Below, piece after piece: positions 1 through 64,000 of a DNA stretch of 64,000 nt. The stretch lies in NCBI GenBank assembly GCA_041645325.1, contig JBAZQI010000001.1:8945-72944 (forward strand), given 5' to 3'. The notes beneath the pieces were generated by a model. That model saw only the letters and a program-made list of their open reading frames with translations, did no database searches and was not told where the DNA came from. The stretch comes from an archaeon. Lineage in GTDB: Archaea; Iainarchaeota; Iainarchaeia; Iainarchaeales; GCA-2688035. Position numbers and translations under genes: made by a program. Each line of letters opens with the position of its first letter. Positions within the stretch are counted from its first letter, which is position 1.

Positions 1-292
1 TGAGCGCGTAGTACAAATCCCTGATGCTTACCGTTGCCTTTTGTTCTATGACCTTTTTTATTTCCGCGGCAACAAGCATTGTCTGCATGAATTTCCTTGT
101 GTGTGCAATGTTCAGGAATTGCCTTTCACTTTTTTTGTCGCCCAGCTTTATTGTTTTGCTTTTTTGGTCAAAGTAAATGTTGTTAAGTGTCCTTACCGGC
201 AGCTCGTAGCCCGGGTTTTCGCCCTTGTTTATCTGCCTGAGCACGTCCTCGCCCGCGCTTTCCAGCCTTTTGATTACTTCAGAGTCCTTCAT
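1..292 (-). CDS. top6A: DNA topoisomerase VI subunit A (Spo11-like), N-terminal 97 codons, continues beyond window start
   Basis: ATG at 292..290 overlaps the top6B stop (ATGA). The frame stays open to position 1. Translation MKDSEVIKRLESAGEDVLRQINKGENPGYELPVRTLNNIYFDQKSKTIKLGDKKSERQFLNIAHTRKFMQTMLVAAEIKKVIEQKATVSIRDLYYAL resembles Topo VI-A N-termini. Fits the canonical top6B-top6A operon order. Not in the ORF track because no stop falls in the window. Confidence 0.6.
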   Translation of the reverse strand, partial: MKDSEVIKRLESAGEDVLRQINKGENPGYELPVRTLNNIYFDQKSKTIKLGDKKSERQFLNIAHTRKFMQTMLVAAEIKKVIEQKATVSIRDLYYAL

Positions 293-2034
293 TCCCCTTC
301 ACCCTCTTCCTTCAGGGCGCTTTTTCTCTTTTTGCCCTTTTTTTTCTCCTTTGCCTCTTTTTTTGCGTCTTTTTCAAGCTCTTCGTCAGTCAGTTCTGCT
401 TCAACCTCTTTTTCCTGCTTTTCCTCAAGCTTGAGCCTTTTCATCACTATTTCGTGCAACTTGCTTTCTATTGCCTTTACAGGCTTTCCTGTGAGATCGT
501 GCAGCGCTATTGCAACCTCTGTTGCGTATTTCAAGAACACCTTTTTCTTGGCCTGCTTTTCCGCTTCCCTTCTCTTGCCGGCAACGTACTGGTAAATTCT
601 CCTGCCTGTGTCCATTATTGCAAGCCGCAGCTCTTCCATTACTGCGTCGTCATCTGTAATAGCCTGCTTTCCTGCGCCGGTATAAGGGATGTGCACAGAC
701 AAAATGTGCACAAACACTGTCAAGGGCGCGCTGTTCATGTCCCTTATTCCGTAGCGTTTCCAGTCAACGCTTTGCACTGCCTTTGTCAAAGCGCAGCCCC
801 CGCCGTCAAACAGCAATGGCACCCTGTTTGCAAACCTCATCACTTCAACCCTTTTGATTTCGGTTTTGGTGCCGTCGCTGTTTTCAATCGTCTCGCCGCT
901 GCCCCTTCCGGCATTTCCCCCGAAGGCAACCGCAACCTCAACCTGGAACGCTATTCCCTCGCTGTAAACCTGGGGCTTTCTTTCAACAACGCTCAAAAAC
1001 TCGGGCTGGACTATTTCCCTGAGCGATGCTTCTATCCTTTCCTGCCCGATTGGCCTCAGCGCGTCAGTTCTCGGCGCAATGAACTGCATTCCCTTTATCG
1101 CCTTGACAATCTCCTCTGTTTCGTGCCACTCCAGCTTTTTCGGGTCCTTGTTCAGGTCAAAAGAAACCTGCTTTGTGATCTCTTCAATTGATTTTTCGCC
1201 CATCCTGTCAAAATCATTCTTCAAAAATGACGAAACCTTTCTCGCCTCGGTCGCCTTGGCCATTGTGAGGATTTCGTCAACAGTTGTGCCCTTGGGGTGC
1301 GGCTTGACCTCAAAGCTTCTTTCGGGAACGGCCTTTGACGTTCTTGCAAAAACATTTTTTGTCCCGTCAGGCTCGACAAAAATTATCGTGGCATGCGGGT
1401 TTGCTATGGCAGTTCTCCTCAGGTATTCCAGTGGGCCCTGCTCGCTTTTCTGGTACTTCACTTCCTTGAATTTTGCCTTGACTGCAGTGCCCTTAAAGTC
1501 CTTTTTCGTTTCCTCCATCTTGATTATTTTGGCCTCGTTTTTTTTCGGGTCAATTGTAAGCTCTGCCACAAGGGTTCTTTTTCCATCCCCCGTAATCACC
1601 TGTATTGGCTTGCCTGTAGTCATCAGGGAAAGCATGGTGCATCCGCTTGCTCCGATTCCCTGTTGGCCCCTGCTTTGCATCAGCCTGTGGAACTTTGTGC
1701 CCGCAAGCAGCTGCGCAAACGCCTTTCCAATAGTGTGCTCGGTGAGCCCGGGCCCATTGTCCTTGACCATTACCTCATAGTATTCTTCGCCAAGCTCGGA
1801 GAGTCTTACCTCTATTTCAGGCAAAACCCTTGCCTCTTCACATGCGTCAAGGGAATTTGTAACATATTCATGAATTATTGTCGTAAGAGTCCTGATTTTT
1901 CCCGTCAGGCCGAGCATCTGCTTGTTTTTCTTGAAGAACTCTGCAACAGAATGCTCCTTGAATTCCTTGGCAAGCTGTTCGGCCGTAAGGCCTGCGCCAT
2001 TGCCGCTTTCCTTTTCCGCCTTTTCCTCCGGCAT
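289..2034 (-). CDS. top6B: DNA topoisomerase VI subunit B (GHKL ATPase)
   Basis: 581 aa. N-terminal Bergerat-fold motifs (EYVTNSLDACEEA; MVKDNGPGL; GQQGIGAS), an H2TH/transducer-like middle and a lysine/glutamate-rich C-tail. Confidence 0.9.
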   Translation of the reverse strand: MPEEKAEKESGNGAGLTAEQLAKEFKEHSVAEFFKKNKQMLGLTGKIRTLTTIIHEYVTNSLDACEEARVLPEIEVRLSELGEEYYEVMVKDNGPGLTEHTIGKAFAQLLAGTKFHRLMQSRGQQGIGASGCTMLSLMTTGKPIQVITGDGKRTLVAELTIDPKKNEAKIIKMEETKKDFKGTAVKAKFKEVKYQKSEQGPLEYLRRTAIANPHATIIFVEPDGTKNVFARTSKAVPERSFEVKPHPKGTTVDEILTMAKATEARKVSSFLKNDFDRMGEKSIEEITKQVSFDLNKDPKKLEWHETEEIVKAIKGMQFIAPRTDALRPIGQERIEASLREIVQPEFLSVVERKPQVYSEGIAFQVEVAVAFGGNAGRGSGETIENSDGTKTEIKRVEVMRFANRVPLLFDGGGCALTKAVQSVDWKRYGIRDMNSAPLTVFVHILSVHIPYTGAGKQAITDDDAVMEELRLAIMDTGRRIYQYVAGKRREAEKQAKKKVFLKYATEVAIALHDLTGKPVKAIESKLHEIVMKRLKLEEKQEKEVEAELTDEELEKDAKKEAKEKKKGKKRKSALKEEGEGE

Positions 2035-2043
2035 GCAGTCACC

Positions 2044-2574
2044 TCAAAGAGTGAATTTTTCCATTCCCTTTCTTTCCCTATTAAGAAAATCCATTGCCTT
2101 TTTATGGGTTGAGCCGGACAAAAGCATTTCAACTCCTTTCCTCGCAAGCCCGACAGACTCGGGGTTTCCGATTATCGCAACCGTTTTCCCCAAAACACTT
2201 ATTTTTGTGCCTGTCGCATTTTCAATTGCATCCCTTGCCCTGCCCCCTGTTCCAATAACCCTTGCCTTCTTTGTCTGGATTGCCTTTTCGCTTCCCCCGA
2301 CAACATCTGAAACTTTTATGATTTCAAGCAGCATTTCCTCGCCAAGCAAAGCAAAGGCATTTTCCGGCGAAAAACCCCGGCCAATTGCCTTTACCACATT
2401 CACCGCGTCGTAAAAATTTGCAGTGTTTTCCTTTCCCTCAATCTCAACATCGCCTGTTTCGCTGTCCACTTCAATCACAACGCCGGCAAGCTTTTCAAGC
2501 CTTCTCTTTACCTTGCCCTCAGAACCAATCAAAACGCCGATTCTCTCCTTGGGAATCCTTATAGTCTCAAACAA
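2044..2574 (-). CDS. KH-domain RNA-binding protein (two KH modules, aDim2/Pno1-like)
   Basis: Two GXXG KH loops (IGSEGK and IGTGGR). The ORF-track N-terminus (to 2643) is encoded by a copy of the AAGCCTTGGG repeat, so the start is placed at in-frame TTG 2574 (LFETIRIPKE...). The start is uncertain. Confidence 0.65.
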   Translation of the reverse strand: MFETIRIPKERIGVLIGSEGKVKRRLEKLAGVVIEVDSETGDVEIEGKENTANFYDAVNVVKAIGRGFSPENAFALLGEEMLLEIIKVSDVVGGSEKAIQTKKARVIGTGGRARDAIENATGTKISVLGKTVAIIGNPESVGLARKGVEMLLSGSTHKKAMDFLNRERKGMEKFTL

Positions 2575-2640
2575 GCCTTTTTGCTCATGCAAAAAGCCTT
2601 GGGAAACATGCTTCGCAAATTCAAAGGGCAAAAAAGTCAC
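2572..2640. repeat. copy of AAGCCTTGGGAAAA modular hairpin repeat family
   Basis: caagcctttttgctcatgcaaaaagccttgggaaacatgcttcgcaaa... Shares modules with the copies at 30826, 36455, 45323 and 17337. Confidence 0.6.
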
Positions 2641-2805
2641 CAATATATAGTAATATATACTATATAATGGGGAAAGATTTTAAAAGCTGAGCCAATAAAA
2701 AGGCGTCTTACAGCCTCTTTTTTTCTTCAGCAAGAGCTGCCTTATCTAGGTTATTGTTTAAATACAGGGAAGCATTATTATTTACAAAAGAAGGGCGTTA
2801 AAAGC

Positions 2806-3456
2806 ATGATTTTCAACGAATGGCTTGACATTCTTATCTACAGGAAAAAGCCTGTTGACATTTCAAAAACAGGCTTGGCTGAGGGCCTGAAGCATGTTGC
2901 AATTGCAAGCGCAATAACAAGCTTTCTTGTCGGCATCTCAACATGGATTTCCCTACCTTTCATGTCAGAACTAGCAGGCTCAGAAGCCGGGGGCTACGCC
3001 CTATTTGGCGCAACGGCCGGGCCTTTAATGCTGGTAATGTACACAGTCCTGGGTCCGATTTCGACAGTAATCAGCTCGCTTATAATTGGCGGCATTCTGC
3101 ACATTTTCTCGCTGATTTTTGGCGGAAAAGGAAAATACGAAAACTACGTCGGGGTGCTTGCAAAAATTGACGCTGCGCTGCAGGGAACAATAGGCGTCCT
3201 GCTTGCCATCATACTGATTGTGGTTGCCCTCTTGGGAGCAGATGCCTATTTCGCATCAATGCCCCTTATCATTGCAATAGGCCTTATAATGGGCTTCTGG
3301 TCGCTTGTGCTTGCAGTGCTTGCTACGCAAGCCGTGCAAAAGCTTTCGCTTGGCAAGGCCATTTTGGCAGTTGTTATCATCCCGTTGATAATAGGCACAG
3401 TGCTGCTCGCTTTGCTGATTGCGCTCCTGTCTATGCTGTTTCCGCCAGCTATATAA
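2806..3456 (+). CDS. Yip1-family polytopic membrane protein
   Basis: 216 aa with five hydrophobic segments and a Yip1-like topology. Preceded by a TTTAAATACA TATA-like box at 2756-2766. Confidence 0.5.
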   Translation: MIFNEWLDILIYRKKPVDISKTGLAEGLKHVAIASAITSFLVGISTWISLPFMSELAGSEAGGYALFGATAGPLMLVMYTVLGPISTVISSLIIGGILHIFSLIFGGKGKYENYVGVLAKIDAALQGTIGVLLAIILIVVALLGADAYFASMPLIIAIGLIMGFWSLVLAVLATQAVQKLSLGKAILAVVIIPLIIGTVLLALLIALLSMLFPPAI

Positions 3457-3496
3457 GAACAGGGCTATTCGGTCACTCTTTTTGCAAAAAAGGCTT

Positions 3497-3572
3497 TTTT
3501 TTGCCTTAAAATAGCTTTAAATACAAGAAAACCCTAATTCTATTAAAAATTTCGAGGGAGGTGAAAAGCAAA
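3497..3572 (+). promoter_or_regulatory. conserved promoter/5' leader block (TATA-like TTTAAATACA + GGAGGTGA SD), duplicated at 4308-4375
   Basis: About 85% identity over roughly 70 nt between 3497-3575 and 4308-4378. Both end at the ATG of a membrane-protein gene. Confidence 0.55.
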
Positions 3573-4265
3573 ATGGATTTTGGAACAGCAATAGGAAAGC
3601 CTTTCAGCAACATAACAAACCTGGTCATTGGAATAGTGCTCATGATTATTCCAATAGTGAACATCCTCACAATACCTGGTTACCTGCTAAGGGTTGCAAA
3701 GAAAACCATGGATGGCGACAAAAAACTGCCAGGCTTTGGCAACTTTGGCGAATTGGTAATAAGCAGCATCAAAATGATAGTCGTCGGAATAGTCTACGGC
3801 ATAATAGGCATGATTGTGGCCTTTATTCTGATGCTCATACCGTTCGTGGGAGCTGTACTGGTAATCATCTGGTACATTGTCCTAACGTTCATAATCTACG
3901 CAGCAATGATGACCCTTGCGCAGACAAATGACATTGGTGCAGCGCTCGGCATACCGACAGTCACAAAGAAGGCGCTAAAAGGAAGCTTCATTATTGCAGT
4001 CATAGTGGCAGCAATAGTGACAGGCATAATAGCCTCCATAGTAGCCCTTGTGGTCATTCTCATAACTGGTGCATCATTATTGCCGCTGCTAATGAGCATG
4101 TCAGACCCGTCACTTATCATGGACCCTGCAATGGCAATGGAACTATTCACAGGCATAATGGGCATGTTCATGATACTGATGCCAATAATGATAATATTGA
4201 GCTTCATCCTAAACGTGTTCTTCATAACCATTGTCGCAGAAGCATACAAGAAAACTGCGGCATAA
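3573..4265 (+). CDS. polytopic membrane protein (DUF4013-like)
   Basis: Hydrophobic 230 aa. The N-terminal PIVNILTIPGYLLRVAK segment resembles DUF4013. ATG 3573 sits 10 nt after GGAGGTGA. Confidence 0.5.
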   Translation: MDFGTAIGKPFSNITNLVIGIVLMIIPIVNILTIPGYLLRVAKKTMDGDKKLPGFGNFGELVISSIKMIVVGIVYGIIGMIVAFILMLIPFVGAVLVIIWYIVLTFIIYAAMMTLAQTNDIGAALGIPTVTKKALKGSFIIAVIVAAIVTGIIASIVALVVILITGASLLPLLMSMSDPSLIMDPAMAMELFTGIMGMFMILMPIMIILSFILNVFFITIVAEAYKKTAA

Positions 4266-4307
4266 ATATTTGGTTTAAAGCGAAGAACACCCTTTTTCTT
4301 TTTTTTT

Positions 4308-4375
4308 CACTAAAATAGCTTTTAAATACAGGAAAACCCTTTTATATCTAAAATTTCAGGGGAGGTGAAAAGCAA
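4308..4375 (+). promoter_or_regulatory. second copy of conserved promoter/leader block
   Basis: cactaaaatagcttttaaatacaggaaaaccc...ggggaggtgaaaagcaa matches the 3497-3572 block. Confidence 0.55.
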
Positions 4376-4702
4376 ATGGCAATTAAATCAATTACAAGGA
4401 TTGACCCTGTGCAGTACGGGAAAGTGCTGGCAGTGCTATTGGCAATTATATACCTGATTATGGGGCTAGTAATGACCCTGTTTATGGGATTGATTGGCGG
4501 AATCATGGCAATGATTCCAGAGGCTGGTGGCGGATCATTTGCCGGTTTCGGTGTCGGTCTCGGCATAGGCGGCGGCTTGGCAATGACCGTTGCCATGGTT
4601 ATTTTCGGAGCAATCTTTGGCTTCGTAATGGGCGTAATCGGCGCTTTCATCTATAATTTTGTCGCAAGCAAGGTAGGCGGAATAAAAATTGACCTTGAGT
4701 GA
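4376..4702 (+). CDS. small glycine-rich membrane protein
   Basis: 108 aa with two TM segments and a GxGxG-rich loop. Has a strong SD and the duplicated leader; followed by a T12 tract (terminator-like). Confidence 0.45.
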   Translation: MAIKSITRIDPVQYGKVLAVLLAIIYLIMGLVMTLFMGLIGGIMAMIPEAGGGSFAGFGVGLGIGGGLAMTVAMVIFGAIFGFVMGVIGAFIYNFVASKVGGIKIDLE

Positions 4703-4703
4703 A

Positions 4704-4740
4704 TGCTTTTCGCTTTCCCTTTTTCTTTTTTTTTTTTAAA
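4704..4740 (+). terminator. oligo-T tract (archaeal-type terminator) after 4376..4702
   Basis: ttttcgctttccctttttcttttttttttttaaaag contains a run of 12 T. Confidence 0.4.
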
Positions 4741-4856
4741 AGCCTTTTGCCGTGGGCAAAAGCCTTGGGAAAAAGCTTCGCAAAAAAACAGGCAAAGCCA
4801 CCGCACCTGCGAAGCAAACCAATTAAATACATTCCAGCTCAAAATTCATTATTCGT

Positions 4857-5071
4857 GCCGGCGTGGCTGAGCTCGGTTGAAGGTGCTCCGCTCGAAAAGG
4901 CCTTTTTTCCTGCTGGAAAAAAGCCTTGGGAAAACCCAAATTGCTGATGCAATTTGAGGCCTTTTCTTAGAAAGAAAAGCCCTGGGAAAAGAAAGCAATG
5001 CTGATGCATTGCTAAACGCGAGGAACGGAGTAGGTCGAAAGGCCTCACAGGTTCAAATCCTGTCGCCGGCG
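4857..5071 (+). tRNA. tRNA-Ser(CGA), class II, with a ~128-nt intron at 37/38 (4897-5024)
   Basis: Acceptor GCCGGCG/CGCCGGC. D-arm GCT-GAGCTCGGTTGAA-GGT. Anticodon stem CTCCG(4886-90)/CGGAG(5026-30), loop CTCGAA|intron|A. Variable arm GGTC-GAAA-GGCC. T-arm ACAGG-TTCAAAT-CCTGT. Discriminator G. No encoded CCA. Confidence 0.6.
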
Positions 5072-5072
5072 A

Positions 5073-6509
5073 TTAGAGTTTTCTTACAGTTCCCTTGTTT
5101 GCATCAACTTCAATTAGGTCGCCTGTTTTGATTGCTTTTGTTGCAAGCCTTGTTCCGACAATGCAGGGGATGCCGAATTCTCTGGCAAGAATCGAAGCGT
5201 GGGATGTGAGACCGCCTTCGTCTGTAACAATTGCAGCGGCCTTGCTTGCGATTAAAACCATTGTTGGCTGTGTCATTGTCGTAACCATTACTTCGCCTTT
5301 TTTGAATTCCCTTAAATCCTTTTCAAGCGTTGGCAAATCCCTCACCAAAATAACCCTTGCTTTGCCTTTTGCTTTGCCAGGGCATGCAATTGTTCCGCTT
5401 ATTTCCGTCACAGAGATTTCTTTTTTGAAGCCAACTTCTTTTTCCGCAACCAACAATGCTTCTTCGCCTGAAAAAAAGCGCAGTTGCAGGTTGTCCAGCC
5501 AAAAAAGGTAAAATTTTTTTCTATTGGCGATTTCTTCTTTGCTTAATTTAATTTCACGCTCCAAGAAATTCAAAACGTCCTCAATGTTATAAGTCCACAT
5601 AAAATCATCAATCGTTTCTCCAACCCTTGCCGCAATTTCCCTGAACATGTTTTGGAACAAGAATTCAGCACCGCCCCAAACTGCTTTTGTTTCCATCCTG
5701 TCAATTGCGGACTTTTGGAAAATAAGGGCAAGTTCCGACGCTTGTTCGCTCCCTTGCAGGCCGGCCAAAATTTCCTTCTGCTTGTTTGCAAGCTCAATGC
5801 TTTTCCGCCGTATTTCATTTGTTTTCAGCAAGACCTCTGCTTCGCTTATTTTCCCCAATGGCAGGGCTTTTTCTTTTAGGAAACTTACAGCCGTGCTCTC
5901 ACTATATGTGTTAAAGAAAAGCCAGGGGTGTTTTTTTGCGTGCTCTAAAAGCGGTGTTTCATCGCCTGGCAAAGCAGCCTTTAGAAAATCTATTTCCTCC
6001 CTTTTAATAGCATCCACTTCACAAGGGGTCGTTAAAATAGTGAAATATGAGCTAATCTGCTCTTCTGAAAATGAATTCTGGTTCAGCAGCTTCTTCAATG
6101 CTTTTTCCGCCGGCTTGAGGAACTCCGGCTGTGATGCGGAAAAACAGGGCAGCAGCCTTTCATACGCGGTTACATAATGGTTGAACAGCTTGGCAAGCCC
6201 TTCGTTGCCCAGCTCCCTTAAATCCATTTTCTCCTTTTCGCTATACAATTCAAAAAAATTTTTTCGCGCGGCATTTGACTGTTCTAAAACCTTCCTGAAG
6301 AATGACTCCGCCAAAAGCTTTTTGCCTTCTTTCACGGTTTGCAGGTTATCATATTTTTTTACGTAATTGTGCAGCTGCCTGTTTTCAACCAGGGAAAAAC
6401 TGTTTTTTCTTACCGCCCCAAAAAAATGTCTCTGGGTGGCGTAATACCTGGTCCAGCACTCAGCAGAAATTGCGCTATGGCTCTCACCCCAGTCAAAAAT
6501 CCATTCCAA
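5073..6509 (-). CDS. PEP-utilizing-enzyme mobile-domain protein (PEP synthase/PPDK-like C-terminus, novel N-terminal region)
   Basis: C-terminal ...GGLTSHASILAREFGIPCIVGT... is a phosphohistidine swivel domain. The N-terminal roughly 380 aa was not recognised. Confidence 0.65.
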   Translation of the reverse strand: MEWIFDWGESHSAISAECWTRYYATQRHFFGAVRKNSFSLVENRQLHNYVKKYDNLQTVKEGKKLLAESFFRKVLEQSNAARKNFFELYSEKEKMDLRELGNEGLAKLFNHYVTAYERLLPCFSASQPEFLKPAEKALKKLLNQNSFSEEQISSYFTILTTPCEVDAIKREEIDFLKAALPGDETPLLEHAKKHPWLFFNTYSESTAVSFLKEKALPLGKISEAEVLLKTNEIRRKSIELANKQKEILAGLQGSEQASELALIFQKSAIDRMETKAVWGGAEFLFQNMFREIAARVGETIDDFMWTYNIEDVLNFLEREIKLSKEEIANRKKFYLFWLDNLQLRFFSGEEALLVAEKEVGFKKEISVTEISGTIACPGKAKGKARVILVRDLPTLEKDLREFKKGEVMVTTMTQPTMVLIASKAAAIVTDEGGLTSHASILAREFGIPCIVGTRLATKAIKTGDLIEVDANKGTVRKL

Positions 6510-6626
6510 CTTTTTCCACCCCTAAATAGGTTAAGAATAAAAGAATAAATAAGTTGCCCCTCTTTTCAAGGCTTGCCTACGTTTTTCCGAATGTCTTTTA
6601 TTAATTTGCAGGCCTAATAATTTCGG

Positions 6627-7052
6627 GTGGTTGCCTTGGATGAATGCATTTTCTGCAAAATCGTTTCGGGAAAAATTCCCGCAACAAAACTTTACGAGGA
6701 CGATTTGGTCCTAAGCTTTCTTGACATAACGCCTGCCGCCAAGGGCCATGCCCTGGTAATTCCGAAAAGGCACTATGCCACGCTTTTGGATATGCCGCAC
6801 GAGGAACTAAAGCAGGTTGCTGAGGCAGTACAAAAAATAGCGGCTGCTACAATGGTTGCCCTGCCTGGCGTTGAAGGCTTTAATGTTTTGCAGTCAAACA
6901 ATGAGGCCGCAGGCCAGGTCATTCCGCACGTGCACTTTCATGTGATTCCAAGGCATAAGGAAGACAATATCAATTTTGCATGGGAACACGGCAAGGCTGA
7001 AATGGAAGAACTGAAAAGGTATGCGGCGCTTGTCAGGCAAAAAATCAGGTGA
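6627..7052 (+). CDS. HIT-family nucleotide hydrolase
   Basis: Histidine-triad motif HVHFHVIPR; N-terminal CIFCKI. Confidence 0.85.
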   Translation: MVALDECIFCKIVSGKIPATKLYEDDLVLSFLDITPAAKGHALVIPKRHYATLLDMPHEELKQVAEAVQKIAAATMVALPGVEGFNVLQSNNEAAGQVIPHVHFHVIPRHKEDNINFAWEHGKAEMEELKRYAALVRQKIR

Positions 7053-7214
7053 TGATATGCCGGATGATGAGCAGGAAGGTTTGAGACAAAAAAGGCAACT
7101 GAAGAACCAGTATGACGATTTTTTGCACAAGATTCAGCAGGAAAAGATGAAAGAGCTTTGGGGCGGCAAAGAAGACGAGGCTTGGGAAAATGCTTGATTC
7201 CTGTGTAGTTCTTA

Positions 7215-8723
7215 CTATTCCGCCTTTTTGAACAAAATTTCGCCTTTCTTCACTTTGGTGCCTGCCTTCAGCAGGTTGAATCTGCATTCTTTCAAAGAGC
7301 CTGCTTTCACGCCTATTTGTGCATTGATTTTTTCGCTTGTTTCAGGCATGAATGGCTGCAAAAGAATTGAAATTATGCGCAGCGAGTCAGCCAAAGAGTA
7401 AAGCGTGCCATTTCGTTCCTTTTCTTCCTGTTTCCAGGGCTGTTTTTCGTTGATGAACTGGTTGCAGGCAGTTACGAATGAAAAGATTTCCGCAAGTGCG
7501 TGGTGCAGTTCCAGTTCTTTCATATGCTTTTCAATTTTTTCAAGATTAAGCTTTTTCTGCAGTTCCTTGTCAATTGTTCCCATTGGCACTGTTCCCTTGC
7601 AGTATTTTTCAATCATCACAATTGTCCTGTTCACCAGATTTCCCAATCCGTTTGCAAGCTCGTTGTTCAGCCTTTCTTTCAGCGCTTCCTCCGAGAAATT
7701 GCCGTCCTGCCCGAAAGGGATTTCCCTTAAAAGGAAGTAGCGCAGGGCATCCACGGTATAGCTGTCTGCAAGCGCTATCGGGTCTATTACAGTGCCCTTG
7801 CTTTTGCTCATCTTTTCCCCGAATTCGGTATTGATGAAGCCGTGCACAATAATGTTTGGCAGTTTAATTCCTAATGCAAGAAGCATTGTTTTCCATATAA
7901 CTTCGTGGTGCCAAACGATATCAGAGCCCACAACGTGTGTCGCCGGCCAGAACTTTTTAAATTTTTGATTTGGATATTCCACCGTGGATAAATAATTTAT
8001 CAGAGCATCAACCCAAATTGCAACGGTTAGGCCTTTGTCAAAAGGCAGTGGGATTCCCCATTTTACTTTTTCCCTTGTTATTGTCAGGTCTTTCAGCGGC
8101 TCTTTTAGCCTGTTTAAAATTTCATTCCTTTTTTTTTCCGGCCAGAGAGAATCTGGATTATTTTGCAGGTCTTCAACGAGTTTTTTTTGATATTTGCTCA
8201 TCCTGAAAAAATAACTTTTTTCCTTTACTCTTTCAGCCTCTTTTTTGTGCACAGGGCACTTTCCTTCAACCAAATCCTTTTCCATGTAAAATGTCTCACA
8301 GTCAACGCAGTAGTTTCCTTCATATTCCCCTTCGTATATATCTCCCTTTTCATAGAGTGCTTTCAGTATTTCATCAACCGTTTTTTCATGCCTCTTTTCG
8401 GTCGTCATTATAAAGTCGTCATAGGAGATGTTGAGAACCTTGCACAGTTCCCTGAACAGGTCGGAGATTTCTTCAACAAACACGCTGGGCTCTTTTCCTG
8501 TTTTTTCTGCGGCTCTCTGGATTTTCAGGCCATGGCAGTCTGTTCCTGTGCTAAAGTACACTTCGTATCCTTCAAGCCTTTTCCAGCGAGCAATGGTGTC
8601 AGTAACTATCTTTTCGTATGCATGCCCCAAATGAAACCGACTTGAGGGATAATCTATGGCCGTACTTATGAAAAAGGTTTTTTGCATATTACAACACTTC
8701 AAATAACAATCCTGGTAAATCAA
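7215..8723 (-). CDS. metG: methionyl-tRNA synthetase (short form)
   Basis: HLGHAY (HIGH) and KMSKS motifs. Zinc knuckle CVDCETF...CPVH. Confidence 0.9.
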   Translation of the reverse strand: MIYQDCYLKCCNMQKTFFISTAIDYPSSRFHLGHAYEKIVTDTIARWKRLEGYEVYFSTGTDCHGLKIQRAAEKTGKEPSVFVEEISDLFRELCKVLNISYDDFIMTTEKRHEKTVDEILKALYEKGDIYEGEYEGNYCVDCETFYMEKDLVEGKCPVHKKEAERVKEKSYFFRMSKYQKKLVEDLQNNPDSLWPEKKRNEILNRLKEPLKDLTITREKVKWGIPLPFDKGLTVAIWVDALINYLSTVEYPNQKFKKFWPATHVVGSDIVWHHEVIWKTMLLALGIKLPNIIVHGFINTEFGEKMSKSKGTVIDPIALADSYTVDALRYFLLREIPFGQDGNFSEEALKERLNNELANGLGNLVNRTIVMIEKYCKGTVPMGTIDKELQKKLNLEKIEKHMKELELHHALAEIFSFVTACNQFINEKQPWKQEEKERNGTLYSLADSLRIISILLQPFMPETSEKINAQIGVKAGSLKECRFNLLKAGTKVKKGEILFKKAE

Positions 8724-8757
8724 TAAAAAGGAAACTTTGCTTATAAAGCAAATGCCT

Positions 8758-9534
8758 TTACCTGGTGTTCATGTTGATGTTCCCAAATCTTCTGTTTCTT
8801 TCATCGATGTTTGATATTGCTGCATTTAGCGCTCTCGTTTTCGCACGGTGTTGAATGTAAGGCTTTAACGAATTAAGCAATTCAACAAGGTAAAATTTTT
8901 TGCTTATTACCAAACTCCAGTAATCTCCATTGTGCACGTATCCTTCGCGGGTAACATATCCTTTCCTTGCACCAAGACACAACTTTCTGCATTTTATCCC
9001 GAATTTTGGAAGTGTTTCAAGTATTTTTTCTAATAATGCTTTGTCATAATTTCCCAAAGCATAAACTGCCTGCCCTTTGGAAATGCCAATGTGCCCCTCT
9101 GCGTCTGTAAATCCCGCTAAAAAGGAGAAGAAAACATCTTCTTTTTGGAAGATCCAATCTGGGGCAACTTTACTTAATAAGAAGCTAAAACTTAAGGGGA
9201 GACCAACTCCGATACTTTTGGCTCCTCGTTTGTTTTTCTTTGAGATCCAAAGTGTAGAATACTTTTGGAACATGCTTTGAATCAGTTGCAGTTGTTCTTC
9301 TTTCGTTGTGCCGCATTCAATTGAGATTGTTTCACTATTTTTACCGCCTGTTCTTGCTCTCAAATCACCTATCCTAAAGCCAATTAGGTAAGCCTTTTCC
9401 AACAAATTGCCGCTAAAATCCTTCCGAGGATAAATCATTTGAGCACCCGCAGGGGTTCTTGTTTTTATCCCGTACTCTATCAATTTCTGTGCACAGTGCT
9501 TCTTGAAAATCCATATAGCTTTTCTATTTCCCAA
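8758..9534 (-). pseudogene. LAGLIDADG homing endonuclease domain (two motifs), 3' part of a frameshifted HTHx4-LAGLIDADG gene
   Basis: LIGFRIGDLRAR and LAGFTDAEGHIGISKG motifs. Its first residues (KKHCAQKLIEYGIKTR) complete the fourth HTH repeat of the upstream ORF in another frame. Confidence 0.7.
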
Positions 9535-10151
9535 CTGGAAAGCCTTTTCTTGCCGTAGAGTTCCAGCAGGGTTTCTTTACTTGGCACATTTTGATTTGGG
9601 CTTCTGGGCAGTCTTGCCTTGATTCCAAACTGCTTAAGCCTTTTCCAGATAGTAGCTTGACAGCAGTTGTATTTCTCAGCTATTTCAAAGGTTGTCAAAC
9701 CCTGTTTTATGTAAAGTTCAATTAGTTCCTTTTTGGTTATTTTTACAAAGCGGCCGTTTGAAGGCTTGGTCTTTATTTTATATTCCCTAAGCCTGTTGAG
9801 AATTGTAGTCATTTTGCAGTCAAACACTTTGGCTATTTCGCTTGGGGCAAGTTTTCTCTTTTCGTATAATTCAATCAAGTCCTCTTTTGGGATTTTTATC
9901 TTCTTTTTCTTTACAAAAAGTTTCACTGCTTCAGCAGTTGTTCTGGGCTTAATGCCATAAAATTTCAGCCAGTAGCAGATTGAGCCGGCGGTTCGGTCAA
10001 AAAGTTTCCCTATTTCTGATGTAGGACGTTTCTGCCTAGTGTACAACTCTTCCAACACTTCTTTCGAAATTTCAGCTTTCACTCTCCCACCGCACAAAAT
10101 ACGGTTTTGCCGTTTAAAATCGCTTTGAAAGAGCAGGTTTCCGCTAATCAC
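9480..10151 (-). pseudogene. four tandem ~45-aa helix-turn-helix repeats, 5' part of the frameshifted homing-endonuclease gene
   Basis: Repeats KE(V/D)L(E/I)ELY..(K/R)....EI.K......TI..RLK.(Y/F)GIK(P/T/A)R appear 4 times. GTG start overlaps the stop of a 34-codon upstream ORF (GTGA). Confidence 0.6.
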
Positions 10152-10252
10152 TGAAACCCCTCCCTATTCATGTTTTGCAGCAAGTCGTCAAAGGAAAAGC
10201 CGTCGCTGAATGGATTGCCTTTTGTTTCTGAAAGTTTTTGAGAAAAACTCAT
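10148..10252 (-). CDS. small acidic ORF (34 aa) translationally coupled to the HTH-LAGLIDADG gene
   Basis: MSFSQKLSETKGNPFSDGFSFDDLLQNMNREGFQ. Its TGA stop overlaps the downstream GTG start. Confidence 0.25.
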   Translation of the reverse strand: MSFSQKLSETKGNPFSDGFSFDDLLQNMNREGFQ

Positions 10253-10690
10253 CCATCATCACCTCCATTCAGAATGAATTTTTTCGTGGACGTCTCTGCT
10301 GCTTTTGGAGGCATTAAATCCTTTGTCCTGAGCGCAGCGAAGGCAAAGGTTTAAGCCGAGAAAAGCAGAGTCCTAAGAAAAAATTCGAAATTGGATGTGA
10401 TGGGGTTTTAATCAAACCCTTTTATTCCTTTCTGGTAAGGGTGCAGTTCGCTTTCCAAATCCTTTCTCCTTTGGCCGGTTTGCTTTCGCAATTGCTTACC
10501 TATAATTATTTCGGCGCACTAATACTTAAAGGGAATTTTTTCATACCCAACACGAATTTTTTGGTTCCCGACACAATAGCCGGCGGAATGCCATATTTTT
10601 TTTGGAATAAGGGAATTACCGGAAGCCTGCTCTCTTGGGGTGTGCTTTTAAAGGGAAAAAAGGGTATTTTTTTTATGGTGGGGGGAGAAA

Positions 10691-13600
10691 ATGGCGCTTG
10701 AGGAAGATGCTGATGATGAATCTGATTTTTCCCCTGATTTTTCTGCAAAAGCGGGGAAGGCTGGTGCGAAGCAAATTTCCCCTGATGAGGGAAGCGAAAG
10801 CCCCTATGTTTCCAAGTTTCTTGAATTTTTTGAGGCCAATTACAAGAAGGAATTGGAGCGGCTTGTTGAAAACTATCCTGACAAGAGAAGCCTTGAGGTT
10901 GACTTCAGGCTGCTTGAGCAGTTTGACATAGAGCTTGCGGACGCGATTTTGGACTCTCCTGACCTGCTGCTTGAAGCCGCAAAGGACGCGATTGAGCAGA
11001 TTGAGGTTCCTGCGCTTGAAATTGAAATCTTTTCTCCGCATGTGCGCTTTTTCAACATCCCGAAAGAGCATGAGCCTTTGGTGAGGGACATAAGCGCTGC
11101 ACAGCTTGGAAAGTTTATTGCGGTTGAAGGTGTTGTAAGGCAGATTACCACTGTGCTGCCAAAGCTCAAGGTTGCGGTGTGGAAATGCAGGCACTGCGGC
11201 AACACTTACGAGAAAGTGCAGGATGACCAGCAGCTCAAAATGCCTTCTTTCTGCGAATGCAGGCACAGGGACTTTGACCTTGTGCCGGAGCAATCCGAGT
11301 TCATTGACAGCCAGCGTGTTGAAATACAGGAGCCCTTGGAAAGGCTGAAGGGAAACGAGCAGGCCTCTACATTGCAGGTATACATTGCCGACGACCTTGT
11401 CAACAGGATAAGTGCAGGGGACAAGACAAGATTTACAGGGGTACTGAGGCTTGCGGTGCCGGACAAGAAGAAAACAGTTTACGGCAGGTACCTTGAGGCC
11501 TTTCATTTGGAGGAAACCCAGCGCGAATTCCTTGACGTTGAGATATCGCCTGAAGAGGAAAAGGAAATAAAGGATTTGGCGTCAAGCCCTGACATTTATG
11601 AAACGCTTATAAAAAGCATTGCGCCCGCAATTTACGGCCACGAAAAGGTCAAGGAATCAATCATCCTGCAGTTGTTCGGCGGCGTCAAGAAGAACCTGCC
11701 CGGCAACCAGACTGTGAGGGGAAACATCCACGTTTTGTTGGTGGGTGACCCTGGTTGCCTTGTTGCTGATGAAAGGATTGTGCTTGGCAATGGTGCAATT
11801 GAAAAAATCGGCAGCATTGGTTCAAGGCACTTGGAGGAAATAAACCTGCAGGTGCTCACAGGGCAGGGTGGCGCGAAAAGGGATACAGCAACTGTTTTCC
11901 ATTATTACAAGAGCCAGCCTGTGATTGAAATAGTTACAGAGAGTGGAAAAAGCATCAAGGGAACGCCAAACCACCCTCTTCTGTGCATTTCAAAAGAAAA
12001 CAGCCGTGTTGCAAGAAATTGGAAGCGCCTTGACGAATTCAGAGAAGGGGACAAGGTTGCGGTAGTGACTGGAATTCCCTGCACGATTACCCGTTACATT
12101 GAGACTGGCTTTAACCAATTGCCGCCTATTGGCGGGAGCAAATTCAAGGGTTCCTTACCTGAAAAGGTTACACCGGAGCTGGCTTCTTTTTTGGGTTATA
12201 TGGTTGGAGACGGCTGGGTTAGAAACTATGAAACGGCCTTTGTTGTGGCGGATAATGAAAAAGAGCTGTTGGAGCCGCTTCTCAAAATGTGTGAAAACCT
12301 GTTTGCGATAAAATCCTCTGTTGTAAGAAGAAAGCTTGAGGGAAGAAAAGTCTGGCTGAATTATGCAAGCATTTATTCGAAAAGCATTTCGCAAAACTTG
12401 CTCTTTTTGAGGGAAAAGCGTGTTCCAAACCCCATACTTAAGTCAGGCAACAAGGTTGTGGCATCCTTTTTGAAATGGCTTTTTACCGCAGACGGTTGCG
12501 TTTTCAACAATGGGCGGGGGAGGAGAGCTGTTTCATTTAAGGCAAAAAATATTGAACTGCTAAGGGACCTGCAAGTGCTTCTCCTCAGGTTTGGCATTCA
12601 CGGCAGAATAACTGGGAATTCACTTCAAATAAGGCGGGGCAGGGACATCATAAAGTTTGCGAAAAAAATCGGGTTTGCTTCAAAAAAGAAACGGGCTACA
12701 CTAAAAAAACTCGCGGAAGAAGCAAAGTCTTTTGCAGGGTTTAATTCCCAACGAAGCGAAAAAATAGTAAAAATTATTCAGCATGAGCCGGAAGATGTTT
12801 TTGATATTGAAGTTCCTGGCAGTCATCGTTTCATAGCAAACGGTGTCATCTCGCACAACACAGGCAAATCTCAGCTTCTTCAGGCCGCAAACACCATTGC
12901 GCCCAAAAGCATTTACACCGCGGGAAAAACCACGAGCGGCGTTGGATTGTGCATTGCGCCTGATTCTTTGGTGCTGAATGGCAATGGCTTTAAGAGGATT
13001 GAAGACTTTGTTGAAGAAAATTTCTGCAATGAAAAAGCGTTTGAGGAAATTCCCGGCGCATGGTCAAATATTTTTGATGGAAAGAGCCTTTCTTTGGACA
13101 ATGGGCTAAAAGCCGAAGAGGGAAAAATTTCCAAGATTTGGAGGCTAAAAGCCCCTGAAAAAATGTTTAGGGTGAAGACAAGGCTCGGAAAGGAGCTTGA
13201 GCTCACGCCGCATACTTCTCTTGTTAGACTAAAAGAGGGCAATGTTGGCTGGGTTGAGGCGCAGGAAATAAGCGAAGGCGATTTCATTGCCTGCGCAAGA
13301 AAACTGCCTGAAGGCGGCAGAAAAAACATTCCTGCAATCGGCATAATTGCGCATGACAAAAACGTGCGGATAAAGGACAATGTTGCAGTGCAATTGAAGG
13401 AAATAACCGACGGGCTTATGGCAAAGTACGGTTCTTTGCAGGAAATAGCCAAAAGCATTGGCAAAAGCAGGAATACGCTTTATTCAATCAGGAACAAAAA
13501 ATTCTATCACGGCATTTCTTTGAAGAATTTTGTTGAACTTGGCAAAGAGGCAGGATTTTCATTGGAAGCGCTTTCAGGGTGTGTTTCCACGATTTTCATA

Positions 13601-15577
13601 AGCTATGGAAAGGAAATGAAAATTCCGCGATATTTGGATAACGAGCGGCTTGCTTATTTGGCCGGCTTGGCTTTGGGTGACGGCAGCCTGTATGAGGCCG
13701 ATAGAAGTGCGTCTTTGAGGATTTTCAGCGCTTCACCGCAGCTTTTGCAGGAAGTTGACAACATTGCCCTGGATTTGTTTGGCTTGGAAGCTGAGAAGAT
13801 TGATGATGGAGTCAGGGTTCCTGCCAGGAGAATAAAATTCAGGGCTGTTTGTGAGCTTTTGAAGGCATTTGGCCTGGATAAAAGGAAAGGCAAAATAAGA
13901 ATTTCGCATCTTGCCTCGGAAATGCCTAACAATATTCTTTCAAAGCTCTTGCAGGGCTTGTTTGACACCGACGGCTGGGTTTGCAGTGGCAAAGACAGTC
14001 ACTGCATTGGCATGACAACGATTAGCAGGGATTTGGCGCAAAGCGTGCAGCTTTCTTTGCTAAAATTCGGCATCAGAAGCAAATTAAGGGAAAGAAAGAA
14101 AGCCGGCGTGCTTGCCGTTGGCAGAAAAATCTCTGTCACAAGCAGGCACAATCAGTATTGCATTGAAATAATGGGCAAAGAAAGCGTTGGGCTGTTCAAA
14201 GAGCACATCGGATTCAACCTTGCGCGAAAAAAAGAGAAATTGCAGGAACTTGCAACAAGCGTTCCAAAAGGCAACACAAACATTGATGTTGTTCCGCAAA
14301 TTCAAAGCCTGCTGAAAGCGGAGAAAGCAGAGTGGATTTACAGCAGTGGCAGGTCAAACATTTCAAAGGAAAAGCTGCAAAGGCTTGCAGGCGAGCAAGC
14401 ACTTGGCAATTCATTGTTGAAGCAATTGGCGGAATCTGATGTGATGTGGGAGCAAGTTGCGGAAAAGGTTTGCATAGAGTCGGCATACCCTTTTGTTTAT
14501 GATTTCTCGGTTGAAAAAAACCATAATTTTGTTGCAAACGGAATTTTTGTGCACAACACTGCATCTGCAGTCAAGGACGATTTTGGCGAGGGCGGCTGGA
14601 CATTGAAGGCTGGTGCGCTTGTTTTGGCCAGCGGCGGGGTTTGCATGGTGGATGAGCTTGACAAGATGGAGGCAGAGGACAGGAGCGCAATGCACGAGGC
14701 AATGGAACAGGGCATGATTTCAATAGCAAAGGCTGGCATTGTCACAAGGTTCAAGTCCGACACAAGCATCTTGGCCGCGGCAAACCCAAAGATGTCAAGG
14801 TTTGAGCCCTACCAGCCTTTCATTGAGCAGATTAATTTGCCGGCTTCGTTGATTTCAAGGTTTGACCTTTTCTTCATGATAAAGGACGTTTTGGACAAGA
14901 CAAAGGACGAGGCAATCACGGCGCACATCCTCAAAACGCACAAGGGCGGGGAAATGATTTCACAGTACAAGCAAAAGGGCAGGGTCATGCTGAAACAAGA
15001 CCAGGATGACATTGACCTTATTTCCTCGCCGCCGATACTGCCGGAATTGCTGGGAAAATACATTTCCTATGCAAGGCAAAACGTTTTCCCGATAATGAGC
15101 AAGGAGGCAATACAGCTCATTGGTGATTTTTACATCGGGCTGAGGGACATTGGGCGAAAAGAGGGAAGCTATGCGGCAACCCACAGGCAGCTTGAGGGCC
15201 TTGTAAGGCTTTCAGAGGCAAGCGCAAGGGTGCGCTTAAGCGACATTGCGGAAAAAGAGGACGCTGAAAGGGCAATAAGGCTTGTGAAGGCTTCTTTGAG
15301 CGATGTTGTCACAGACCCTGAAACAGGCAAGATTGATTATGACATCATTATGACCGGGCAGACTCACACCCAAGTTACGAACATGCGCAAAATCCTCACC
15401 ATCCTGAGGGAAAAGGCGAAAGAGCAGGACAATGTGCCGTTGCAGGATGTGCTCAACGAAGCTTCTGTGCAGGGAATTGACGCGGAAAGGGCGCGTGACC
15501 TCATAGCAAAGCTCGAAAAAAACGGCGAGCTCTACAGGCCAAGGCACAATTTCCTCAAGCCGACGAGAAACGAGTAA
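10691..15577 (+). CDS. mcm: MCM replicative helicase precursor carrying two inteins (mature about 724 aa)
   Basis: N-terminal OB/zinc (CRHCGN..CECRH). Walker A GDPG|intein|TGKSQLL. Walker B/arginine-finger region GALVLASGGVCMVDELDKM after the second intein. C-terminal wHTH. Confidence 0.9.
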   Translation: MALEEDADDESDFSPDFSAKAGKAGAKQISPDEGSESPYVSKFLEFFEANYKKELERLVENYPDKRSLEVDFRLLEQFDIELADAILDSPDLLLEAAKDAIEQIEVPALEIEIFSPHVRFFNIPKEHEPLVRDISAAQLGKFIAVEGVVRQITTVLPKLKVAVWKCRHCGNTYEKVQDDQQLKMPSFCECRHRDFDLVPEQSEFIDSQRVEIQEPLERLKGNEQASTLQVYIADDLVNRISAGDKTRFTGVLRLAVPDKKKTVYGRYLEAFHLEETQREFLDVEISPEEEKEIKDLASSPDIYETLIKSIAPAIYGHEKVKESIILQLFGGVKKNLPGNQTVRGNIHVLLVGDPGCLVADERIVLGNGAIEKIGSIGSRHLEEINLQVLTGQGGAKRDTATVFHYYKSQPVIEIVTESGKSIKGTPNHPLLCISKENSRVARNWKRLDEFREGDKVAVVTGIPCTITRYIETGFNQLPPIGGSKFKGSLPEKVTPELASFLGYMVGDGWVRNYETAFVVADNEKELLEPLLKMCENLFAIKSSVVRRKLEGRKVWLNYASIYSKSISQNLLFLREKRVPNPILKSGNKVVASFLKWLFTADGCVFNNGRGRRAVSFKAKNIELLRDLQVLLLRFGIHGRITGNSLQIRRGRDIIKFAKKIGFASKKKRATLKKLAEEAKSFAGFNSQRSEKIVKIIQHEPEDVFDIEVPGSHRFIANGVISHNTGKSQLLQAANTIAPKSIYTAGKTTSGVGLCIAPDSLVLNGNGFKRIEDFVEENFCNEKAFEEIPGAWSNIFDGKSLSLDNGLKAEEGKISKIWRLKAPEKMFRVKTRLGKELELTPHTSLVRLKEGNVGWVEAQEISEGDFIACARKLPEGGRKNIPAIGIIAHDKNVRIKDNVAVQLKEITDGLMAKYGSLQEIAKSIGKSRNTLYSIRNKKFYHGISLKNFVELGKEAGFSLEALSGCVSTIFISYGKEMKIPRYLDNERLAYLAGLALGDGSLYEADRSASLRIFSASPQLLQEVDNIALDLFGLEAEKIDDGVRVPARRIKFRAVCELLKAFGLDKRKGKIRISHLASEMPNNILSKLLQGLFDTDGWVCSGKDSHCIGMTTISRDLAQSVQLSLLKFGIRSKLRERKKAGVLAVGRKISVTSRHNQYCIEIMGKESVGLFKEHIGFNLARKKEKLQELATSVPKGNTNIDVVPQIQSLLKAEKAEWIYSSGRSNISKEKLQRLAGEQALGNSLLKQLAESDVMWEQVAEKVCIESAYPFVYDFSVEKNHNFVANGIFVHNTASAVKDDFGEGGWTLKAGALVLASGGVCMVDELDKMEAEDRSAMHEAMEQGMISIAKAGIVTRFKSDTSILAAANPKMSRFEPYQPFIEQINLPASLISRFDLFFMIKDVLDKTKDEAITAHILKTHKGGEMISQYKQKGRVMLKQDQDDIDLISSPPILPELLGKYISYARQNVFPIMSKEAIQLIGDFYIGLRDIGRKEGSYAATHRQLEGLVRLSEASARVRLSDIAEKEDAERAIRLVKASLSDVVTDPETGKIDYDIIMTGQTHTQVTNMRKILTILREKAKEQDNVPLQDVLNEASVQGIDAERARDLIAKLEKNGELYRPRHNFLKPTRNE
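11756..12859 (+). mobile_element. intein 1 (368 aa) inserted in the MCM P-loop, with LAGLIDADG homing-endonuclease domain
   Basis: Begins with Cys directly after GDPG and ends ...VISHN followed by T. Internal motifs LGYMVGDGWV and LKWLFTADGCV. Confidence 0.85.
12950..14557 (+). mobile_element. intein 2 (536 aa) in MCM AAA+ core, with LAGLIDADG domain
   Basis: Begins CIAPDSLVL... and ends ...GIFVHN followed by T. Motifs LAGLALGDGSL and LQGLFDTDGWV. Confidence 0.85.
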
Positions 15578-15647
15578 AAGCCCGTTATCCTTTGCCCAAA
15601 AGCGATAAAATAGTTATTTAAGCACTAATTCCCTTTTTTCTTTTGCC

Positions 15648-16469
15648 ATGCAGAGCGTTCTTGTAAAGCTTGTTGCCCTTTTTCTGGCAACACAGGCAAT
15701 CGGCCTTGTTGTCGGCTCTTCCCTTATTGCCGATATTGAATCAGGGCAGATGGAACAGCCCACCGTGTTCACCGACAACCCTGACGACCCTGTGAATGCA
15801 CTTGCCTTAATCGGCGGCATTCTTCTTTTCACCTTGCTGCTGCTGTTATTCATGAAATTTTTCAAGGGCGCCGGCCTGTTCAGGCTGTTTGAATTCTTTG
15901 TGGTGTTCACGGCTTCCATAATAGTTTTCAGCGTCTTTTTGCCGGGACTTGCCTTTCTTTTCGCTTTTGAGCTTGTTGCACTGAGGCTTCTTTTGCCTGA
16001 AAATGTTTCAATCAGGAACCTTGCCGCAATCATTTCCGTTGCAGGCGTTGGCGCACTCATAGGAATTTCCCTGGGCGTGATTCCTGTGCTTGTTTTCCTG
16101 ATCCTTTTGTCGGTTTATGATTTCATCGCGGTTTTCAAGACAAAGCACATGGTGAAGCTTGCAAAAGGAATTTCGAACAAAAACCTTGCCTTTACGGTTG
16201 CAATTCCGACCAAAGAGCACCAGTTTGAGCTTGGCACAGGCGACCTTGTCCTGCCGCTTGTTTTTGCCGTAAGCGTCATGAACGCAAGCATAGTGACCTA
16301 CCCTTTTTTCATTGTCCCTGCTTTGATGGTGCTTGCGGCCTCCCTCATCGGCCTGCTTTTCACAATAGGCTGGGTGAGCAGGCACATTGGGAAAGCCTTG
16401 CCTGCATTGCCTCCGCAGGCAGTGCTCATGATAATCGCCTGGCTTGCCTCAAAGGCAATTGGCTTTTAA
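15648..16469 (+). CDS. presenilin/signal-peptide-peptidase family intramembrane aspartyl protease (archaeal PSH-like)
   Basis: YD motif (LSVYDFIAV), GxGD motif (LGTGDLV) and PAL motif (KALPALPP) in successive TM helices. Confidence 0.75.
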   Translation: MQSVLVKLVALFLATQAIGLVVGSSLIADIESGQMEQPTVFTDNPDDPVNALALIGGILLFTLLLLLFMKFFKGAGLFRLFEFFVVFTASIIVFSVFLPGLAFLFAFELVALRLLLPENVSIRNLAAIISVAGVGALIGISLGVIPVLVFLILLSVYDFIAVFKTKHMVKLAKGISNKNLAFTVAIPTKEHQFELGTGDLVLPLVFAVSVMNASIVTYPFFIVPALMVLAASLIGLLFTIGWVSRHIGKALPALPPQAVLMIIAWLASKAIGF

Positions 16470-16584
16470 AAAAAGTTAAACAACCCTTCTTCTGCTTTTC
16501 TTGGAATGGCCATGAATTCCACTGGACTGGCCCTGGGCTCTTTTGAAATCGCGCTCGGCTGCTCTGAGATTTTGCAGGTATTCT

Positions 16585-16632
16585 CTGCGTTGCTTGGCTT
16601 GTGCCCTACTGCGTTGCTTGGCTTGTGCCCTT
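16585..16632. repeat. perfect 24-bp tandem direct repeat (2 units)
   Basis: ctgcgttgcttggcttgtgccct(a/t) occurs twice. It lies inside a 74-codon basic minus-strand ORF (RAQAKQRSRAQAKQR). Confidence 0.6.
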
Positions 16633-16750
16633 CTGTGCCTTTCAAGAAGTGCCTTCGTTTCGTTCCTATCCCTGATTGCCTTTGTAACCCTTACTACCAT
16701 TTTCTTTTCACCTTATATTATACTTCTTTTTTCATATTTTTAAACCTTTG

Positions 16751-17299
16751 TCACATGCCAAGCAGGTGGGCAAGCCAGGGAATTGACTCCATTCCTACGA
16801 ATCCTACCACTGCCACCAAAGAATACCTTAAAACCTTGCCAACCCAGGTTGCAAAAAAGAACCTTCTCAAATCGTACCTTATTATTCCTGCGGCGATTCC
16901 CACAATATCAAAAGGCAATGGCGTGAAAGCAAAAATGAAAATTATTGACATTCCCTTGTTGGCAAGCTTCTCCCCGATTTCAAATGTTTTTTCAACCTGC
17001 CCTTTCTTCATTTTTTTCAGCGTGTTTACGCCGACCATGCCAACCAAATATCCCGACATTTCGCCGATTGCCGCCGCGGTGCCTGTGACTATGCCGACGA
17101 GCAGTGCCGTGCCAAGGTTTGGCGCAAAGGCGGCCACGACAAACACCACCGGCTCCACAATAATGGGAAAGAAAATCGTGGCATTTGCAACTATTGTAAA
17201 AAGAAACAGTATGATGATGCCCCAGGGGTTGCCATAAACAAGGTCCCTGAAGAATTCCGCCGCTGCCTGCGGGCTTGTCACAAAAATGGAAAAATCCAT
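16751..17299 (-). CDS. DedA/VTT-domain membrane protein
   Basis: TVP38/DedA-like hydrophobic core. The start is set at MDFSIF rather than the upstream MCNCNSY. Confidence 0.7.
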   Translation of the reverse strand: MDFSIFVTSPQAAAEFFRDLVYGNPWGIIILFLFTIVANATIFFPIIVEPVVFVVAAFAPNLGTALLVGIVTGTAAAIGEMSGYLVGMVGVNTLKKMKKGQVEKTFEIGEKLANKGMSIIFIFAFTPLPFDIVGIAAGIIRYDLRRFFFATWVGKVLRYSLVAVVGFVGMESIPWLAHLLGM

Positions 17300-17336
17300 G
17301 TAGCTATTACAATTGCACAATTAATAATGTTTTCTT

Positions 17337-17575
17337 TAAGCCTTTCTTTCTAAAGAAAGAAAGCCTTGGGAAAGAAAGAAGCCTTTTTTGCTTGGGCAAA
17401 AAAGCCTTGGGAAAGAAAGAAGCCTTTTTTGCTTGGGCAAAAAAGCCTTGGGAAAAGAAATTTTCCCTTTTTTTTTCGCCAGCCCCAAGCAAAGCATGGC
17501 TTTGCGGGCCTCGTACCCTGCAGGGCACTCGGTTTTTCCAAAAGGCTGTTGGGAAAAACGCCTTCGGCAAAAGGG
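17337..17575. repeat. array of AAGCCTTGGGAAAG / GCTTGGGCAAAA modules plus palindromes upstream of aIF2-beta
   Basis: (aaagccttgggaaagaaagaagccttttttgcttgggcaaaa) occurs twice plus a partial copy. Palindromes ctttctttctaaagaaagaaag, gcaaagcatggctttgc and ccctgcaggg are also present. Confidence 0.65.
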
Positions 17576-17620
17576 TTAAAAATGCTCGCAGGGGTTAATT
17601 GGTTTATAGGCCAAAAAGTG

Positions 17621-18034
17621 ATGAAAATGGATTATGATAAAATGCTTGAGCGGCTTTACGCAGGGCTTCCTGAGAGCACAAAAAAGCATGAGCGTTTTGA
17701 GATGCCGCTTGCGGATTCTTTTGTGCAGGGCAATAAGACCATCATAAAGAATTTTTCGGCAATTCTCAAGGCAATAAACAGGGATGGCAAGCACATGTTC
17801 AAGTTCATTGCAAAGGAAACAGCCACCTCCGCCGCAATTGATGACAACAACAGGCTTGTTTTGAGCGGAAAGTTTGACCATGGGCAGGTTAACGGCCTTA
17901 TAACGAGCTATGTCAACCAGTTTATTCTGTGTCCGGAATGCAAGAGGCCTGACACAAAGGTAATGGAAAAGCAGGGCATCAGGATGCTGAAATGCGAGGC
18001 CTGCGGCGCAATAAGCAGCGTAAAAGGGCTTTGA
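17621..18034 (+). CDS. eif2b: translation initiation factor aIF2 beta subunit
   Basis: C-terminal zinc ribbon CPECKRPDT...CEACGA. The ORF-track extension upstream of 17621 is repeat-encoded and is rejected. Confidence 0.85.
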   Translation: MKMDYDKMLERLYAGLPESTKKHERFEMPLADSFVQGNKTIIKNFSAILKAINRDGKHMFKFIAKETATSAAIDDNNRLVLSGKFDHGQVNGLITSYVNQFILCPECKRPDTKVMEKQGIRMLKCEACGAISSVKGL

Positions 18035-18348
18035 AGTATAAAAGGAGGCTGGTTCAAATCCTTTGCAAGGTTCACGGTTTTGGGCAAAGCGAGGTTCTTG
18101 CCGTTTGCGACAAGGAATTGTGCGGCAAGACCCTGAAAGGGCCTTTGGCTGATTTTGCCGTAAGCAAGTGGTTTTACGGCGGGGAAGGGCTCTCCGAAAA
18201 AGAATTGAGGGCCAGGCTGCGCGAGTTTGAAAACATAAACATTGTGGGAAACAAGGCTGTTTCCATTGCATTAGCCGAAGGCGTTGTTTCCGAAGAAAAC
18301 GTCATTGACCTTTCGGGCGTAAAACATGTGCAAATATTTAAAATCTGA
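17992..18348 (+). CDS. hypothetical protein (C-terminus ...GVKHVQIFKI)
   Basis: 118-codon ORF overlapping the aIF2-beta 3' end. Its last 7 codons plus stop are duplicated downstream of the TA cassette. Confidence 0.4.
   Translation: MRGLRRNKQRKRALKYKRRLVQILCKVHGFGQSEVLAVCDKELCGKTLKGPLADFAVSKWFYGGEGLSEKELRARLREFENINIVGNKAVSIALAEGVVSEENVIDLSGVKHVQIFKI
18325..18344 (+). repeat. direct repeat DR1 (catgtgcaaatatttaaaat), the 3' end of ORF 17992..18348
   Basis: 19 of 20 nt identical to 18948-18967. Both copies encode HVQIFKI followed by a stop. Confidence 0.7.
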
Positions 18349-18441
18349 CTTGCTTTTTTTTTTGGCGCGGTGCATTTTCCGTTGTTTTAAACTGTCGGTT
18401 TTTTATAGTTCTTTTTGCATTTATCCTATTGGTGTTTGCTT

Positions 18442-18630
18442 ATGGCTAACGTGACAATGGAAATGCTTTACAAGGAAATAAAATCGCTTAGGAAAGAGGT
18501 TGAAACAGTGAAAAGCGTTCTTATTTCGGAAGAAAAAGTCAGTGCCAAGGAATTGGCTGCAATCAGGGCAACAGAAAAAGAAATGCTTGCCGGCAAGGAA
18601 AAGCCCTTTAAAGAAATATTTGGCTGCTGA
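18442..18630 (+). CDS. putative antitoxin of RelE/ParE-type TA pair
   Basis: 62 aa, coiled and acidic (MANVTMEMLYKEIKSLRKEVE...). Located 20 nt upstream of the toxin. Confidence 0.45.
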   Translation: MANVTMEMLYKEIKSLRKEVETVKSVLISEEKVSAKELAAIRATEKEMLAGKEKPFKEIFGC

Positions 18631-18649
18631 CAAGCGCTTAATTCTGGCG

Positions 18650-18943
18650 ATGTTGAAAGGCGGTTTTTTCTTGTTTGAAGCAAGGTTCAGCAACAATTCG
18701 GAGAAATTCATCAAAAACTGCGATGAAAAAATAAAGCAGCGCCTAAAACAATTGTTTTTGCGCTTGCAAGATGCGCCTGTTCCCGCAAAAGAATTTGACT
18801 TGAAAAAGATTGGCGGAAAAGACGACACTTACAGGATAAGGCTGTCAAGCTACAGGGTAACCTACACCGTCTTTTGGGAACAAAAAATCATCAGGGTATT
18901 GTTTATTGAAAGAAGGAAAGAAAGCACTTACAAACAGTTGTGA
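18650..18943 (+). CDS. RelE/ParE-family toxin
   Basis: C-terminal YRIRLSSYRVTYTVFWEQKIIRVLFIERRKESTY matches the RelE/ParE signature (R..Y...I.VL.I..RK..Y). Confidence 0.7.
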   Translation: MLKGGFFLFEARFSNNSEKFIKNCDEKIKQRLKQLFLRLQDAPVPAKEFDLKKIGGKDDTYRIRLSSYRVTYTVFWEQKIIRVLFIERRKESTYKQL

Positions 18944-18947
18944 ACAG

Positions 18948-18967
18948 CACGTGCAAATATTTAAAAT
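18948..18967 (+). repeat. direct repeat DR2 (cacgtgcaaatatttaaaat)
   Basis: Duplicate of 18325-18344, located just after the toxin stop. Confidence 0.7.
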
Positions 18968-18999
18968 ATAGTTGAATGTGAATTGGTAAAGGAGTATGC

Positions 19000-19329
19000 A
19001 TGCCGAGCAACAAAAACAGGAAAGACAAGACGAGTTCTGAAAGCATTGGAAAGCTGCGTTTTCCCAACAAGGAAAAGTGCGAGATTTTTGGCGTTGTGTC
19101 AAAGCTCATGGGCGCAAACCAGGTCAAGGCAGTCTGCCAGGACGGCGTTGAAAGGGGCTGCAGGATTCCCGGCAAGCTCAAAAAGCGCGTTTGGGTAAGG
19201 GAAGGCGACCTTGTGATTGTCAAGATTTGGGATTTCCAGCCAAGCAAGGGCGACATAATGTGGCGCTTTTTCGGGAACCAGGTTGAATGGTTCAAAAGAA
19301 AGGGCGTGCTTGAAGGCCTGCCAATCTGA
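19000..19329 (+). CDS. eif1a: translation initiation factor aIF1A
   Basis: S1-like OB fold: ...GVVSKLMGANQVKAVCQDGVERGCRIPGKLKKRVWVREGDLVIV.... Confidence 0.9.
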   Translation: MPSNKNRKDKTSSESIGKLRFPNKEKCEIFGVVSKLMGANQVKAVCQDGVERGCRIPGKLKKRVWVREGDLVIVKIWDFQPSKGDIMWRFFGNQVEWFKRKGVLEGLPI

Positions 19330-19381
19330 TTCTTTTGCTGAAAGAAATGGCTTGCCTGAAGGCCTGCCTTTGTGAAAACAT

Positions 19382-19939
19382 TCAGACATCAACCATTGCA
19401 AGCCTGATTCTTCCATCCATATTCTGGCCAAGGACAATTATGTTATGCTCAAACATCTTCCCGATGGATACCTTGGCACAGCAGTCTTTCAGTTCACCCA
19501 AAGCAGCGCGCAGTTTTTCCAAGGAAATGCCTTTGTTCAATGGATGATTAGTGAAACGCTTGCAAATCAAGGCTTGTTCCCTTTTAAGATAAGAAGAAGG
19601 CAAGCGGGATTTTTTGGCTTCAAGAAAATCAACCAATTCTGCAACTGATGGCTTTTCAAAATATTCTTGAATGCCTGTTTCATATGAGCAGGCTGGTTTC
19701 ACCAAAACAAACAATTTTGGATTGCCAAAATCCCCAAAAGAATGCATAAGCACAGAATAGGCTTCGTTGGCAACACGCAGGTCAAGAGGCCATCTTTTTG
19801 CAATAAGCCTCTTGTGCTGGCCGGTGCCAACAAGCACTTTTTTATCACGATTCACAAGCATTGAACCCGTATTCAGGTTTCGCACAAACGCCCCTGCCCT
19901 CTGCTCAAAATTCTTCAGGCGCCTTTTTCTTCCCCTCAA
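19382..19939 (-). CDS. hypothetical protein (no recognised domain)
   Basis: 185-aa ORF with a basic N-terminus. Lies between aIF1A and a secreted-protein gene. Confidence 0.4.
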   Translation of the reverse strand: MRGRKRRLKNFEQRAGAFVRNLNTGSMLVNRDKKVLVGTGQHKRLIAKRWPLDLRVANEAYSVLMHSFGDFGNPKLFVLVKPACSYETGIQEYFEKPSVAELVDFLEAKKSRLPSSYLKREQALICKRFTNHPLNKGISLEKLRAALGELKDCCAKVSIGKMFEHNIIVLGQNMDGRIRLAMVDV

Positions 19940-20029
19940 GCCAAATCACTATCTAATAGATTGTGCTTTTCTGCTTTAAAGACAATGCAGGAGCACGTTG
20001 CTATTCGTTAGCATTCTGCCGAAGGCACT

Positions 20030-20110
20030 TTTTCCCATGGCTTTTTTGCTCAAACCTTTTAGCAAAAGGTTTACGAAAAATGTTTCGCAAGCAAAAAAGG
20101 CTTTTGCCTA
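20030..20110. repeat. hairpin-module repeat region (AAAGGCTTTT family)
   Basis: aaaccttttagcaaaaggttt, cgaaaaatgtttcg and aaggcttttgcctaagc hairpins. Confidence 0.45.
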
Positions 20111-22146
20111 AGCAAAAAAACCATTATTTAAACATCGGTGTGCATAATTGTTTAGGCGATTTTGTTTTGGATTCCAGCACAAATCTTTTGCTTGGTTTTG
20201 TTGCGGTCATGGTTGCCGCCGTGGCGGTAATCGCATACCCTTATATGGCGCCGATTGATGTGCCGGCTGGCCCTAACTGGCATATCGGCCCTTCCGGCCC
20301 GGAATTCAAGGAGATTCCGCGCTTTCAAAGCTATTCTGATTTGAAGGCAGCTTTTGAGGAAGCGGGGAGCGGCGTGCGCAATGGCATGTGGGAAACAATG
20401 GGCGGCGTTGCAGTGCCAATGGCCGCCAATGCTGATTCTGCAGGCAAAGCCGTTTCGGAAGAACAATCTTCGGATTTTTCCACAACCAATGTGCAGGTGC
20501 AGGGTGTTGATGAGGCTGACATTGTGAAGACTGACGGAAAGTACGTTTACAATTTTGCCGGTGAAGAGCTTGTGATTACCGACGCTTACCCTGTTGAGGG
20601 CTCTAAAATTGTTTCGGAAACAAAGCTTGGCGGATTATCGCCGATAGAAATGTTTGTTTCCGGCGACAGGCTACTGCTTTTTGGGAGCGAATACGTTAAT
20701 TATGGCTGTGAAGACTGTGATGGAATAAAAGGCGTTTCGTCAATTGAGCGAATGCCTTACTTTTGGGGCGGCAGCAGGGCTGTTGTAAGGCTTTATGACA
20801 TTTCCGACAGGGCTTCTCCTGTGCTTGAAAAAGAGCTTGAGTTTGAAGGCAGTTATTTGGCCTCAAGGCTTGTCGGGGAAAATGCTTACTTTGTTGTGAA
20901 CAGCTGGCCGAGCTACAGGGAATGCGATGAAAGCAATGAAGAATGCATGATTCCCCTGATGGCTGATGATGGCGTTGAGAAAAAGGTTGCGGAGGCAACC
21001 GAAATAGGCTACCTTCTGCCGATGCCTGCGCAGAGCTTTGTGACCCTTGCCTCAATGAACCTTGGTTCCGGCGCGCTTGAAAAGGAAACAATTGCCGGAA
21101 GCGCGCAGGGCGTTTTTGCCTCGCAGGAAAACATTTACCTTGAGGCAAGCGTGTGGATTCCGAGGGAAACACTGCTGCCTGAGGGAACGCCCGCCGGCGA
21201 GATTGAAAGGGCTGTTTGGGGTGACACCGAGGAAACAGTTGTGAACAAGTTTGGCCTTGCCGAAGGCAAGATTGGTTACATTGGGCAGGGCAGGGTTCCA
21301 GGCCGCGTCCTGAACCAGTTTTCAATGGACGAATTTGAGGGAAATTTCAGGATTGCCACAACCATCGGGTGGAATGGCTCAAATTGCCTGTATGTTTTGA
21401 ACAAGGAAATGGAAACAATCGGAAAGCTTGAAGACCTTGCGCCAGGCGAAAGCATTTACAGCGCGCGCTTCATGGGCCCAAAGGCTTACCTTGTAACCTT
21501 CAAAAAGGTTGACCCGTTGTTTGTCATTGACCTGTCAAACCCTGTGGAACCAAAGGTCTTGGGCAAGCTCAAGATTCCCGGTTACTCCGATTATTTGCAT
21601 CCAATAGATGAAACGCACATAATCGGAATAGGCAAGGAAACAATTGAGTCGGCAAAAGGCGACTTTGCATGGTACCAGGGCATGAAGATGGCTATCTTTG
21701 ACGTGAGCGATGTTGAGCACCCTGTGGAAATGCACAAGATTGTCATCGGGGACAGGGGCACTGACAGCTATGCATTGCAGGACCACAAGGCTTTCTTGTA
21801 CGACAAGGAAAAAGAGTTGCTTGTTTTGCCCATAATGCTTGCTGAGATTCCGGAAAGCGACAAAAAGCCCTTGGATGAGGGCCAGTCATGGCCTGCTTAC
21901 GGAGAATACGTTTTCCAGGGCGCTTTTGTTTTCAAGGTGAACCTTGAAGAGGGCTTTGTGCTCAGGGGCAGGATAACCCACATAACCCCTGAAGAAGAGC
22001 TCAAGAGGGGCTATTACTTTGGCGACGATTACAGCGTGAAAAGGGCGCTGTACATAGGCAATGTCTTGTACACGCTGAGCGGAAAAATGCTGAAGGCGAA
22101 TGACCTGGGCACTTTGGAAGAACTGAAGGAATTCAGCTTCGAATGA
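20080..22146 (+). CDS. secreted/cell-surface beta-propeller protein (COG4880-like), N-terminal signal anchor
   Basis: Charged N-terminus followed by a TM segment (LLLGFVAVMVAAVAVIA). Repeated motifs of the VDEADIVKTDGKYVY / DGK.YL type suggest beta-propeller blades. The start is placed at ATG 20080; the ORF-track start at 19963 runs into repeat DNA. Confidence 0.55.
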   Translation: MFRKQKRLLPKQKNHYLNIGVHNCLGDFVLDSSTNLLLGFVAVMVAAVAVIAYPYMAPIDVPAGPNWHIGPSGPEFKEIPRFQSYSDLKAAFEEAGSGVRNGMWETMGGVAVPMAANADSAGKAVSEEQSSDFSTTNVQVQGVDEADIVKTDGKYVYNFAGEELVITDAYPVEGSKIVSETKLGGLSPIEMFVSGDRLLLFGSEYVNYGCEDCDGIKGVSSIERMPYFWGGSRAVVRLYDISDRASPVLEKELEFEGSYLASRLVGENAYFVVNSWPSYRECDESNEECMIPLMADDGVEKKVAEATEIGYLLPMPAQSFVTLASMNLGSGALEKETIAGSAQGVFASQENIYLEASVWIPRETLLPEGTPAGEIERAVWGDTEETVVNKFGLAEGKIGYIGQGRVPGRVLNQFSMDEFEGNFRIATTIGWNGSNCLYVLNKEMETIGKLEDLAPGESIYSARFMGPKAYLVTFKKVDPLFVIDLSNPVEPKVLGKLKIPGYSDYLHPIDETHIIGIGKETIESAKGDFAWYQGMKMAIFDVSDVEHPVEMHKIVIGDRGTDSYALQDHKAFLYDKEKELLVLPIMLAEIPESDKKPLDEGQSWPAYGEYVFQGAFVFKVNLEEGFVLRGRITHITPEEELKRGYYFGDDYSVKRALYIGNVLYTLSGKMLKANDLGTLEELKEFSFE

Positions 22147-22156
22147 ATTCCATTTT

Positions 22157-22975
22157 CTATTTTCTTTTAATAGTGATTATTTTGTCCGGGTCAATTTCAA
22201 GCTTGCCAGCGTTTTGAAGCGCTTTGCCTTCATCATTTAAGACCACTTTTGTTGAAAACACTTCCGGGCAGCGCCTGTAAAGCAATCTGCCTGCATCTAA
22301 TTCAGAAATATTTTCATGCCGGCTGGGTTTAAAAGAAAATAAAATTCCTGCCCTGTGCATTTCAAGCGGCGTATAGAGTACCATAAATAAGCGGTCTCGC
22401 CTGGTTGCTTGACGCGGCTCTTGAGAGGGAGCCAGATTGGGCAAATTATTTGGGCCAATTAGGCGCAAGATATCGCTGGACTTATTGTGGATTAGCGCAA
22501 GGGTCTGATTCAGCGCTACCGCAATCTTTGCTATCCTATTCCTGAGCAGCTTTGCATCCGGAACAAGCATCACAAGCCCCAGGGGTTTTCCGCCTGCTTT
22601 AATCTCAAAAGGAATCCCGAAAGAAGCATAATTGTTAATGCTGACCATTGCCCTAAGCTCTGCAAATTGTTTTTGGCGCGCTCCTTTTTTGGAAAGTCGC
22701 ATGGCCTCTTCAAGGCTTACTCCTTTTGGCGCTTTTATTCCGGCGAAATACAATGCTCTTTGTTTTCGAATCCATTTCAAATAAGGCGCTTCCCTTTCGG
22801 CATTTGGTTTCCCAGGGCCGACGGGAATTTGCCCGCCTTTAGGCATCAACCAATATCTGCGGCTCCCTCCGTGTTTCATGGTTAATAACACAGCGCACTT
22901 GGAATAAAAATATTCTGATGCCGGATTTTCCCTGCCAATTGGTAATTTAAATTGCTTTAGCCAATTATTTTTCAT
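22157..22975 (-). CDS. hypothetical protein (272 aa, unrecognised)
   Basis: Long ORF on the opposite strand between the propeller gene and the RIO kinase. Its start codon overlaps the RIO ATG (CATG), so the true start may be Met33. Confidence 0.4.
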   Translation of the reverse strand: MKNNWLKQFKLPIGRENPASEYFYSKCAVLLTMKHGGSRRYWLMPKGGQIPVGPGKPNAEREAPYLKWIRKQRALYFAGIKAPKGVSLEEAMRLSKKGARQKQFAELRAMVSINNYASFGIPFEIKAGGKPLGLVMLVPDAKLLRNRIAKIAVALNQTLALIHNKSSDILRLIGPNNLPNLAPSQEPRQATRRDRLFMVLYTPLEMHRAGILFSFKPSRHENISELDAGRLLYRRCPEVFSTKVVLNDEGKALQNAGKLEIDPDKIITIKRK

Positions 22976-23735
22976 GCAGAGCGAAGGGAAGGAAGATTTT
23001 GATTTAAGGAAATTTGTGCCGGAAGAAGAGGCAAGGAAAACATTTGCAAAGGTCTTTGACAGGCGTACGATTCAGGCTTTGCACAGGCTTGCCACGAGGG
23101 GCTATTTTGAAATGGTTGAGCATGTGATTAGCACTGGCAAGGAAGCGCATGTGTTCCAGGCTGTGGACAAAGCCGGCAATGCGAGGGCCGTGAAGGTTTA
23201 CAAAACCGGAACCTCTGATTTCAACAGGATGCGTGTTTACATTGACGGCGACAGGCGCTTTGGCAAGGTCAAGGGAAGCAAGCGCGATATTGTTTTAGCG
23301 TGGACGCAGAAGGAATTCAAGAACCTTTTGCTTATGAACAAGGCAGGCGTTGCCTGTCCCATGCCAATCGTTTTTTTTGAGAATGTGCTTGTGATGGAAT
23401 TCATCGGGAAGGGGGGAAAAGCGGCGCCGACTTTGAGGGAAGCGCCTGCCAGGGACATAAAAAAGGCTTACAAGGCCATGGTTGGCTTTCTTGCAAGGCT
23501 GTTGTTCAAGGCAGAGCTTGTCCACGCCGATTTCTCGGAATACAACATTTTGAACAACAATGAAAAGCTTGTGGTCATTGACGTTGGGCAGGCTGTTCTA
23601 ACTTCGCATCCTGAGGCAGAGGCCTTTTTTGAAAGGGACCTGAGAAATGTCGCAACCTATTTTTCAAAGCACGGGCTTGAGAAAACCCCTGAACAGGTAA
23701 AGCAGGATGTCAAGGCAATGGAAGGCAAAATTTAG
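22974..23735 (+). CDS. RIO-type serine protein kinase (Rio1-like)
   Basis: Motifs STGKEAHVF, VKVYK, LVHADFSEYNIL and IDVGQAV. Confidence 0.8.
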   Translation: MQSEGKEDFDLRKFVPEEEARKTFAKVFDRRTIQALHRLATRGYFEMVEHVISTGKEAHVFQAVDKAGNARAVKVYKTGTSDFNRMRVYIDGDRRFGKVKGSKRDIVLAWTQKEFKNLLLMNKAGVACPMPIVFFENVLVMEFIGKGGKAAPTLREAPARDIKKAYKAMVGFLARLLFKAELVHADFSEYNILNNNEKLVVIDVGQAVLTSHPEAEAFFERDLRNVATYFSKHGLEKTPEQVKQDVKAMEGKI

Positions 23736-24031
23736 GGCTGTTTTATTTTCAATTCGCTTTCTTTAAGGGCAGGCAGCACTTCTTGAAATGCTTTTTCCGC
23801 ATTTTCTTTATCAACTGTTTTTGCAGTAGTTTTGCCGCTTGCATTCAGGTCAATTTGCATCCCCTGCAGCCTTAAAATTAGAAGCGAAGGGGTTTCAATT
23901 TCAATTAGAGCGCCTTTCTTTTCAAGCAATTTTGCCGCCTTGCCCAATTCAAGCCTAAAGTGCTTTTTTGGCATGAACTGGATGTTTTTGCCGCTGTTGC
24001 ATTTCTTGCATAAAAAATCTTCAAAGAGCAT
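23732..24031 (-). CDS. hypothetical 99-aa protein downstream of PP-loop ATPase
   Basis: Reads directly after the 24032..24685 stop. N-terminal CKKC motif. Confidence 0.35.
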   Translation of the reverse strand: MLFEDFLCKKCNSGKNIQFMPKKHFRLELGKAAKLLEKKGALIEIETPSLLILRLQGMQIDLNASGKTTAKTVDKENAEKAFQEVLPALKESELKIKQP

Positions 24032-24685
24032 CTAATTTCCACCTTCTTTTCTTGCATTGAACGCTTCCAAAACAAGCCGTTGTACAGGCAGTTTTTTCTC
24101 AAATTCCTCAATTACTGCTTTTTTTGCCGCAGTGCTTGGCTTTTCCGGAATTGAACAGCAGCTGCTTGGCAGAATGCTTATTTCAAAAGTTCCCATTCGT
24201 TTTGCGATTGCCTCTATTTCAAGCTTGTCCATGCCCAGCAAGGGCCTTATTATCGGAATCTTGGCAGCACCTGCCTCTGCACTGAGATTGGGCAGTGTCT
24301 GCGATGCAACCTGGCCGAGGCTTTCGCCGCTCAGCAATGCGCTGGCGCCCTCTTCTTTTGCAAGTTTTTCGGCAATTCTCAGCATCATTCTCCTGCATAA
24401 AACGCAGTTGAATTTCCTTTCGCAGTTTTTTGCAATCTCGGCAAGAACCTTCCCAAAAGGCACTATCACCAGCTTTATTTTTCTGCCAAACCTTTTTTCC
24501 AAATGCTCTGCAACATCCCTCGCTTTCTTTTCGCTCCTTTCATCCGCAAAAGGCACAGTGCAGTAATGCAGTGCAACAACATCCAGGCCCTGTTCCAAAG
24601 CAAGCCCTACTGCCGCAGCACTGTCAATGCCTCCACTCAAAAGCGCAACAACCTTCAAACTTTTCTTTTCCGCTCTCTTCGCCAT
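24032..24685 (-). CDS. stand-alone PP-loop ATP pyrophosphatase (ThiI C-terminal-domain-like, no THUMP)
   Basis: SGGIDS P-loop and a CVLCRR cysteine pair. Confidence 0.65.
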   Translation of the reverse strand: MAKRAEKKSLKVVALLSGGIDSAAAVGLALEQGLDVVALHYCTVPFADERSEKKARDVAEHLEKRFGRKIKLVIVPFGKVLAEIAKNCERKFNCVLCRRMMLRIAEKLAKEEGASALLSGESLGQVASQTLPNLSAEAGAAKIPIIRPLLGMDKLEIEAIAKRMGTFEISILPSSCCSIPEKPSTAAKKAVIEEFEKKLPVQRLVLEAFNARKEGGN

Positions 24686-24806
24686 TAAATAGAGAATAAT
24701 GGCTCAGGGTTATTAATTTTTCCGATTTCATTGCGCTTCCTTGGGCCGCGGTGAACTACGGGTTAATAGTATACTATTATATTGATTTTGGCTGTTTGTC
24801 TTTGTT

Positions 24807-25079
24807 ATGTCCACTACAATTAGTTTTGTTGCAGAGCCTTCTTTTTCAAAGGCAATTGATGCCGTTGTTTCTAAAACCGGGCTTTACCAAAGCAAGAGCG
24901 AGTTTGTGAGGGATGCAGTTAGGGAAAAGCTTGAGCGGGTTGTGTCATTGCAAAGCGATTTGGCTGCGGTTAGGGCTTCAGGGAAAAGGCTGTTGCAAAA
25001 ATCTGTTTTTAAGGGAAATCTTTCTGCGGTGGAAAGGGATGCTTTGGCTAAAGCGTATCTAAAATCTCGCCGGGCGTGA
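24807..25079 (+). CDS. ribbon-helix-helix (CopG/Arc-like) DNA-binding protein
   Basis: SKSEFVRDAVREKLER RHH helix. Confidence 0.5.
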   Translation: MSTTISFVAEPSFSKAIDAVVSKTGLYQSKSEFVRDAVREKLERVVSLQSDLAAVRASGKRLLQKSVFKGNLSAVERDALAKAYLKSRRA

Positions 25080-25103
25080 AGCACGGCATAAATTTCTGCG
25101 TTT

Positions 25104-25571
25104 TCACAAAATCTTTTTTGCTTCTGCAGGGTGTGACCATAATTTTTCTTGCATTATTTTCCGGATTGCCTGCAGGAAGCCTTTCGCTATTTTGATTGTT
25201 GTGTCCGCATCTGACTCTTGGATTTCGCTGTTCCTTTCCAAGCCATACATGAGGTCGTGTCTCTGCAATCGAAGGGCATTGAGTTCGCTTAGGTATTTTC
25301 TTTCAATTTTGCCGCCGTATTTTTCGTTGATGTAAACATAAACTGCAAAGTGGCTTCTTTCCTTAAAGCCGTCCTTGAACAGCAGCGCTCTTGCTGAATG
25401 AAACATGGATGCGTAAGCGCTGATGATTGCGCTTTCAAACAGGTTGTGTTCGAATTCGGCTTCGGCAAGATCCAGCTTGTGCTCAGCCATTTCAATTGAA
25501 GATTTTGCTTTTTCCGGGTCGGGTTTCGATTTTGCCAGCAGGCCTTGTTCCAGGCATTGTTCAGTGTTCAT
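25104..25571 (-). CDS. HEPN-domain protein (toxin component of HEPN/MNT pair)
   Basis: Rx4HxY motif (RLQRHDLMYG). Its start overlaps the MNT stop. Confidence 0.75.
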   Translation of the reverse strand: MNTEQCLEQGLLAKSKPDPEKAKSSIEMAEHKLDLAEAEFEHNLFESAIISAYASMFHSARALLFKDGFKERSHFAVYVYINEKYGGKIERKYLSELNALRLQRHDLMYGLERNSEIQESDADTTIKIAKGFLQAIRKIMQEKLWSHPAEAKKIL

Positions 25572-26116
25572 GTAACCACGGGCTTTTCCCCAAACAAAAC
25601 AATGGAGTCATAAATGACATTTTCATAAAATACTTTGTCCTCAACAGCTTTCTTTTTCCAATCTGACAGCGAGAAGAGCGAAAAATTGGTTTCTTTGCCG
25701 AGTTTGTTTGTAAAACCAAAGTCGGTTTTGGCTTTTTGGCTGGAAATGACAAGCAGGTCAATGTCGCTTTTTTCGTCATTTGTCCCCTTTGCAAAGCTGC
25801 CATACAGCAGAATAGAAATAGGGTGCTGCATTTTTTTCACGGTTTGCTCCACAATTCTGGAATCTGCAATTTTGTCCAGGTTAAAGAGAATCTTCCACTG
25901 CCTGCACAAAGGGTTTTCCAAGTCAGCCCGGTATTGGTAAGTCTTGCCAATGATTTTCAGGCAAGCAATGCCTTTATTGCGCATGTAATCTAATGCGGTT
26001 CTTGTGGCTCCTGGGCTGAGGCACGTTTCCCTTGCCAGCCCCCTGACGGAAAAGCTTTTCATGGGCTCGGAAGTCAAAACGCGAATTGCCTTTATCAGAG
26101 CATATTTTTCCAGCAT
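25568..26116 (-). CDS. minimal nucleotidyltransferase (MNT) with N-terminal wHTH
   Basis: ILLYGSFAKGTNDEKSDIDLLVIS (GSx9-13DxD). The ORF-track start at 26182 is probably too long; Met23 sits about 25 nt downstream of a TATATTTAAATATA box. Confidence 0.7.
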   Translation of the reverse strand: MLEKYALIKAIRVLTSEPMKSFSVRGLARETCLSPGATRTALDYMRNKGIACLKIIGKTYQYRADLENPLCRQWKILFNLDKIADSRIVEQTVKKMQHPISILLYGSFAKGTNDEKSDIDLLVISSQKAKTDFGFTNKLGKETNFSLFSLSDWKKKAVEDKVFYENVIYDSIVLFGEKPVVT

Positions 26117-26467
26117 AACAATACAAAATACAATTGTATATTTAAATATAACGATGGGTTCATAGTTTACAATATAAAACAAGGGCTTTGTTGTTATGGG
26201 CGCTGCCGTGAATATTCCTTTGGAACGCGAATATTGGTATTCACGATTTTTTTCTTCGGTCTTTGCCGGAACGCCTTTCGGTTATTCCATAAATAGCGTC
26301 TTCAGGATGTGGGCTGGTAATTGCATATTCAAAACCTATATCCCGTACTCTTCTGTCCTTTCCTGTTCTTCTATCAAGCGGGTTTTTTACGCTTCTTCTG
26401 TCGATTGGCTTGATTGGCTTTAACGGCATTTAATTATCGCCATTAACCTTTTTGTTTTCCCTTCTTT

Positions 26468-27346
26468 TTATTCCTTTCTTTCTGCTTCTTTCATCAAGCT
26501 AATAAAAATCTCCCCGAACCATTCTTCCTGCCAGGCGTTTATTTTGCCGCTGTTTGCAAGGAACAGGATGGGGATGAAGCAGTTTATCATTGCAATCGGC
26601 GTGTTTTCTTCAAGCAGTGCCGAGAACATTACCAGCCCTTGGCTGTCCGCCATTTTCCTGATTTTTGTGAATACCTTGTCAACCTGTTCCGCCGCGCCTC
26701 CCTTGTTGAATTCAAGCCTGAATTCCGGAAGTTGCTTGTCGCGCAGGATGTTTTTCTTTTGCTTTGTTTTTTCCAAAATTTCGCCAATGCTTGCAACCAG
26801 TTCGTCAAGGGAAATCCTGCCTTCCCTGAACTGCCTTTGCCCCCTAAGTTCGGGAATGGCTTCTTCAATCATTGCAAGCTCTTCCCTGTTTATTTCCTTT
26901 GCCTCTGTTTCGTCCTCTTCTTCCACACTGCTCAATTTTATGCTACGCGCCTTGAGCTTGAGCAGTATGGCTGAAGCGAGGATTGCATTTGCCGGAATGC
27001 GCAAGTCTTGTTTTTCAAGCTGCTGAATCTTCTGCCAGTACAAATCGGCGAGTTCGACAACATCAATGTTCCAGGGGTCCATTTTGTTGCTTTTGACAAG
27101 CTCTATAAGTATGCTTTTCCAGGCAGGCTGGTCAATCAAATCCACAAGGTACTGTTTTTCCTGGCCTTGTGGCACGGCTTCAAGGGTGTTTGGGTCTATT
27201 TCCTGGTGGCTTTCTTTCCCAAAATCCTCTGTGCCGCCTTCTTTCCCAAAGCTTTCAGTTTCGCTTTCCTTGCCTTCCAGCTCAGAGTCATTTTCGCCGA
27301 TTTCCCCTGCTTCAGGCTCTTCGTCAAAAACTTTAGGCATAAACAA
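26468..27346 (-). CDS. scpA: segregation and condensation protein A (kleisin ScpA-like)
   Basis: Acidic N-terminal extension followed by ...DPWNIDVVELADLYWQKI... and a C-terminal winged-helix region. Confidence 0.65.
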   Translation of the reverse strand: MFMPKVFDEEPEAGEIGENDSELEGKESETESFGKEGGTEDFGKESHQEIDPNTLEAVPQGQEKQYLVDLIDQPAWKSILIELVKSNKMDPWNIDVVELADLYWQKIQQLEKQDLRIPANAILASAILLKLKARSIKLSSVEEEDETEAKEINREELAMIEEAIPELRGQRQFREGRISLDELVASIGEILEKTKQKKNILRDKQLPEFRLEFNKGGAAEQVDKVFTKIRKMADSQGLVMFSALLEENTPIAMINCFIPILFLANSGKINAWQEEWFGEIFISLMKEAERKE

Positions 27347-27443
27347 AATAGCCCTGAAAGGGTATTTAATAGTTTTCCCAAAACCAGGCCTTCAGCTTTG
27401 GGGGCCATGTAGTGCCTTAATTTGCCAAAGGTTTTTTTACGAA

Positions 27444-28697
27444 TTATGTGCCTTCTTGCCAGCTTGCAAGGTATTTTTTTTGCTCTTCGGTCAGTTCATC
27501 AATGGTTATGTCCATTGCCTTGAGCTTTAGCTGTGAAATTTCCTTGTCGACTTCCGGGGGCAAAAAGTGGACTTTTGGCCCGAGTTTTCCCTTGTTTTTT
27601 ACGCCGTATTCAAGCGCAAGGGCCTGCCCGCAAAAGCTGAGGTCCATTACTTCCGATGGATGCCCTTCTGCAGCCCCCAGGTTTACAAGCCTTCCTTCTG
27701 CGCAAAGATAAATTTTTCTGCCGTTTTTCAGGACGTATTCGTCGAGCTGCCATCTTATTCTTCTTTTTGATTTTGCCATTTTTTCGAGGCCTTTGACGTT
27801 TATTTCGCAGTCAAAGTGCCCGGAGTTTGCCATTATTGCCCCGTTTTTCATTTTTTCCATGTGCTGCGTGTCTATGACATGCTTGTCGCCTGTAACCGTA
27901 ATGAAAATGTCTCCCAAGGGCGCTGCTTCTGCAATCGGCATTACATTGTGGCCGTCCTGCCTTGCCTGAAGCGCCCTCACTGGGTTCACTTCGCAGACTG
28001 TTACTTTGGCGCCAAGGCCTTTTGCCCTGAGGGAAACCCCTTTTCCGCAGTCGCCGTATCCCGAAACCACGACGTTTTTTCCGGAAAAAAGCACGTTTGT
28101 TGCGCGCATTATGCCGTCAAGAGTGCTTTGGCCTGTTCCATAATAATTGTCAAACAAATGCTTTGTCAAATTGTCATTCACCGCAATAATCGGGTATTTC
28201 AATGCCTTGTCTTTTTCCATTGCCTTGAGCCTTATCACGCCTGTTGTTGTTTCCTCTGTTCCCACTATAAGATTTTTTATCATTTCAGGCCTTTTGCTGT
28301 GAATCTCTGAGATTAGGTCGCAGCCGTCGTCAACTGTTGCATTTGGCTTGAAGTCCAGGACCTTGTTCAAAAACCTGTAATAGTCCTCTGTTGTTTCGCC
28401 CTTGTATGCGAAAACATTAACGCCGTCTTTTGCAAGCGCAGCCGCAACATCGTCCTGTGTGCTCAGCGGATTGCAGCCTGTTATTGCCACTTCCGCGCCG
28501 CCTGCAATCAGCGTTTTTACGAGGTTTGCGGTTTCTTTTGTCACATGCAGCGCCATTCCGACGCGCAGGCCTTTCAGGGGCTTTTCTTTTTCAAAGCGTT
28601 TTCTTATTTCCCTGAGGGCAGGCATGTTCTGCTCTGCATATTCAATGTTCATTTCGCCTTGTTTTGCAAGGCTTTCGTCCTTTACTTCAAATGCCAA
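27444..28697 (-). CDS. ahcY: S-adenosyl-L-homocysteine hydrolase
   Basis: NAD-binding GYGDCGKG plus typical SAHH blocks (HMTIQTAVLIETL-like ...TTTGV...). Confidence 0.9.
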   Translation of the reverse strand: MAFEVKDESLAKQGEMNIEYAEQNMPALREIRKRFEKEKPLKGLRVGMALHVTKETANLVKTLIAGGAEVAITGCNPLSTQDDVAAALAKDGVNVFAYKGETTEDYYRFLNKVLDFKPNATVDDGCDLISEIHSKRPEMIKNLIVGTEETTTGVIRLKAMEKDKALKYPIIAVNDNLTKHLFDNYYGTGQSTLDGIMRATNVLFSGKNVVVSGYGDCGKGVSLRAKGLGAKVTVCEVNPVRALQARQDGHNVMPIAEAAPLGDIFITVTGDKHVIDTQHMEKMKNGAIMANSGHFDCEINVKGLEKMAKSKRRIRWQLDEYVLKNGRKIYLCAEGRLVNLGAAEGHPSEVMDLSFCGQALALEYGVKNKGKLGPKVHFLPPEVDKEISQLKLKAMDITIDELTEEQKKYLASWQEGT

Positions 28698-28778
28698 AAA
28701 ACCCTCTCCTGGAATGTTCTCTTTTTAAAATTTAGAGCCAGCAAACTCTTTTAAAGCAAAGCAGGAAACAGTTCTTTA

Positions 28779-29177
28779 ATGGCCGGGAAGAAAAAGCGCT
28801 CTGCGAATGGGTTGCGCATAATCCCATTCCCTTTTGGGAAATCAGTATTGAAGCTGCCTGAAAGCAGAGCGCGGTATGATACGTTGGCTGCTTGTGGGAA
28901 AGGCATTGTGGCTTTGGAAAAGAGAATATTTGAGGCAAAGAGCATTCTTGATAGGACCAAACTTCAGATAAAATTGCACGGCAAGAAAATTGAATGGAAT
29001 TCGGATGCCATTGCTTTTTTCAGGAGAATTCTCAAAGAGCCTGTGATAAGGCAGGCTGGGAAAACCAGAGCGAGGATTGCAGCGCGCATCAGGGATTTGA
29101 GGAAAGCGATTGAGGAAGAGCGCGCTGAGATGGCTGCTTTGGAGAGAAGGCTGTCTTTGTTGAAGAAAAATCTCTGA
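28779..29177 (+). CDS. hypothetical basic coiled-coil protein
   Basis: 132-aa ORF filling an otherwise empty 500-bp gap. Confidence 0.3.
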   Translation: MAGKKKRSANGLRIIPFPFGKSVLKLPESRARYDTLAACGKGIVALEKRIFEAKSILDRTKLQIKLHGKKIEWNSDAIAFFRRILKEPVIRQAGKTRARIAARIRDLRKAIEEERAEMAALERRLSLLKKNL

Positions 29178-29213
29178 TTAGCTGCCTTGCTATTTTCTTT
29201 TTGGCTCTTTGAA

Positions 29214-30119
29214 TCAGAATCTTACCATGTCCTTGAATTCATTGAACCTTTCATTGATTTCTTTTTTTGTCAGGGTTTTGAGCCTTTCCATGCCCATGCC
29301 TTCCGCGTTGAATGATGCCACGGTTGAGCCGTAGATTATGGCTTTTCTCATCAGGTCCTCGTTTACTTTTCCCTGGCTTGCAAGGAATCCCATGAGTGCC
29401 CCTGCAAAGCAGTCGCCGCAGCCTGTGGGGTCAACAACGTCTTCCAGAGGATATGCCGGTGCAACAAAGCTTCCTTGTTCCGTTGTAAGCAGTGCGCCGT
29501 GCTCCCCTTTCTTGATTATTGCAAGCTTTGAGTCAAGCTTGAGTATTTCTTTTGCCGCCTTCACAAGGCTCGGCGTGTTAAAAAGCATTCTTGCTTCGCC
29601 GTCGTTCATCAGGCAGATGTCAGCTTTTTTTACAACTTCAAGGACTTTGTCCCTCTTGTGTTCAATGTAGTAATTCATGGTGTCAGCTATTACAAGTGTC
29701 GGCCTTTTTTCCATTTGGCCAAGCACAGAGAGCTGGTCTTCCGGGTCGTTGTTGGCCAAAAGGAGGAACCCGGCTTTCCTGTAAGCTTCCGGAAGCCTTG
29801 GCTTGAAGTCTTTCAAAACATTGAATTGCACGTCAAGGGTTTTTGCAACATTTATGTCCATGCCGTATTCGCCTTTCCAGTAAAATGTCTTTCCGGGCAG
29901 GAGTTCAAGGCCTGCAAGGTCAATTCCTTTTTTTTTCAGAAAATCCATTTCTTCCGTTGGAAAGTCAGAGCCGACCGCGCTTACAATGCCGGGCTTTGCG
30001 AAGAACGAGGCGGCAACGCTTGCATATGTTCCAGAGCCGCCAAGCGTTTTTTCGGCTGAGCCAAAAGGCGTTTTTATTGAGTCAAGTGCGACGCTTCCGA
30101 AAACAACAAGGTCAACCAT
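29214..30119 (-). CDS. PfkB-family carbohydrate/nucleoside kinase (ribokinase-like)
   Basis: DTxGAGD-like motif DPTGCGDCFAGALMGFL and N-terminal GG motif. Confidence 0.8.
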   Translation of the reverse strand: MVDLVVFGSVALDSIKTPFGSAEKTLGGSGTYASVAASFFAKPGIVSAVGSDFPTEEMDFLKKKGIDLAGLELLPGKTFYWKGEYGMDINVAKTLDVQFNVLKDFKPRLPEAYRKAGFLLLANNDPEDQLSVLGQMEKRPTLVIADTMNYYIEHKRDKVLEVVKKADICLMNDGEARMLFNTPSLVKAAKEILKLDSKLAIIKKGEHGALLTTEQGSFVAPAYPLEDVVDPTGCGDCFAGALMGFLASQGKVNEDLMRKAIIYGSTVASFNAEGMGMERLKTLTKKEINERFNEFKDMVRF

Positions 30120-30776
30120 TTATTCAATCCCCCTGAGCGTTTTTTTCACATTCTTCATGTTTTCTTCAATCTCGCCGTTTGCGTCAATGACTTTCAAAAG
30201 CCCCTTTTCCCTGTAGTATTTCACGAGTGGCGCGGTTTTTTCCCTGTAGGTTTCAAGCCTTTTTTTAACGGTTTCAGGCTTGTCGTCATCCCTCTGCACC
30301 AAAGAAGAACCGCAGGCATCGCATTTTCCAGCAACCTTTGGCGGAATGTTTTTCACATGGTAGATTTTTCCGCACTTGCCGCAGCTTCTTCTCCCCGAAA
30401 GCCTTTCAATGATTGTTTTGTCGCTTGCCTCAACATCAAAAGCCGCGCTTAGCTTCAGGCCGAGCTTTTCAAGTATCCCCTCAAGCATTTCCGCCTGTGC
30501 GCTTGTCCTTGGAAAGCCGTCAAGTATAAAACCCTTTTTTTTGCCAAGCGCCCTGAGCTTGTTTTCAACAAGCTGCGCGACAAGGCAGTCATCGGCATAC
30601 TGACCTGAGGCCATTATTGCCTTCAGTTTGTTGCCCAGCTCAGTGCCGCTTGCAGCCTCTTCCCTCAGCAAATCGCCTGTGCTGATTTGTGTCAATCCAT
30701 GGGATTCGCAAAGCCTTTGCGCTATCGTGCCCTTTCCTGCTCCAGGCGGCCCCAAAAAAACAAGTCTCAAAACCAT
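30120..30776 (-). CDS. adk: adenylate kinase (zinc-lid type)
   Basis: GPPGAGKGT P-loop. Zinc lid CGKCG...CDACG. Confidence 0.9.
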   Translation of the reverse strand: MVLRLVFLGPPGAGKGTIAQRLCESHGLTQISTGDLLREEAASGTELGNKLKAIMASGQYADDCLVAQLVENKLRALGKKKGFILDGFPRTSAQAEMLEGILEKLGLKLSAAFDVEASDKTIIERLSGRRSCGKCGKIYHVKNIPPKVAGKCDACGSSLVQRDDDKPETVKKRLETYREKTAPLVKYYREKGLLKVIDANGEIEENMKNVKKTLRGIE

Positions 30777-30825
30777 TCAATCGCCAAAATAGTTTCCTGA
30801 CAAAGAATTGTAGTAATGCTATTTT

Positions 30826-30942
30826 AAGCCTTTTTGCTTCGGCAAACCTTAGAGATGCTTTGGCATCTCTTACGGTTTCTGAACCTTACAGGTTCAGAAA
30901 AAGCCTTGGGAAAAAAACGCGCCTGTTGGCGCTAAGGCTTTT
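30826..30942 (+). repeat. full-length copy (~115 bp) of AAGCCTTGGGAAAA hairpin-module element
   Basis: aagcctttttgcttcggc-aaaccttagagatgctttggcatctcttacgg-tttctgaaccttacaggttcagaaa-aagccttgggaaaaaaacgcgcctgttggcgctaaggcttttt. About 88% identical to the reverse complement of 36455-36576. Confidence 0.75.
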
Positions 30943-31864
30943 TCTTCGCCCAAAAGTCAATTACCATCTGCTGGATTTTTGGGGAAAAGCTCCTTACCTT
31001 TTCCGCCCTCAAAACCTTTGTTTCAAAGCCAAGTTCTTGCGCCGCCCCTTCAATTTCCGCAATCGCCTGCTCCGCTCCCCTGTCCCTTTCCACGAACCTG
31101 TAAAAGTGCACAATTCCCCCTTCAGGCTTCAGCGCCATCAGCGCCTCCTGCAGGAAATTTTCCCCGCCTTTTGGCAAGGGCATAACAACGCGGTCGCATT
31201 TTCCAGCAAGCCTTTCAGGAACAATTTTTTTCACATCCCCAAAAATCGGCTCTATTTTGCCCTGGCACTTGTTCAGCAAAATGTTATGTAGCATTTCCCT
31301 GTGGGCTTCCGGGTTGAGCTCTATGGCATAAGCCTTTTTCATTCCCGAAAGCCTGGCAAAAACTATTGGAAATGGCCCAACACCGGCAAAAAATGCGCCG
31401 ATTTCCTCGTTTTCTTTTATCAGCCCCGCAATCCTTTGCCTTTCCGTGCTTAATCTCGGGCTGAAGAAAACCCTGCCCAAGTGCACCTCAAACCTGCAGC
31501 CGCTTTCCTTGTATGCCGCAACCTTTGACTTTTTTCCGGCAACAACCTTTACAGGCTGAACCCTGTACTTTCCCTTGTGCTCCCCTGAAATCATGCACAC
31601 TGTTTCAAAATGCCTGTTCATGGAAAGCAATGCCTCGCCAATGACCTTTGCCTTTTTTTCAAGCCCTTTTGGCACCTGTATTACCGCAATGTTCCCTACT
31701 GAGTCAAAGCTGGCAATAAGCTTTTCCATTTCCTTTTTGGAAAGCTTTCCCTTCAGGGCCTCCTTGAGGTTGCGCGGCTGCCTTTCATCCCGCCCGTAAT
31801 GCGATTTTTTTCCCACGGCCTTTTTTGCCTGGTGTTTTGAAGCCGGCTTTTTTTCCTTGCTCAT
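30932..31864 (-). CDS. Trm5/TYW2-family SAM-dependent tRNA methyltransferase
   Basis: Met-10+ domain, FFAGVGPFPIVFA SAM motif and a lysine-rich N-terminus. Confidence 0.7.
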   Translation of the reverse strand: MSKEKKPASKHQAKKAVGKKSHYGRDERQPRNLKEALKGKLSKKEMEKLIASFDSVGNIAVIQVPKGLEKKAKVIGEALLSMNRHFETVCMISGEHKGKYRVQPVKVVAGKKSKVAAYKESGCRFEVHLGRVFFSPRLSTERQRIAGLIKENEEIGAFFAGVGPFPIVFARLSGMKKAYAIELNPEAHREMLHNILLNKCQGKIEPIFGDVKKIVPERLAGKCDRVVMPLPKGGENFLQEALMALKPEGGIVHFYRFVERDRGAEQAIAEIEGAAQELGFETKVLRAEKVRSFSPKIQQMVIDFWAKKKP

Positions 31865-31906
31865 GATACCAATATAAAAGAATTAACTTGTTAAAAATTC
31901 CTTTGG

Positions 31907-32740
31907 ATGGACCTCTCGGCTATTTTGTACGATTTTTTTGGCAGCAGGATTGCCGGCCACGGCCTGTACAGCCCTGTTGAATACCTTGTCTACGGCGCAA
32001 TAATGCTTGCGCTCCTTTTCTTCATAATTTTCCCGCTGCTTGACAGGAGGGGCGTAAAATTCAGCGAAAAATTTGCGCTTGCCCTATTGCCCTACGTTCT
32101 CCTCGGTTCTGCCCTGCGAGTGCTCGAAGATATGTCTTTCCTGCCGCGCAGCTGGAATCCCCTGGAGGCAGGCTACTATTTTGTAACGCCTGGCATTTAC
32201 CTTTTCATTGCCATTGTGGCAATTGCCGCGCTTTTGGTTTCGCTTTTTGCCTCAAAAAAATTCAGGGTTTCTTTTTACAAAATTTTTGCTGCCATTGGCC
32301 TTGTGCCGGCCATTCCCCTGCTGTTTTTTGAAATGCTGAACTTCAGGGCATGGCTCGGAGTTCTTGAAGTATTGCTGTTCGCATTCGCAACAGTTGCCTT
32401 GCTTGTCTTTGCTTTCAAAAAGCTGAAAAAGCAAATCCTTGAAAGCGGCCTGAACCGGCTGGGTGTCGCTTCGCAGGCCCTTGACGGATTTGCAACCCTT
32501 GTCGCAACGCAGTTTTTTTTCTGCGGCGAGCAGCATCCCCTGTCCGGTTTTTTGCTGGACTTTTTTCCCCTAAGCTTTGTCATTGCAAAGCTCGGCCTTG
32601 TGCTCCTGATTTTGTATTACGTGGACAGGGAGATAAAGAATGAAAACTTGCGCGGCTTCATAAAGCTTGTGATAATAGTGCTTGGCTTTGCCACAGGCCT
32701 GCGCGATTTGTTAACCTTGGGTGTGGGCACCTGCCTTTGA
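31907..32740 (+). CDS. polytopic membrane protein (archaeal DUF63-like)
   Basis: 277 aa with 6-7 TM segments. Confidence 0.5.
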   Translation: MDLSAILYDFFGSRIAGHGLYSPVEYLVYGAIMLALLFFIIFPLLDRRGVKFSEKFALALLPYVLLGSALRVLEDMSFLPRSWNPLEAGYYFVTPGIYLFIAIVAIAALLVSLFASKKFRVSFYKIFAAIGLVPAIPLLFFEMLNFRAWLGVLEVLLFAFATVALLVFAFKKLKKQILESGLNRLGVASQALDGFATLVATQFFFCGEQHPLSGFLLDFFPLSFVIAKLGLVLLILYYVDREIKNENLRGFIKLVIIVLGFATGLRDLLTLGVGTCL

Positions 32741-32789
32741 ATTGCAAACAGCATTGCCTTGTGGCATATAAAGTTTATACATTGCCACT

Positions 32790-32965
32790 TTTGCGAAGCA
32801 TTTTTCCCAAGGCTTCCGAGTACCCTGCGGGGTACGAGGCAAGAAAAGCTGTTGCTTTTCTATGTTTTGCTGTTGCAAAAAAGGCTTTGCGCGAAGCGCA
32901 TTTTTCCCAAGGCTTTTTTGCTGTTGCAAAAAAGGCTTTTTGATGAAACTTTTTTTCAAAAGTTT
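32790..32965. repeat. inverted-orientation copies of TTTTCCCAAGGCTT repeat with hairpins
   Basis: gcatttttcccaaggcttccgagtaccctgcggggtacgagg ... gcgcgaagcgcatttttcccaaggcttttttgctgttgcaaaaaaggc. Confidence 0.6.
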
Positions 32966-32983
32966 CTTGAAGAATAAGGGCTG

Positions 32984-34654
32984 TTATCCCCTCAGTGCCC
33001 GCATTACCGCAAGCAGGCCTATTATCATTGCCGCCAAAAATCCGGCTGCGCCTATGTCAGCCGTGTTTCCCATTGCGGTTTGGATGTTTGTGAACAGCAT
33101 TATTCCGGAACCAAGGATGAGCGCCGACACTATGAGGCTTATGCTTATGGTGTTGCTGCTTTTTTTGAGGCTCCTGCTCAGCTCGTCAATGTTTTTGGCT
33201 TCTATCGAAACCTTGAGGTCGTCTTCCTCAAGCTTTTTGAATATTTTTAACATGCTTTCCGGAAGCCTTTTTATGAGCCTGTCGAATTCAAAGTAGTTGT
33301 CCCTGAAGGCCCTGATTAGATAACCCGGCTTGGTTTTTTCTTCCATTATTTTTTGGATATATGGCGTTGCCTTTTCAACGAGGTTGAAGTTCGGATCAAG
33401 CGTTTCCACCGTGTTCTGGGCAACGCTTATGCTTCTCAGGAAAAGAAGGTATTCCTGCGGAACCCTTGCCTTGTGCTTTACCATTGCCCTTATCAAGGCG
33501 TTTCCAAACCCTTCAAAGTCTATTTTTTCGTAGCCTATGTCGTAAAAATAGTCCATTATGTCCGCGAGGTCCAGCATGAATTTTTGCTCGTCGTCAAGGC
33601 TGTCAATGACACCCATTGCCTGCAACTGCCTTGTCAGGCCCTTTACGTTTCTTTCAACTATCAGCACAATCATTGCCGCAACGTTGTTTATTGATTCCTC
33701 GTTCAGCCTGCCTATCATGCCGAAATCAACAAGGCTCAGTATCGGCTTGTTTTTGCGGATGTGCACAAAAACGTTTCCGGGGTGAGGATCTGCCTGGAAA
33801 AAGCCGTAGACAAGCATCTGCCTGAAAAAGCAGTCCGTGTAAAGGCTTGCAATCTCTTTTTTGAGCTGGCTTTTCTTGCTGTGAAAAAACTTGCTTATTT
33901 TCCTGCCCTGCACCCTTTCAAGCGTCAAAACCTTCGCTGTGCTGTAATCCCTGTAAACCTTTGGAATCACAATGTTTGCATCATTCCTGAAGTTCATTCC
34001 AAAGTGCTCGGCGTTGGTGGCTTCCCTCTTGTAGTCAAGCTCTTTCATTATTGTTTCGCCGAATTCCTTGGCTATGTTTGTCGGATTGTAGTAGTGCGTT
34101 TCCGTGATGTTTTTCTCGACAAGCTCTGCAATGAACTTCATTATGCGGAGGTCTTCCCCGATAATGCGCGTTATGTTGGGCCTCTGCACTTTGACCGCAA
34201 CACGCCTTCCGTTGTGCATGGTTGCAAGGTGCACCTGGCCTATTGATGCCGCGGCAACCGGCGTTTTTTCAAAGTGCTTGAATAGCGTGTCAACCGATTT
34301 GCCGAGCTCTTCCTTTATGATTTTCTCGGTCTCCTCAAAAGGAAAAGGCGGTACGTTGTCCTGAAGCTTTTTCATCTCTTCAATGTACTCTTCTTTCACA
34401 AGGTCCGGCCTTGTGCTCAGCATCTGCCCGAATTTTATGAACGTGGGGCCGAGCTCTTCAAAGATTTTGCGCAGTTTCACAGGCCCAGGGATTTCTTCCT
34501 TGCATTCCTCGCTTCCCTCAAGGCATTTCAGGAAGGGGTACTTTCCCTTCATCTGCGTTACTTCCCTCGAGGTCTCCCATCCATACTTGAGGAAAACCCT
34601 CATTATTTCAAGGAATCTCTTAATGTCCCCCGGCGTCTCAAGAAAGCTGAGCAT
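32984..34654 (-). CDS. ABC1/UbiB-family atypical kinase
   Basis: AAASIGQVH, VAVKVQRP and HADPHPGN motifs. Two C-terminal TM helices. Confidence 0.85.
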   Translation of the reverse strand: MLSFLETPGDIKRFLEIMRVFLKYGWETSREVTQMKGKYPFLKCLEGSEECKEEIPGPVKLRKIFEELGPTFIKFGQMLSTRPDLVKEEYIEEMKKLQDNVPPFPFEETEKIIKEELGKSVDTLFKHFEKTPVAAASIGQVHLATMHNGRRVAVKVQRPNITRIIGEDLRIMKFIAELVEKNITETHYYNPTNIAKEFGETIMKELDYKREATNAEHFGMNFRNDANIVIPKVYRDYSTAKVLTLERVQGRKISKFFHSKKSQLKKEIASLYTDCFFRQMLVYGFFQADPHPGNVFVHIRKNKPILSLVDFGMIGRLNEESINNVAAMIVLIVERNVKGLTRQLQAMGVIDSLDDEQKFMLDLADIMDYFYDIGYEKIDFEGFGNALIRAMVKHKARVPQEYLLFLRSISVAQNTVETLDPNFNLVEKATPYIQKIMEEKTKPGYLIRAFRDNYFEFDRLIKRLPESMLKIFKKLEEDDLKVSIEAKNIDELSRSLKKSSNTISISLIVSALILGSGIMLFTNIQTAMGNTADIGAAGFLAAMIIGLLAVMRALRG

Positions 34655-34693
34655 TCAATTCCCCTTTCAAATCTGCTTTTTCAGTTTCCTTTA

Positions 34694-34930
34694 TCATTTA
34701 GCCCTGTGAAGTTTATCAACTTCTGCAGGCGTCAATTCTGACAATATTGGTATTAGACTAAGACTGACATTTTTGTCACGAATCAACTCGTTGAGTCTTT
34801 TTGGACCCCCTTCTGTTGCAAGAATTCTTCTGAATTCTTCCAGATCCATCCTTTTGCTTGGTGTTGTTATGAGTGGGCTCGTTTGTCTTTTTCCTCGACC
34901 ATAACTACGAATTCTTTTAACTATTCCCAT
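34694..34930 (-). CDS. hypothetical small protein
   Basis: 78-aa ORF abutting the upstream gene. Confidence 0.3.
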   Translation of the reverse strand: MGIVKRIRSYGRGKRQTSPLITTPSKRMDLEEFRRILATEGGPKRLNELIRDKNVSLSLIPILSELTPAEVDKLHRAK

Positions 34931-35283
34931 TAAGATCTCTCCCTTTTAGATTTTTTCTTTTTGCCGGACTTTTCAGCTTTTCTTTTCTTATTTTCAAGGA
35001 TCGTGATCTGCCTTGAAAGGTTCTGAATAACGCGGTTCATTTCCGCAAGGTCATTGCTGCTGTAAAGCCTTGTCTTCAAAGCCTTTTTTTTCATCCTCTT
35101 GCGCATTGTTTCAAGCTGCCTTTGCTGTTCCGCAAGCCAGGCGTAAACCATTTTTTCGCCTTCGTTCGAGCTCAGCTTTTTTGATTTCTCAAGCCTTTTC
35201 ACGGCCTTGTTGAAATTGTCCCCGCTTATTTTAACGAGCCCCAGGGCAAAATTCATCCCGTCCCTTATAACATCTTTCGGCAT
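34930..35283 (-). CDS. coiled-coil protein (phasin-like?)
   Basis: ATG 35283 sits 9 nt after GGAGGT. Sequence MPKDVIRDGMNFALGLVKISGDNFNKAVKRLEK... with a lysine-rich tail. Confidence 0.45.
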   Translation of the reverse strand: MPKDVIRDGMNFALGLVKISGDNFNKAVKRLEKSKKLSSNEGEKMVYAWLAEQQRQLETMRKRMKKKALKTRLYSSNDLAEMNRVIQNLSRQITILENKKRKAEKSGKKKKSKRERS

Positions 35284-35557
35284 AAAAAAACCTCCGGTAA
35301 CGTTTGATTGGTTATTAAATGGAATTCGCACTTAATAAAACTAACTATTTGCTGAGCGGTAAAGTAAACGTCGCCTAGCATATACAATTATTACGAAGTA
35401 GAGCTGGCGGGCATTTCAGAGCTGAGAAAAATATGGGTCGAGAGCCTGCAAAGCCCGAGCCGTTAAATCGCTGTTATGCAAAATTGAGCGATAGCGAGAA
35501 GTGCAACGTCCACGAGAAATGCGAAGCATTTCGAAGGCGTATAATGCAGGGGCAAAA

Positions 35558-35890
35558 TTACTTATTCTTATTAATCAATTCTATTAACGCTTTTCTTTTC
35601 CAAACTACTAATTTATATTCTTGGCCAGAAACCAATTTTATAAGAATTCCATTTGGAACTATTCCCAGAGTATTTCTTGGTTTTACTTCTTGTATTTGGT
35701 TTAATGGAACCTCTAACGTTTGTTTCTGAATATTGATTGCATGGGGCTCAAAAATAAGTCGCTGATTTGTAATTTTCAATCTGCCGCCAACAGCTTCTAT
35801 TCCTCTGAACAAATTTGCAGCCCTATCAACAAGAATTTGTTCATTTTTCTTTGGTTCGAATGTCATAGTATATTTTGCCCCTACCGGCAA
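35558..35890 (-). CDS. bacterial-PH/GRAM-like domain protein
   Basis: ITNQRLIFEP... segment typical of bPH_2/GRAM folds. Confidence 0.4.
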   Translation of the reverse strand: MPVGAKYTMTFEPKKNEQILVDRAANLFRGIEAVGGRLKITNQRLIFEPHAINIQKQTLEVPLNQIQEVKPRNTLGIVPNGILIKLVSGQEYKLVVWKRKALIELINKNK

Positions 35891-35901
35891 AGCCGGAAAA
35901 A

Positions 35902-36303
35902 TCAGCTTCCTTTTTTCCTGACTACCTTTACCTGGTCGCCCCAGCGCACGTACTCCACCTCAACGCCTGAGGCAAGGCCCTGGATGTCAGCCGGCTTTTT
36001 GACGTCAAAGGTCTCATAGGAGGTCAAATCCATTATCTGCGCAATGTCGCCCATTACGGCAACGACCTGTGCACTACCCTTGACCATTATCGGAACCTCG
36101 GCATCCATGCCGGTTGACTTCAAAAGGCCGCGTTTGTTTCCCAAAAAAACGTCTATGGCCACGATCCTTGCCTTTGCAGAACCGTGCTTTCCCGGCTTTG
36201 ACTTGTCGGCTGTCTTGACCTGGCAGACAAAACCGTCAATAAGAACATAGCTGCCTGGTTTCAGGCTTCCTATATTGGTAAACTTCTTTTCCCCTTCAGT
36301 CAA
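35902..36303 (-). CDS. eif5a: translation initiation factor 5A (aIF5A)
   Basis: Hypusine loop TGKHGSAKA and SH3-like plus OB domains. Confidence 0.9.
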   Translation of the reverse strand: MTEGEKKFTNIGSLKPGSYVLIDGFVCQVKTADKSKPGKHGSAKARIVAIDVFLGNKRGLLKSTGMDAEVPIMVKGSAQVVAVMGDIAQIMDLTSYETFDVKKPADIQGLASGVEVEYVRWGDQVKVVRKKGS

Positions 36304-36353
36304 AAAAACACCTTGAATACATTAGCCAGCTTCACTTTAAATATCTTTTCGCT

Positions 36354-36434
36354 AGCCGCCACAGCCGGCTGGTCTGAGTGCCATCTTCGCGCCTTTGTGG
36401 CGCTCGATGCCACAGGCTCGTTGTTGCTCGCCAA
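36354..36434 (+). repeat. family-2 repeat copy A (AGCCGCCACAGCCGGCTGGT ... GGCTCGTTGTTGCTCGCCAA)
   Basis: Conserved 5' and 3' ends shared with copies at 39356, 39755 and 53277. The central hairpin is gcgcc-tttgt-ggcgc. Confidence 0.6.
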
Positions 36435-36454
36435 TTAGCCGTTACGCTTGAAAG

Positions 36455-36576
36455 CCGGGCTTTGCGCCATCAGGCGCATTTTTCCCAAGGCTTTTTCTGA
36501 ACCGGTAAGGTTCAGAAACCGTAAGAGATGCCAAAGCATCTCTAAGGTTTTCCGCAGAAAAAAGGCTTTGCGCCCT
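36455..36576 (-). repeat. full-length copy of AAGCCTTGGGAAAA element (reverse orientation)
   Basis: Reverse complement aligns module by module with 30826-30942, including the agagatgc/gcatctct and tctgaacc/ggttcaga hairpins. Confidence 0.75.
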
Positions 36577-36747
36577 TGCAACCTGTTTTGCAGTCTGCCC
36601 TTTTTTGGCTGCTTTTTTGCCGGTTCCTGCCTTTTGCCCGGCTGCAATGCTTTTAAGAAACCTTTTTGTTATTTATTTGATTATTCAATTATATATTCCT
36701 TGTTGGTGTTTCCCTTGGTTTTGGATGATGTAAAGAAAAGGTTTGAC

Positions 36748-37185
36748 ATGGTTATCAAGAATGAGAAGCGGAAAAACATAGCTGTTTTTGTCGACGGCCC
36801 GAACATCCTGCGCAAGGAGCTTGGCATTAACCTGGTTGACATAAAAAAGGTTTTGGAAAAATACGGCAACCTTAAGATTGCCAGGGTTTTCCTGAACCAG
36901 TTTGCCTCAAACAAGCTTGTTGAGGCTGTTGTCAACGAGGGATTTGAGACAGTGCTGACAGTGGGCGACATTGACGTTGCAATGGCCTGCGATGCTACTG
37001 AGGCAATTTTCAACAAGGCAATCCATTCCATTGCGTTTGTGACGCGTGACTCTGACTTTTTGCCTGCAATGATGAAGGCAAAGCGCTATGGCAAGCAGAC
37101 AATTGCGGTTATGGCTGAAGAGGCCTCGGCGGCAGCCTTAAAAAACACTGCCGATGTAGTAATTGTGCTGGGTGCATCAAAATGA
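36748..37185 (+). CDS. NYN/LabA-like (PIN-like) domain protein
   Basis: IAVFVDGPNI...TRDSDF motifs typical of the NYN fold. Confidence 0.6.
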   Translation: MVIKNEKRKNIAVFVDGPNILRKELGINLVDIKKVLEKYGNLKIARVFLNQFASNKLVEAVVNEGFETVLTVGDIDVAMACDATEAIFNKAIHSIAFVTRDSDFLPAMMKAKRYGKQTIAVMAEEASAAALKNTADVVIVLGASK

Positions 37186-37670
37186 ACATTCCTGTCGGAA
37201 CAATTGAAGAGCAAAGAAAGGCCTTTTCCGAGTCAAACCCTTTTGAAAAGCTTGCAGGGCTCTTGAGAACCGGTTTTGACGGTTACCTTATAGCCACAAT
37301 CGAGGGTGTTTCCGGCCTTGAAGAGGGCCTGCTTTTGATAAGGGACAAAGAAATCACGGGCGCGGTTTTTGAGGCGCTGCGCATCAACAAGCAGCTTTTT
37401 GGGCCAGAGGCATTGCGCCTTGTTTTCAACCTGCTAAGGGCAAAGAAAGGCGTTTTTGACGTGAACAGGCTCAGCAGGCAGCAGATTGATTTGATAATTG
37501 CCTTCAATGAAAAGCTTGTGCTTTCCAAGCCCTTGGATGAATCCTTGCTTTTGAAGCTTGAGCCGTCTTCCTACCAGCCTGCGCTTGTTTCAAAGGCGTT
37601 TGAAATAGAGCTTGAGTCAACGGATTCAAGGCACGGCCTTCTGGAGAAAATGGGGCTTGGGTCAATCTGA
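37182..37670 (+). CDS. hypothetical protein (possible roadblock/LC7-like fold)
   Basis: 162 aa. The GYLIATIEGVSGLEEGLLLIRD segment is weakly roadblock-like. Overlaps the NYN stop (ATGA). Confidence 0.4.
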   Translation: MNIPVGTIEEQRKAFSESNPFEKLAGLLRTGFDGYLIATIEGVSGLEEGLLLIRDKEITGAVFEALRINKQLFGPEALRLVFNLLRAKKGVFDVNRLSRQQIDLIIAFNEKLVLSKPLDESLLLKLEPSSYQPALVSKAFEIELESTDSRHGLLEKMGLGSI

Positions 37671-37788
37671 AACCAGGTGCAGTGGAAAAAAGGGGGCTGT
37701 GATGCTGTTTTTTAAAGGGCTTGGAGCAATCCGCCTTCTTTTTTAATTGGTTTCGCTGTTGCCAGTATTATATCGGTGGCTTTGAAAT

Positions 37789-38250
37789 ATGCGGGGTTTG
37801 AGTTATTTTTTCACGAGATTTGCGGCAAAGGTTCTTGATTTTGACCACACTTCCCTTCCCGAACAGCAGTTTGCAATGATTCAGGACATGCTTGCAAACG
37901 AAACAGTGCAGGTCAAGGGAAAGGATATGCAGGAGCTTTTGTCCTGCCTCAAAAGAAAGCACCTTGTCAACAGCATTACCATAAGAAGGCTCAGGGACGG
38001 CATTGTGTTCAGCAGCAACGGCAACGGCCAAGTCGAAAGCAATAACGCCTCGCAGATTGTCGACTTTGTAAACAAGACCTTTTCTTCCGCTGACCTTGTG
38101 ACAATGCGCACTGAAAAGGAATGGGTGATGCTTTTGCCTTTCAACGGCAGCATTTTTGTGGTAAAGGCAAACAGCGCCCTTTCCGGAATAGAGCTAAGGG
38201 CTCTTGCGCGCGAAACAGAGTCCTTGCTGAAAAAAAGGGCAATTGCCTGA
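37789..38250 (+). CDS. hypothetical protein
   Basis: 153-aa ORF upstream of MinD. Confidence 0.35.
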   Translation: MRGLSYFFTRFAAKVLDFDHTSLPEQQFAMIQDMLANETVQVKGKDMQELLSCLKRKHLVNSITIRRLRDGIVFSSNGNGQVESNNASQIVDFVNKTFSSADLVTMRTEKEWVMLLPFNGSIFVVKANSALSGIELRALARETESLLKKRAIA

Positions 38251-38315
38251 AAATGCCAAAAAGCAATATTTTTTAACATTAAAGGGCTATAATACCGCAA
38301 CAGGGTGATTGATTA

Positions 38316-39110
38316 ATGGGGAAAATAATAACAATTGCATCGGGAAAAGGCGGCGTTGGAAAAACAACGCTCACAGCAAACGTAGGCATAGCGCTTGCCC
38401 AAAAAAACTTCAAAGTGCTTCTCATTGACGCCGACATTGCAATGGCAAACCTGAGCCTGCTGCTTGGAATGCAGTCCTCGCCCATAACGCTCCATGATGT
38501 GCTCGTCGGAGAGAGCGATGTTGAAGACGCAATATACGAGGGGCCTGCGGGTGTCAACTTTATTCCAAGCGGCTTGAGCCTTGAATCCTACAGGCGCGTT
38601 GACACAGAGCGCCTTGAAGGCGTGGTAAGGAAGGTTGCGGCAAAGTACGATTTTGTGCTCCTTGACGCGCCTCCGGGAATAGAAAAAAACGTGATGTCCG
38701 CGCTTGCCGCGGCCGACGAAGTTCTCCTGATTACAATGCCCCTTTCCCCAAGCATTGCCGACATGCTCAAGACAAAGATTGTGAGCCAAAGGCTTGGCTC
38801 AAACCCGATTGGCATTGTGGTAAACTTCAGCACCGGCGAAAAAGGCGAAATAAGGAACGAGGACATAATGAAAATGCTTGAGCTGCCTGTTTACGGCACA
38901 ATCCCTTACGACCCGGAGGTAAGGCGGAGTTACATGCAGCAGAACGTGCAGCCTGTCATGATCAGAAAGCCCACAACCCCCGCCGCAATTGAAATGAGAA
39001 AGATTGCCGCAAGGATTGCGGGAGTGAAGGCGCAGGAGTTCCTTCAGGGCGCAAAGAAGCACGAAGGGTTTTTAAGCAGGTTGCTGGCAAAATTCAGAAA
39101 AGGCAAATGA
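38316..39110 (+). CDS. minD: MinD/ParA-family P-loop ATPase
   Basis: Deviant Walker A SGKGGVGKTT and a switch region; 264 aa. Confidence 0.85.
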   Translation: MGKIITIASGKGGVGKTTLTANVGIALAQKNFKVLLIDADIAMANLSLLLGMQSSPITLHDVLVGESDVEDAIYEGPAGVNFIPSGLSLESYRRVDTERLEGVVRKVAAKYDFVLLDAPPGIEKNVMSALAAADEVLLITMPLSPSIADMLKTKIVSQRLGSNPIGIVVNFSTGEKGEIRNEDIMKMLELPVYGTIPYDPEVRRSYMQQNVQPVMIRKPTTPAAIEMRKIAARIAGVKAQEFLQGAKKHEGFLSRLLAKFRKGK

Positions 39111-39133
39111 TTCTTGTAAGGGGGACCAATTTT

Positions 39134-39352
39134 ATGGCAAACAGACCATTTGACATGCTCAATGACGCATTGGGAAAAGAAGTACTCATTGTGCTCAAAG
39201 GAAACACGCTGGTAAGGGGAACGCTCAAGGCGTTTGACGTGCACCTCAACCTCGTGCTGGACAATGCGGAACAGCTGGAAAACGGCGAAACAAAAACAAA
39301 ATACGGCAAGCTCATGGTAAGAGGCGACAGCGTAGTCCTCATAAGCGCATAA
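39134..39352 (+). CDS. Sm-like archaeal protein (SmAP/LSm)
   Basis: Sm1/Sm2 motifs ...VLIVLKGNTLVRGTLKAFDVHLNLVLDNAEQL...MVRGDSVVLIS. Confidence 0.85.
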   Translation: MANRPFDMLNDALGKEVLIVLKGNTLVRGTLKAFDVHLNLVLDNAEQLENGETKTKYGKLMVRGDSVVLISA

Positions 39353-39355
39353 AAG

Positions 39356-39439
39356 AGCCGACACGTCCGGCTGGTACGAGCAAGGGCCCTATTTCGCTCC
39401 CTTTTGGTCGCTCAATAGGGCGGCTTCGCTGGCAAGTCC
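39356..39439 (+). repeat. family-2 repeat copy D (diverged 3' end)
   Basis: agccgacacgtccggctggtacgag ... central hairpin ccctatt/aataggg. Lies 4 nt after the Sm stop. Confidence 0.55.
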
Positions 39440-39541
39440 TTCTTCTTATGGGAAAAAAAACTTTGGAAAAAACCCGTGTTCAATGTCACGAGTTCACTTC
39501 GTTCGCATTTTTAACCTTTTCTTGAAACTATTTTTCATTAA

Positions 39542-39613
39542 GGGCCCTTGGTCTAGTGGTATGATGCTCGGTTGGCAATCGGGAGGTCGCGGGTTCAATT
39601 CCCGCAGGGTCCA
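39542..39613 (+). tRNA. tRNA-Ala(GGC)
   Basis: Acceptor GGGCCCT/AGGGTCC with the G3:U70 alanine identity pair. Anticodon loop TTGGCAA. T-arm GCGGG-TTCAATT-CCCGC. Discriminator A. Confidence 0.85.
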
Positions 39614-39639
39614 AAACCCATTGAGCCCAAGCGAAATGG

Positions 39640-39732
39640 GTTCTCCTGTGGCAGTTGTAATTTTCCAAAGGCTTTTGTGCAACAGCCTTTAACAAAGGCT
39701 GGCGAAAAATGCTTCGCGAGCACAAAAGGCTT
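39640..39732. repeat. AAGGCTTTT-family hairpin modules inside the insert downstream of tRNA-Ala
   Basis: ttccaaaggcttttgtgcaacagcctttaacaaaggctggcgaaaaatgcttcgcgagcacaaaaggctttt. Confidence 0.55.
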
Positions 39733-39754
39733 TTCAATTCCCGCAGGGTCCAAA
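39733..39754 (+). repeat. 22-bp duplicate of the tRNA-Ala 3' end (ttcaattcccgcagggtccaaa)
   Basis: Identical to 39594-39615. Lies 117 bp downstream of the tRNA. Confidence 0.75.
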
Positions 39755-39823
39755 GCCGCCACTGCCGGCTGGTCAGGGTACGATTGCCTTCGGCAATCCT
39801 ACAGGCTCGCTATTGCTCGCCAT
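39755..39823 (+). repeat. family-2 repeat copy B
   Basis: gccgccactgccggctggtcagg...gattgcc-ttc-ggcaatc...ggctcgctattgctcgcca. Confidence 0.6.
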
Positions 39824-39932
39824 TGTGCAAAGTGAAATGGTTTTTTTGCCAAAAGTGCCGCAAATTGGCTTTAATGTTGTTTTTGGCAGCTGACGAAAGC
39901 TTTTTTTAGGCGGTAGGCGTATTCTATTTGAA

Positions 39933-41597
39933 ATGGTTTCCAAAAAGGAGCTTCTTTTGAAGAGCATCCGCGAACTGCTCGCCTTGAACGTTTCCGACAA
40001 GGAAATAGCGATGAACCTCAAAGAGGTTGGCATTGACGAGGCCAATGCAAAAGCCCTTATTCTTGAGGCAAGGCAGCCAGAGGCGCCTGCGCAGGCCCAG
40101 GAGCCTGAGGCAAAGTCTGTTCCTTTCTTTGGCGGCTTTGGGCTGAAAAAAGAGGGCAAAAGCGTTTCGCCTGAAGAAGAGGCAAAAGAGGTTGTGGCTG
40201 AAAGGGAGCAGGCGACTGAAGACCTTGCTGCCGAATCCGTTGAGGGTGAAGAAGAGCCTGAAGGAGGGTCGGAAGAGATTGCGGAAGGCCTTGGCTTTTG
40301 GGACAAATCCGGGGAAAAAAAGCCGGCTAAGGGCAAGGCGGAAAAGAAAGCGCCTTTTGCCTCCGTTGAAACGCCGCCGCTTGGGATTTTTAAAAAAAAT
40401 TCCCTTGATTCGGAGGACGGGGCGGATGAAGCAGGCGAGGATGCCCCTGCAAGAAAAGAAAAGCCAAGCCTTGTCGAGGACATCCTGGTGAGCAAGCTTT
40501 GGGAGAAAGGAATTTTTGCAACCGTAAACCAGAAGCTTGCTGAAATGGAAGACCTCAGAAGGGACCTTGATGCTGTGCTTGACAAAAAGGTTGCGGATGC
40601 AAGCAAAAGGGAAATGGAAAAAATAAAGGTTTTGTTTGACAGCCAGCGCGCGCTTTTGGTGAGCAAGGTTGATTCCGAGCTTGAGGCAAAGGCAAAGGGC
40701 TTTGCGGAAATGATTGAGATGAAGCTCAGGGAAATGCGGGGCATAAACAAGCAGATTGCCTCCCAGATTGAAACAGTGAAGGAAATGGAGCGCGGCTCAA
40801 AGGTCAGTGCCGATGCCATTTCACAAAGGCTGGAGGAAGCCGACAAGCTCAAGGAACGCATTCTCTCCTCGCTGAACGGCGAGCTCATAAACACCAGGAG
40901 CGAAAGCAGGTCCCTTGTGGAGGAAATGGGCAAAAAGCTCGGTGACATGGATGAAAGGATAAACAAGACGCTGCAGCTTGAAAACCAGATTGTTGAAGGG
41001 CTTGTCAAGGAAGCCGAGCGCAGGGTTGTAGCCCTGCTTGAGGAAAAGTCCGCAGAGTTTTCAGCCGAAACCAAGAGTAGAATCGAGGATATTGGAAAAC
41101 TCAAGGATTCCTTCAAAGCGGCCCAAAAAGCCGAGTTTGCAGAGACCGAAGAGGGCATTGCCGCAAAGCTTTCCTTGTTTGAGGAAATGATTGGCAAAAA
41201 CGGCCGGGCCCAGAAGGCCGAGCTTGCAAAGGCGGAAGAGGGCATTGCCGCAAAGCTTTCCTTGTTTGAGGAAAGGGCTGACAAAAAGCTTGAGGCGCTG
41301 GACAAGCTGCAAAAGCAGATTTCCCTGGATTTCAAGCCTGAAAAATTCAGGCAGACAATGCAGGAGCTCAACGAGTTCAAGGCCCAGTTCGTTGACGCAA
41401 TAAAGCAGAACGCCGAAAGCTTCAACGAGGGAATAAAGAATCTGAACCAGCAAAGCCAGGTGATTGAAAGGCAGTTCATGTTACGTGCGGAAAAAATAGA
41501 CAAAAAGATTGCGGAACTCGATGCCTTTGAAAAAAGTTTCGCAAAAGAAATGGGCCTTGCAATAGAAAAAATCCCGAAAAAGGGCAGCGGGAAATAG
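39933..41597 (+). CDS. long coiled-coil protein with acidic N-terminal region and internal 29-aa tandem repeat
   Basis: 554 aa with predicted heptad-rich sequence. A 40-bp perfect DNA direct repeat at 41148-41187 and 41235-41274 encodes EEGIAAKLSLFEE. Confidence 0.55.
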   Translation: MVSKKELLLKSIRELLALNVSDKEIAMNLKEVGIDEANAKALILEARQPEAPAQAQEPEAKSVPFFGGFGLKKEGKSVSPEEEAKEVVAEREQATEDLAAESVEGEEEPEGGSEEIAEGLGFWDKSGEKKPAKGKAEKKAPFASVETPPLGIFKKNSLDSEDGADEAGEDAPARKEKPSLVEDILVSKLWEKGIFATVNQKLAEMEDLRRDLDAVLDKKVADASKREMEKIKVLFDSQRALLVSKVDSELEAKAKGFAEMIEMKLREMRGINKQIASQIETVKEMERGSKVSADAISQRLEEADKLKERILSSLNGELINTRSESRSLVEEMGKKLGDMDERINKTLQLENQIVEGLVKEAERRVVALLEEKSAEFSAETKSRIEDIGKLKDSFKAAQKAEFAETEEGIAAKLSLFEEMIGKNGRAQKAELAKAEEGIAAKLSLFEERADKKLEALDKLQKQISLDFKPEKFRQTMQELNEFKAQFVDAIKQNAESFNEGIKNLNQQSQVIERQFMLRAEKIDKKIAELDAFEKSFAKEMGLAIEKIPKKGSGK

Positions 41598-41608
41598 CCT
41601 GTTTTGAA

Positions 41609-41680
41609 TGGGCCCGGGGAGAATCGGACTCCCGATCTTATCCATGTCAAGGATACGTCATGCCACTAGACCACGAGCCC
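41609..41680 (-). tRNA. tRNA-Val(GAC)
   Basis: Minus strand reads GGGCTCG-TG-GTCT-AGTGGCA-TGAC-G-TATCC-TTGACAT-GGATA-AGATC-GGGAG-TCCGATT-CTCCC-CGGGCCC-A. Confidence 0.85.
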
Positions 41681-41712
41681 AGCAATAACAAAGGTTTCCT
41701 GAAAAACCTTAA

Positions 41713-42684
41713 TTAACCTTTCCCTGCAATCCTTTCAGCCATTTTGCATGCCTTGCATTCCTTTTCGCTTGATGGCTCGCCGCATTTTTCGCATGAAAAA
41801 AGCTCTTTTTTTCCAAGTTTCTCAAAGGCAAGCGGCTTGACCTGCTGGAAGAACCGCATTATGCTGAACATTGTTCCCGGATAGCTTGCCTCAAGGTGGT
41901 TCAATATGCCCCTGAAATCATTCCTTTTTGCCTGCCACTTGAACGGGCAGCATTGGCCTGAATAATGCATTATGCCTGCGAATTGCGCGAAGGAAATCAC
42001 TTCGTTTTCAGGGCAAAGGCAAAGCGGCTTTATCCTTGGGACCATTCCGCCAGTGCCAGGGCTTTTTGGCCCAAGCCTTGCAAAATGCAGCAGGTCGGCA
42101 TCGCAGACATTCATCAAAACGCTTTGGGCCTCGTCGTCAAGGTTGTGGCCTGTGGCAATCTTTGCAGCGCCCATTTTTTTTGCATGCTTGTTCAAAAGCT
42201 GCCTTCTTAGCACGCCGCAGTAAGCGCACGTGCTTCCAATCTCTTTTTTTGCGCCTGTTTTCCTCATCACATCAACCATTGTGAAGCCGAATTCTTCCGC
42301 AAAAGAAACTCTTGTGAAAGGCACCTTCCATTTTTTGCAGTTTTTTTCCGCAATGTCAAGCGCCTTGTCCCTGTAGCCCGAAATGCCCTCATCAACAAGC
42401 AATGCCTCTATCGGATTGCTTTTTCCGAAAATCTTTTTCAGGATGAACAGCGTTGTTCCCGAATCCTTGCCGCCGGAATAAGCGACAACGATTTTTTCCC
42501 TTCCTTCAACAAGCCTGTTTTCCCTTATTGTCCGCCTTACCCTCTTTTCAAAAAAATGCAAAAAGTGCTTTTTGCAAAAGCGGTGCGGGCCGTAAGAAAG
42601 GGAAATAACCGCTTTTTTCTTGCACTCAACGCACTTCTGCTGCATAACTGAAATGGGGCTGCAAAGGAATTTTAAAAGAAGCAT
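41713..42684 (-). CDS. PP-loop tRNA 2-thiolation protein (NcsA/TtuA/Ctu1-like)
   Basis: N-terminal CxxC...CxxH zinc finger, SGGKDS PP-loop, C-terminal CEKCGE...CKACK. Confidence 0.75.
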   Translation of the reverse strand: MLLLKFLCSPISVMQQKCVECKKKAVISLSYGPHRFCKKHFLHFFEKRVRRTIRENRLVEGREKIVVAYSGGKDSGTTLFILKKIFGKSNPIEALLVDEGISGYRDKALDIAEKNCKKWKVPFTRVSFAEEFGFTMVDVMRKTGAKKEIGSTCAYCGVLRRQLLNKHAKKMGAAKIATGHNLDDEAQSVLMNVCDADLLHFARLGPKSPGTGGMVPRIKPLCLCPENEVISFAQFAGIMHYSGQCCPFKWQAKRNDFRGILNHLEASYPGTMFSIMRFFQQVKPLAFEKLGKKELFSCEKCGEPSSEKECKACKMAERIAGKG

Positions 42685-42725
42685 TTGCGTATTTCGGAAA
42701 ATTTAAATATGGCAAAAATCATAAT

Positions 42726-44255
42726 GTGCATGGAATGAAAAGGATTTTTTTCGCACTATTTTTTTTCCTTATAATATTCAGCGCCTGCCATGCAGACGGC
42801 GGCATCATGCCAATGCCTGACTATGAGGACAGCGTTTTCATGCCGGAGCAAAAGGCAGTTATCATTTGGGATGGCTCAACAGAAGAGATGATACTTGAGT
42901 CAAAGATTACAACGGCGGATATTGCAAACTTTGCCTGGCTTATTCCAATTGAGTCAAGCACAAAGCCGGTTGTGGAGGCTGCGGACGAGCAGGTTTTCTT
43001 TGACCTGGCTGAACTGTTCAGGCCAAAGGAAAAGGACTTGGCAAGGGGAATTTTCCCCCAAGCCGGAACTCTGTCTGACAATGGAGGCGTTGAGGTCGTG
43101 GAAGAGCTTAAGGTTGACATTTATGACATTGCAATCCTCAAGGCAACAGATTCAGGCGCATTGATTGAATGGCTTAACGGCAATGGCTATTCTTTCCCAA
43201 GCGCTTTTCCAAACCTCCTTGACGAGTTTGTGCAGAAGGGCAATGTTTACTTCATTGCGAACAAGATAAACCTGCAGAACAAGTACCCTGGCTTGAATCC
43301 AACAAAGCAGGATTTTGAGTGCGCGCAGGCCATTGCCTCTGACCCCTGGTTGGGGCAAAGCTTTTATGGGAGCGTGGATGAAATTGCAGGGCGAATTGAA
43401 TATACCGGTATGATAGACGACCCTAGATGCGCTGGTGCGTCAGCGGAGCCAACGGCTGTGCTTGTTTCCCTCAGGCTTGGTATTGCAACGCCCCTGAAAA
43501 TAACTTTCACGCCAAGCAGGCCTTTTTATCCCATGAAACTAAGCAGCCTGAACTTGGGTGATGGCAAGGCCCTTGTTTACTTTGTTTCAGGCAAGGCGTT
43601 CAAGGACAGCACCGGCATTTTTTCTACAAAGAACATGCTTCAATTCCAGGGCGACTATCTTTCAGAGTATGGCATAAGCAATGGCGATTCAATAACTCTG
43701 CTTGAATGGCAGGGCAGTTACTCTTCTTTGGAGCAAGATTCTTTCTTTGAAGAAACGCCTTTTGTCCCGGAGCTTGACCCGAACTTTGTGCCGTTGCCTG
43801 AAATAACCGCAGAGTATGCTGTTGGCTTTGTGTTATTCTTTTTCTTCTTTTTTGTGCCACTTGCAATTCCATTGGTGCTGATTCCGTTCCTCTTCGGAAT
43901 GCTCATCAAATGGCTTTTGGATGAAAAAAAGAAGAAGAAAAGCTTTTTTGCAAAGTGGAATGGCCTGCCTTCCTGTGCATTGATTGCATTCTTTGCCCTG
44001 CTTGGGCCCCTGTATTTTGCGCTTATCTTTTCAATCGGTTTCCTTTACTCGACTACCTTGGAAGAAATTTTGAATGCTGTTTTTATTTTTGCTTTTATTT
44101 TCTTGCCCTATTATGCCTCGATGGCTTGTGGTTTCCTTTTCAAAAAAACAAGGCCTATGTTTAGGTTTGTACTGATTCCCCTTGCAGTTTACATTGCTTT
44201 CTTTGCGGTGCTGCTGTTATTCTCTGGCATTATTTTTGGGATTTGGCCTGATTAA
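42726..44255 (+). CDS. exported protein with signal peptide and C-terminal multi-TM anchor
   Basis: N-terminal hydrophobic leader ending in a cysteine (FSAC). Roughly 340-aa soluble region followed by 4 TM helices. Confidence 0.5.
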   Translation: MHGMKRIFFALFFFLIIFSACHADGGIMPMPDYEDSVFMPEQKAVIIWDGSTEEMILESKITTADIANFAWLIPIESSTKPVVEAADEQVFFDLAELFRPKEKDLARGIFPQAGTLSDNGGVEVVEELKVDIYDIAILKATDSGALIEWLNGNGYSFPSAFPNLLDEFVQKGNVYFIANKINLQNKYPGLNPTKQDFECAQAIASDPWLGQSFYGSVDEIAGRIEYTGMIDDPRCAGASAEPTAVLVSLRLGIATPLKITFTPSRPFYPMKLSSLNLGDGKALVYFVSGKAFKDSTGIFSTKNMLQFQGDYLSEYGISNGDSITLLEWQGSYSSLEQDSFFEETPFVPELDPNFVPLPEITAEYAVGFVLFFFFFFVPLAIPLVLIPFLFGMLIKWLLDEKKKKKSFFAKWNGLPSCALIAFFALLGPLYFALIFSIGFLYSTTLEEILNAVFIFAFIFLPYYASMACGFLFKKTRPMFRFVLIPLAVYIAFFAVLLLFSGIIFGIWPD

Positions 44256-44350
44256 AACTAACCTTTAAAAATGCTTGGGATTAACTAATCCTTATTGAAA
44301 AACCAGTCTTTAAATGCTTCTTTCAGGCTGTTTTTTTGAAGTGATTTTCA

Positions 44351-44956
44351 ATGGGCGCAGCAAAGCACATTCAGGAAACGTTCCAAAAGGAATTCAAGGG
44401 CCAAAAGGACGACTTGTTCAACTACAAGGCCTTGCAGAGCGAGCGCCTGATAGGCTTCAGGAAGGAAAAAAAATCCGTTGTGCGCCTGGAAAAGCCGACA
44501 AACATTGCCAGGGCAAGAACGCTTGGCTACAAGGCAAAAAAGGGCTTCGTTGTTGCAAGGGTCAGAATCAGAAAAGGAAGCGGCCTGCACAGAAGGCCTG
44601 TTTCGGGAAGAAGGCCAAAAAGAATGGGCACCCAAAAGCTCACAAGAAGGCAGAACATCCAGGCAATGGCCGAGCAAAGGGCAAGCAGGAAATTTGAAAA
44701 CTGTGAAGTGCTTAATTCTTATTACATTGGCGACGACGGCAAGATGCATTATTACGAGGTCATTCTTGTTGATACCTCAGCGCCGGAAATAAAATCCGAC
44801 AGGGAAATAAACTGGATTTGCGATCCAAACCAGAGGGGCAGGGCATTCAGGGGCCTGACAAGCAGGGGCAAGAAAAGCAGGGGCCTGCGCAGAAAAGGCA
44901 ACGGCGCGGAAAAAATCAGGCCTTCTTTGAGAGCGCACCACAGGCAAGCAAAATGA
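44351..44956 (+). CDS. rpl15e: 50S ribosomal protein L15e
   Basis: Basic 201 aa with L15e blocks (ARVRIRKGSGLHRRPVSGRRPKRMG...). Confidence 0.85.
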   Translation: MGAAKHIQETFQKEFKGQKDDLFNYKALQSERLIGFRKEKKSVVRLEKPTNIARARTLGYKAKKGFVVARVRIRKGSGLHRRPVSGRRPKRMGTQKLTRRQNIQAMAEQRASRKFENCEVLNSYYIGDDGKMHYYEVILVDTSAPEIKSDREINWICDPNQRGRAFRGLTSRGKKSRGLRRKGNGAEKIRPSLRAHHRQAK

Positions 44957-45004
44957 ATTGCCTCCTTTTTTAATCCTTTTTTTGCACTATTTTTCTTGGT
45001 TTGA

Positions 45005-45658
45005 ATGAATCTGCCGACGCGCGAACAATGCCTTGCATTGCTTGAAAAATACAATATTCCCAGGCACATTGTAAGGCACTCGCTTGCGGTTGAAAGGGTT
45101 GCGGTTTTTCTTGCAAAAAAATTCAACGAAGCAGGCATTCCAGTGGATGCCGGGCTTGTGAGCAGGGGCGCGCTCTTGCATGACATTGACAAGATTGAAA
45201 CCTTGAAAGAGGGCTTTGGGCACCTGCACGGCAAAATGGGCAGGGAAATCCTTGAAAAAGAGGGCTTTCCTGAAATCGGAAAAATTGCGGAGGCGCATCA
45301 TTTGGAAAGGGTGCTTTCTCTGAAGCCTTTTTTCCCGCGGGAAAAAAGCCTTGGGAAAAGTGCGCCTGTTGGCGCAAAGCCTTTTTTGCTTGGGCAAAAA
45401 AGCCTTGGGAAAAGTGCGCCTGTTGGCGCAAAGCCTTTTGACTGCTGGGAGGAAAAGATTGTTTATTATGCCGACAAGCGCGTCAACCACGACAAAATTG
45501 TTTCCCTTGACGAGCGTTTTGATTATTTGCTCAAAAGATATGGCATTGAAAAGGGCATTCGCCGCACATTCCTGCATTGCAAACCTCTTGTGGAAAAGCT
45601 TGAAAAGGAGATTTTCTCAAAAATAGATGCAGGTCCTGAATTGGAGGGATTGTCTTGA
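45005..45658 (+). CDS. HD-domain phosphohydrolase carrying an in-frame repeat-element insertion
   Basis: H..HD..K metal motifs (RHSLAVE, LLHDIDK, YYADKRVNHD). Residues encoded by 45323-45440 (KSLGKSAPVGAKPF, twice) derive from the AAGCCTTGGGAAAA repeat. Confidence 0.7.
   Translation: MNLPTREQCLALLEKYNIPRHIVRHSLAVERVAVFLAKKFNEAGIPVDAGLVSRGALLHDIDKIETLKEGFGHLHGKMGREILEKEGFPEIGKIAEAHHLERVLSLKPFFPREKSLGKSAPVGAKPFLLGQKSLGKSAPVGAKPFDCWEEKIVYYADKRVNHDKIVSLDERFDYLLKRYGIEKGIRRTFLHCKPLVEKLEKEIFSKIDAGPELEGLS
45323..45440 (+). repeat. two tandem partial copies of AAGCCTTGGGAAAA-GTGCGCCTGTTGGCGCAAAGCCTTTT module, in-frame within the HD gene
   Basis: Direct sequence repeat with ttttcccgcgggaaaa and gcgcctgttggcgc palindromes. 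Confidence 0.75.
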
Positions 45659-45990
45659 GTGGAATGAAAAAGGAAAAGCCCGTGAGAAAGCTTTTGCGGA
45701 AATGCCAGCGCGCAAAAAGGCGTTACATTTTGTTCAGCCTTGCCCCGGGCTCCTGCGCCAATGCAAAACAGGCTTTTGACCTTGTGATGGGCTGTTTTTC
45801 TGATGAGCAAAGGAAGTGTTTTGGGACTTGGTTTATTGAATTCAACCCCAAGAAAAGCCTTGGCATTTTGAGGTGCAGGCTTGATTGCCTTGAGGAAACC
45901 AAGAGCGGGCTTGATGCAATTCCCGAAAGGTTTGGGGCAAAAATTGTCAGGGCAAGCGGCACGCTGAAAGCTTTAAGGCGCGGAAAATAG
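45655..45990 (+). CDS. RNase P protein subunit Pop5 (Rnp2)
   Basis: RRYILFSL...SGTLKAL pattern. Sits at the head of the psmA/exosome cluster, as in other archaea. Confidence 0.65.
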   Translation: MSGMKKEKPVRKLLRKCQRAKRRYILFSLAPGSCANAKQAFDLVMGCFSDEQRKCFGTWFIEFNPKKSLGILRCRLDCLEETKSGLDAIPERFGAKIVRASGTLKALRRGK

Positions 45991-46087
45991 TCGAAACTTG
46001 CCTCTCTAAGAACCTTTTTATAACTTCCGTTCTTCAAATTATAAAGTATAGGGAAAAGGGAAAAAAGAGTGTTTTTTTGAGGGGTTT

Positions 46088-46816
46088 TTGATGTATCCTG
46101 GTTCTCGGAAGAGCAGCGCGTACGATCGTGTTTCCACAATGTTCAGTCCTGACGGCAGGCTGTACCAGGTTGAGTATGCGAGCAAGATTGTTGAGCAGGG
46201 CACTTTGGGCGCTGCTGCGATTTACGACAAGGGCATTGTTTTTTCCGCGGACAAGAATGTCACAAGCAGGCTTTTGAAGCCTGCGAGCATTGAAAAGATT
46301 TTCAAGGTTGACCATCACATTGGCGCGATAAGCAGCGGCCTTGTGGGCGATGCAAGACGGCTTGTGCAGCTTGCGAGAAAAGAAGCGCAGGAAAACCGCA
46401 TGTATTACGACGAGGACATTCAGGTTGAGACCCTTGTGAAGCAGATTTCGGGAATAAAGCAGCTGTTCACGCAGTATGCCGGAATGAGGCCTTTTGGGGT
46501 TTCGTTCATAATCGGCGGCGTTGATGAAAGCGGTTCAAGGCTTTTTGAGACCGAGCCTTCGGGCGCACTGGCGGAATATTCCGCGATAACGATTGGAAAG
46601 GGAAAGAAAGAGGCAATGGCTTTTCTTGAAAAGAGTTACAAGGACGGCCTTGGCTTTGACCAGACGGTTTCATTGCTTCTTGAGGCGCTGGAGAAGGGCC
46701 TTGGGGAAAAGGAAAAGCTTGACGTTAACAGGTTGGATTTCGCTTTTGTTGAAAAAGGGAAGCCTTTTGAAAGGGTTTCCCAGCAAAAGCTCAAATCTTT
46801 TTTAGGGAAAAAGTAA
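46088..46816 (+). CDS. psmA: proteasome alpha subunit
   Basis: YDRVSTMFSPDGRLYQVEYA N-terminal signature. Confidence 0.9.
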   Translation: MMYPGSRKSSAYDRVSTMFSPDGRLYQVEYASKIVEQGTLGAAAIYDKGIVFSADKNVTSRLLKPASIEKIFKVDHHIGAISSGLVGDARRLVQLARKEAQENRMYYDEDIQVETLVKQISGIKQLFTQYAGMRPFGVSFIIGGVDESGSRLFETEPSGALAEYSAITIGKGKKEAMAFLEKSYKDGLGFDQTVSLLLEALEKGLGEKEKLDVNRLDFAFVEKGKPFERVSQQKLKSFLGKK

Positions 46817-46843
46817 AGGAATTTGAAAGAGGTTTTTTGACCA

Positions 46844-47539
46844 ATGGTCAAACTGGAAGAGGCTGTGACCGCAAGGTTTGACAGCCATGGTGAAAAATTT
46901 GAGATTCTCGTTGATCCGGACCTTGCGTTGGAGCTGCGGAAGGGAAAAAACGTGAGCATGTCGGATTTGCTTGCTGTTGAAACGGTGTTCAAGGATGCCG
47001 CAAAGGGAAGCGAGCAGAGCCCGGCTGCCTTAAGCAAGGCGTTTGGCACAACCAATGTTTTTGATGTTGCAAAGAAGATTGTGAAGGACGGTGAGGTCGA
47101 GCTTACAACGGAGCAAAGGCGCAGGATAAGGGACGCCAAGGTAAAAGAGGTTGTTGAGTTCATTGCAAGGAATGCGGTGAATCCGCAGACCAATGCGCCT
47201 CACCCGGTTCAGAGGATTGAGAACGCTTTGGTTGAGGCAAAGGTGAAGATTGACGAAATGAAAAGCGTTGAGGAACAGCTTCCGGCCATTTTGAAGGAGC
47301 TGAAGAAACTGCTTCCGATTTCGATGGAGCAAATCCAGATTGCGGTTAAGATTCCCGCAATTCACGCCGCAAAGGCAGAGCACGTGCTGCACAAGTACAA
47401 GATTATGAAGGAGGGCTGGCAGGGCGATGGCAGCCTTATTGCTGTTGTTGAAATGCCGGCCGGCCTCAAGCAGGATTTTTTGAACGACCTGAACAACCTG
47501 TGTCATGGTGACATTGAGACAAAAATTTTGGAGAAGTGA
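46844..47539 (+). CDS. SBDS-family ribosome maturation protein
   Basis: FEILVDPDLALELRKG FYSH domain. Confidence 0.85.
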   Translation: MVKLEEAVTARFDSHGEKFEILVDPDLALELRKGKNVSMSDLLAVETVFKDAAKGSEQSPAALSKAFGTTNVFDVAKKIVKDGEVELTTEQRRRIRDAKVKEVVEFIARNAVNPQTNAPHPVQRIENALVEAKVKIDEMKSVEEQLPAILKELKKLLPISMEQIQIAVKIPAIHAAKAEHVLHKYKIMKEGWQGDGSLIAVVEMPAGLKQDFLNDLNNLCHGDIETKILEK

Positions 47540-47545
47540 TTTTGG

Positions 47546-48217
47546 ATGGATAACGAAATTCAGGCTGTAGCGCCCCAAGAGGGTGCAAAGGCCGAACACA
47601 AAAAGAAGATGATTGTCGTGCCGGGCGACCTGGTTACCGAAGAGAGAAAAAAGCTTGGTCAGCATGTCTTTATTGAAGACGGGAAGGTTTACTCGGATGC
47701 TTTGGGAATAACTTACCCTGATTCCGAGATTGCGTATGTCGTGCCTTTGGCCGGTGTTTACATTCCGCAAAGGGACGATCTTATTGTCGGGATTATTGAA
47801 AGGGAAACAGTGAAGGGCTATATGGTCAACATAAACAGCATTTATCCGAGTTACCTTTCGGCTGACAAGTGCAGGGATGTTCTTCAGAAGGCAAGCGTTG
47901 TGAGCGCAAAGGTTGATGCGGTGAATGAGATAAACGAGGCCGAGCTGTTTGATGTCAGGGTTTTTTACGGCGGAGAAATCCTTTCCGTGAACCCTTCAAA
48001 GGTGCCGAGGATAATCGGGAAAAACGGGAGCATGCTTTTGGTTCTCAAGGAGGGCACGGGCTGCAACCTGCTTGTCGGCAGGAACGGCTGGGTCTGGATA
48101 AAGGGCGGCGACGTGAAAAAGCTTGCCGATGCAATCAAGCTTATCGAGTCCGAAGCCCATTTGGACAACCTTACAGTGAAGGTTGAAGCGTTTTTAAAAG
48201 GGAAAAAGGTGAATTGA
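47546..48217 (+). CDS. rrp4: exosome RNA-binding subunit Rrp4 (S1 + KH)
   Basis: S1 fold PGDLV...VYIPQRDDLIVGII; KH GxxG IGKNGS. Confidence 0.85.
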   Translation: MDNEIQAVAPQEGAKAEHKKKMIVVPGDLVTEERKKLGQHVFIEDGKVYSDALGITYPDSEIAYVVPLAGVYIPQRDDLIVGIIERETVKGYMVNINSIYPSYLSADKCRDVLQKASVVSAKVDAVNEINEAELFDVRVFYGGEILSVNPSKVPRIIGKNGSMLLVLKEGTGCNLLVGRNGWVWIKGGDVKKLADAIKLIESEAHLDNLTVKVEAFLKGKKVN

Positions 48218-48218
48218 G

Positions 48219-48956
48219 ATGGCTAAAAAACAGGAAAAAATAGAGTATGTGAAAAACGGGAAGAGATTGGACGGAAGAAAGGTTGACGAATTGAGGCCTG
48301 TAAAGATGGAGGTCGGCGTTTTGTCGAATGCCGACGGTTCGGCTTACCTTGAGTGGGGGCAGAACAAAGTTCTGGTCGGGGTGCACGGCCCAAAGGAGGC
48401 TTTGCCAAAGCACAAGCAGAACCCCTACAAGGGCCTTGTGAGGTACACTTACAGGATGGCTACCTTCAGCGTTCCTGACAGGAAGAATCCGAGGCCCGGA
48501 AGGCGCGAGTCGGAGATAAGCAAGGTTTCAGGCGAGGCTTTGGAAAAGGCAATTTTCCTTGAAAAGTTTCCCAATACTGCAATAGACATCTATGTTGAGA
48601 TTTTTGACAGCAATGCAGGCACCAGGGTCGCGGCCTTGACTGCGGCAAGCCTTGCGCTTGCTGACGCAGGAATTCCGATGAGGGATTTGGTGTGCGCTGT
48701 CGGCGTCGGAAAGGCGGGCGGCGAGATAATCCTTGACCTGAACAAGGACGAGGAGGACGCGCCTGACGCGGTAGACATTCCGATTGCCATAATGCCGCGC
48801 ACAGAGGAAATAGTGCTGCTGCAGATGGATGGCTTGCTGACAAAGCCTGAGTGGAACAAGGCTGTAAAGCTCGGCATTGAGGGCTGCAAGCGGATTTATG
48901 AGATGCAGAAGCAGGCTTTGAGGAAAAAGTATGCCGAAGCGGAACAGGAGATGTGA
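48219..48956 (+). CDS. rrp41: exosome catalytic subunit Rrp41 (RNase PH fold)
   Basis: GRKVDELRP...ADGSAYLEWG RNase PH signature. Confidence 0.9.
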   Translation: MAKKQEKIEYVKNGKRLDGRKVDELRPVKMEVGVLSNADGSAYLEWGQNKVLVGVHGPKEALPKHKQNPYKGLVRYTYRMATFSVPDRKNPRPGRRESEISKVSGEALEKAIFLEKFPNTAIDIYVEIFDSNAGTRVAALTAASLALADAGIPMRDLVCAVGVGKAGGEIILDLNKDEEDAPDAVDIPIAIMPRTEEIVLLQMDGLLTKPEWNKAVKLGIEGCKRIYEMQKQALRKKYAEAEQEM

Positions 48957-49741
48957 TTTGGATGGAAAATATCATTTGGGATTTGAGAACGGACAATGTT
49001 GTTTCCCTGATAAAGGATGGGAAAAGGGCTGATGGCAGGAAGCTTGACGAGTACCGGAAGATTGAGGTTGTGAAGGGAATAAGCGAGAATGCCGACGGAA
49101 GCGCAATGGTAAAGCTTGGCAGCACAGGGGTTGTTGCCGGCGTAAAGCTTGTGCCCGGCCAGCCTTATCCGGACAACCCTGACGAGGGCACGATAAGCGT
49201 TAGCTTGGAGCTTTTGCCGCTTGCCGATCCAACCTATGAGGTTGGTCCGCCCAGGGACGACGCAATAGAGATTGCGCGCGTTGTTGACAGGGGCATAAGG
49301 GAAAGCAAGGCTATTGATTTCAAAGGCCTTTGCATCCGCGAGGGCGAACTGGCGTGGATTGCCTTTGTAGACTTTTATGTCACAAACAACGATGGCAACG
49401 CCTTTGACGCCGGAAGCATTGCATGCCTGGCCGCGTTGAATGAAACAAGGTTTCCAAAGCTTGACGGCGATGCCATTGTGAAGCACGAGTACAGCGGCAA
49501 GCTCAAGCTCTCAAAGCAGCCTTTGCTTTCAACCTTTTCAAAGATTGGCGGCAAGATTGTCGTTGACCCTTGCCTTGCCGAGGAAAAGGCCCAGGAGGCA
49601 AGATTCAGCTGTGCGGTTGCCGATGACAAGGCATTGTGCGCTTTCCAGAAAGGCGAGGGCGGTTCTTTCAAGGCAAGTGAAATAGACGAATGCATTGAAC
49701 TGGCTTTCAAGCACGCAAAGGAAATAAGGAAACTGGTGTAA
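48953..49741 (+). CDS. rrp42: exosome subunit Rrp42 (RNase PH-like, non-catalytic)
   Basis: Second RNase PH-like ring subunit; overlaps the Rrp41 stop by 4 nt. Confidence 0.85.
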   Translation: MIWMENIIWDLRTDNVVSLIKDGKRADGRKLDEYRKIEVVKGISENADGSAMVKLGSTGVVAGVKLVPGQPYPDNPDEGTISVSLELLPLADPTYEVGPPRDDAIEIARVVDRGIRESKAIDFKGLCIREGELAWIAFVDFYVTNNDGNAFDAGSIACLAALNETRFPKLDGDAIVKHEYSGKLKLSKQPLLSTFSKIGGKIVVDPCLAEEKAQEARFSCAVADDKALCAFQKGEGGSFKASEIDECIELAFKHAKEIRKLV

Positions 49742-49754
49742 GGGGTTTTGCAAG

Positions 49755-50105
49755 ATGGGCAACACGAAAAAAGTCGGAACAGCGGGGCGTTTTGGCTCGC
49801 GCTACGGCATTGGAATAAGGAAAAAGCTTCTGAAGATTGAGTCCAAGCAGGAGAAGAATTACCATTGCCCTTTCTGCGGCTTCAAAAAGGTCGGGAGAAG
49901 GGCCGCAGGCCTTTATGTGTGCAGGAAATGCCAGGCAACCTTTGCCGGCGGCGCTTATCTGCCTTCAACCCTGCCTGGCTCGATAATCAGGAAAACTGTT
50001 TCGCAGAAGGGTTTTGCTTCAGAGGCAAAGGCGCTTGAGGCAATAATGGAGCATGTTTCCGAAGAGGAAGTTCAGGAAGAAAAGAAGGGAAGGGAAAAGA
50101 AATAG
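49755..50105 (+). CDS. rpl37ae: ribosomal protein L37Ae with C-terminal acidic extension
   Basis: CPFCG...CRKC zinc ribbon and an N-terminal basic block. Confidence 0.8.
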   Translation: MGNTKKVGTAGRFGSRYGIGIRKKLLKIESKQEKNYHCPFCGFKKVGRRAAGLYVCRKCQATFAGGAYLPSTLPGSIIRKTVSQKGFASEAKALEAIMEHVSEEEVQEEKKGREKK

Positions 50106-50122
50106 TTTTTGAGGGTGAAAAA

Positions 50123-50260
50123 ATGGCAAGCTACAAGTGTATAAAATGCGGGCATTTTGTTTCCGCGTTGCAGCCCGGGATGGTAAGGTGCCCTTCTTGC
50201 GCCAACAGAATCCTTTACAAGATGAGGGACAATGTTGCAAAAGACGTCAAGGCAAGATGA
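50123..50260 (+). CDS. rpoP: RNA polymerase subunit P (Rpo12/RpoP)
   Basis: 45 aa, MASYKCIKCGHF...CPSCANRILYK zinc ribbon. Too short to appear in the ORF track. Confidence 0.65.
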   Translation: MASYKCIKCGHFVSALQPGMVRCPSCANRILYKMRDNVAKDVKAR

Positions 50261-50495
50261 GTTCAGCCTTTCCCTGGAACTGTGTTTTTCCGGCAGGGAA
50301 ATGGCGGAGGCTTTGCAGAGGGCAATTTTGCCGGAGCTGAAGGAAAGGCATCTGAAAAGAAGCAGCGTTTCGCTTGGTATTAAAAAAGGAATTATTTCAA
50401 TTAATATCAGGTCGCAGGACGCTGTTGCAATGAGGGCTTCTTTGAACGGGTGCCTGAATTCAATTATTCTTGCAGAAAGTGTTATGGAGGTCTGA
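50232..50495 (+). CDS. putative KEOPS subunit Pcc1-like small protein
   Basis: About 80 aa with a beta-alpha-beta-like pattern. Sits where Pcc1 lies in other archaeal superoperons. The start is uncertain (overlaps rpoP). Confidence 0.35.
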   Translation: MLQKTSRQDEFSLSLELCFSGREMAEALQRAILPELKERHLKRSSVSLGIKKGIISINIRSQDAVAMRASLNGCLNSIILAESVMEV

Positions 50496-50497
50496 AG

Positions 50498-50848
50498 ATG
50501 GCTGAGATTGATAAATCAAAAATAGCGGAATTTGAGAGGGGGCGAGCCCAGCTGTTCGGCATCTCACAGCAGAAACAGCAGCTGCAGATTCAGAGCATGG
50601 CTTTGAAGCAGGCCCTTGAGGAACTGGAGAAAACAAAGGAAAAAAGGGTCTACAAAGCGGTTGGCAACATCCTTATACAGGAGGATACAGTCAAGGTCAA
50701 GAAAGAGCTTGAGGAAAAGAAGACTTCAACTGACTTAAGGCTAAAGACCATGCAGAAGCAGGAAGACAGCCTTATCAACAGGCTCAACAAGCTCAAGTCA
50801 GAGTTTGAGTCAGGCGCCAAGAAAGCCGAAAAAGAAGACAAAAAGTGA
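50498..50848 (+). CDS. pfdB: prefoldin beta subunit
   Basis: Two coiled-coil arms flanking a beta hairpin. Confidence 0.8.
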   Translation: MAEIDKSKIAEFERGRAQLFGISQQKQQLQIQSMALKQALEELEKTKEKRVYKAVGNILIQEDTVKVKKELEEKKTSTDLRLKTMQKQEDSLINRLNKLKSEFESGAKKAEKEDKK

Positions 50849-51861
50849 TGCCTTTGGTCAGGCCCCTTTCTTCATTCAAGGGCAAAAACATCCTGCTGGT
50901 AACCCATTCGGGCTGTGACGTTGACGCAATCTGCGCCGCAGCTTCGCTGTTTTTTTTCCTCAAAAGGAAAAATAGGGCTGAGATTCTTGTGCCAGAGCAC
51001 ATTGCCCTGCCGGCAAAAACCTTTGCAAAAAAGCTTGGGATCCCTTACAAGGTTGTGAAGAGCGCTTCGCTGAAGGGCTTTGACTGCCTTTTTCTGGTTG
51101 ACTTCAATGAACTGAAGATGGCGGGCGCCCTGGAACCGGAAATAAGCGCCTTCAAAGGGCAGATTTTCCTTGTAGACCACCACAGGCAGGCACAAAAAAG
51201 CATTGCAAGCCAGCAAAACAGCCTTGTTGACCCAAATGCCGTTGCCTCCTGCGAGCTTGTGTTTGACTGGCTTAAAAAAAGCGGCGTTGCGCTTGACAAA
51301 AAAACAGCAACATGCATTGCAGCAGGCATTGTCACAGACTCGGCTTTTTTTCTCACCGCAAACAGCAGGACCTTTGCAATAATGTCCGAAGCCATGGAAA
51401 AAAGCGGCCGCACTTTTTCATCAATTCCCCCGCTTTTTTCAGTGAAGCAGACCTTTGACGAAAAAGTTGCAAAGCTCAAGGCCGCAAAACGCGCCCGAAT
51501 TTTTCTCGTCTCAGATTACGTTGTTGTTGCATCCGACGTGGGCGCCTTTGAGGCAGATGCGGCTTCAGCGCTCACAAGAATCGGCGCAGACATTGCTTTT
51601 GTCGGGGATTCCAACGAAGGAAAGCTGCGAATAAGCGGCAGGGCATTGCAGAACGTGGTAAAAAAAGAAGGGTTTGACCTTGCAAAGCACGTTTTCCAAA
51701 GGTTTCCAAGTGAATTCGGCGGAAGCGGCGGAGGGCATGCCGGCGCTGCCGGTTTCAATGGCAAGGGCAAGGACATAAATGCCGCGCTGATGCAATGCGT
51801 TTCCCTCACAAGGGAATATTTCAAAAAAAGAAAGGGCTACAGGTTCAAGGAATACTCTTAG
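50845..51861 (+). CDS. DHH-family phosphoesterase (NrnA/RecJ-like)
   Basis: LLVTHSGCDVDAIC, FLVDHH and GGGH motifs. Confidence 0.75.
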   Translation: MMPLVRPLSSFKGKNILLVTHSGCDVDAICAAASLFFFLKRKNRAEILVPEHIALPAKTFAKKLGIPYKVVKSASLKGFDCLFLVDFNELKMAGALEPEISAFKGQIFLVDHHRQAQKSIASQQNSLVDPNAVASCELVFDWLKKSGVALDKKTATCIAAGIVTDSAFFLTANSRTFAIMSEAMEKSGRTFSSIPPLFSVKQTFDEKVAKLKAAKRARIFLVSDYVVVASDVGAFEADAASALTRIGADIAFVGDSNEGKLRISGRALQNVVKKEGFDLAKHVFQRFPSEFGGSGGGHAGAAGFNGKGKDINAALMQCVSLTREYFKKRKGYRFKEYS

Positions 51862-51864
51862 AAG

Positions 51865-52548
51865 CTACTTGGCCTTTTCCACAACCTTCAGCAGGTCCGC
51901 AGGCTCTTTCAGCACAAAATCGGCCTTTGATTTCGCCTTTACAATCTGCCCGTATTCCGCAAGCGCTGTTTTCATTCCCATTGCCTTTGCGCCCTTTATG
52001 TCCCTTTCAGGGTTGTCTCCGACAAAAAGAATTTCCTCCGGCTTCAGGCCGAGCTTTTTTATTGCCTGCCTGAATGGCAGCCTGCTTGGCTTCAGTCTTC
52101 CGGTGTCCTCCAAGGCGACAACAACGTCAAAAAATTCGGAAAGGTTCATTTCGGCGAGGCGCAGCCATGCCTGCATTCTCGGCGCATCGCTCACAATGCC
52201 CAGCTTGAGGCCGAACGATTTAAGCTTTATCAGCGTTTCCCTCACCCTTGGATAAGGGGCCATGCTTCCTGCCTTCATGCGCCTGTAGGCCGCAATGCCG
52301 CTCGCAAGCACCCTGTAATCAACCCCGCCATTGACCTTTCTTAAAAGCCTTTCAAAGATTCGCTGGTCTTCCCAGCCGAAGTCGTCGTACATTCTGAAAA
52401 GAATCCCGCAAGCTTTTTCTTCGCTTATGCCCAGGCCAGCCTCAATCATTGCCCTTATGGCAGCCGAACTGCACTGCCTCTTGAACTGCATGAAATCAAC
52501 AAGCGTATTGTCAAGGTCAAACAAAACCGCGTTCAACACCATGACCAT
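51865..52548 (-). CDS. HAD-superfamily hydrolase
   Basis: LFDLDNTLVD motif I; (S/T) motif II; K...GDNPERD motifs III/IV. Confidence 0.8.
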   Translation of the reverse strand: MVMVLNAVLFDLDNTLVDFMQFKRQCSSAAIRAMIEAGLGISEEKACGILFRMYDDFGWEDQRIFERLLRKVNGGVDYRVLASGIAAYRRMKAGSMAPYPRVRETLIKLKSFGLKLGIVSDAPRMQAWLRLAEMNLSEFFDVVVALEDTGRLKPSRLPFRQAIKKLGLKPEEILFVGDNPERDIKGAKAMGMKTALAEYGQIVKAKSKADFVLKEPADLLKVVEKAK

Positions 52549-52602
52549 AATTGGTCAAATTATCCTTTTAAACACTTCCGAACCAAAGCCAATTTACCGA
52601 AC

Positions 52603-52731
52603 ATGAACTGCCCAAAATGCGGAATGGAAATGAGACATGTTGACCTGGTGCAGGTTGTAGGCACAAATATTTTCATAACCCTAGAGTGCCCTTCCTGCCA
52701 TTACAGGGCGGAGCGGCAGGCAAAGCCGTGA
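52603..52731 (+). CDS. 42-aa zinc-ribbon protein
   Basis: MNCPKCGMEMRHVDLVQVVGTNIFITLECPSCHYRAERQAKP with two CxxC pairs. Below the ORF-track length cutoff. Confidence 0.4.
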   Translation: MNCPKCGMEMRHVDLVQVVGTNIFITLECPSCHYRAERQAKP

Positions 52732-52881
52732 TTCAGGCAACCTTTCTTCTTGGCTTTGGAGTTCTTCCGCCAAATATTATTCCCAGCCTTTGCATTCTTT
52801 GCTGTATTGTTTGCCTGCGCTTTATTCTTTTTTCTACTGCAGTCAGTCGTCTGAGCCCTTCTGTTATTGCCATATTTTTTT

Positions 52882-53208
52882 TCACTCCAGCTGCTTCAGC
52901 CTTACAAAACAGTTTTCGCAGATGAATTTTTCGTTGAAGTCAATGCCGTTCATGCCGCCTGTGCCGCAAAGGATGCAGATTTTTCCGTGCTGTGGCAGTG
53001 AAAAGTTTTCCGCCCAGGCCCTCAAAAGCTCCCATGAAACCCACTTTGGCATGAACAATTCGCGAAAAACGCTTTTGTCGTTCTTTTGAATGCGCTCAAA
53101 CTGGCTTGGCATGACTTTCCTGTGGAGGCCTTTCAGGAAATTCACCTTTTCCAAATCGCCTTTTCTCATCAAATCATTTACCGTCTGTTCAAAAAATTCA
53201 TTTGCCAT
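52882..53208 (-). CDS. hypothetical protein with C-terminal zinc ribbon
   Basis: CILCGTGG...CENCF. Confidence 0.45.
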   Translation of the reverse strand: MANEFFEQTVNDLMRKGDLEKVNFLKGLHRKVMPSQFERIQKNDKSVFRELFMPKWVSWELLRAWAENFSLPQHGKICILCGTGGMNGIDFNEKFICENCFVRLKQLE

Positions 53209-53235
53209 AAAACCACTTCATTCCCATTTTATCAC

Positions 53236-53276
53236 TTCAGGTAAATAACCTTTTTTCCATTCTTAATCTTTGCCCT
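53236..53276 (+). repeat. 41-bp direct repeat DR1, a duplicate of the 3' end (last 14 codons + stop) of gene 53353..53769
   Basis: ttcaggtaaataaccttttttccattcttaatctttgccct versus 53357-53397 tttaggtaaatgactttttttccattcttaatctttgccct. Both reverse complements encode RAKIKNGKKVIYLK followed by a stop. Confidence 0.75.
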
Positions 53277-53350
53277 AGCCGTCACGTCCGGCTGGTACGG
53301 GCACAACCTCGCTTGGGCTCGGTTGAGCCGGCTCGCTGCTGCTCGCACTT
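53277..53350 (+). repeat. family-2 repeat copy C, bracketed by the 41-bp direct repeats
   Basis: agccgtcacgtccggctggtacggg...ggctcggttgagcc...ggctcgctgctgctcgca. Confidence 0.6.
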
Positions 53351-53352
53351 AA

Positions 53353-53769
53353 TCATTTTAGGTAAATGACTTTTTTTCCATTCTTAATCTTTGCCCTTTT
53401 TGCGTATTTTTCCAGGTAGTGCACCGTGCTCTTTGAAATGCCTGTAACGCGCTCCACTTCGCGCAGGCTCTGGTAGTCCTTTCTCATTTCAAGCGCCTGC
53501 TGCATTTTCTCCAAAGGCATTGAAATCGGCCTTCCCGGCCTTGCCACTGTTTCCAAAACAACGCCTTTTTGCCAGAGCAATGCAACGCTTTTCTTCGGCA
53601 TTCTTGCAATGCAGCTTTTGCTTGCGCTCGCAGTTTCAAGCATTGCGCATTTTTTCAGGATTCCTTCAAGCAATTCCTTTTTTACCGGCCTGACAAAATG
53701 CAGTTTTGCCGCTTCCTTCGGAATATCCCTGGCGTCCATTCCCGGCAAAACAGAAAAAATCATGCACAA
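53353..53769 (-). CDS. HTH DNA-binding protein (resolvase/sigma-70 region 4-like HTH at C-terminus)
   Basis: SLREVERVTGISKSTVHYLEKY helix-turn-helix. Confidence 0.5.
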   Translation of the reverse strand: MCMIFSVLPGMDARDIPKEAAKLHFVRPVKKELLEGILKKCAMLETASASKSCIARMPKKSVALLWQKGVVLETVARPGRPISMPLEKMQQALEMRKDYQSLREVERVTGISKSTVHYLEKYAKRAKIKNGKKVIYLK

Positions 53770-53789
53770 ATATTAGGACAAAGCCTTAT

Positions 53790-54719
53790 TTAAGAATTAG
53801 CCCTTTTTCCCCTGACCTTTCCCGCAATCTTGCTTTTTGCCGCATACTTTATGCCGCTGAGCACGTCTTTTTTCCTGAAGGTTATCCTGTCGAAAGAAAT
53901 GCCCTGTTTTGTTTCCCTTACATACGGGCCTGCCCATTTCACATTGCCTTTGTCCTGCAGCGCCTCCAGAATGCCCTCAGGGCCTGCCTTGCCTTTCACT
54001 TCGAGCTTCACAATGCCCGAGCCTATTGCCTGCGGGTTGTGTGCGTCGCTTCCAGCCGTAATAAAGGCCGCCTTTTGCGCGAGCTCAAAAGGCTTGATGC
54101 CCCTTTCTATTATTTCCCTGCCTTTCTTGTCAAGCTTTTCCTTGCCTTTTGCGCCCAGCCTGCTAAGCCTTGTTTTTCTGCCAATCCTGCTTTTTTCCAG
54201 GAAGTCAAAAAAGTTCATGGGCTTTTTCACCCAGCTTGTTGAGTAAAAAAACGAGCCGACGTTGCCGAACATTCCGTTGAATGCCTCAACGCCGATTTTT
54301 TCCTTTTCCACAAGCGCGTTCAGCTTTTTTTCGCCCAAAATGAATGCCGCGCTGTCGTTTGAAAACCCCCAGGGGTGCGAAATTCCCAAAAGGAAGCCGT
54401 GTTTTTTTGCCAGCTCCAAAGCGTCTTTCACCAAAACCTTTTTGCCAAAAAGCTTTTCCAAATCATAAATGCCCTGGTCTTTGCCAAGCACCAGCATGTG
54501 CCCTGCCTCGCTTGTTATTTCCATTCCGGGAATCAGGGCAATGCCTTTTGGCTTTTCCTCAAAGAGCATTTCGTAGGCCAGCCCTGGCTTTTCGTAAGAG
54601 TGCTCTGTTATCGCTATGGCCCCAAGCTTTCTCGCCTTTACAGCTTTCCAGTACGCCTTTGGCTTCACGCCCTTTTCAAGCAGGTGCGTGTGAAAGTCTA
54701 TTGCCAGCTCCGCCATCAA
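53790..54719 (-). CDS. PHP-domain metal-dependent phosphoesterase
   Basis: IDFHTH...AITEHS...GSDAH histidine motifs. Confidence 0.75.
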   Translation of the reverse strand: MMAELAIDFHTHLLEKGVKPKAYWKAVKARKLGAIAITEHSYEKPGLAYEMLFEEKPKGIALIPGMEITSEAGHMLVLGKDQGIYDLEKLFGKKVLVKDALELAKKHGFLLGISHPWGFSNDSAAFILGEKKLNALVEKEKIGVEAFNGMFGNVGSFFYSTSWVKKPMNFFDFLEKSRIGRKTRLSRLGAKGKEKLDKKGREIIERGIKPFELAQKAAFITAGSDAHNPQAIGSGIVKLEVKGKAGPEGILEALQDKGNVKWAGPYVRETKQGISFDRITFRKKDVLSGIKYAAKSKIAGKVRGKRANS

Positions 54720-54773
54720 ATAAATTTGTTCAGAAAACTATTTAAATCAAGAAACGCCCTATCTCTTCCGGTT

Positions 54774-55487
54774 ATGATTGCTCCTTTCACCACTTTTCTG
54801 AACGCATTGCTTCTTGCGCTGATTCTTGCTGTTGTGCATCTTTTTTCCGAAAGGTACGCGGGCCATGCAAAAAAATTCCACGTCCAGACGCTTTCTTTTT
54901 CTGCAGGCCTTTTCCTCGGCCTTATTTTCCTCTACCTTTTGCCCGAGTTCTTCAAGGGAATTGGCCACGTGGGCGAAAGCATCTACATCCTGATGCTTGC
55001 GGGCTTTGTCTGCATGCATTTGGGCGAAAAGTACGTTTACCAGCACGTGAAGGACAAGAAGGAGAAGCTGCAGGACCTTGCCTCAATCCACGTGCTCGGC
55101 TTTTTCATAAACCATTTTATTGTCGGAATAACCCTGTTCCTTGCCTTCAGCATAGAGGGCCCGTTGTCCGGCTTCCTTATTTTCATTCCGCTGTTGCTGC
55201 ACACTTTTTCAAGCAGCCTTTCGCTTAACGACATTGACGAAAAGCTCAAGAGCAAAACCATTTCCTGTGCCGTGCTGCCGCTTGCCCCGGTAATCGGAGT
55301 TGCCTTTGCCTACATGATGAACCTCAGCCCTTACCTGTACTATCTGATGTTTTCCTTTGTCCTCGGCGCAATGCTTTACATTGCGGTTAGGGACACACTG
55401 CCGCGCAACGACCTGGGGAAGCCGTTTTTCTTCCTTACCGGCGTTTTGCTGAGCGTTCTCATCCTCACCCTAATTTCGGTCATCTGA
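54774..55487 (+). CDS. ZIP-family divalent metal transporter (ZupT-like)
   Basis: Eight TM segments and the HxxxE/HNFxxG-type motifs (HVLGFFINHFIVG). Confidence 0.7.
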   Translation: MIAPFTTFLNALLLALILAVVHLFSERYAGHAKKFHVQTLSFSAGLFLGLIFLYLLPEFFKGIGHVGESIYILMLAGFVCMHLGEKYVYQHVKDKKEKLQDLASIHVLGFFINHFIVGITLFLAFSIEGPLSGFLIFIPLLLHTFSSSLSLNDIDEKLKSKTISCAVLPLAPVIGVAFAYMMNLSPYLYYLMFSFVLGAMLYIAVRDTLPRNDLGKPFFFLTGVLLSVLILTLISVI

Positions 55488-55660
55488 AACCCATTGCCAG
55501 CTGGGAAGCAGACTGATTGGGGGAAGCAAAAGGCGGTTTGCAAAGCAGGAAGCATTTATTGCACGGTGATTTTTGTCAAAATGGGGTTTGGAATAAAAAT
55601 AATTACCTGCTGGAAAAGCAGTGGTTGGGAAATAAAAGCATTTGATGAGGAGGAGAAAAA

Positions 55661-55993
55661 ATGAGGTGTGTTTGCGGAAACAAATTGCAGGAAATAGAAA
55701 CAGAAATGGATTTTTTTGACGGCAACCTGATAATGAGGAATGTAAAGGCTTTCTATTGCAGCAAATGCAAGGAAGAGCTTTTTGATTCAAAAGAAGGCGA
55801 CAGGATGTTTGACCTGGTGTCAAAATTAAGCCCGCAATGCGCTTTTGAATCAAGAAAAAAAATTGCAAGGGTGGGAAACAGCTATGCCATACCTGTGTCC
55901 AAAGAAATAGCGGATTACCTGCAAATAAAAAAGGGCGGGGATATTCTCGTAAAAGTAAAAAGCCCAAAAAAGCTGGTAATAGAAATACAGTAA
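55661..55993 (+). CDS. zinc-ribbon + AbrB/MazE-like swapped-hairpin domain protein
   Basis: N-terminal CVCG..CSKC. C-terminal ARVGNSYAIPVSKEIADYLQIKKGDILVKV. Confidence 0.55.
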   Translation: MRCVCGNKLQEIETEMDFFDGNLIMRNVKAFYCSKCKEELFDSKEGDRMFDLVSKLSPQCAFESRKKIARVGNSYAIPVSKEIADYLQIKKGGDILVKVKSPKKLVIEIQ

Positions 55994-56109
55994 CAACAGC
56001 GCTTTCAGCGCCTTCCGCACCCAAATCATGCCGGTCCGTCAACAGGCCGCAAAAACTATGGGCGGCGGAATTGGCAGGAAATTCCACCTGCTTCAATGCA
56101 GGCAGGCAC

Positions 56110-56724
56110 ATGTTTAAATTGGAAAAAAGCCTTATTCTTCCACAAAAAGGTGTTTTCTTGCTGAACAATTTTTACGACAAGTTCATTTTTGCCAACGCCC
56201 TGAAATACAAGAACAACAACTTTTTCCTCGCTGACCTGCCGTTCCTTGTCTGCCCGGTGGAGCTGCTTTCAGGGCTGCTTGAAACACAGGACCAGGATTT
56301 TGAAAGAAAGCTTTACCTTGCGATAAGGGAAAGCGTTTCAAAGCACCTCATTCCGTCATTTGGCGCTGAATTTGGCCTAAGAGGCAAGCCTCTTGTTGAC
56401 TTTCTCGAAAAGTACTTTGTGGCTTCCGGCTGGGGCACAATAAGCAATATTGACCTTGACTTTGAGGCAAAAAAGGCGATTGTAAGGGTCTCAAACAACC
56501 CTGTGTCAAGCAGGCTCCATTTCCGCGCAGCAGCGCCGGCAGACCACATTCTCCGCGGCGTCCTGGCCGGCATTTTCTCGCGCGTCTTTGAGGAAAAAAT
56601 GGACTGCGTTGAAACCCATTGCTGTGCCCTGGGCGAACAGGAATGCGAATTCATAATAAAAAAACAGCACGATTTTGACTTCTCGGACAAAAGGGTAATG
56701 CGGCAGGTAGAACTGCTGCTATAA
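56110..56724 (+). CDS. V4R (4-vinyl reductase) domain protein
   Basis: C-terminal ...CVETHCCALGEQECEFIIKK with the V4R cysteine/CEF signature. Confidence 0.55.
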   Translation: MFKLEKSLILPQKGVFLLNNFYDKFIFANALKYKNNNFFLADLPFLVCPVELLSGLLETQDQDFERKLYLAIRESVSKHLIPSFGAEFGLRGKPLVDFLEKYFVASGWGTISNIDLDFEAKKAIVRVSNNPVSSRLHFRAAAPADHILRGVLAGIFSRVFEEKMDCVETHCCALGEQECEFIIKKQHDFDFSDKRVMRQVELLL

Positions 56725-56790
56725 CTTTTTTGCGCCAACAGGGTTCACATCTTTATAAGAATACTTTGCAGGAAATTTTTTCTTGTTGCA

Positions 56791-57534
56791 ATGATTCTTG
56801 GGATTTCAACAGGCTGTTTCTGGCAGTCCGGTTTGCCGGAACTCAAAATTCTGCGTTTTTTGAGGCGTCTCCCTGAGCTTGATGCCATTGAACTGGTTTT
56901 CGCTTTTCCCGAAGAGCTTTTTGATTTCAGACCGAAGCGCGAAGATATTGCGTTTTTGCACTCAAAAAAGCACGTTTCCCTGCATGCGCCTTTCAATGAA
57001 GTGGAATACAAGAATAATGCAAAATCCAAAAAACTTCTTGCCGCCCTGAATTCACTGGCACTGAAATGCGAAGCAGAGAATGTTGTTTTCCACGCGCACA
57101 CAATAAAGGATTTTTCCCTTTTTGAAGGCATTGATTTTGCGCCCCTGGCTGAAAACCTGGTCTCAAAAAAAGGCATGGAGCGGCTGGTTTCCGTGCAGCA
57201 ATGCAAGGATTTTTTGTCATCGCATGAAAACTTTGGCTTCTGCTTTGACGTCGGCGATTCCCTGGCTGAAAGAATCAAGCCAAAAGACTTTTTTGCCCTT
57301 AAGAACAGGCTAAAGGAAGCCCACATTCATTTTCCAAGTCTTGAAAAAGGCAAACTCAAACCTCACTGTCTGCCTTCAAAAACCGGCAAAAAATTCCTTG
57401 ACGAGGTTAAGGCAATCCCTTTTCCGGACGTCCCCCTCATATTTGAAGGATATTTTCCTTCAGCCGAACAGGATATTGCAACAAAAGAAATAGAACTATT
57501 CAAAACACTCATGGATTGCAAAAGCAAAATTTAA
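56791..57534 (+). CDS. sugar-phosphate isomerase/epimerase (xylose-isomerase-like TIM barrel)
   Basis: MILGISTGCF... VVFHAHT and the pattern of catalytic acidic residues. Confidence 0.55.
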   Translation: MILGISTGCFWQSGLPELKILRFLRRLPELDAIELVFAFPEELFDFRPKREDIAFLHSKKHVSLHAPFNEVEYKNNAKSKKLLAALNSLALKCEAENVVFHAHTIKDFSLFEGIDFAPLAENLVSKKGMERLVSVQQCKDFLSSHENFGFCFDVGDSLAERIKPKDFFALKNRLKEAHIHFPSLEKGKLKPHCLPSKTGKKFLDEVKAIPFPDVPLIFEGYFPSAEQDIATKEIELFKTLMDCKSKI

Positions 57535-57582
57535 TCCAATTCCCCCTCCTTTTTAAATAATTTCCATGCAATTACTCTTATC

Positions 57583-58422
57583 ATGGCATTGTCTTTTTCG
57601 ATTGTTGCTGCTAATCCTGCTTCCACTGAAGATTTCATTATTCTTGCTTTGAGCCAAAGGTTTCCCTTGTCAGCCAAGGAAATCTATTCTACCTTGAGAA
57701 GAGATGGTTTCGGAGCTTCTTATCAGGCTGTTCACAAGAAGCTGAAGGAATTGGAAAAAGATTCTATTATAGTTAAAGATGGCCGTAAATACCTGATTAA
57801 TAGGAACTGGATTTTGAATGCAAAATCTTTTCTAGAGCGAATGGACAGAGATCTGATTAGATCTGACAAGAAAGTTGAGGCAAAGGAGGCTGTTTGTCTT
57901 TCTTTTGATTCTTACAATGACTTTAGCACACATATGCTGGAAGAATTCGTAAAGGAAAGAGAGTTAGAACCAGGCGGAATTTGCGTAACCTGCCAAAAGC
58001 ACTTTTATTGGATTCTCAGCATCAGCAAGCGCGATTATGCGCTCTTGAGAAAGCTGGGTTCGGGTGGAAAGAGTTACATTGTTTGCGAGGGCAATTCTCC
58101 TATTGACAAATTGCTTGCTCCGATTTACAGAAAGCTTGGCTGGAAAGTTGTTACAGGCATAAATTACTCTGAAAATTACGACCTAATAGTCTACAGGGAC
58201 TGGATTCACCAGATTTTCTTCTCAGAAAAGCAAAAGAGAATAGTTGAAAAAGTTTGTAAAGAAGTTCACGGCTTAGAGGGCTTTACCTCAAATTTTTACA
58301 AAGAATACTTTGAAAACAAAGGCAAAATAAAGGTGATTATATTCAAAGACTGCGAATTGGCAAGGCAGCTGAGGGCAGATGTCCTAAAACACTTCAAAAG
58401 CGCAGGCCTAACCCCCAAATAG
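57583..58422 (+). CDS. wHTH + C-terminal unknown-domain protein, paralog A
   Basis: N-terminal LSAKEIYSTL....SYQAVHKKLKEL winged helix. The C-terminal domain aligns with 61674..62480 (about 25-30% identity by eye). Confidence 0.55.
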   Translation: MALSFSIVAANPASTEDFIILALSQRFPLSAKEIYSTLRRDGFGASYQAVHKKLKELEKDSIIVKDGRKYLINRNWILNAKSFLERMDRDLIRSDKKVEAKEAVCLSFDSYNDFSTHMLEEFVKERELEPGGICVTCQKHFYWILSISKRDYALLRKLGSGGKSYIVCEGNSPIDKLLAPIYRKLGWKVVTGINYSENYDLIVYRDWIHQIFFSEKQKRIVEKVCKEVHGLEGFTSNFYKEYFENKGKIKVIIFKDCELARQLRADVLKHFKSAGLTPK

Positions 58423-58501
58423 GTCTATGATGCCATTTTTACTTTATAAGAAAAATTTATATACAAGCGGCGTTTTATAATACCAATAAGGATGTTTTAT
58501 T

Positions 58502-59269
58502 TTGGTTGACATCGAAAGAACAAAGTTTGGGATTCAAGGCCTTGATAAAGCGCTGATGGGCGGGATTCCGCAAGGAAACATTGTGCTGGTTAGTGGCGGT
58601 GCAGGAACCGGAAAGAGCACCCTTTGCTTGCAGTTCCTAGTCAATGGTGTAACTGCCTTTGGGGAAAAAGCGCTTTACATTAGTACAGAGCAGACTGAAG
58701 GAGAGTTGCAAAAGCAGGCAAGTAGTTTTGGCTGGGACCTGAAAAGGCTTGAGGAAAAAAACCTTCTGAAAATTATTTTCTTTGACATCACGCACGGAGA
58801 CAATTTCCTGCAGCAAGTTGATTTAACTATTAAAGAATTCAAACCCAAACGCATTGTAATTGACAGCATGACCACTTTGACTGATTCCCTCATCATTGGT
58901 GGCATGAGTGAAGACAGTGCATTCTCCTTGGTTCAAGTCCTTGAATCAGTTTCGCCTATACCAAGAACGGAGCAAATAATCGCAAAAAGCATACTATACA
59001 AATTAATAGCAGAACTAAAAAAATACAAGCTTACCACGATTCTCACATCTGAACTCTACGAAGAGGCAAAACGCCTAAGCGCGGACGGAATATCAGAATT
59101 CATAACGGATGGGGTAATCATACTGCACTACATAGAAATCGGGGCAAGTGACTACAGAAGTATGGAAATAAGAAAAATGAGATACTCAGACTATGGCAAA
59201 GACGTAATACCCTACAACATCACTAGCAAAGGAATAGAAATTGTGGAAGAAGAAAAAACCAAATTCTAA
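58502..59269 (+). CDS. KaiC/RadA-like single-domain RecA-superfamily ATPase
   Basis: GIQGLDKALMGGIPQGNIVLVSGGAGTGKST Walker A. Walker B ...RIVIDS. Confidence 0.8.
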   Translation: MVDIERTKFGIQGLDKALMGGIPQGNIVLVSGGAGTGKSTLCLQFLVNGVTAFGEKALYISTEQTEGELQKQASSFGWDLKRLEEKNLLKIIFFDITHGDNFLQQVDLTIKEFKPKRIVIDSMTTLTDSLIIGGMSEDSAFSLVQVLESVSPIPRTEQIIAKSILYKLIAELKKYKLTTILTSELYEEAKRLSADGISEFITDGVIILHYIEIGASDYRSMEIRKMRYSDYGKDVIPYNITSKGIEIVEEEKTKF

Positions 59270-59492
59270 CCTATTTCTCACATATGTGGCAAAAAGCAGT
59301 TATATTACTTTCACATATATTACATACAATGACTGCTGATTTTCGTTCGAGCAAAAATCAGCTACTACCTACAGCAACTCGAAAAAAGGCAAAATCAGAA
59401 CCAAGCACCTAGGGCCAAGCACTATAACAGCACGGTCAATGGAAATGGAAAAAATCAGAATAATACACGAAATGATGAAGGAAGCGTAAAAA

Positions 59493-60017
59493 ATGTTTGA
59501 CGTAGTGAAAAAATTGTTACTTGCAAGACAACTCTCTTTAGAAAAAGGTCACATAAAATTACTTGAAGTGCCAGTAAATGTTATCCCTGTTTCTGTCATT
59601 GCTTACTTAGAGAAAATACTTATAGACACTTTTGGTTATGAAGAAGCGAGAAAGAAAATTTACCAAGGAGGCTATGAAGGGGGGCGAGATTTCTGTAATA
59701 AGTTTGTGGAAAGATATCGTATGAAAACCCCCCGGGAAATAATTGAGTGGGAGTTGAATATTGTCACAATGGCGGGGTGGGGTGAACTAGAGTTAAAGAG
59801 GTTAGATGCTAAAAAAGGGTCTGCTCTTGTGATTGTAAAAAACTCTTCTGTAGCTGAAATGTTAGGACCGTATGGTAAATCAATCGATTTTTTTATGGAA
59901 GGTTTTATGGCAGGCGGTAGTTCAATTGCGTTGGGTATGCCAATGAAGGTTACTGAAGTCAAATGTAAATCCAAGGGCGATTCTTTCTGTGAGTTTTTGT
60001 TTGAGAGCGAAATGTAG
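59493..60017 (+). CDS. V4R-domain protein
   Basis: C-terminal CKSKGDSFCEFLFE V4R signature. Confidence 0.55.
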   Translation: MFDVVKKLLLARQLSLEKGHIKLLEVPVNVIPVSVIAYLEKILIDTFGYEEARKKIYQGGYEGGRDFCNKFVERYRMKTPREIIEWELNIVTMAGWGELELKRLDAKKGSALVIVKNSSVAEMLGPYGKSIDFFMEGFMAGGSSIALGMPMKVTEVKCKSKGDSFCEFLFESEM

Positions 60018-60034
60018 TGGTCTCTGAATCTTGA

Positions 60035-60892
60035 TTGAGTGGTTTGATGTCAAAAATTTCACATTTTTTCCATCTTATCGTTCCACAGTACATTCCAATG
60101 GCACTTACCAGTCTTCTAGTAGGTGCCGTTTTTTCAATTAGTTCTTTGCCTGATTGGCGTTTTTGGATTGCAGCTTTTTCTCTTTCTTGTATTGTAGGTG
60201 GTTTCAACTCTTTTAATGCAATCGCGGATAAAGAGATAGACCGAATTAACAAACCTTATAGGCCAATTCCATCTAAGAAAATCACTGAGAGAGAAGCTTT
60301 GTTGTTCGCCGCTTTGCTATATTTTGTTGCTTTGTTTTCTGCGTTTCTTATTAACCTGGTTTTTTTTGTAATCATTTTTATTTCAACGCTTCTTACAATA
60401 GCATATTCTTATCCTGGTTTAGATTTAAAGAAACGATTCTTTTTTGGAACTCTTAGTGTAACCTTTTTCTATGCCGTCCTATGTCCATTGGCTGGATGGG
60501 CTCTTTATCCATTGGAAGAAATTCCCCTCTCTATAATTTTTTTCTTGTTCTTTTTTGGTTTAAGTTTGGCTATCTCAAAAGATTTTATGGATATGCTGGG
60601 AGACTCTTGCAACAAGGCTAACACCTTTCCTGTTAGGTTAGGATATAATCAAAGTATCGGCTTTGTATTTCTTTTCTTGACCTTTTCATTTGGCTTTTTG
60701 ATTTTTTTGGTCAGTCAAAAAATTTTACGTTCAGAATATCTCTTTATTTTGATTTTTTTCCCTCTATTGATTCTAAATATAAACATTCTCAGAAGGAAAA
60801 CTATTTTGTTTACTAAAAATAATGTGTTTGGAAGAACAATAATTCTTATAATAATCCTTGAATTAACTCTTATTTTGTTGGAAATAACCTAA
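60035..60892 (+). CDS. UbiA-superfamily prenyltransferase (DGGGP-synthase-like)
   Basis: NAIADKEIDRINKPYRPIPS (first Asp of the NDxxDxxxD motif replaced by Ala) and a second Asp-rich motif DFMDMLGD. Eight to nine TM segments. Confidence 0.7.
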   Translation: MSGLMSKISHFFHLIVPQYIPMALTSLLVGAVFSISSLPDWRFWIAAFSLSCIVGGFNSFNAIADKEIDRINKPYRPIPSKKITEREALLFAALLYFVALFSAFLINLVFFVIIFISTLLTIAYSYPGLDLKKRFFFGTLSVTFFYAVLCPLAGWALYPLEEIPLSIIFFLFFFGLSLAISKDFMDMLGDSCNKANTFPVRLGYNQSIGFVFLFLTFSFGFLIFLVSQKILRSEYLFILIFFPLLILNINILRRKTILFTKNNVFGRTIILIIILELTLILLEIT

Positions 60893-61488
60893 ATAGTTAT
60901 CTTCAGCGCTTCTAACCATATGTAGACTATGGTTTCTAAAACGATCAGGTTTACCCCTACTAGCCCGCCTAGGACGACGACTTGTTGTTTCCATCCTTTT
61001 ACTTTTTCGGTTGCAAATTTGTAGGCGAATACGAAGAGGCTTATTGCAAATATCCAGCCGATAAAGTTTACGAGTGGTGCTCCAAACCATATTGATTCTG
61101 GTGTCCATAGCCAAAATTTGTATGCAAACGCAAGGGGCTCAAGCATTATAATATCAAATAATGTTGCTGTTGTGGCAGTCATTGTTTCTATTTTAACAAG
61201 ATTTTTGATATGGAACTTGCTTGTTATTATATAGTAACCAACAAATATAACTGTGGCCCATGCTAACGGTACATAGAGCGGAACACCAAGTGCATAGATT
61301 GTATACGTTGCTGCATAGTAATATCTATGAAAAATAAAAATCGAGAAAAATTCTATCAGCCACCCCCACATAGCAGCTGGCACCATAAATAAGAGCGCAG
61401 TTTTTACGCCTTTTTTTCTTGAGAAAAAAACAAATGCCAGCAAAAAGGCGCCAATCCAAAAAAATTCAAATAAGAGATGCACCAACAT
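60889..61488 (-). CDS. aromatic-rich polytopic membrane protein (unrecognised)
   Basis: 199 aa, 5-6 TM segments. Convergent with the UbiA gene, with a 4-nt overlap. Confidence 0.45.
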   Translation of the reverse strand: MLVHLLFEFFWIGAFLLAFVFFSRKKGVKTALLFMVPAAMWGWLIEFFSIFIFHRYYYAATYTIYALGVPLYVPLAWATVIFVGYYIITSKFHIKNLVKIETMTATTATLFDIIMLEPLAFAYKFWLWTPESIWFGAPLVNFIGWIFAISLFVFAYKFATEKVKGWKQQVVVLGGLVGVNLIVLETIVYIWLEALKITI

Positions 61489-61673
61489 TAAATCGCCCTT
61501 TATAGCTTATTTTGTTTTCTTCAATTCCTCTAAATTATAGCCTCTCTACAGTAGCTAATTATTGAACTTCGTATTTTTTAACGATTTCTTTTCTGTTAAA
61601 TATATCTGTTTATGTCGATTAATTTTTCTTTGCCTGAGTTGGTGCAAGCAGTTCTGGTGTAAGGGACCGCATT

Positions 61674-62480
61674 GTGAGTATTCTCGGTGAGGAGTGGCCT
61701 CTTTCCGCGAAGGAGGTTTTTAACAGGGTTTGCAGGGCTTTGAACAAGACTGTTTCTTACCAGGCAGTTCACAAGGTTTTGAAGCAGCTGGTTTTTGAGG
61801 GTGTGTTGCGCGTTGACAGCGGCAAGTACCGGCTCGATGCTAGCTGGATTGACAACTTAAAAAAGATTGTCAATGAATTGGATTCGAAGTACAACTCGGT
61901 GGACAAAACCCATATTGTAGGGGGGAAAGTGATTAATCTTACTTTTAACAACTACAATCAGATGGGGCGGTTCTTTGTTTACAAATTTCTAAACGGAGAT
62001 TTCAATCCTGAAAACAGGCCTTCGCTTTGTCTGATGCAGCACACTTGGCCGACAATAGGCTTGTCGGACGAGGATTATGTTGCTGTTCGGAAGGGGCTGA
62101 AGAGAACGCTTCATTATTGCATCGTGGAGGGCGGCACTTTTCTGGACAAGTGGTTTGTCACGCTGCTTGAAAAGCTGGGGAAAAAGTGCGTAACTGGCAC
62201 TAAGCCGCCGGGCAACGCTGACTTGGTTGTTGAAGGCGATTACATTGCGCAGGTTTTCTTTCCCTATGATTTCAGAAAGAATTTCAATGCCCAGTACGAA
62301 AAAATAAAAAAAGCGGACCAACTTGACATATTCAACGTTTTCATCGAAATCCTGGGAAAAGACGCCAAAATTACCGTGCTCATAACGGAAAATCAGCTTC
62401 TTGCAGAGCAGTTGAGAAGAGAATCAATAAGTATTTTTAACAGAAGCGGAGCGAAAACTCAAAGCCAAAAATTGCATTGA
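61674..62480 (+). CDS. wHTH + C-terminal unknown-domain protein, paralog B
   Basis: LSAKEVFNRV....SYQAVHKVLKQL. The C-terminus aligns with paralog A (VEGG/VCEG...KLG.K.VTG...DL(V/I)V..D(Y/W)I.Q(V/I)FF). Confidence 0.55.
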   Translation: MSILGEEWPLSAKEVFNRVCRALNKTVSYQAVHKVLKQLVFEGVLRVDSGKYRLDASWIDNLKKIVNELDSKYNSVDKTHIVGGKVINLTFNNYNQMGRFFVYKFLNGDFNPENRPSLCLMQHTWPTIGLSDEDYVAVRKGLKRTLHYCIVEGGTFLDKWFVTLLEKLGKKCVTGTKPPGNADLVVEGDYIAQVFFPYDFRKNFNAQYEKIKKADQLDIFNVFIEILGKDAKITVLITENQLLAEQLRRESISIFNRSGAKTQSQKLH

Positions 62481-62673
62481 TTTGGGTTTGGGAACCCCCC
62501 CTTAGGGCATTTGTTTTTTTGGCCTTTTTGGTTTTTCTGGCGTGTCCTGGCTTGTCGGCAGGGGTAAGAGTGAAAGGGTTGCAAAAAGACAGCGGAATTC
62601 ATTTATAAGGAATGACCAGGCATTTCCAAATTCAAGCTTCGCGTTTCCATTCCTTAAACAGAATGCTCATGCT

Positions 62674-62985
62674 TCAGATTATTTCGGCAATTTTTTCGGA
62701 TTCTGGTCTGCGGTAAAGGCAGCCGTCTTTCTCCACAATGCAGTTTTTTGAAAACGCGTCCATTATTTTTTTCAGCTTGCCGTTCCTGATAAGCGTGTTT
62801 TTTTCAATGTCCTCCAAAGAAAAGTAGCAGTTTTTTTCGCGCAGAATGCAGAGCAATGCCATTACATGGCTTGGCCCGGCTTCCGGAACCTTTTGCGCAA
62901 GAATGCGGAGCATTGCCGCCTCCTTTACAGTTGTGCCAGCCACCCAAACCCCTTTTTTGTTTGAAGGCAGGGTGCTCGGGCGCAA
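62674..62985 (-). CDS. small winged-helix protein
   Basis: MarR/ArsR-like helix pattern in MLRILAQ...; about 80 aa from Met25. Confidence 0.35.
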   Translation of the reverse strand: MRPSTLPSNKKGVWVAGTTVKEAAMLRILAQKVPEAGPSHVMALLCILREKNCYFSLEDIEKNTLIRNGKLKKIMDAFSKNCIVEKDGCLYRRPESEKIAEII

Positions 62986-63291
62986 AGCCAGGCGAGCGCC
63001 CTGCCGCGAGCAGGCTCACAATTTCTTGGTTGCCCGCAAAAAGAAACGCGGCTTTCGGGCTATTATATCCATGGTTTAAAAAAGTTAAACCAGAAGGTTT
63101 ACTTGACACATAGCCTTTATTGCTCAATGCAAGAAATATGAAAAGGTATAGTGAAGGGATTATGCCGAAAATTATTTTTCTCATGACTGGCAGTTTTTTT
63201 GAATCTCCGCACCTATGCCTTCAGCAGGCGTGGCATTCAAGCTTCTATTTAAAAGAAGTTATATTGCAAATTTTATTGTGGGGACAAAATT

Positions 63292-64000
63292 ATGGTTGGG
63301 GTAATTGAACCGGTAATCCTGGCAGTTTTACTGATTATTCTGGGTGCCTTGAGCATTAGGATTGTCAGGCCGACAGGCAGGGCGATTGTTGAAAGGTTTG
63401 GAAAATACCACTGTTTTGCTACTCCGGGAATAAATTTTATTCTGCCGTTTATTGACAGGCTGTACCCGGTAAACATTACCGAACAGATAACAGAATTGGA
63501 ACAGCAGGAAGTCATTACTGGCGATAACCTTAATGCAATGGTTGACGCGCAGGTTTATTACAAGATTTTGTCAGACGAGGAAAATGTTAAAAAAAGCCAG
63601 TACAATGTTAACAAGGTTGACTATCAGATTGTCGCATTGGCAAGGACTACATTGCGCAATGTAATCGGTTCAATGACCTTGAAAGAGGTTAACAGCGCAA
63701 GAAATGTCATAAACGAAAAGCTTGGCACTGCGTTGGAAAAGGAAGCCTCCAAATGGGGTGTTGAGATTGTCCGTGCCGAATTGAAGGAAGTTACTCCTCC
63801 TGCCGCAGTACAGACTACAATGAACCAGATTGTGGTTGCGGAAAACGAAAAGATTGCAGCAAAAGACTTTGCAATTGCCCAGCAGACTCGCGCCGACGGA
63901 GAAAGAATGGCGACAGTGAAGATTGCTGAGGGAAACGCACAGGCAGTGCAAATTGAGGCTGCCGCAAAAGCATATCAGATAAAGCTGGTGAACGAATCCG
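63292..64000 (+). CDS. SPFH/band-7 (stomatin/prohibitin-like) membrane protein, 5' part, runs off window end
   Basis: N-terminal TM helix followed by IVRPTGRAIVERFGKY...GINFILPFIDR...ITGDNLNAMVDAQVYYKI...TLRNVIGSMTLKEVNSAR SPFH core. No stop before position 64000, so it is absent from the ORF track. Confidence 0.75.
   Translation, partial: MVGVIEPVILAVLLIILGALSIRIVRPTGRAIVERFGKYHCFATPGINFILPFIDRLYPVNITEQITELEQQEVITGDNLNAMVDAQVYYKILSDEENVKKSQYNVNKVDYQIVALARTTLRNVIGSMTLKEVNSARNVINEKLGTALEKEASKWGVEIVRAELKEVTPPAAVQTTMNQIVVAENEKIAAKDFAIAQQTRADGERMATVKIAEGNAQAVQIEAAAKAYQIKLVNES

What the first reader, a model, noticed from the sequence alone, without database searches (positions are those of the whole stretch)
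18325..18967. RelE-type toxin-antitoxin cassette bracketed by 20-bp direct repeats that recreate the C-terminus of the upstream gene
The last codons plus stop of ORF 17992..18348 (catgtgcaaatatttaaaat, HVQIFKI-stop) recur, 19 of 20 nt identical, immediately after the toxin stop at 18948-18967. Read in frame, the second copy also encodes HVQIFKI-stop. The roughly 600-bp antitoxin+toxin unit therefore looks like a discrete insertion into the 3' end of a host gene that duplicated (or carried a copy of) the target end. This is integrase-att-like behaviour for a payload far smaller than a classical integrative element. The same 3'-end duplication logic recurs at two other loci in this window (tRNA-Ala and the gene at 53353). 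This suggests an uncharacterised small-cargo insertion mechanism targeting gene 3' termini.
Basis: seen in the sequence. Interest (0 to 1): 0.8.

Follow-up and report, generated by a model that had tools for sequence, protein, structure and literature searches.

The report
Toxin-antitoxin cassette in a gene-end insertion hotspot
A self-contained 0.6-kb toxin-antitoxin cassette with no recombinase of its own sits between two translation genes of a DPANN archaeon, bracketed by two copies of the upstream gene's last codons, and related genomes show that this junction is a recurrent landing pad for small swappable gene modules.

Summary
The 20-mer CAYGTGCAAATATTTAAAAT occurs only twice in the window (18325-18344 and 18948-18967). 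Both copies read HVQIFKI-stop, the near-invariant C-terminus of DUF424 proteins.

Between the copies lies a 599-nt unit with its own TATA-like element, a 62-aa antitoxin-like gene and an aRelE-type toxin.

Nine related Iainarchaeota-like loci show the predicted empty site. They have one tail copy, then 14-22 nt, then the aIF1A start codon.

At least eight other fillings occupy the same junction:
- VapBC, and a decayed VapC;
- a sugar-isomerase-like gene;
- a radical-SAM gene;
- ORFs of unknown function.

Some fillings form arrays separated by further tail copies. Two modules are more similar between lineages than their flanking translation genes, which indicates horizontal transfer.

The same RelE cassette family also sits at tRNA-Met 3' ends, bounded by copies of that tRNA end.

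In the window, 4 of 69 gene or tRNA 3' ends carry a nearby downstream duplicate. None of 177 interior control segments does.

Best reading: att-type (Campbell-type) recombination of small cassettes without a recombinase, each carrying its own copy of the target tail. Both copies are then kept, one as the DUF424 C-terminus and one as the probable aIF1A promoter. The enzyme is unidentified. I rate this a new variant of a known kind.

The parts
17621..18034 (+). aIF2-beta gene, upstream member of the conserved aIF2beta-DUF424-aIF1A block
   Evidence: PF01873 eIF-5_eIF-2B, 2.9e-36. The same gene order is seen in all related loci.
17992..18348 (+). DUF424 gene, the host gene whose 3' end is repeated. 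The true start is uncertain.
   Evidence: PF04242, 3.5e-21, residues 33-118 matching profile positions 7-92 of 92. The C-terminus KHVQIFKI is invariant or nearly so in 29 homologs.
18325..18348 (+). Repeat copy 1 (attL-like): 20-nt core 18325-18344 plus CTGA. It provides the functional last 7 codons and the stop codon of DUF424.
   Evidence: The ending AAAATCTGAC is shared with sister locus L021, which carries a different cargo.
18354..18363 (+). Run of 10 T just after the DUF424 stop. Probably an archaeal oligo-T terminator that insulates the cassette (inference).
   Evidence: Sequence. Similar T-runs follow the tail in L019 and L021.
18396..18410 (+). The cassette's own TATA-like element (TTTTTTATAG), 32-43 nt upstream of the antitoxin ATG
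   Evidence: Conserved in cassette copies from different genomic contexts (alignment A2). The position is typical for genes in this window. Promoter function is inferred.
18442..18630 (+). Antitoxin-like gene, 62 aa
   Evidence: It sits upstream of and on the same strand as the toxin, 19 nt apart. A comparable small ORF (56-63 aa) precedes homologous toxins in all other contexts. dN/dS is about 0.16-0.24. No Pfam, NCBIfam or PDB match.
18650..18943 (+). RelE/ParE-superfamily toxin, archaeal RelE type (97 aa from the ATG; 90 aa if it starts at TTG 18671)
   Evidence: PF05016, 8.1e-8, 33.2 bits against a cut-off of 23. PDB 1WMI_A (PHS013), 6.6e-9, and E. coli RelE. dN/dS is 0.07-0.15.
18948..18971 (+). 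Repeat copy 2 (attR-like): the displaced native DUF424 tail. It is identical to the tail of empty-site relatives. It contains the 15-mer ATATTTAAAATATAG (18957-18971), inferred to be the TATA/promoter element of aIF1A.
   Evidence: The 15-mer plus an 18-28 nt spacer is retained upstream of aIF1A in most filled loci while the part 5' of it decays. It is degenerate in L021 and L022. Synonymous-site identity is elevated in the tail, 0.68 versus 0.47.
19000..19329 (+). aIF1A gene, downstream member of the junction
   Evidence: PF01176, 8.9e-22; TIGR00523, 2.2e-34.
19295..19375 (+). Second example: the aIF1A tail is duplicated in tandem (19295-19329 and 19341-19375, 83% identity). The second copy reads RNGLPEGLPL-stop.
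   Evidence: The duplication is shared with L022. Sister strain L016 has one hybrid copy, which is a deletion between the repeats.
19382..19939 (-). 185-aa ORF of unknown function. Together with palindromic repeats up to about 20100, it is inserted between aIF1A and the beta-propeller gene.
   Evidence: Absent from this position in L005, L008, L021 and L023, where aIF1A is followed by the beta-propeller promoter region. No Pfam hit.
39594..39754 (+). Third example: the tRNA-Ala 3' end (39594-39615) is repeated exactly at 39733-39754. The 117 nt between the copies belong to a family of palindromic repeats.
53222..53397 (-). Fourth example: the tail of gene 53353..53769 is duplicated, with a 66-nt spacer of 70% GC between the copies. 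The lower copy ends 23 nt upstream of the ATG of the next gene (52882..53208).
   Evidence: Within the 14 shared codons there are four differences, all synonymous third positions.

Best explanation
SHOWN
- The 599-nt segment 18349-18947 is a self-contained type II toxin-antitoxin cassette. It has its own TATA-like element, a 62-aa antitoxin-like gene and an aRelE-type toxin.
- It was inserted exactly at the junction between DUF424 and aIF1A.
- In related genomes that junction is only 14-22 nt long.
- Many different small modules occupy the same junction in related lineages.
- Modules move horizontally between diverged lineages.
- Arrays of modules are separated by further copies of the tail.
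- Deletion between repeat copies occurs.

INFERRED
- The last codons of DUF424 (ATATTTAAAATATAG) also serve as the TATA/promoter element of aIF1A.
- The cassette arrived as a small circular DNA, or an equivalent recombination partner, that carried its own copy of the DUF424 tail.
- A single crossover within the 20 shared bases (att x att, Campbell-type) produced two junctions. The upstream one is host tail plus the cassette-borne CTGA. The downstream one is the cassette end TGAACAG plus the core plus the native ATAG and spacer.
- The upstream copy keeps the DUF424 C-terminus. The downstream copy keeps aIF1A expression. Neither can be lost.
- The cassette encodes no recombinase, so the reaction is catalysed in trans. 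The catalyst is either a site-specific recombinase encoded elsewhere or the host's short-homology recombination.
- Recombination between two tail copies can excise a module as a circle carrying one copy. This would explain the spread to the same ultra-conserved site in diverged lineages, the module arrays and the secondary empty sites.
- The toxin-antitoxin pair probably stabilises its own retention, wedged between essential genes.
For: 1. Empty sites. L005, L010-L015, L017 and L023 have one tail, then 14-22 nt, then the aIF1A ATG. The native tail CACGTGCAAATATTTAAAATATAG is identical to the window's second copy.

2. A sister pair. L008 and L023 are 94-96% identical in the flanking genes and differ by a 341-nt insertion or deletion bounded by the 15-mer.

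3. A hotspot with diverse cargo:
- RelE pair: window, L001-L004 and L016.
- VapBC: L019 and L021.
- VapC remnant: L022.
- 183-aa ORF: L006 and L024-L026.
- Broken ORFs homologous to L027's AP_endonuc_2 gene: L007.
- 116-aa ORF: L009.
- TA-like pair plus a 183-aa ORF: L020.
- AP_endonuc_2 gene + RelE pair + radical-SAM gene: L027.
. Filled and empty sites are interleaved on a tree of aIF2beta plus aIF1A.

4. Modules are younger than their flanks.
- VapBC between L019 and L021: dN 0.09, dS 0.7-0.8. Flanking aIF1A: dN 0.17, dS 1.07. Flanking DUF424: dN 0.27, dS 1.2.
- The AP_endonuc_2 module between L007 and L027 is about 83-88% identical in nucleotides. Their aIF1A genes are 75% identical, dS 1.9.

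5. Arrays. L027 has tail-like copies at 59-73, 1436-1462 (4 nt after the toxin stop, ending AAAATCTGA) and 2538-2552.

6. The same cassette family at tRNA-Met.
- In L031 it is flanked by a 17-nt repeat that overlaps the tRNA 3' end.
- In L029 and L030, four copies of the tRNA-Met 3' end separate single-gene modules.

7. The cassette carried its own tail copy.
- In the ancestor of the window and L016 the core was 20/20 identical, followed by an abrupt CTGA versus ATAG.
- All differences between the copies are synonymous, both here and at 53222/53343.

8. Specificity to 3' ends. 4 of 69 gene or tRNA 3' ends have a copy matching at 18/20 or better within 1.5 kb downstream. None of 177 interior controls does.

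9. Deletion between repeats is seen directly, comparing L016 with the window at the aIF1A tail.

10. The cassette is under purifying selection.
Against: - No recombinase was identified. None fits in the cassette. None was called in the modules at this site or at tRNA-Met. None was found among 20 window ORFs scanned. The rest of the genome is unavailable.
- No circular junction or attP on a free element was observed. A search of IMG/VR for the 17-mer core gave only unrelated phage contexts, and the toxin has no viral relatives.
- The repeat is not always present. In L065 a related RelE cassette lies between Nop5 and fibrillarin with no visible tail duplication.
- Five loci (L007, L008, L019, L020, L027) share the same degenerate junction CGT[CT]ATATTTAAA. 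This could mean one ancient duplication with later cargo turnover and deletions, rather than repeated att-type insertions.
- The promoter role of the 15-mer is inferred only. The short spacers also contain Shine-Dalgarno-like GGAG/GAGG motifs, which are compatible with co-transcription from upstream.
Confidence: 0.6

Rival explanations
1. The cassette is the decayed remnant of a larger, classical integrative element (virus, plasmid or island) that had its own integrase and targeted the DUF424 3' end. Genome streamlining deleted everything except the addictive toxin-antitoxin pair and the two att copies.
For: - attL/attR-like repeats and empty sites fit classical integration.
- Degenerate elements and partial att copies left in islands are documented for tycheposons.
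- Decay does happen at this site: L022 keeps only the C-terminal third of VapC, and L007 holds a broken AP_endonuc_2 gene.
Against: - The boundaries are very tight and they recur. There are 4 nt between the toxin stop and the repeat in both the window and L027, 14-23 nt at tRNA-Met, and 17 nt for VapBC in L019.
- Independent deletions would not repeatedly trim to exactly one promoter-plus-gene module.
- No integrase fragment was seen in any of about 12 different fillings, nor in the four-module tRNA-Met array.
- Whole single modules, and not larger elements, are what is shared between diverged lineages.
Confidence: 0.2
2. There is no dedicated mechanism. The junction was duplicated in situ (by slippage or tandem duplication), or DNA was inserted non-specifically. 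Selection then let only those events survive that kept both the DUF424 C-terminus and the aIF1A promoter. Cargo turnover follows by ordinary homologous recombination through the conserved flanks.
For: - Tandem duplication of a gene tail without cargo exists at aIF1A (19295-19375), and a deletion between its copies is seen in L016.
- The degenerate junction CGT[CT]ATATTTAAA shared by five dispersed loci suggests a single old duplication.
- The dual constraint on the tail explains retention of both copies.
Against: - A site that needs a duplication to be tolerated should be a poor insertion site. Yet about half of the sampled lineages are filled, with many different cargos.
- The window's downstream copy is pristine: 24/24 identical to the native tail. 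The upstream copy switches abruptly to CTGA after the 20-nt core.
- The same arrangement, including arrays, occurs at tRNA 3' ends, where no promoter or coding overlap argument applies.
- Modules are more similar between lineages than the adjacent flanks. There is no visible tract of elevated identity extending into the flanking genes.
Confidence: 0.12
3. The cassette is a miniature transposon or casposon-like element inserted by a staggered cut, and the repeat is a target-site duplication.
For: - The shortest clean repeat, in L008, is 15 nt. This equals the 15-bp duplication made by the A. boonei casposase at a tRNA-Pro 3' end (PMC5137440).
- An IS200/IS605-type Y1 transposase gene lies 1.9 kb from a related cassette in L065.
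Against: - No terminal inverted repeats are seen at the ends of the insert (ends read).
- The repeat length varies: 15, 17, 20, 22 and 55 nt.
- The copies differ in a way that fits two diverged functional tails, not a fill-in copy.
- There is no Cas1 or transposase in any module.
Confidence: 0.04
4. The two 20-mers are a chance match or a general promoter/terminator consensus, and the cassette is ancestral.
For: The core is AT-rich and TATA-like.
Against: - There are only 2 matches in the window at up to 3 mismatches, against 0.03 expected.
- At up to 2 mismatches, the 15-mer occurs in about 230 kb of window plus loci almost only at DUF424 tails and just upstream of aIF1A.
- Empty sites exist.
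Confidence: 0.01

Closest known systems
Integrase-mediated integrative elements that target the 3' end of tRNA or protein genes and carry a surrogate 3' end. This includes tandem accretion and degenerate remnants, for example the tycheposons of Prochlorococcus (bioRxiv 10.1101/2020.12.28.424599).
   Same: - Direct repeats equal to the target's 3' end flank the insert.
- The gene end is restored and the native end is displaced.
- Empty sites exist in relatives.
- Several modules can lie in tandem, separated by partial target copies.
- Remnants decay.
- The setting is a streamlined genome.
   Different: - The units are 0.3-0.9 kb, single-gene or toxin-antitoxin modules.
- No integrase, excisionase or replication gene is present in any of about a dozen fillings.
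- The target here is a protein-gene tail that overlaps the next gene's presumed promoter, inside a translation-factor gene block of a DPANN archaeon.
Integron gene cassettes, including the integrons reported in Archaea (PMC9668308)
   Same: - Small, mostly single-gene mobile cassettes without their own recombinase.
- They are arranged in arrays and moved in trans.
- Toxin-antitoxin cassettes are common cargo (my own knowledge).
   Different: - There is no attC-like imperfect inverted repeat after the ORF; only 4 nt separate the toxin stop from the repeat.
- The separators are direct copies of the host target.
- No intI/attI/Pc platform was seen.
- The cassettes carry their own promoter.
Casposons and mini-casposons (PMC5137440)
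   Same: - Archaeal elements with a strong preference for a site at a tRNA 3' end.
- They make a 15-bp direct duplication that overlaps the gene end.
   Different: They require terminal inverted repeats and a Cas1 casposase. Neither is present here, and the repeat lengths here are variable.
IMEX elements that exploit the host Xer recombinases at dif
   Same: Integrating DNA without an integrase uses a host recombinase in trans and ends up flanked by a functional copy and a pseudo-copy of the site.
   Different: IMEX elements use one chromosomal site (dif). Here several unrelated targets are used: the DUF424 tail, the aIF1A tail, tRNA-Ala, tRNA-Met and one other gene tail.
Archaeal RelBE, aRelE-aRelB of Pyrococcus horikoshii (PDB 1WMI)
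   Same: The toxin is the best sequence match in the PDB (6.6e-9). A small antitoxin gene lies directly upstream.
   Different: The antitoxin has no detectable sequence similarity to any solved or curated family. Activity is untested.

Membership tests
Type II toxin-antitoxin module, RelE/ParE superfamily | Toxin belongs to the RelE/ParE family | tested here: met
   PF05016, 33.2 bits (cut-off 23), E 8.1e-8. PDB 1WMI_A 6.6e-9, plus E. coli RelE and M. jannaschii RelE3. Homologs are named RelE/ParE by their sources.
Type II toxin-antitoxin module, RelE/ParE superfamily | Small antitoxin gene immediately upstream on the same strand, co-inherited with the toxin | tested here: met
   18442..18630 lies 19 nt before the toxin ATG. 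A 56-63-aa ORF precedes the toxin homologs in L027, L029, L031, L065 and L067.
Type II toxin-antitoxin module, RelE/ParE superfamily | Antitoxin belongs to a recognised antitoxin family or DNA-binding fold | tested here: inconclusive
   No Pfam, NCBIfam or PDB sequence match. The structure was not predicted.
Type II toxin-antitoxin module, RelE/ParE superfamily | Toxicity, and its neutralisation by the antitoxin | not testable with these tools
   Only indirect evidence: intact ORFs in five independent assemblies and dN/dS of 0.07-0.24.
Site-specific integrative element (attL/attR at a gene 3' end) | Insert flanked by direct repeats that match the target's 3' end | tested here: met
   The same holds at tRNA-Met in L029 and L031.
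Site-specific integrative element (attL/attR at a gene 3' end) | Unoccupied target (attB) with a single copy in related genomes | tested here: met
   L005, L010-L015, L017 and L023.
Site-specific integrative element (attL/attR at a gene 3' end) | Element-encoded tyrosine or serine recombinase | tested here: not met
   The 599-nt unit holds only the two toxin-antitoxin genes. No recombinase domain was seen in any filling of this site or in the tRNA-Met arrays. None was found among 20 window ORFs.
Site-specific integrative element (attL/attR at a gene 3' end) | Excised circular form carrying attP | not testable with these tools
   Only an attP-like junction inside the L027 array: TGAACA, then a core-like sequence, then CTGA. 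No free element was found in IMG/VR.
Integron gene cassette | attC recombination site (imperfect inverted repeats) downstream of the cassette ORF | tested here: not met
   Only 4 nt lie between the toxin stop and the direct repeat. No inverted repeat pairs the cassette ends.
Integron gene cassette | Adjacent intI integrase gene with attI and the Pc promoter | tested here: not met
   The flanks are aIF2beta, DUF424 and aIF1A. No integrase appears in the loci.
Casposon / DNA transposon / MITE | Terminal inverted repeats inside a target-site duplication of fixed length | tested here: not met
   No terminal inverted repeats. Repeat lengths are 15, 17, 20, 22 and 55 nt.
Casposon / DNA transposon / MITE | Cas1 casposase or a transposase in the autonomous partner | not tested
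   None is present in the fetched loci, except a Y1_Tnp gene 1.9 kb from the cassette in L065. The full genomes were not available.

The most novel reading that the evidence does not exclude
DPANN (Iainarchaeota-like) archaea may have an integron-like cassette economy that has no attC sites and no cassette-borne recombinase.
- Single-gene and toxin-antitoxin modules, each carrying a copy of a host gene's 3' end, would excise as circles.
- They would re-insert, in trans, into ultra-conserved gene or tRNA 3' ends.
- Such sites are conserved even at synonymous positions because they also serve as the next gene's promoter.
- Repeated insertion would build arrays inside essential operons.
- The catalyst could be a dedicated, still unidentified recombinase, or the host's short-homology recombination.
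Probability: 0.3. Interest if true: 0.8.

Novelty: new variant of a known kind. Interest (0 to 1): 0.6.

Why it matters
- DPANN archaea have tiny genomes, and little is known about how they acquire genes. Here there is a well-defined, recurrent landing pad, and a second one at tRNA-Met, where small modules are gained, swapped between diverged lineages, stacked and lost. Most of these modules are toxin-antitoxin or of unknown function.
- The site gives a concrete, testable model of gene flux in streamlined archaea. The predicted junction sequences for empty and circular forms can be searched for directly in the public read sets that contain this organism.
- It also shows how an insertion can be tolerated inside a compact translation-factor gene block: the few bases that serve two genes at once are duplicated.
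- If no dedicated recombinase exists, conserved dual-function sequences would act as natural att sites for short-homology recombination.

Tried and rejected
1. attP on a virus or plasmid. An exact search for GTGCAAATATTTAAAAT in IMG/VR gave 32 hits, all in unrelated phage contexts with no archaeal genes nearby. The toxin has no relatives in viral contigs.

2. Recombinase in the window. Pfam scans of 20 candidate ORFs found none. They did find a LAGLIDADG-like ORF, an HTH protein, ScpA, NYN, a HEPN/MNT pair and others. About 60 further ORFs were judged only from their first 40 residues, so this check is incomplete.

3. Terminal inverted repeats or an attC-like structure at the cassette ends. 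None found.

4. Known RNA families. Rfam at gathering thresholds finds only the two tRNAs in the window.

5. Generality of tail duplication for this cassette family. It is absent at the Nop5|fibrillarin junction of L065. L028 was too short to judge. L067 was not examined for repeats.

6. General promoter consensus. Rejected. TATA-like hexamers upstream of window genes lie mostly between -45 and -22 from the start codon. This is compatible with, but does not prove, a promoter role for the 15-mer.

7. Homing-endonuclease-driven insertion. Considered because of the LAGLIDADG-like ORF, but no cassette encodes one and the targets are heterogeneous, so it was not pursued.

8. Literature. No paper was found that describes this junction or small cassettes of this kind in DPANN archaea. 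Absence from the held library is not proof of novelty.
Full report
OBSERVATION

The 20-mer CAYGTGCAAATATTTAAAAT is present at 18325-18344 and 18948-18967, 19/20 identical. At up to three mismatches these are the only two occurrences in the 64-kb window. Shuffles expect 0.03.

In frame, both copies encode HVQIFKI followed by a stop: CAT GTG CAA ATA TTT AAA ATC TGA and CAC GTG CAA ATA TTT AAA ATA TAG. The first copy is the end of ORF 17992..18348. The second starts 4 nt after the toxin stop and ends 32 nt before the aIF1A ATG.

GENES

- aIF2-beta: 17621..18034 (PF01873, 2.9e-36).
- DUF424 protein: 17992..18348 (PF04242, 3.5e-21, matched to the last profile position).
- A 62-aa ORF with no family match: 18442..18630.
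- RelE/ParE toxin: 18650..18943 (PF05016, 8.1e-8).
- aIF1A: 19000..19329 (PF01176, 8.9e-22; TIGR00523, 2.2e-34).

The toxin's best solved relative is Pyrococcus horikoshii PHS013 (1WMI_A, 6.6e-9), followed by E. coli RelE. The small upstream ORF has no PDB or Pfam match. Even so, a comparable small ORF accompanies the toxin homologs in every other context found.

Between strains, the pair evolves under purifying selection, with dN/dS of 0.07-0.24. Upstream of the antitoxin gene there is a TATA-like element at 18396-18410. It is conserved among cassette copies from different contexts.

The source names of homologs point to a DPANN archaeon of the Iainarchaeota/Diapherotrites group.

WHAT THE REPEAT IS

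KHVQIFKI is the invariant or nearly invariant C-terminus of DUF424 proteins (29 sequences). So the downstream copy is a displaced gene end and not a random motif.

I fetched loci encoding DUF424 relatives from genomes and metagenomes and mapped the five window proteins onto them. The ancestral order is aIF2beta-DUF424-aIF1A. Nine loci have only 14-22 nt between the DUF424 stop and the aIF1A ATG: L005, L010-L015, L017 and L023.

In several of them the tail is CACGTGCAAATATTTAAAATATAG. That is identical over 24 nt to the window's second copy, and it is followed by a similar short spacer.

A HOTSPOT

The same junction is filled with different DNA in other lineages:

| Loci | Filling |
|---|---|
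| L019, L021 | VapB-like gene plus a PIN-domain VapC (PF01850, 4.2e-14) |
| L022 | Only the C-terminal 66 codons of that VapC |
| L006, L024-L026 | A 183-aa ORF on the opposite strand |
| L007 | Broken ORFs that are 83-88% identical to L027's AP_endonuc_2 gene (L007's own fragments have no Pfam hit) |
| L008 | 341 nt |
| L009 | A 116-aa ORF |
| L020 | A TA-like pair plus a 183-aa ORF |
| L018 | Other genes |
| L027 | AP_endonuc_2 gene + the RelE pair + a radical-SAM gene |

On a tree of aIF2beta plus aIF1A, filled and empty sites are interleaved. L008 and L023 are 94-96% identical in the flanking genes. They differ by a clean 341-nt insertion or deletion bounded by ATATTTAAAATATAG.

MODULES MOVE HORIZONTALLY

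- The VapBC module of L019 and L021 has dN 0.09 and dS 0.7-0.8. The adjacent aIF1A has dN 0.17 and dS 1.07. DUF424 has dN 0.27 and dS 1.2.
- The homology starts just after the DUF424 stop and ends about 10 nt after the VapC stop.
- The AP_endonuc_2 module of L007 and L027 is about 83-88% identical in nucleotides. Their aIF1A genes are 75% identical, with dS 1.9.

A toxin-antitoxin pair that is more conserved than a translation initiation factor is best explained by more recent common ancestry, that is, transfer into the same site.

ARRAYS AND OTHER TARGETS

L027 carries three tail-like copies that separate its modules. One of them, ACGGTGCAAATATTATTAAAATCTGA, lies 4 nt after the toxin stop, in the same position as in the window.

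Relatives of the toxin (72-73% identity) sit next to tRNA-Met:
- In L031 the cassette is flanked by CAGTGGCATTAAAAATA and CATTGGCATTAAAAGTA. The first overlaps the tRNA 3' end.
- In L029 and L030, four copies of the tRNA-Met 3' end separate a 139-aa ORF, a methyltransferase gene, the RelE pair and a 55-aa ORF.

Other relatives lie between Nop5 and fibrillarin (L065, together with a HEPN/MNT pair) and next to HicAB (L067). In L065 I found no duplication of the Nop5 tail. The repeat is therefore frequent but not universal.

THE SAME LOGIC WITHIN THE WINDOW

A systematic scan found a copy matching at 18/20 or better within 1.5 kb downstream for 4 of 69 gene or tRNA 3' ends. None of 177 interior control segments reached that level; their maximum was 17/20. 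The four cases are:

1. The DUF424 tail.
2. tRNA-Ala: 39594-39615 and 39733-39754, 22/22 identical, with 117 nt of palindromic repeat between the copies.
3. The tail of gene 53353..53769. Its two copies both encode RAKIKNGKKVIYLK-stop and differ within those codons only at four synonymous third positions. The lower copy ends 23 nt before the next gene's ATG.
4. The aIF1A tail: 19295-19329 and 19341-19375.

For the aIF1A tail, the sister strain L016 has a single hybrid copy. So a deletion between the repeats happened recently.

WHY BOTH COPIES PERSIST (INFERENCE)

In most filled loci, the copy next to aIF1A keeps ATATTTAAAA[T/C]ATAG plus an 18-28 nt spacer, while the part 5' of it decays. Examples are CGTCATATTT... 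in L008, L019, L020 and L027, and CGTTATATTT... in L007. In L021 and L022 the copy is degenerate or unclear.

At up to 2 mismatches, this 15-mer occurs in about 230 kb of window plus loci almost only at DUF424 tails and just upstream of aIF1A. It is therefore not a general consensus.

Its TATA-like core lies 33-40 nt before the ATG. That is within the range where TATA-like hexamers lie upstream of other genes in the window. Synonymous sites in the last eight DUF424 codons are more conserved than elsewhere in the gene, 0.68 versus 0.47.

I infer that the DUF424 tail doubles as the aIF1A promoter. An insertion is then viable only if the tail exists twice. The Shine-Dalgarno-like motifs in the spacers leave co-transcription from upstream as an additional possibility. 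No transcript data were available.

MECHANISM

In the common ancestor of the window and L016 the two copies were 20/20 identical. They were followed abruptly by CTGA in the upstream copy and ATAG in the downstream copy. AAAATCTGAC is also the left junction of the VapBC module in sister locus L021.

All differences between the copies are synonymous or stop-to-stop, both here and at 53222/53343. This pattern fits two functional tails that diverged in different lineages and were then joined. It fits a fill-in duplication that later drifted much less well.

I therefore favour recombination between the chromosomal tail and a tail copy carried by the incoming DNA (att x att, Campbell-type). Circles would be generated by recombination between neighbouring tail copies.

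The cassette has no room for a recombinase. None was seen in any module or among 20 window ORFs. Catalysis must therefore be in trans. The data do not tell whether it is a site-specific recombinase or short-homology recombination. Confidence in this mechanism is about 0.6. Confidence that the cassette is a discrete insertion into a hotspot is above 0.9.

RIVALS

- A decayed remnant of a larger element that carried an integrase (0.2). The tight, recurrent module boundaries and the lack of any integrase fragment argue against it.
- In situ duplication plus selection and flank-mediated exchange (0.12). The tandem aIF1A tail and the shared degenerate junction give it some support.
- A transposon or casposon-like target-site duplication (0.04). 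There are no terminal inverted repeats and the repeat lengths vary.
- Chance or a general consensus (0.01). This is refuted.

COMPARISON WITH KNOWN SYSTEMS

The anatomy works like integrative elements that target gene 3' ends, and like the tandem islands of partial tRNA copies described for tycheposons. Functionally it resembles integron cassette arrays.

It fails defining features of each:
- No element-borne integrase.
- No attC site and no intI platform.
- No terminal inverted repeats and no Cas1.

I found no description of this junction or of such small cassettes in DPANN archaea in the held literature. I rate it a new variant of a known kind, with interest 0.6.

Noticed in passing
window 19295-19375; L016 1420-1470; L022 1340-1430: The aIF1A 3' end is duplicated in tandem: two 35-nt copies at 83% identity, 11 nt apart, with the second reading RNGLPEGLPL-stop. 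L022 has the same duplication. Sister strain L016 has a single hybrid copy, which is a recent deletion between the repeats.
   Followed up: partly
window 19382-20100: A 185-aa ORF on the minus strand (no Pfam hit) plus palindromic repeats is inserted between aIF1A and the beta-propeller gene. In L005, L008, L021 and L023, aIF1A is followed directly by the beta-propeller promoter region.
   Followed up: partly
window 2579-2606, 4745-4933, 17338-17460, 20031-20124, 32865-32939, 36474-36496, 39434-39474, 39655-39677, 45323-45430; L016 58-165: A family of short palindromic intergenic repeats (AAGCCTTTTTTGC...GCAAAAAAGGCTTGGGAAA), resembling REP or MITE elements. It varies between strains: L016 has two copies between aIF2beta and DUF424 that the window lacks. 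A member lies between the two tRNA-Ala 3'-end copies.
   Followed up: partly
window 53277-53342: The 66-nt spacer between the two copies of the gene-53353 tail has 70% GC in a window of 45.5% GC, and it contains inverted repeats (CCGGCT...AGCCGG). Its origin is unknown and Rfam finds nothing there.
   Followed up: partly
L029 836-3100 (also L030): An array at tRNA-Met. Four copies of the tRNA 3' end (889-908, 1463-1482, about 2205 and about 2797) separate a 139-aa ORF, a methyltransferase gene, a RelE toxin-antitoxin pair and a 55-aa ORF, upstream of a DUF116 gene.
   Followed up: partly
L065 1439-3273: Two toxin-antitoxin cassettes (HepT/MNT on the minus strand and a RelE pair) plus an 81-aa ORF are wedged between the Nop5 and fibrillarin genes. 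No duplication of the Nop5 tail is visible. A Y1_Tnp (IS200/IS605-type) gene lies 1.9 kb downstream.
   Followed up: partly
window 17992-18060: The start of the DUF424 gene is unclear. The only canonical start codon (ATG 17992) overlaps aIF2beta by 43 nt. In L016 a repeat insertion separates the two genes. An AGGAGG motif at 18043-18048 suggests a non-canonical start near 18049-18060.
   Followed up: no
window 8758-10151 (minus strand): A LAGLIDADG-like ORF (PF14528, 9.3e-8) lies next to a multi-HTH protein that has a UPF0175-like region. This may be a free-standing homing endonuclease or a remnant of one.
   Followed up: no
window 24807-26182: A further toxin-antitoxin-type locus: HEPN (25104..25571) and a nucleotidyltransferase (25568..26182) with overlapping genes on the minus strand, next to an RHH/ParD-like ORF (24807..25079).
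   Followed up: no
window 2757-2789, 3494-3572, 4298-4376: A 79-nt upstream region with TATA-like and GGAGGTG motifs is repeated (77% identity) in front of three consecutive small membrane-protein-like genes. This suggests a tandem paralog family that shares a promoter.
   Followed up: no
window 41120-41287: An 81-nt tandem repeat (88% identity, 87-nt period) inside the 554-aa ORF 39933..41597. That ORF has no Pfam match and lies directly downstream of the tRNA-Ala duplication.
   Followed up: no
L005, L006, L009, L011 record titles: Several contigs that carry this archaeal aIF2beta-DUF424-aIF1A block are binned in MAGs labelled Chloroflexi, Falkowbacteria or Thaumarchaeota. This is probably contamination of the bins.
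   Followed up: no

Follow-up and report, generated by a model that had tools for sequence, protein, structure and literature searches.

REP elements, of 20-40 nt, are imperfect palindromes flanked by a motif that is conserved; they occur in many clustered copies, and compensatory change preserves their stems. BOX elements of Streptococcus pneumoniae (boxA-boxB(n)-boxC) are intergenic and modular. As regards tRNA introns, Fujishima et al. are said to have found in 2010 that sequence-related introns had moved between tRNA genes in the Thermoproteales.

Rickettsia palindromic elements (RPE) are inserted in-frame in many unrelated proteins of a reduced genome, are translated and compatible with protein folding, also occur in non-coding DNA, and have no known transposase (PMC10969869, a review that also mentions BOX elements). 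According to a census of MITEs, these elements are denser in DPANN genomes than in any other archaeal ones, and the hairpin family treated here is not described there (PMC11602168). For Caldiarchaeum, a model has been put forward in which tRNA introns are gained via mobile elements (PMC3293823).

Here we describe a family of hairpin-forming repeats in a stretch of archaeal DNA of 64,000 nucleotides (the window, by which the whole stretch is meant throughout), which holds a composite copy at the position under study (Table 1). We think it rather likely, though far from certain, that the family is a selfish and non-autonomous one, made up of palindromic DNA repeats of DPANN archaea. The original prediction of a redundant, modular, hairpin-forming family of the REP kind is supported, both in the genome of the window and in related genomes, and the finding goes beyond it, to a DPANN-specific, structurally constrained unit that colonises intergenic DNA, tRNA introns and coding sequence. 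A full-text literature search with the core sequence returned only unrelated papers and no description of the family, and Rfam scans (by gathering threshold and by E-value) matched no family to the repeats.

Architecture and conservation of the unit

All ten loci listed at the outset as carrying scattered palindromic modules contain both the motif and the named hairpins, and all ten follow the unit grammar AAGC-[C T4-7 NN loop N'N' A4-7 G]-CCTTGGGAAAA. In its fuller form the unit reads AAG-C-[C T4-7 N2-4 / loop 3-4 / N'2-4 A4-7 G]-C-CTT-GGGAAAA. The basic unit is 29-41 nt long, with a T-rich 5' arm, an A-rich 3' arm and GGGAAAA after the hairpin, and pairing of AAG with CTT extends the hairpin across a conserved C-C mismatch. 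Most of the 61 core matches (in the window and in DPANN loci) have, directly 5', a perfect hairpin flanked by aagc. The unit is usually followed by a second short hairpin (tGCCTTCGGCa, GCTTCGC or GCGCCTGTTGGCGC), and then often by another (A)AAGCC.

Table 1. Repeat-bearing features of the window, with strand and supporting evidence
Feature	Coordinates	Strand	Evidence and context
Unit (2572-2607) + short GCTTCG hairpin	2572-2616	+	Covariance model, 42.5 bits; inside KH-domain gene
Unit (4739-4773) + AGCTTCGC hairpin	4735-4800	+	39.4 bits; between 108-aa membrane-protein gene and tRNA-Ser
tRNA-Ser(CGA) gene	4856-5072	+	ARAGORN, introns allowed; intron 4897-5024, 128 nt
Three 41-nt units head-to-tail (17337-17374, 17378-17415, 17419-17456)	17337-17575	+	58.8-62 bits
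Degenerate copy, core AAGCCATGGGAAAA + hairpins	20030-20110	-	22.9 bits; upstream of beta-propeller gene promoter
Composite ~115-nt element	30826-30942	+	Covariance model spans 30825-30914, with large loop insertion
Cluster between convergent DUF63 and ABC1 genes	32790-32965	-	Full unit 32902-32939, 62.3 bits
Second composite ~115-nt copy	36455-36576	-	Repeat finder and covariance model
Unit-bearing insert 39619-39732 with 25-nt flanking duplications	39594-39757	-	Model spans 39661-39733
Two 54-nt units in HD-domain gene	45323-45430	+	Covariance model; in-frame, sense

With up to two mismatches allowed, AAGCCTTGGGAAAA occurs 23 times in the window against 2.95 expected, a count attained by 0 of 100 shuffles, and there are 62 perfect hairpins whose stems reach 7 bp or more, two to three times the frequency in simulated sequence (16-41 in ten Markov simulations). 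Searched with a covariance model of the 38-nt unit, the window yields 10 full units (38-63 bits) and 5 composite or partial ones, nine of the ten full units lying on the plus strand. The ten loci together make up ~1.2 kb, or ~1.9% of the window.

The stem is structurally constrained. Among 57 model hits, which come from 227 kb of DPANN loci picked for carrying the motif, 99.2% of cells are paired and compensatory changes occur at 7 of 12 pairs, including the outer AAG/CTT pairs and C-G pairs within the T/A runs. The alignment was fitted to the covariance model, and the raw core-match list gives the same pattern. None of 500 shuffles was as good, and slid controls were 33-70% paired. Enrichment, conserved module order, covariation and occurrence in independent assemblies (ENA, NCBI, JGI, Logan) rule out chance or low complexity, and the proviso that low-complexity sequence might explain the similarity is rejected on these grounds. 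The hairpin variant CTTTTTTGC-ttgg-GCAAAAAAG is identical at 17383, 17424 and 45381 and in L002, a relative at ~95% identity, and such identity at separate loci points to copying and not to independent origin. The core unit occurs widely; the accessory hairpins AGAGATGC.., TCTGAACC.., GTACCCTGC.. and GAAAAGC.. are restricted to the window and L002.

Stop codons are depleted in the units, in which 4.98 of the 6 frames are open on average and all six are open in 23 of 54 units (against 0.3% of shuffles). The depletion results incidentally from the T and A runs, and because of it a coding insertion can be survived.

The loci differ in how the modules are combined. In the array at 17337-17575, the three units are followed by accessory hairpins and a variant core (17541-17557), and the whole sits between a divergent VTT-domain gene (minus strand) and the aIF2-beta gene (17582-18034, plus strand). 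The cluster at 32790-32965 also contains a bare core (32802-32816) and accessory hairpins at 32842-32861, 32865-32888 and 32945-32966. In the composite element at 30826, which has a fold z of -5.4, a T5/A5 closing stem holds three hairpins (GC-TTCG-GC, AGAGATGC..GCATCTCT and TCTGAACC..GGTTCAGA) and is followed by the core and GCGCCTGTTGGCGC; its right end forms the last codons and the stop codon (30932-30934) of a TRM5/TYW2 gene. The differences of the second composite copy from it include one compensatory stem change (G-C to T-A) and alterations in three hairpin loops. The repeat finder aligns 30826-30920 with 36474-36568 at 94% over 95 nt, and the two elements are 82% identical over their full extents, so that the earlier figure of about 88% is a fair one. 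The imperfect inverted termini ascribed to these copies are really a long pairing in the copy at 30826, where the internal core AAAAAGCCTT pairs with the right end AAGGCTTTTT, and this pairing is absent from the second copy.

Host and distribution among genomes

The host is a DPANN archaeon, probably of the Iainarchaeota/Diapherotrites. The window encodes archaeal genes of information processing, namely aIF2-beta, eIF-1A, aIF5A, an intein-bearing MCM, proteasome alpha, exosome subunits and L15e. Its HD protein is identical to an NCBI entry labelled 'MAG: HDIG domain-containing metalloprotein [archaeon]', and the nearest named relatives are labelled 'Candidatus Diapherotrites archaeon'. The ENA contig ERZ27249422 (L001, L110) represents the same genome, with 100% identity over 24.9 kb and 99.95-99.97% over 20.6 kb.

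A scan with the 17-mer AAAAAGCCTTGGGAAAA, taking one genome per species, matched at least 107 stretches. Among the matches listed, all multi-hit stretches, and ~30 stretches altogether, are DPANN archaeal contigs. Several belong to 'Candidatus Iainarchaeum' MAGs and others are labelled Nanoarchaeia, Woesearchaeota, Micrarchaeota or Nanobdellati, while the uncultured archaeon CAYHBD01 accounts for at least 11 listed matches and at least one more (L107), over seven contigs. The covariance model places AAAAAGCCTTGGGAAAA within full units in the DPANN contigs. The original prediction had proposed such a model-based scan of related genomes and had considered that the motif might be confined to the window; full units are in fact present in many DPANN MAG contigs.

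In 84 further scan loci, bacterial and archaeal, only two gapped hits of at least 35 bits (36-38 bits) lie outside archaeal contigs, and these look like chance or misbinning. L085, labelled Chloroflexota, has an archaeal intron-bearing tRNA and is probably misbinned. A scan of viral contigs gave 54 single hits of at most 27 bits and no true unit, hence no sign of a virus-borne master copy. A protein-seeded metagenome scan with the ABC1 kinase yielded no more than two contigs, both short and both on the wrong side of that gene. Among the loci scanned, true units are restricted to DPANN contigs, and the bacterial and viral hits look like chance. Selfish repeats are normally genus-specific. That a 14-17-nt core is conserved among contigs bearing the labels of three or four DPANN phyla is out of the ordinary for such repeats, a point against the preferred reading, and could reflect a conserved host factor or a function.

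Units at gene borders, in proteins and in tRNA introns

By context, 49 units divide into tandem sense (13), tandem antisense (6), divergent (9), convergent (7), coding (7) and locus edge (7). These counts rest on crude ORF-based gene calls at loci chosen for containing the motif; four of the seven in the coding class are genuine coding inserts, and some 'divergent' or 'convergent' ones are tRNA introns. Gene 3' ends are not preferred, and the placement therefore does not suit a dedicated terminator. Units overlap gene ends at the TRM5 stop codon in the window and at the L15e stop codon in L002.

The original prediction held that ORF callers extend genes into the repeats. This is correct for aIF2-beta, whose eIF-5_eIF-2B domain begins at residue 32 counted from the 17582 start, and for the beta-propeller gene, whose start lies behind its own TATA box; the gene call of CTP synthase in L006 is also misled by units. 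It does not hold for the KH gene, where the repeat is an in-frame insert.

In-frame units are found in four unrelated proteins, HD and KH in the window and Dus and IleRS in a related MAG, and a predicted copy in a coding region is confirmed by the HD-domain gene (45005-45658). Its two units encode KPFFPREKSLGKSAPVGA and KPFLLGQKSLGKSAPVGA. About 115 of 120 listed HD homologues are 165-200 aa long, mostly 176-188, and the 36 additional residues of the window protein correspond to the two units; the insert is missing in all nine more distant homologues aligned. The number of units varies among alleles, with two in the window, one in the near-identical L001 and none in distant relatives, and the difference between one and two in near-identical assemblies could be due to assembly collapse. 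In L002, the site holds a 213-nt composite that encodes a 71-residue insert, in frame, with four additional perfect hairpins. The 9-mer AAGCCTTTT stands at both ends of the HD insert. The empty sites read AAG AGC CCT TTT GAT (L111) and CCG AAG CCA TTC GGT (L112), so that native K-P-F codons resemble the AAGCCTTTT end of the element. In an AlphaFold2 model of the HD protein, most 10-residue blocks have a pLDDT of 90-97, while residues 108-137, a loop between two helices, fall below 50; the insert is accordingly modelled as a disordered loop within an otherwise confident fold.

The KH gene (2044-2643, minus strand; KH domains by Pfam) carries a 45-nt, 15-codon insert near its 5' end, with the unit antisense to the gene. 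An orthologue in L119 (59% protein identity) shares the N-terminus V/M-T/S-FLPFE and the upstream TATA box and lacks exactly these 15 residues, from which the KH unit would be a translated in-frame insert. The units in Dus and IleRS are in frame and sense, the former just past the TIM barrel of the dihydrouridine synthase and the latter just past the anticodon-binding domain of the isoleucyl-tRNA synthetase. Absence of the insert from orthologues is established for HD and KH. The sense inserts, three of the four, share the frame KPF..KSLGK. Peptide searches with unit-encoded sequence found only short spurious ORFs and one unrelated repeat protein; being uninformative, they do not allow proteins with inserts to be counted.

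These contexts bear on the possibility that selection maintains the unit, site by site, as a functional cis-element, either as a signal for transcript ends, processing or stability or as the binding site of a conserved DPANN protein. A T5-7 run is an archaeal termination signal, and each unit has one on both strands, so that the T-tracts could serve as terminators in either direction while the hairpins shield RNA ends; C(UUCG)G-type loops are also common on the unit sense strand, as seen in the core-match list. Maintenance of the stem by compensatory changes, the conserved core shared by contigs labelled Iainarchaeota, Micrarchaeota, Nanoarchaeia and Woesearchaeota, and the many copies directly after stop codons, including the one that supplies the TRM5 stop, fit such a function. 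However, a terminator would be harmful within the four unrelated proteins that carry in-frame copies, units also lie in divergent promoter regions and tRNA introns, their presence differs between relatives at ~95% nucleotide identity, and arrays of two or three identical units bring no obvious added function. We therefore consider selection for a cis-acting role unlikely. A selfish repeat could plausibly bring with it, as incidental side effects, T-tract termination signals on both strands, stable RNA hairpins and new peptide loops. Three other roles were rejected. Real promoters here use TTTAAATA boxes, which are unrelated to the unit; an origin-recognition box (dyad plus G-string) does not suit copies that are dispersed, lie in genes and have a variable dyad centre; and an array of type III toxin-antitoxin RNAs was dropped because no toxin gene lies alongside.

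The copy predicted to lie in a tRNA intron is confirmed as well. The window tRNA is of class II, with a long variable arm, and with its anticodon loop read as CU-CGA-A it is tRNA-Ser(CGA) with an intron at the canonical 37/38 position. The intron holds two sense units, 4897-4934 (60.6 bits) and 4956-4990 (38.7 bits), each followed by a TGAT-loop hairpin (4937-4956 and 4994-5013), and ends in a tRNA-specific 3' tail. The tRNA-Ser(CGA) of L119 has a 67-nt intron with one degenerate unit. A unit opens the canonical intron in seven cases, from five tRNA species and five assemblies: Ser(CGA) in the window and L119, Leu(GAG) and Ser(GGA) in L012, Ser(GGA) in L085, Gly(GCC) in L034 and Thr(CGT) in L033. 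Some of the intron units are typical and others are of a degenerate variant, AAACC-hairpin-GGTTTGCGAAAAG. The intron 3' tails of tRNA-Ser(CGA) and tRNA-Ser(GGA) are tRNA-specific and, read by eye, pair with the anticodon-loop region in a bulge-helix-bulge-like manner.

The family had been called strand-indifferent; this is true of the intergenic copies, which occur in both orientations, and untrue of the intron copies, all of which are sense to the tRNA. That at least five independent tRNA species show the sense orientation without exception is suggestive, and is not predicted by a purely neutral model of DNA insertion. It would be expected if the units derived from tRNA introns and spread via RNA (a circular intron copied back in a SINE-like manner, or reversed splicing), or if dispersed copies were themselves spliced as bulge-helix-bulge introns. 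Variable target duplications together with an A-rich 3' end are a signature of target-primed reverse transcription, and both are seen here, in the variable-length duplications described below and in the A-rich 3' end of the unit; three of the four coding inserts are in sense, as are all the intron copies. Yet dispersed copies do not have the tRNA-specific 3' tails, antisense orientation is found for the KH insert and for many intergenic copies, and no reverse transcriptase was seen. In every coding insert the frame is kept and stop codons are lacking, which a spliced intron would not need, and such strict frame conservation in four genes argues against splicing. Descent of the units from introns through RNA, or splicing of the dispersed copies, is highly improbable in our estimation, and the simplest reading is that existing introns are harmless landing sites for units. 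A splicing endonuclease of broad substrate range is present in at least some DPANN archaea (ARMAN; PMC3239211), and such an enzyme would tolerate unit-bearing introns.

A related conjecture, to which we give very little weight, is an RNA-linked mobile element, in which excised and circularised unit-bearing tRNA introns would be the source of new DNA copies, or, in a weaker form, a conserved DPANN-wide enzyme would recognise the mismatched hairpin and GGGAAAA. If true, it would account for target duplications of variable length, for a 3' end rich in A and for the bias towards sense in transcribed DNA, and it would represent a SINE-like archaeal system and a living model of the gain of archaeal tRNA introns.

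Signs of movement of the unit and comparison with known systems

Relatives differ in unit content at three orthologous sites, namely the tRNA-Ser intron, the HD gene and the L15e-HD spacer. At the last of these, the window and L111 have no insert, L112 has one 36-nt unit and L002 has ~145 nt. Compared with a relative of ~80% identity, the window tRNA-Ser intron has one additional unit (61 nt), which adjoins AGGCC.

Direct duplications flank several inserts. In the window, 25 nt of the tRNA-Ala 3' end are duplicated at 96% identity (39594-39618 and 39733-39757); in L073 a 17-nt duplication of tRNA-Thr flanks the insert; in L064 a 54-nt duplication (tRNA-Ile 3' end plus trailer) surrounds a bare 29-nt unit; and L102 has a flanking duplication of 21 nt. 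The HD gene shows 9 nt (AAGCCTTTT), and the KH and L15e-HD junctions have duplications of 0-3 nt and overlap by 2-4 nt at most. The check for target-site duplications suggested with the original prediction thus reveals no fixed length (0-3, 9, 17, 21, 25 and 54 nt), and in some cases the junction is similar to the ends of the element itself (GGCTT/AAGCC). Both features argue against a classical cut-and-paste transposase. For the three long duplications at tRNA 3' ends, decayed integrase att sites are an alternative. Neither tblastn nor a motif search revealed a Y1/IS200 transposase in DPANN loci that total 231 kb, a weak test, and no transposase appears in the gene map of the window, in which ~25.6-35 kb and 62.8-64 kb are without Pfam-annotated gene calls.

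The same junctions can be set against a strictly REP-like mechanism, in which single-stranded DNA hairpins are moved by an HUH/Y1 enzyme (a RAYT or a relative of IS200/IS605 TnpA) that cuts beside the conserved AAGCC and inserts the unit 3' of AAGCC sites. Points in favour are the hairpin with its conserved mismatch and the conserved pentanucleotide beside it; head-to-tail arrays are expected if every unit provides a new AAGCC target, and nine of the ten full window units lie on one strand. The apparent target in the HD gene is formed by the native KPF codons (AAGCCTTTT; compare AAGCCATTC in L112), and the insert both comes after AAGCC and ends with it, while the additional tRNA-Ser intron unit lies beside AGGCC. 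IS200/IS605-type transposition creates no target duplication, however, and several inserts are flanked by duplications of 17-54 nt. The empty L15e-HD and KH sites lack AAGCC, the unit has no GTAG-type REP head, and the weak search above gave no Y1 transposase. Movement by an enzyme of this type strikes us as quite unlikely.

Under the preferred reading of a selfish, non-autonomous repeat, units would be copied as DNA to new sites, and amplification or exchange at those sites would then give rise to the head-to-tail arrays and to mosaics with lineage-specific accessory hairpins. Copies would persist where the harm is small, namely in intergenic DNA, in tRNA introns that are spliced out, and in protein surface loops where length and frame permit. 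Insertion may proceed by template switching or repair at microhomology, or the mismatched hairpin may be recognised by an enzyme acting in trans; a transposase of the classical kind, with a fixed staggered cut, would be a poorer fit.

DPANN genomes are very small, yet ~2% of the window belongs to this single repeat family, which alters proteins (HD, KH, Dus, IleRS), lengthens tRNA introns and misleads gene callers. The origin of archaeal tRNA introns is an old open question, and the family offers a testable link between them and dispersed repeats. A model of the unit would improve the annotation of DPANN MAGs, with respect to start codons, false ORFs, intron-containing tRNAs missed by standard settings and misbinned contigs such as L085.

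Several described systems share features with the DPANN unit. Like the introns of Thermoproteales and Caldiarchaeum, it is a sequence common to introns of different tRNA genes, a link between such introns and mobile DNA; unlike them, the shared sequence is also dispersed in intergenic DNA and proteins, and the parts that would form the bulge-helix-bulge are tRNA-specific. Like archaeal MITEs (SM1-4 of Sulfolobus and the IS200/IS605-derived PATEs of haloarchaea), it is a short, non-autonomous archaeal repeat. However, a MITE is defined by inverted repeats at its termini, a target duplication of fixed length and a recognisable parent IS. The ends of the unit, AAGCC... and ...GGGAAAA, are not complementary, its duplications vary in length, and no parent IS was seen in the 231 kb searched or in the annotated parts of the window. 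The MITE-like character at first attributed to the family falls with the missing terminal inverted repeats and the variable duplication length. The resemblance to BOX elements lies in the modular build, the variable number of internal modules and the strong predicted hairpins, while modules, sequence and domain of life are unrelated.

The likeness to REP/BIME is closer, since the DPANN unit is a high-copy imperfect palindrome with a conserved C-C mismatch and a conserved head. REP/BIME have a GTAG head, form alternating arrays and are extragenic, whereas the DPANN unit has an AAGCC head, is arrayed head-to-tail and also lies in genes and introns; REP elements have a RAYT, and none was found in the weak test of 231 kb. 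In behaviour the family is closest to RPE, with which it shares a short palindromic repeat, in-frame inserts (HD, KH, Dus, IleRS) that suit the protein fold, as a disordered loop in the case of HD, copies in non-coding DNA, no known transposase, and a reduced genome. RPE are ~100-150 bp long and restricted to Rickettsia bacteria, whereas the DPANN unit is 29-41 nt long, modular, also present in tRNA introns and accompanied by long variable duplications; a relation by sequence is not expected, and the likeness is one of behaviour rather than of membership. We read the family as REP/RPE-like in its working and as a member of neither of these families nor of the MITEs. It extends to archaea the phenomenon of 'selfish DNA inside protein genes' known from Rickettsia.

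The GCTTCGC second hairpin

The short accessory hairpin that usually lies 3' of the hairpin unit carries GCTTCGC, read as GCGAAGC on the opposite strand, at four positions in the window (see table). GCGAAGC is a DNA mini-hairpin of exceptional stability, and C(UUCG)G loops, on the sense strand, are a stable form in RNA. The loops therefore cannot discriminate between DNA and RNA relevance of the hairpins.

Features in the window
Feature	Position	Strand	Remark
Free-standing LAGLIDADG-like ORF	8758-9438	-	just upstream of MCM gene
Second hairpin GCTTCGC	2608-2616; 4775-4782; 32790-32800; 39708-39716		
Small-RNA-like copy	36354-36441	+	
Small-RNA-like copy	39356-39440	+	GGCTCGCTnnTGCTCGC(C) degenerate
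Small-RNA-like copy	39754-39830	+	
Small-RNA-like copy	53277-53342	+	

Inteins, duplications and a gene-poor stretch

According to the Pfam listing, the MCM helicase gene (10691-15577, 1628 aa) is split by two inteins with LAGLIDADG domains. An HTH protein is also encoded just upstream of it.

A 79-nt direct repeat (3494-3572 and 4298-4376, 77% identical) precedes two small membrane-protein genes. It includes a TTTAAATA box together with GGAGGTGA as ribosome-binding site, and it resembles a promoter and leader that have been duplicated. The 87-nt tandem duplication at 41120-41287 (88% identical) lies within a 554-aa ORF (39933-41597), for which Pfam gave no match, and is probably an internal protein repeat. 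Between the eIF-1A and beta-propeller genes, ∼700 nt (19330-20030) contain a single called ORF, of 40 aa, and no Rfam match.

Neighbourhoods of tRNA-Ser in other contigs

In the relative L119 (about 80% protein identity to the window), a ∼5.3-kb island (5400-10900) encoding AbiEii, HNH/DUF6429 and SWIM-domain proteins separates the PEP-utilising enzyme gene from tRNA-Ser, which are neighbours in the window. At its far edge the island repeats part of the tRNA 3' end, CGCCGGCGGCAA, and it is probably an integrated element. The same remnant occurs in another compared contig, L118, but without a tRNA at that position.

The 3.5-kb contig DAOWAC010000105.1 (L085) is labelled Chloroflexota bacterium but bears hairpin units, as well as a tRNA-Ser(GGA) of archaeal type whose intron is 91 nt long, and is probably misbinned DPANN DNA.

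A small-RNA-like sequence family

A ∼70-90-nt sequence has four plus-strand copies in the window, which make up a candidate family of small-RNA genes. In each copy a conserved 5' hairpin (AGCCGnCACnnCCGGCTGGT) is followed by a variable central hairpin and a conserved GGCTCGCTnnTGCTCGC(C). TATA-like boxes lie upstream of two of the copies, and Rfam gave no match for any of the four. A similar sequence adjoins tRNA-Ser in L085.

The copy at 53277 is bracketed by a 55-nt direct repeat (53222-53276 and 53343-53397, 87% identical), the same duplication-insert-duplication arrangement as is found around some hairpin units.

Follow-up and report, generated by a model that had tools for sequence, protein, structure and literature searches.

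The window, i.e. the whole stretch of 64,000 nucleotides of archaeal DNA that was analysed, contains four copies (A to D) of a short repeat, here called family 2, of which the first three lie among archaeal housekeeping genes including those for aIF5A, proteasome, exosome, SBDS and L15e. Copy A occupies the divergent spacer between the aIF5A gene (35902-36303, - strand) and a NYN-domain gene (36715-37185, + strand), and is followed by nested hairpins of another repeat family (family 1). Copy B starts 3 nt past the stop codon of the LSM (Sm) gene (39352), 186 nt upstream of a tRNA-Ala gene, and copy C lies downstream of the same tRNA; the LSM protein is encoded on a metagenomic contig of 96.9 kb. 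Copy D separates two copies of the 3' end of a gene for a 136-aa protein (53353-53763, - strand) and is antisense to both neighbouring genes, the second encoding a 108-aa protein (52882-53208, - strand). Start-to-start distances between the first three copies are 3002 and 398 nt, and the fourth follows about 13.5 kb further on. The features are as follows.

36354-36433, + strand: copy A, with head 36354-36378, A-type hairpin 36379-36413 and tail AGGCTCGTTGTTGCTCGCCA 36414-36433
39356-39429, + strand: copy B, with head 39356-39380 and B-type hairpin 39381-39429, closed by GCAAG/CTTCGC
39476-39507, + strand: remnant of an older A-type unit, hairpin 3' half and tail (GTGTTCAATGTCAC GAGTTCACTTCGTTCGCA)
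39542-39613: tRNA-Ala
39594-39614, + strand: first copy of the tRNA-Ala target duplication, 20-21 nt, TTCAATTCCCGCAGGGTCCA(A), equal to tRNA-Ala nt 54-73
39615-39732, - strand: insert of about 118 nt between tRNA-Ala and copy C, a family-1 hairpin and then a degenerate family-2 unit with B-type hairpin
39733-39753, + strand: second copy of the tRNA-Ala 3'-end duplication, directly abutting the head of copy C
39754-39822, + strand: copy C, with head 39754-39778, C-type hairpin (GTA CGATTGCC TTCG GGCAATC C TAC) and tail to 39822
53222-53276, + strand: copy 1 of the copy D target duplication, originally the 3' end of the 136-aa gene, which has been displaced and at present is only upstream region of the 108-aa gene
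53277-53348, + strand: copy D, with head 53277-53301, followed by hairpin and tail GGCTCGCTGCTGCTCGCAC to 53348
53349-53397, + strand: copy 2 of the copy D target duplication, which at present serves as 3' end of the 136-aa gene

The head motif AGCCGNCACNNCCGGCTGGT, which comprises the 20 nt shared by the window copies out of a full head of 25 nt, occurs exactly four times in the window, always on the + strand (36354, 39356, 39754 and 53277), against 0.04 occurrences expected; none of 100 shuffles reached four. This amounts to roughly one family-2 unit per 16 kb, in addition to an even more abundant second hairpin family. An earlier reading made from the sequence alone had listed four same-strand copies, which the motif count bears out, except that its third start (39755) was off by one. 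The conserved ends it described are also there, with the head motif in all four copies and the tail GGCTCGYTNNTGCTCGC exact in three (at 36415, 39804 and 53330); the copy with a divergent 3' end is, however, copy B at 39356 and not copy D, and its sequence GGCTTCGC is a recurrent second tail type. Copies B, C and D lie where that reading had placed them, i.e. after the LSM gene, on either side of tRNA-Ala and between duplicated gene 3' ends, but its designation of the 136-aa gene as an HTH gene found no confirmation from Pfam. The scan that was run returned no Pfam match for this gene; many of its homologues carry a precomputed match to PF28505.

The hairpins that had been listed for the middle of each copy can indeed be folded in all four. 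As claimed, the middle varies while its structure is preserved; it is not, however, different in every copy, but belongs to one of a few recurrent hairpin types common to the copies of other genomes. Folded singly, the copies were only mildly more stable than shuffled sequences, with z-scores of -0.1 to -1.4 (+ strand) and -1.7 to -3.1 (- strand). The structure of the family is based on covariation across about 65 related copies, as the four window copies alone are insufficient for this.

Further copies were collected via the head motif, so that the constant presence of a head in copies outside the window is partly circular. A 17-base pattern scanned against one genome per species yielded mostly chance matches in GC-rich bacteria, with 9 of 115 loci being real; these belong to two MAGs of Iainarchaeum, to an uncultured archaeon and to four contigs of low GC content that carry a Chloroflexi/Chloroflexota bin label, probably in error. 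With a longer pattern, 62 metagenome loci were obtained. The resulting collection holds 68 copies in 52 archaeal-type loci (designated by L numbers below) with a total of 420 kb, and both orientations occur on one contig in L055, L154 and L177. Homologues of the gene adjoining copy D were labelled Diapherotrites or Iainarchaeum, and as far as sampled, the family is confined to DPANN archaea of the Diapherotrites/Iainarchaeota type.

The repeats of this family are non-coding and modular, with short units of about 60-100 nt. Each unit is built from a near-invariant head of 25 nt, at least one long hairpin and an optional tail. In the head, nt 1-5 (AGCCG) pair with nt 13-17 (CGGCT) to form a first helix of 5 bp, for which compensated variants were found as CGCCG/CGGCG (three times) and TGCGG/CCGCG (once). 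A second helix is formed by nt 9-11 and nt 21-23; as nt 9-11 lie within the loop of the first helix, the topology is that of a pseudoknot. In 70 of the 80 heads, the complement of nt 10-11, two positions that were free in the search pattern, is found at nt 21-22, with four dinucleotide flavours (GT/AC, GC/GC, TG/CA and AG/CT). Over 28 distinct heads, 93.3% of the cells are paired, compared to 82% in shuffles and 27-54% with slid partners, and double-sided changes occur in 25 cells versus 6.7 in shuffles (0/500); the unpaired head bases are almost invariant. The hairpin type of copy B, folded with RNAalifold, shows the GCAAG/CTTCGC closure and compensatory changes in 6 pairs. For the main hairpin including the head, 92.9% of the cells are paired, with 34 double changes versus 12 in shuffles (0/500). 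Kinship among copies inflates the shuffle-based values, and sturdier evidence comes from the slid-partner control and from the occurrence of four dinucleotide flavours. Covariation is significant for head and main hairpin, in agreement with the structure-preserving centre that had been proposed. The strand that would act as RNA is indicated differently by two measures: G-U versus A-C counts of 13 versus 5 (from two overlapping alignments) lean towards the + strand, whereas the folding energy favours the - strand.

Where a tail is present, it is of the type GGCTCGYTNNTGCTCGCC (GCTCGC-rich) or GGCTTCGC (GCTTCGC), often followed by 3-19 A/T-rich bases. Head-to-tail fusions, which keep the head end, occur as well, such as a 25-nt head standing alone before a full unit in L114 and units without their first 8 nt fused behind a tail in L123 and L166, and family-1 hairpins (A(G)GCCTTTT...AAAAGCCYTGGGAAA) can nest in family-2 loops. 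The copy number of tandem hairpin units differs between two near-identical assemblies.

Searches against known RNA families returned nothing for these units. At the gathering threshold, Rfam 15 identified only two tRNAs in the whole window, and permissive scans of all four copies gave sub-threshold chance matches (E >= 0.005) whose bit scores fell well short of the cut-offs. Rfam also contains the known self-cleaving ribozymes (HDV-like, hatchet, pistol, twister), none of which matched, and the topology of the head differs from the HDV-like one. None of the tRNA-like, C/D-box, kink-turn or bulge-helix-bulge motifs fits the unit alignments, as judged by eye; the boxes of C/D-box sRNAs (RUGAUGA, CUGA) are not conserved in the unit alignment, CUGA being found in one of the four head flavours. 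A CRISPR array was rejected in view of the irregular spacing (3002 nt, 398 nt, about 13.5 kb) and of the housekeeping genes between copies. No terminal inverted repeats were found, as the head (AGCCGNCAC...) does not match the reverse complement of the tail (TGGCGAGCA...), and the two ends share only a short direct similarity (GCCGCCA versus GCTCGCCA).

Target duplications were searched for by alignment of the 60 nt that precede each head with the sequence 45-500 nt downstream. About 15 of 60 copies showed a direct repeat that ends, within a few ambiguous bases, at base 1 of the head, with scores of 12-37, whereas the controls averaged 8.5 and had their 95th percentile at 12. Clean duplications of 19-23 nt were found in L029, L007, L107, L140, L164, L151, L174 and L051, the overall range being 15-55 nt, and the duplication at copy D measures 45-55 nt at 87% identity. 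What is duplicated is the target, which may be the end of a gene, a junction with overlapping stop and start codons or the terminal 20 nt of a tRNA, and the insert between the two target copies is 60-230 nt in total. The far end of duplication-flanked copies varies, lying after the hairpin, within the tail, after the full tail or 3-19 nt beyond it. The head-side junction is precise, the far end is variable, and terminal inverted repeats are lacking.

Several of these insertions have an unoccupied counterpart in relatives. At the locus orthologous to that of copy D, L184 (74% protein identity) has a single gene end with the next gene 23 nt on, and the junction in L185 is likewise free of an element. 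The tRNA-Cys gene of L164 is followed by two successive units and that of L140 by one, each unit in turn preceding a copy of tRNA nt 54-73; in L147, unrelated sequence follows the tRNA-Cys (empty site). In L175, tRNA-Ala is followed directly by a T and the head of copy C, and the 118-nt insert of the window is absent. Two apparent duplications turned out to be of a different kind: that of 60 nt in L133, judged by eye, represents two paralogous tRNA-Lys genes (UUU and CUU), and that of 21 nt at the family-1 unit at 45377 is part of a tandem array of a 57-nt unit. As a separate observation, the gene end that is duplicated at copy D carries an element-free tandem duplication of 32 nt in L183.

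Whether copies co-occur with 3'-end duplications had been put forward as a check; they do so in other genomes as well, and the duplications are target-site duplications. The sequence-only reading had noticed 3'-end duplication without interpreting it, yet this is the key point: since insertion has duplicated the 3' ends of genes and tRNAs and relatives show empty sites, the elements are best read as mobile interspersed repeats, and we consider it probable that the four copies are members of a mobile family that inserts with long target duplications. About two thirds of the copies have no duplication, among them all eight sense copies in tRNA trailers. We attribute this to the decay of unconstrained duplications with age; copies of this kind could also reflect a second way of spreading.

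An alternative origin, as a by-product of repair or replication, would have staggered breaks or stalled forks at gene ends mended by fill-in or template switching, with abundant hairpin DNA being copied as filler into the short tandem duplications that result. It could draw on the L183 duplication, on the spread of duplication lengths from 15 to 55 nt and on the differing number of tandem hairpins in near-identical assemblies. Capture of filler would not, however, place the junction at base 1 of the head in about 15 independent events, and it accounts neither for the C at position -4 nor for the spacing of 1-4 nt from tRNAs described below, so that we regard it as improbable.

In front of the head, position -4 is a C in 47 of 63 distinct flanks (background 22%), position -3 is almost never T, and A or T predominates at positions -2 and -1. 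This constitutes a weak target consensus, C-N-W-W, directly before the head; as positions -4 to -1 lie inside the duplication, they are part of the target. Mutual information between flank positions -12 to -1 and head positions was nil, and pairing of flank and head in the manner of guide and target was rejected on this ground. The "guide-like variable region" of the sequence-only reading likewise did not hold up: the variable part is a self-complementary stem taken from a few subfamilies, and the flanks show no covariation.

Among the 31 tRNAs called in the loci with introns allowed, 12 have a head 1-4 nt from an end of the tRNA, eight in trailers in sense and four in leaders in antisense orientation; the far end of the unit is never found at 1-4 nt from a tRNA end. 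In L140, the tRNA-Cys gene contains an insertion of 158 nt at position 37/38 that consists of a complete antisense unit and a family-1 hairpin, which is lacking in the tRNA-Cys orthologues of L147 and L164. Family-1 hairpins occupy many tRNA introns. Copies survive only where they are harmless, i.e. at gene junctions, in the first bases beyond tRNA ends and in a tRNA intron; gene junctions tolerate the insertion because the duplication restores both gene ends.

Some copies are old. Copies B and C have orthologues in L175, although the LSM gene 3' ends of the two genomes, read by eye, differ at roughly a quarter of their bases. The orthologue of copy B starts directly after the LSM stop codon and that of copy C 1 nt after the discriminator base of tRNA-Ala. 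Between the copy C orthologues, the head is identical and the stem has changed from GTA/TAC to GAG/CTC; in the head of the copy B orthologue, A1-T17 has become C-G. At the B site, the window and L175 carry different hairpin types, and the window retains the 3' half of the older type at 39476-39507, in a remnant that is homologous to the L175 unit after the LSM stop codon and abuts the conserved TATA-like box of tRNA-Ala. In the coding part, all differences between the two duplication copies are synonymous and in third positions, both at copy D (4/4) and in L142 (3/3); an old insertion followed by drift, with purifying selection acting on the copy that serves the gene, would leave such a pattern. 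Across genera, some copies have remained at an unchanged position, with compensatory changes keeping their stems.

This conservation could be taken to mean that the repeats are primarily host-functional structured RNAs, acting as small-RNA genes or cis-elements, with their spread being secondary. Such an RNA might be a leader or trailer linked to a tRNA and freed by RNase Z or RNase P, a signal for processing or termination, or a platform to which proteins bind. Covariation of both head helices and the main hairpin, the nearly invariant unpaired head bases, the retention of B and C, with compensatory changes, at the same sites in the diverged L175 and the heads positioned 1-4 nt from the ends of 12 tRNAs would all fit. 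Against it, units are found in both orientations relative to flanking genes and tRNAs, even antisense within a tRNA intron, so that there is no consistent host-transcribed strand; no promoter is conserved upstream, because the flanks are target sequence; hairpin types have been swapped between orthologous sites; and insertion and empty-site polymorphisms with target duplications exist in a family that matches nothing in Rfam. We therefore hold a primary host function to be rather unlikely. It is in any case compatible with mobility, and disputes only which of the two properties comes first.

With the copies read as mobile repeats, an enzyme for their mobilisation was looked for. No reverse transcriptase, transposase or integrase is encoded in the 20 kb around copies A to C or by the ten proteins around copy D, none was seen next to any other copy, and a crude scan for RT motifs over about 0.5 Mb of collected loci returned nothing. 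Likewise, neither a Cas1 gene nor a recurrent multi-copy family of transposase-like ORFs was seen in the collected loci. A second target copy at 0.4-9 kb downstream of a head was not found for any copy, except for one unresolved match in L142. The only recurrent ORFs of mobile type in the loci encode LAGLIDADG endonuclease-like proteins beside tRNAs.

The layout of the copies does not fit site-specific recombination sites, either of the integron attC type or as integrase att sites with a variable spacer; a recombination site with a variable spacer had been the second possibility named by the sequence-only reading. Conserved ends with a foldable variable centre give a superficial likeness to attC, and duplicated tRNA or gene 3' ends are also encountered at att sites of integrative elements. 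The ends are, however, neither inverted copies of each other nor inverse-complementary core sites, and the helices are internal to the head and the central hairpin. Between the copies, there are no cassettes but conserved housekeeping genes in synteny, with the NYN, DUF2226, ParA-like and LSM genes, among others, in the same arrangement in L175 and L051; the insert between target copies is only 60-230 nt, and no integrase gene was seen near the copies. This explanation is extremely improbable.

DNA-level transposition, by an unrecognised transposase or a Cas1-like integrase that cuts with a stagger of about 20 bp and dispenses with an RNA intermediate, is a further alternative. The clean duplications are tight at 19-23 bp, which suggests a fixed molecular ruler, and a weak target consensus is present at one junction. 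Integrases of the Cas1 family, which prefer tRNA 3' ends, generate long duplications (14-15 bp for casposons, the entire repeat for CRISPR), and IS1634 produces long, variable ones. In our elements, however, terminal inverted repeats are missing, the ends being unrelated save for their short direct similarity, and the far end is variable, with the tail sometimes absent, which is difficult to reconcile with an enzyme that binds both ends; nor do the collected loci contain a transposase or Cas1 gene. For these reasons, we think DNA transposition rather unlikely as well. We know of no transposase family that matches the signature of duplications of about 20 bp, one-ended recognition and positions 1-4 nt from tRNA ends. 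Miniature inverted-repeat elements (MITEs) were rejected since inverted termini are absent and the duplications of 15-55 bp are not short and fixed at 2-10 bp, and elements of the IS200/IS605 type (PATEs, REPINs) because a target duplication is present and flank and head share no mutual information.

Returning to mobility with long target duplications as the preferred reading, the combination of variable-length duplications, one precise and one variable end and absent inverted repeats is that of SINE-like elements. Mobilisation would then occur in trans and be one-ended, starting at the head. In such a scheme, a nick made after C-N-W-W would be extended by copying an element strand, the simplest template being a transcript that carries the head's complement at its 3' end; the duplication would result from another nick at a distance of about two helical turns. 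The simplest analogue known is target-primed reverse transcription of an RNA with a structurally recognised 3' end. Copies that abut tRNAs would be plausible sources, transcribed together with the tRNA and trimmed at the head end by RNase Z or RNase P; alternatively, the spacing of 1-4 nt might arise from an insertion machinery that targets the foot of the tRNA gene. We propose a retroposon-like copying step of this kind only tentatively, as a possibility on the doubtful side. In a wider proposition, the repeats would be the first SINE-like mobile elements of archaea, promoter-less structured RNAs that ride on tRNA transcription and are cut precisely at the head end by RNase Z or RNase P. Their copying into DNA at nicks would duplicate about 20 bp, and by landing at position 37/38 they would create or enlarge tRNA introns. 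Taken as a whole, this is unlikely, and it is put forward as a speculation.

In practice, the repeats explain the duplicated 3' ends of genes and tRNAs, the unusually long tRNA introns and the assembly variation in these MAGs, and the head motif allows mis-binned contigs to be recognised sharply. Mobile DNA is usually described as scarce in DPANN archaea, whose genomes are among the smallest and most compact of any cells. If the process were RNA-based, retroposition would extend to archaea, and mobile elements would be linked to tRNA processing and to the gain of tRNA introns; if it were DNA-based, it would point to an undescribed integrase with a two-turn stagger. Should the retroposon-like reading be true, it would show in concrete terms how archaea gain introns and how the spacers of DPANN genomes come to be filled with hairpins. 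By class, we assign the family to the non-autonomous structured interspersed repeats, with an insertion signature that may reflect a new mechanism.

In the literature that was searched, nothing relevant on DPANN repeats with long duplications was found, and the family thus appears to be previously undescribed; the nearest case is a MITE-like C/D-box sRNA element of Pyrobaculum calidifontis, which has terminal inverted repeats, C/D boxes, conserved flanks and a variable centre (PMC6009581). With archaeal MITEs, our family shares the non-autonomous, short nature and, in the Pyrobaculum case, also the conserved flanks around a variable centre, whereas the inverted termini and the C/D boxes of the latter are absent here. 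The attC sites of integrons resemble it in that conserved ends enclose a variable centre able to fold as a single-strand hairpin, but require inverse core sites (R''/L'' versus L'/R'), are located at the 3' end of mobile cassettes beside an integrase and lack a target duplication, none of which applies to our elements. Elements of the IS200/IS605 type (PATEs, REPINs) are similarly asymmetric, with hairpins, no inverted termini and insertion 3' of a short left-flank motif; they generate no duplication and depend on a Y1 HUH transposase or RAYT, whereas young copies of our family are flanked by duplications of about 20 bp. Casposons and CRISPR systems share the unusually long duplications and the preference for tRNA or gene 3' ends, but casposons have inverted termini with duplications of 14-15 bp, CRISPR has a fixed repeat, and no Cas1 was seen in our loci. 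The transposing tRNA introns of Thermoproteales, in which related short sequences are found in introns of different tRNA genes, find a parallel in the family-1 hairpins in many tRNA introns and in the family-2 unit in a tRNA-Cys intron that orthologues lack; they are, however, not reported outside tRNA genes or with target duplications, whereas most copies here are intergenic.

By function and layout, the nearest counterparts are the bacterial modular intergenic repeats (BOX, REP/BIME) and the eukaryotic SINEs. The BOX elements of Streptococcus pneumoniae and the REP/BIME, ERIC and Correia-type elements are short structured intergenic repeats that occur in multiple copies and are often co-transcribed with their neighbours; BOX is assembled from modules, boxA-boxB(n)-boxC, with conserved ends and a variable number of internal hairpins. 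Our family resembles these in being short, non-coding, structured, intergenic and modular, with many copies per small genome, and differs in being archaeal, in its unrelated sequence, in the pseudoknot-type covariation of its head, in duplications of about 20 bp instead of 0-2 bp, in the absence of inverted termini, in its exact placement beside tRNA ends and in the occurrence of units in tRNA introns. To our knowledge, SINE-type retroposition has never been demonstrated in archaea. SINEs differ from the elements described here in their internal promoter and their tRNA-derived sequence, neither of which is present, and in their RNA intermediate, which here would be a putative one; no partner reverse transcriptase or endonuclease was found in the loci. 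The likeness to SINEs lies in the lack of inverted repeats, the combination of one precise with one variable end, the variable-length duplications of about 15-20 bp, the weak consensus at the nick site, the A/T-rich extensions at one end, the head-to-tail composites and the association with tRNA genes.

The same genomes carry a second hairpin repeat, family 1, of the form A(G)GCCTTTT...AAAAGCCYTGGGAAA, which is commoner than the head-hairpin-tail mobile repeat, family 2. In the window, 13 sites match its core exactly; when up to two mismatches are allowed the count is 37, against 10 expected. The exact matches are at the following positions.

2594, 4760, 4921, 4977, 17361, 17402, 17443, 30901, 45346, 45400; family-1 core
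32803, 32903, 36481; minus strand; family-1 core

Family-1 hairpins are frequently tandem or nested, and in several metagenome loci a family-1 repeat lies immediately upstream of family-2 heads, the near-invariant 25-nt starts of those units. A 111-nt composite of family-1 hairpins nested in one another occurs in two inverted copies of 92% identity, at 36460-36568 (+) and 30826-30936 (-), with no obvious target duplication seen. At 45322-45440, a 57-nt unit consisting of a family-1 hairpin and a GCGCCTGTTGGCGC hairpin is arranged in tandem. The window differs by one such unit from the ENA contig L178 (16217-16279), to which it is otherwise 99.96% identical, and this indicates that the copy number of the array changed recently.

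Family-1 hairpins also occupy tRNA introns. In the window, tRNA-Ser(CGA) (4856-5072) was called solely when a 120-nt intron was permitted, which is composed of two family-1 hairpins and two small hairpins; further introns filled with family 1, of 47-102 nt, were found in tRNA-Arg, Ser, His and Ile (loci L118, L137, L144, L177). In locus L140 (reverse strand, about 9450-9650), tRNA-Cys is interrupted at position 37/38 by 158 nt in which a family-1 hairpin is combined with a family-2 unit in antisense; its orthologues in L147 (3774-3844) and L164 (603-673) are without intron. The L140 intron may have been gained or enlarged through mobile units of the two families. Free-standing LAGLIDADG endonuclease-like ORFs adjoin tRNA genes in four loci (L131, L144, L146, L157), and a weak LAGLIDADG-like match at 13640-14137 of the window lies within a 1628-aa ORF, where it may represent an intein; a link between LAGLIDADG ORFs and the repeats is not established.

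The TATA-like box of tRNA-Ala, GCATTTTTAAC, is located directly 3' of the tail of the upstream unit (window 39500-39541; L175 2795-2836) and is kept in both genomes. Unit tails might, in their A/T-rich extensions, provide promoters or overlap with them.

In L183 (1880-1945), the orthologue of the 136-aa gene neighbouring copy D, a family-2 unit of the window, has an imperfect tandem repeat of its own end behind it, 32 nt long, with no element between the two. This duplication could be the footprint of an excision or of an insertion that was aborted, or it could have arisen independently. One orthologous gene junction is occupied by a unit in three genomes (L029, L044, L127) and another in four (L107, L135, L151, L163), L163 having a second head after the second target copy. 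The hairpin types differ among the units at these common junctions, which suggests either that the junctions are hot spots of insertion or that the insertions are old and have had their inner modules exchanged.

Four element-bearing contigs were binned as bacterial.

L024, L044; bin 'Chloroflexi AB_1215_Bin_59'
L055, L107; bin 'Chloroflexota CSMAG_1825'

Their GC content is 0.35-0.39, and the setting of the element is the usual one for these archaeal loci, with units that abut tRNA genes and with insertion junctions also present in the metagenome loci. In all probability these contigs are archaeal DNA that was wrongly assigned to bacterial MAGs.
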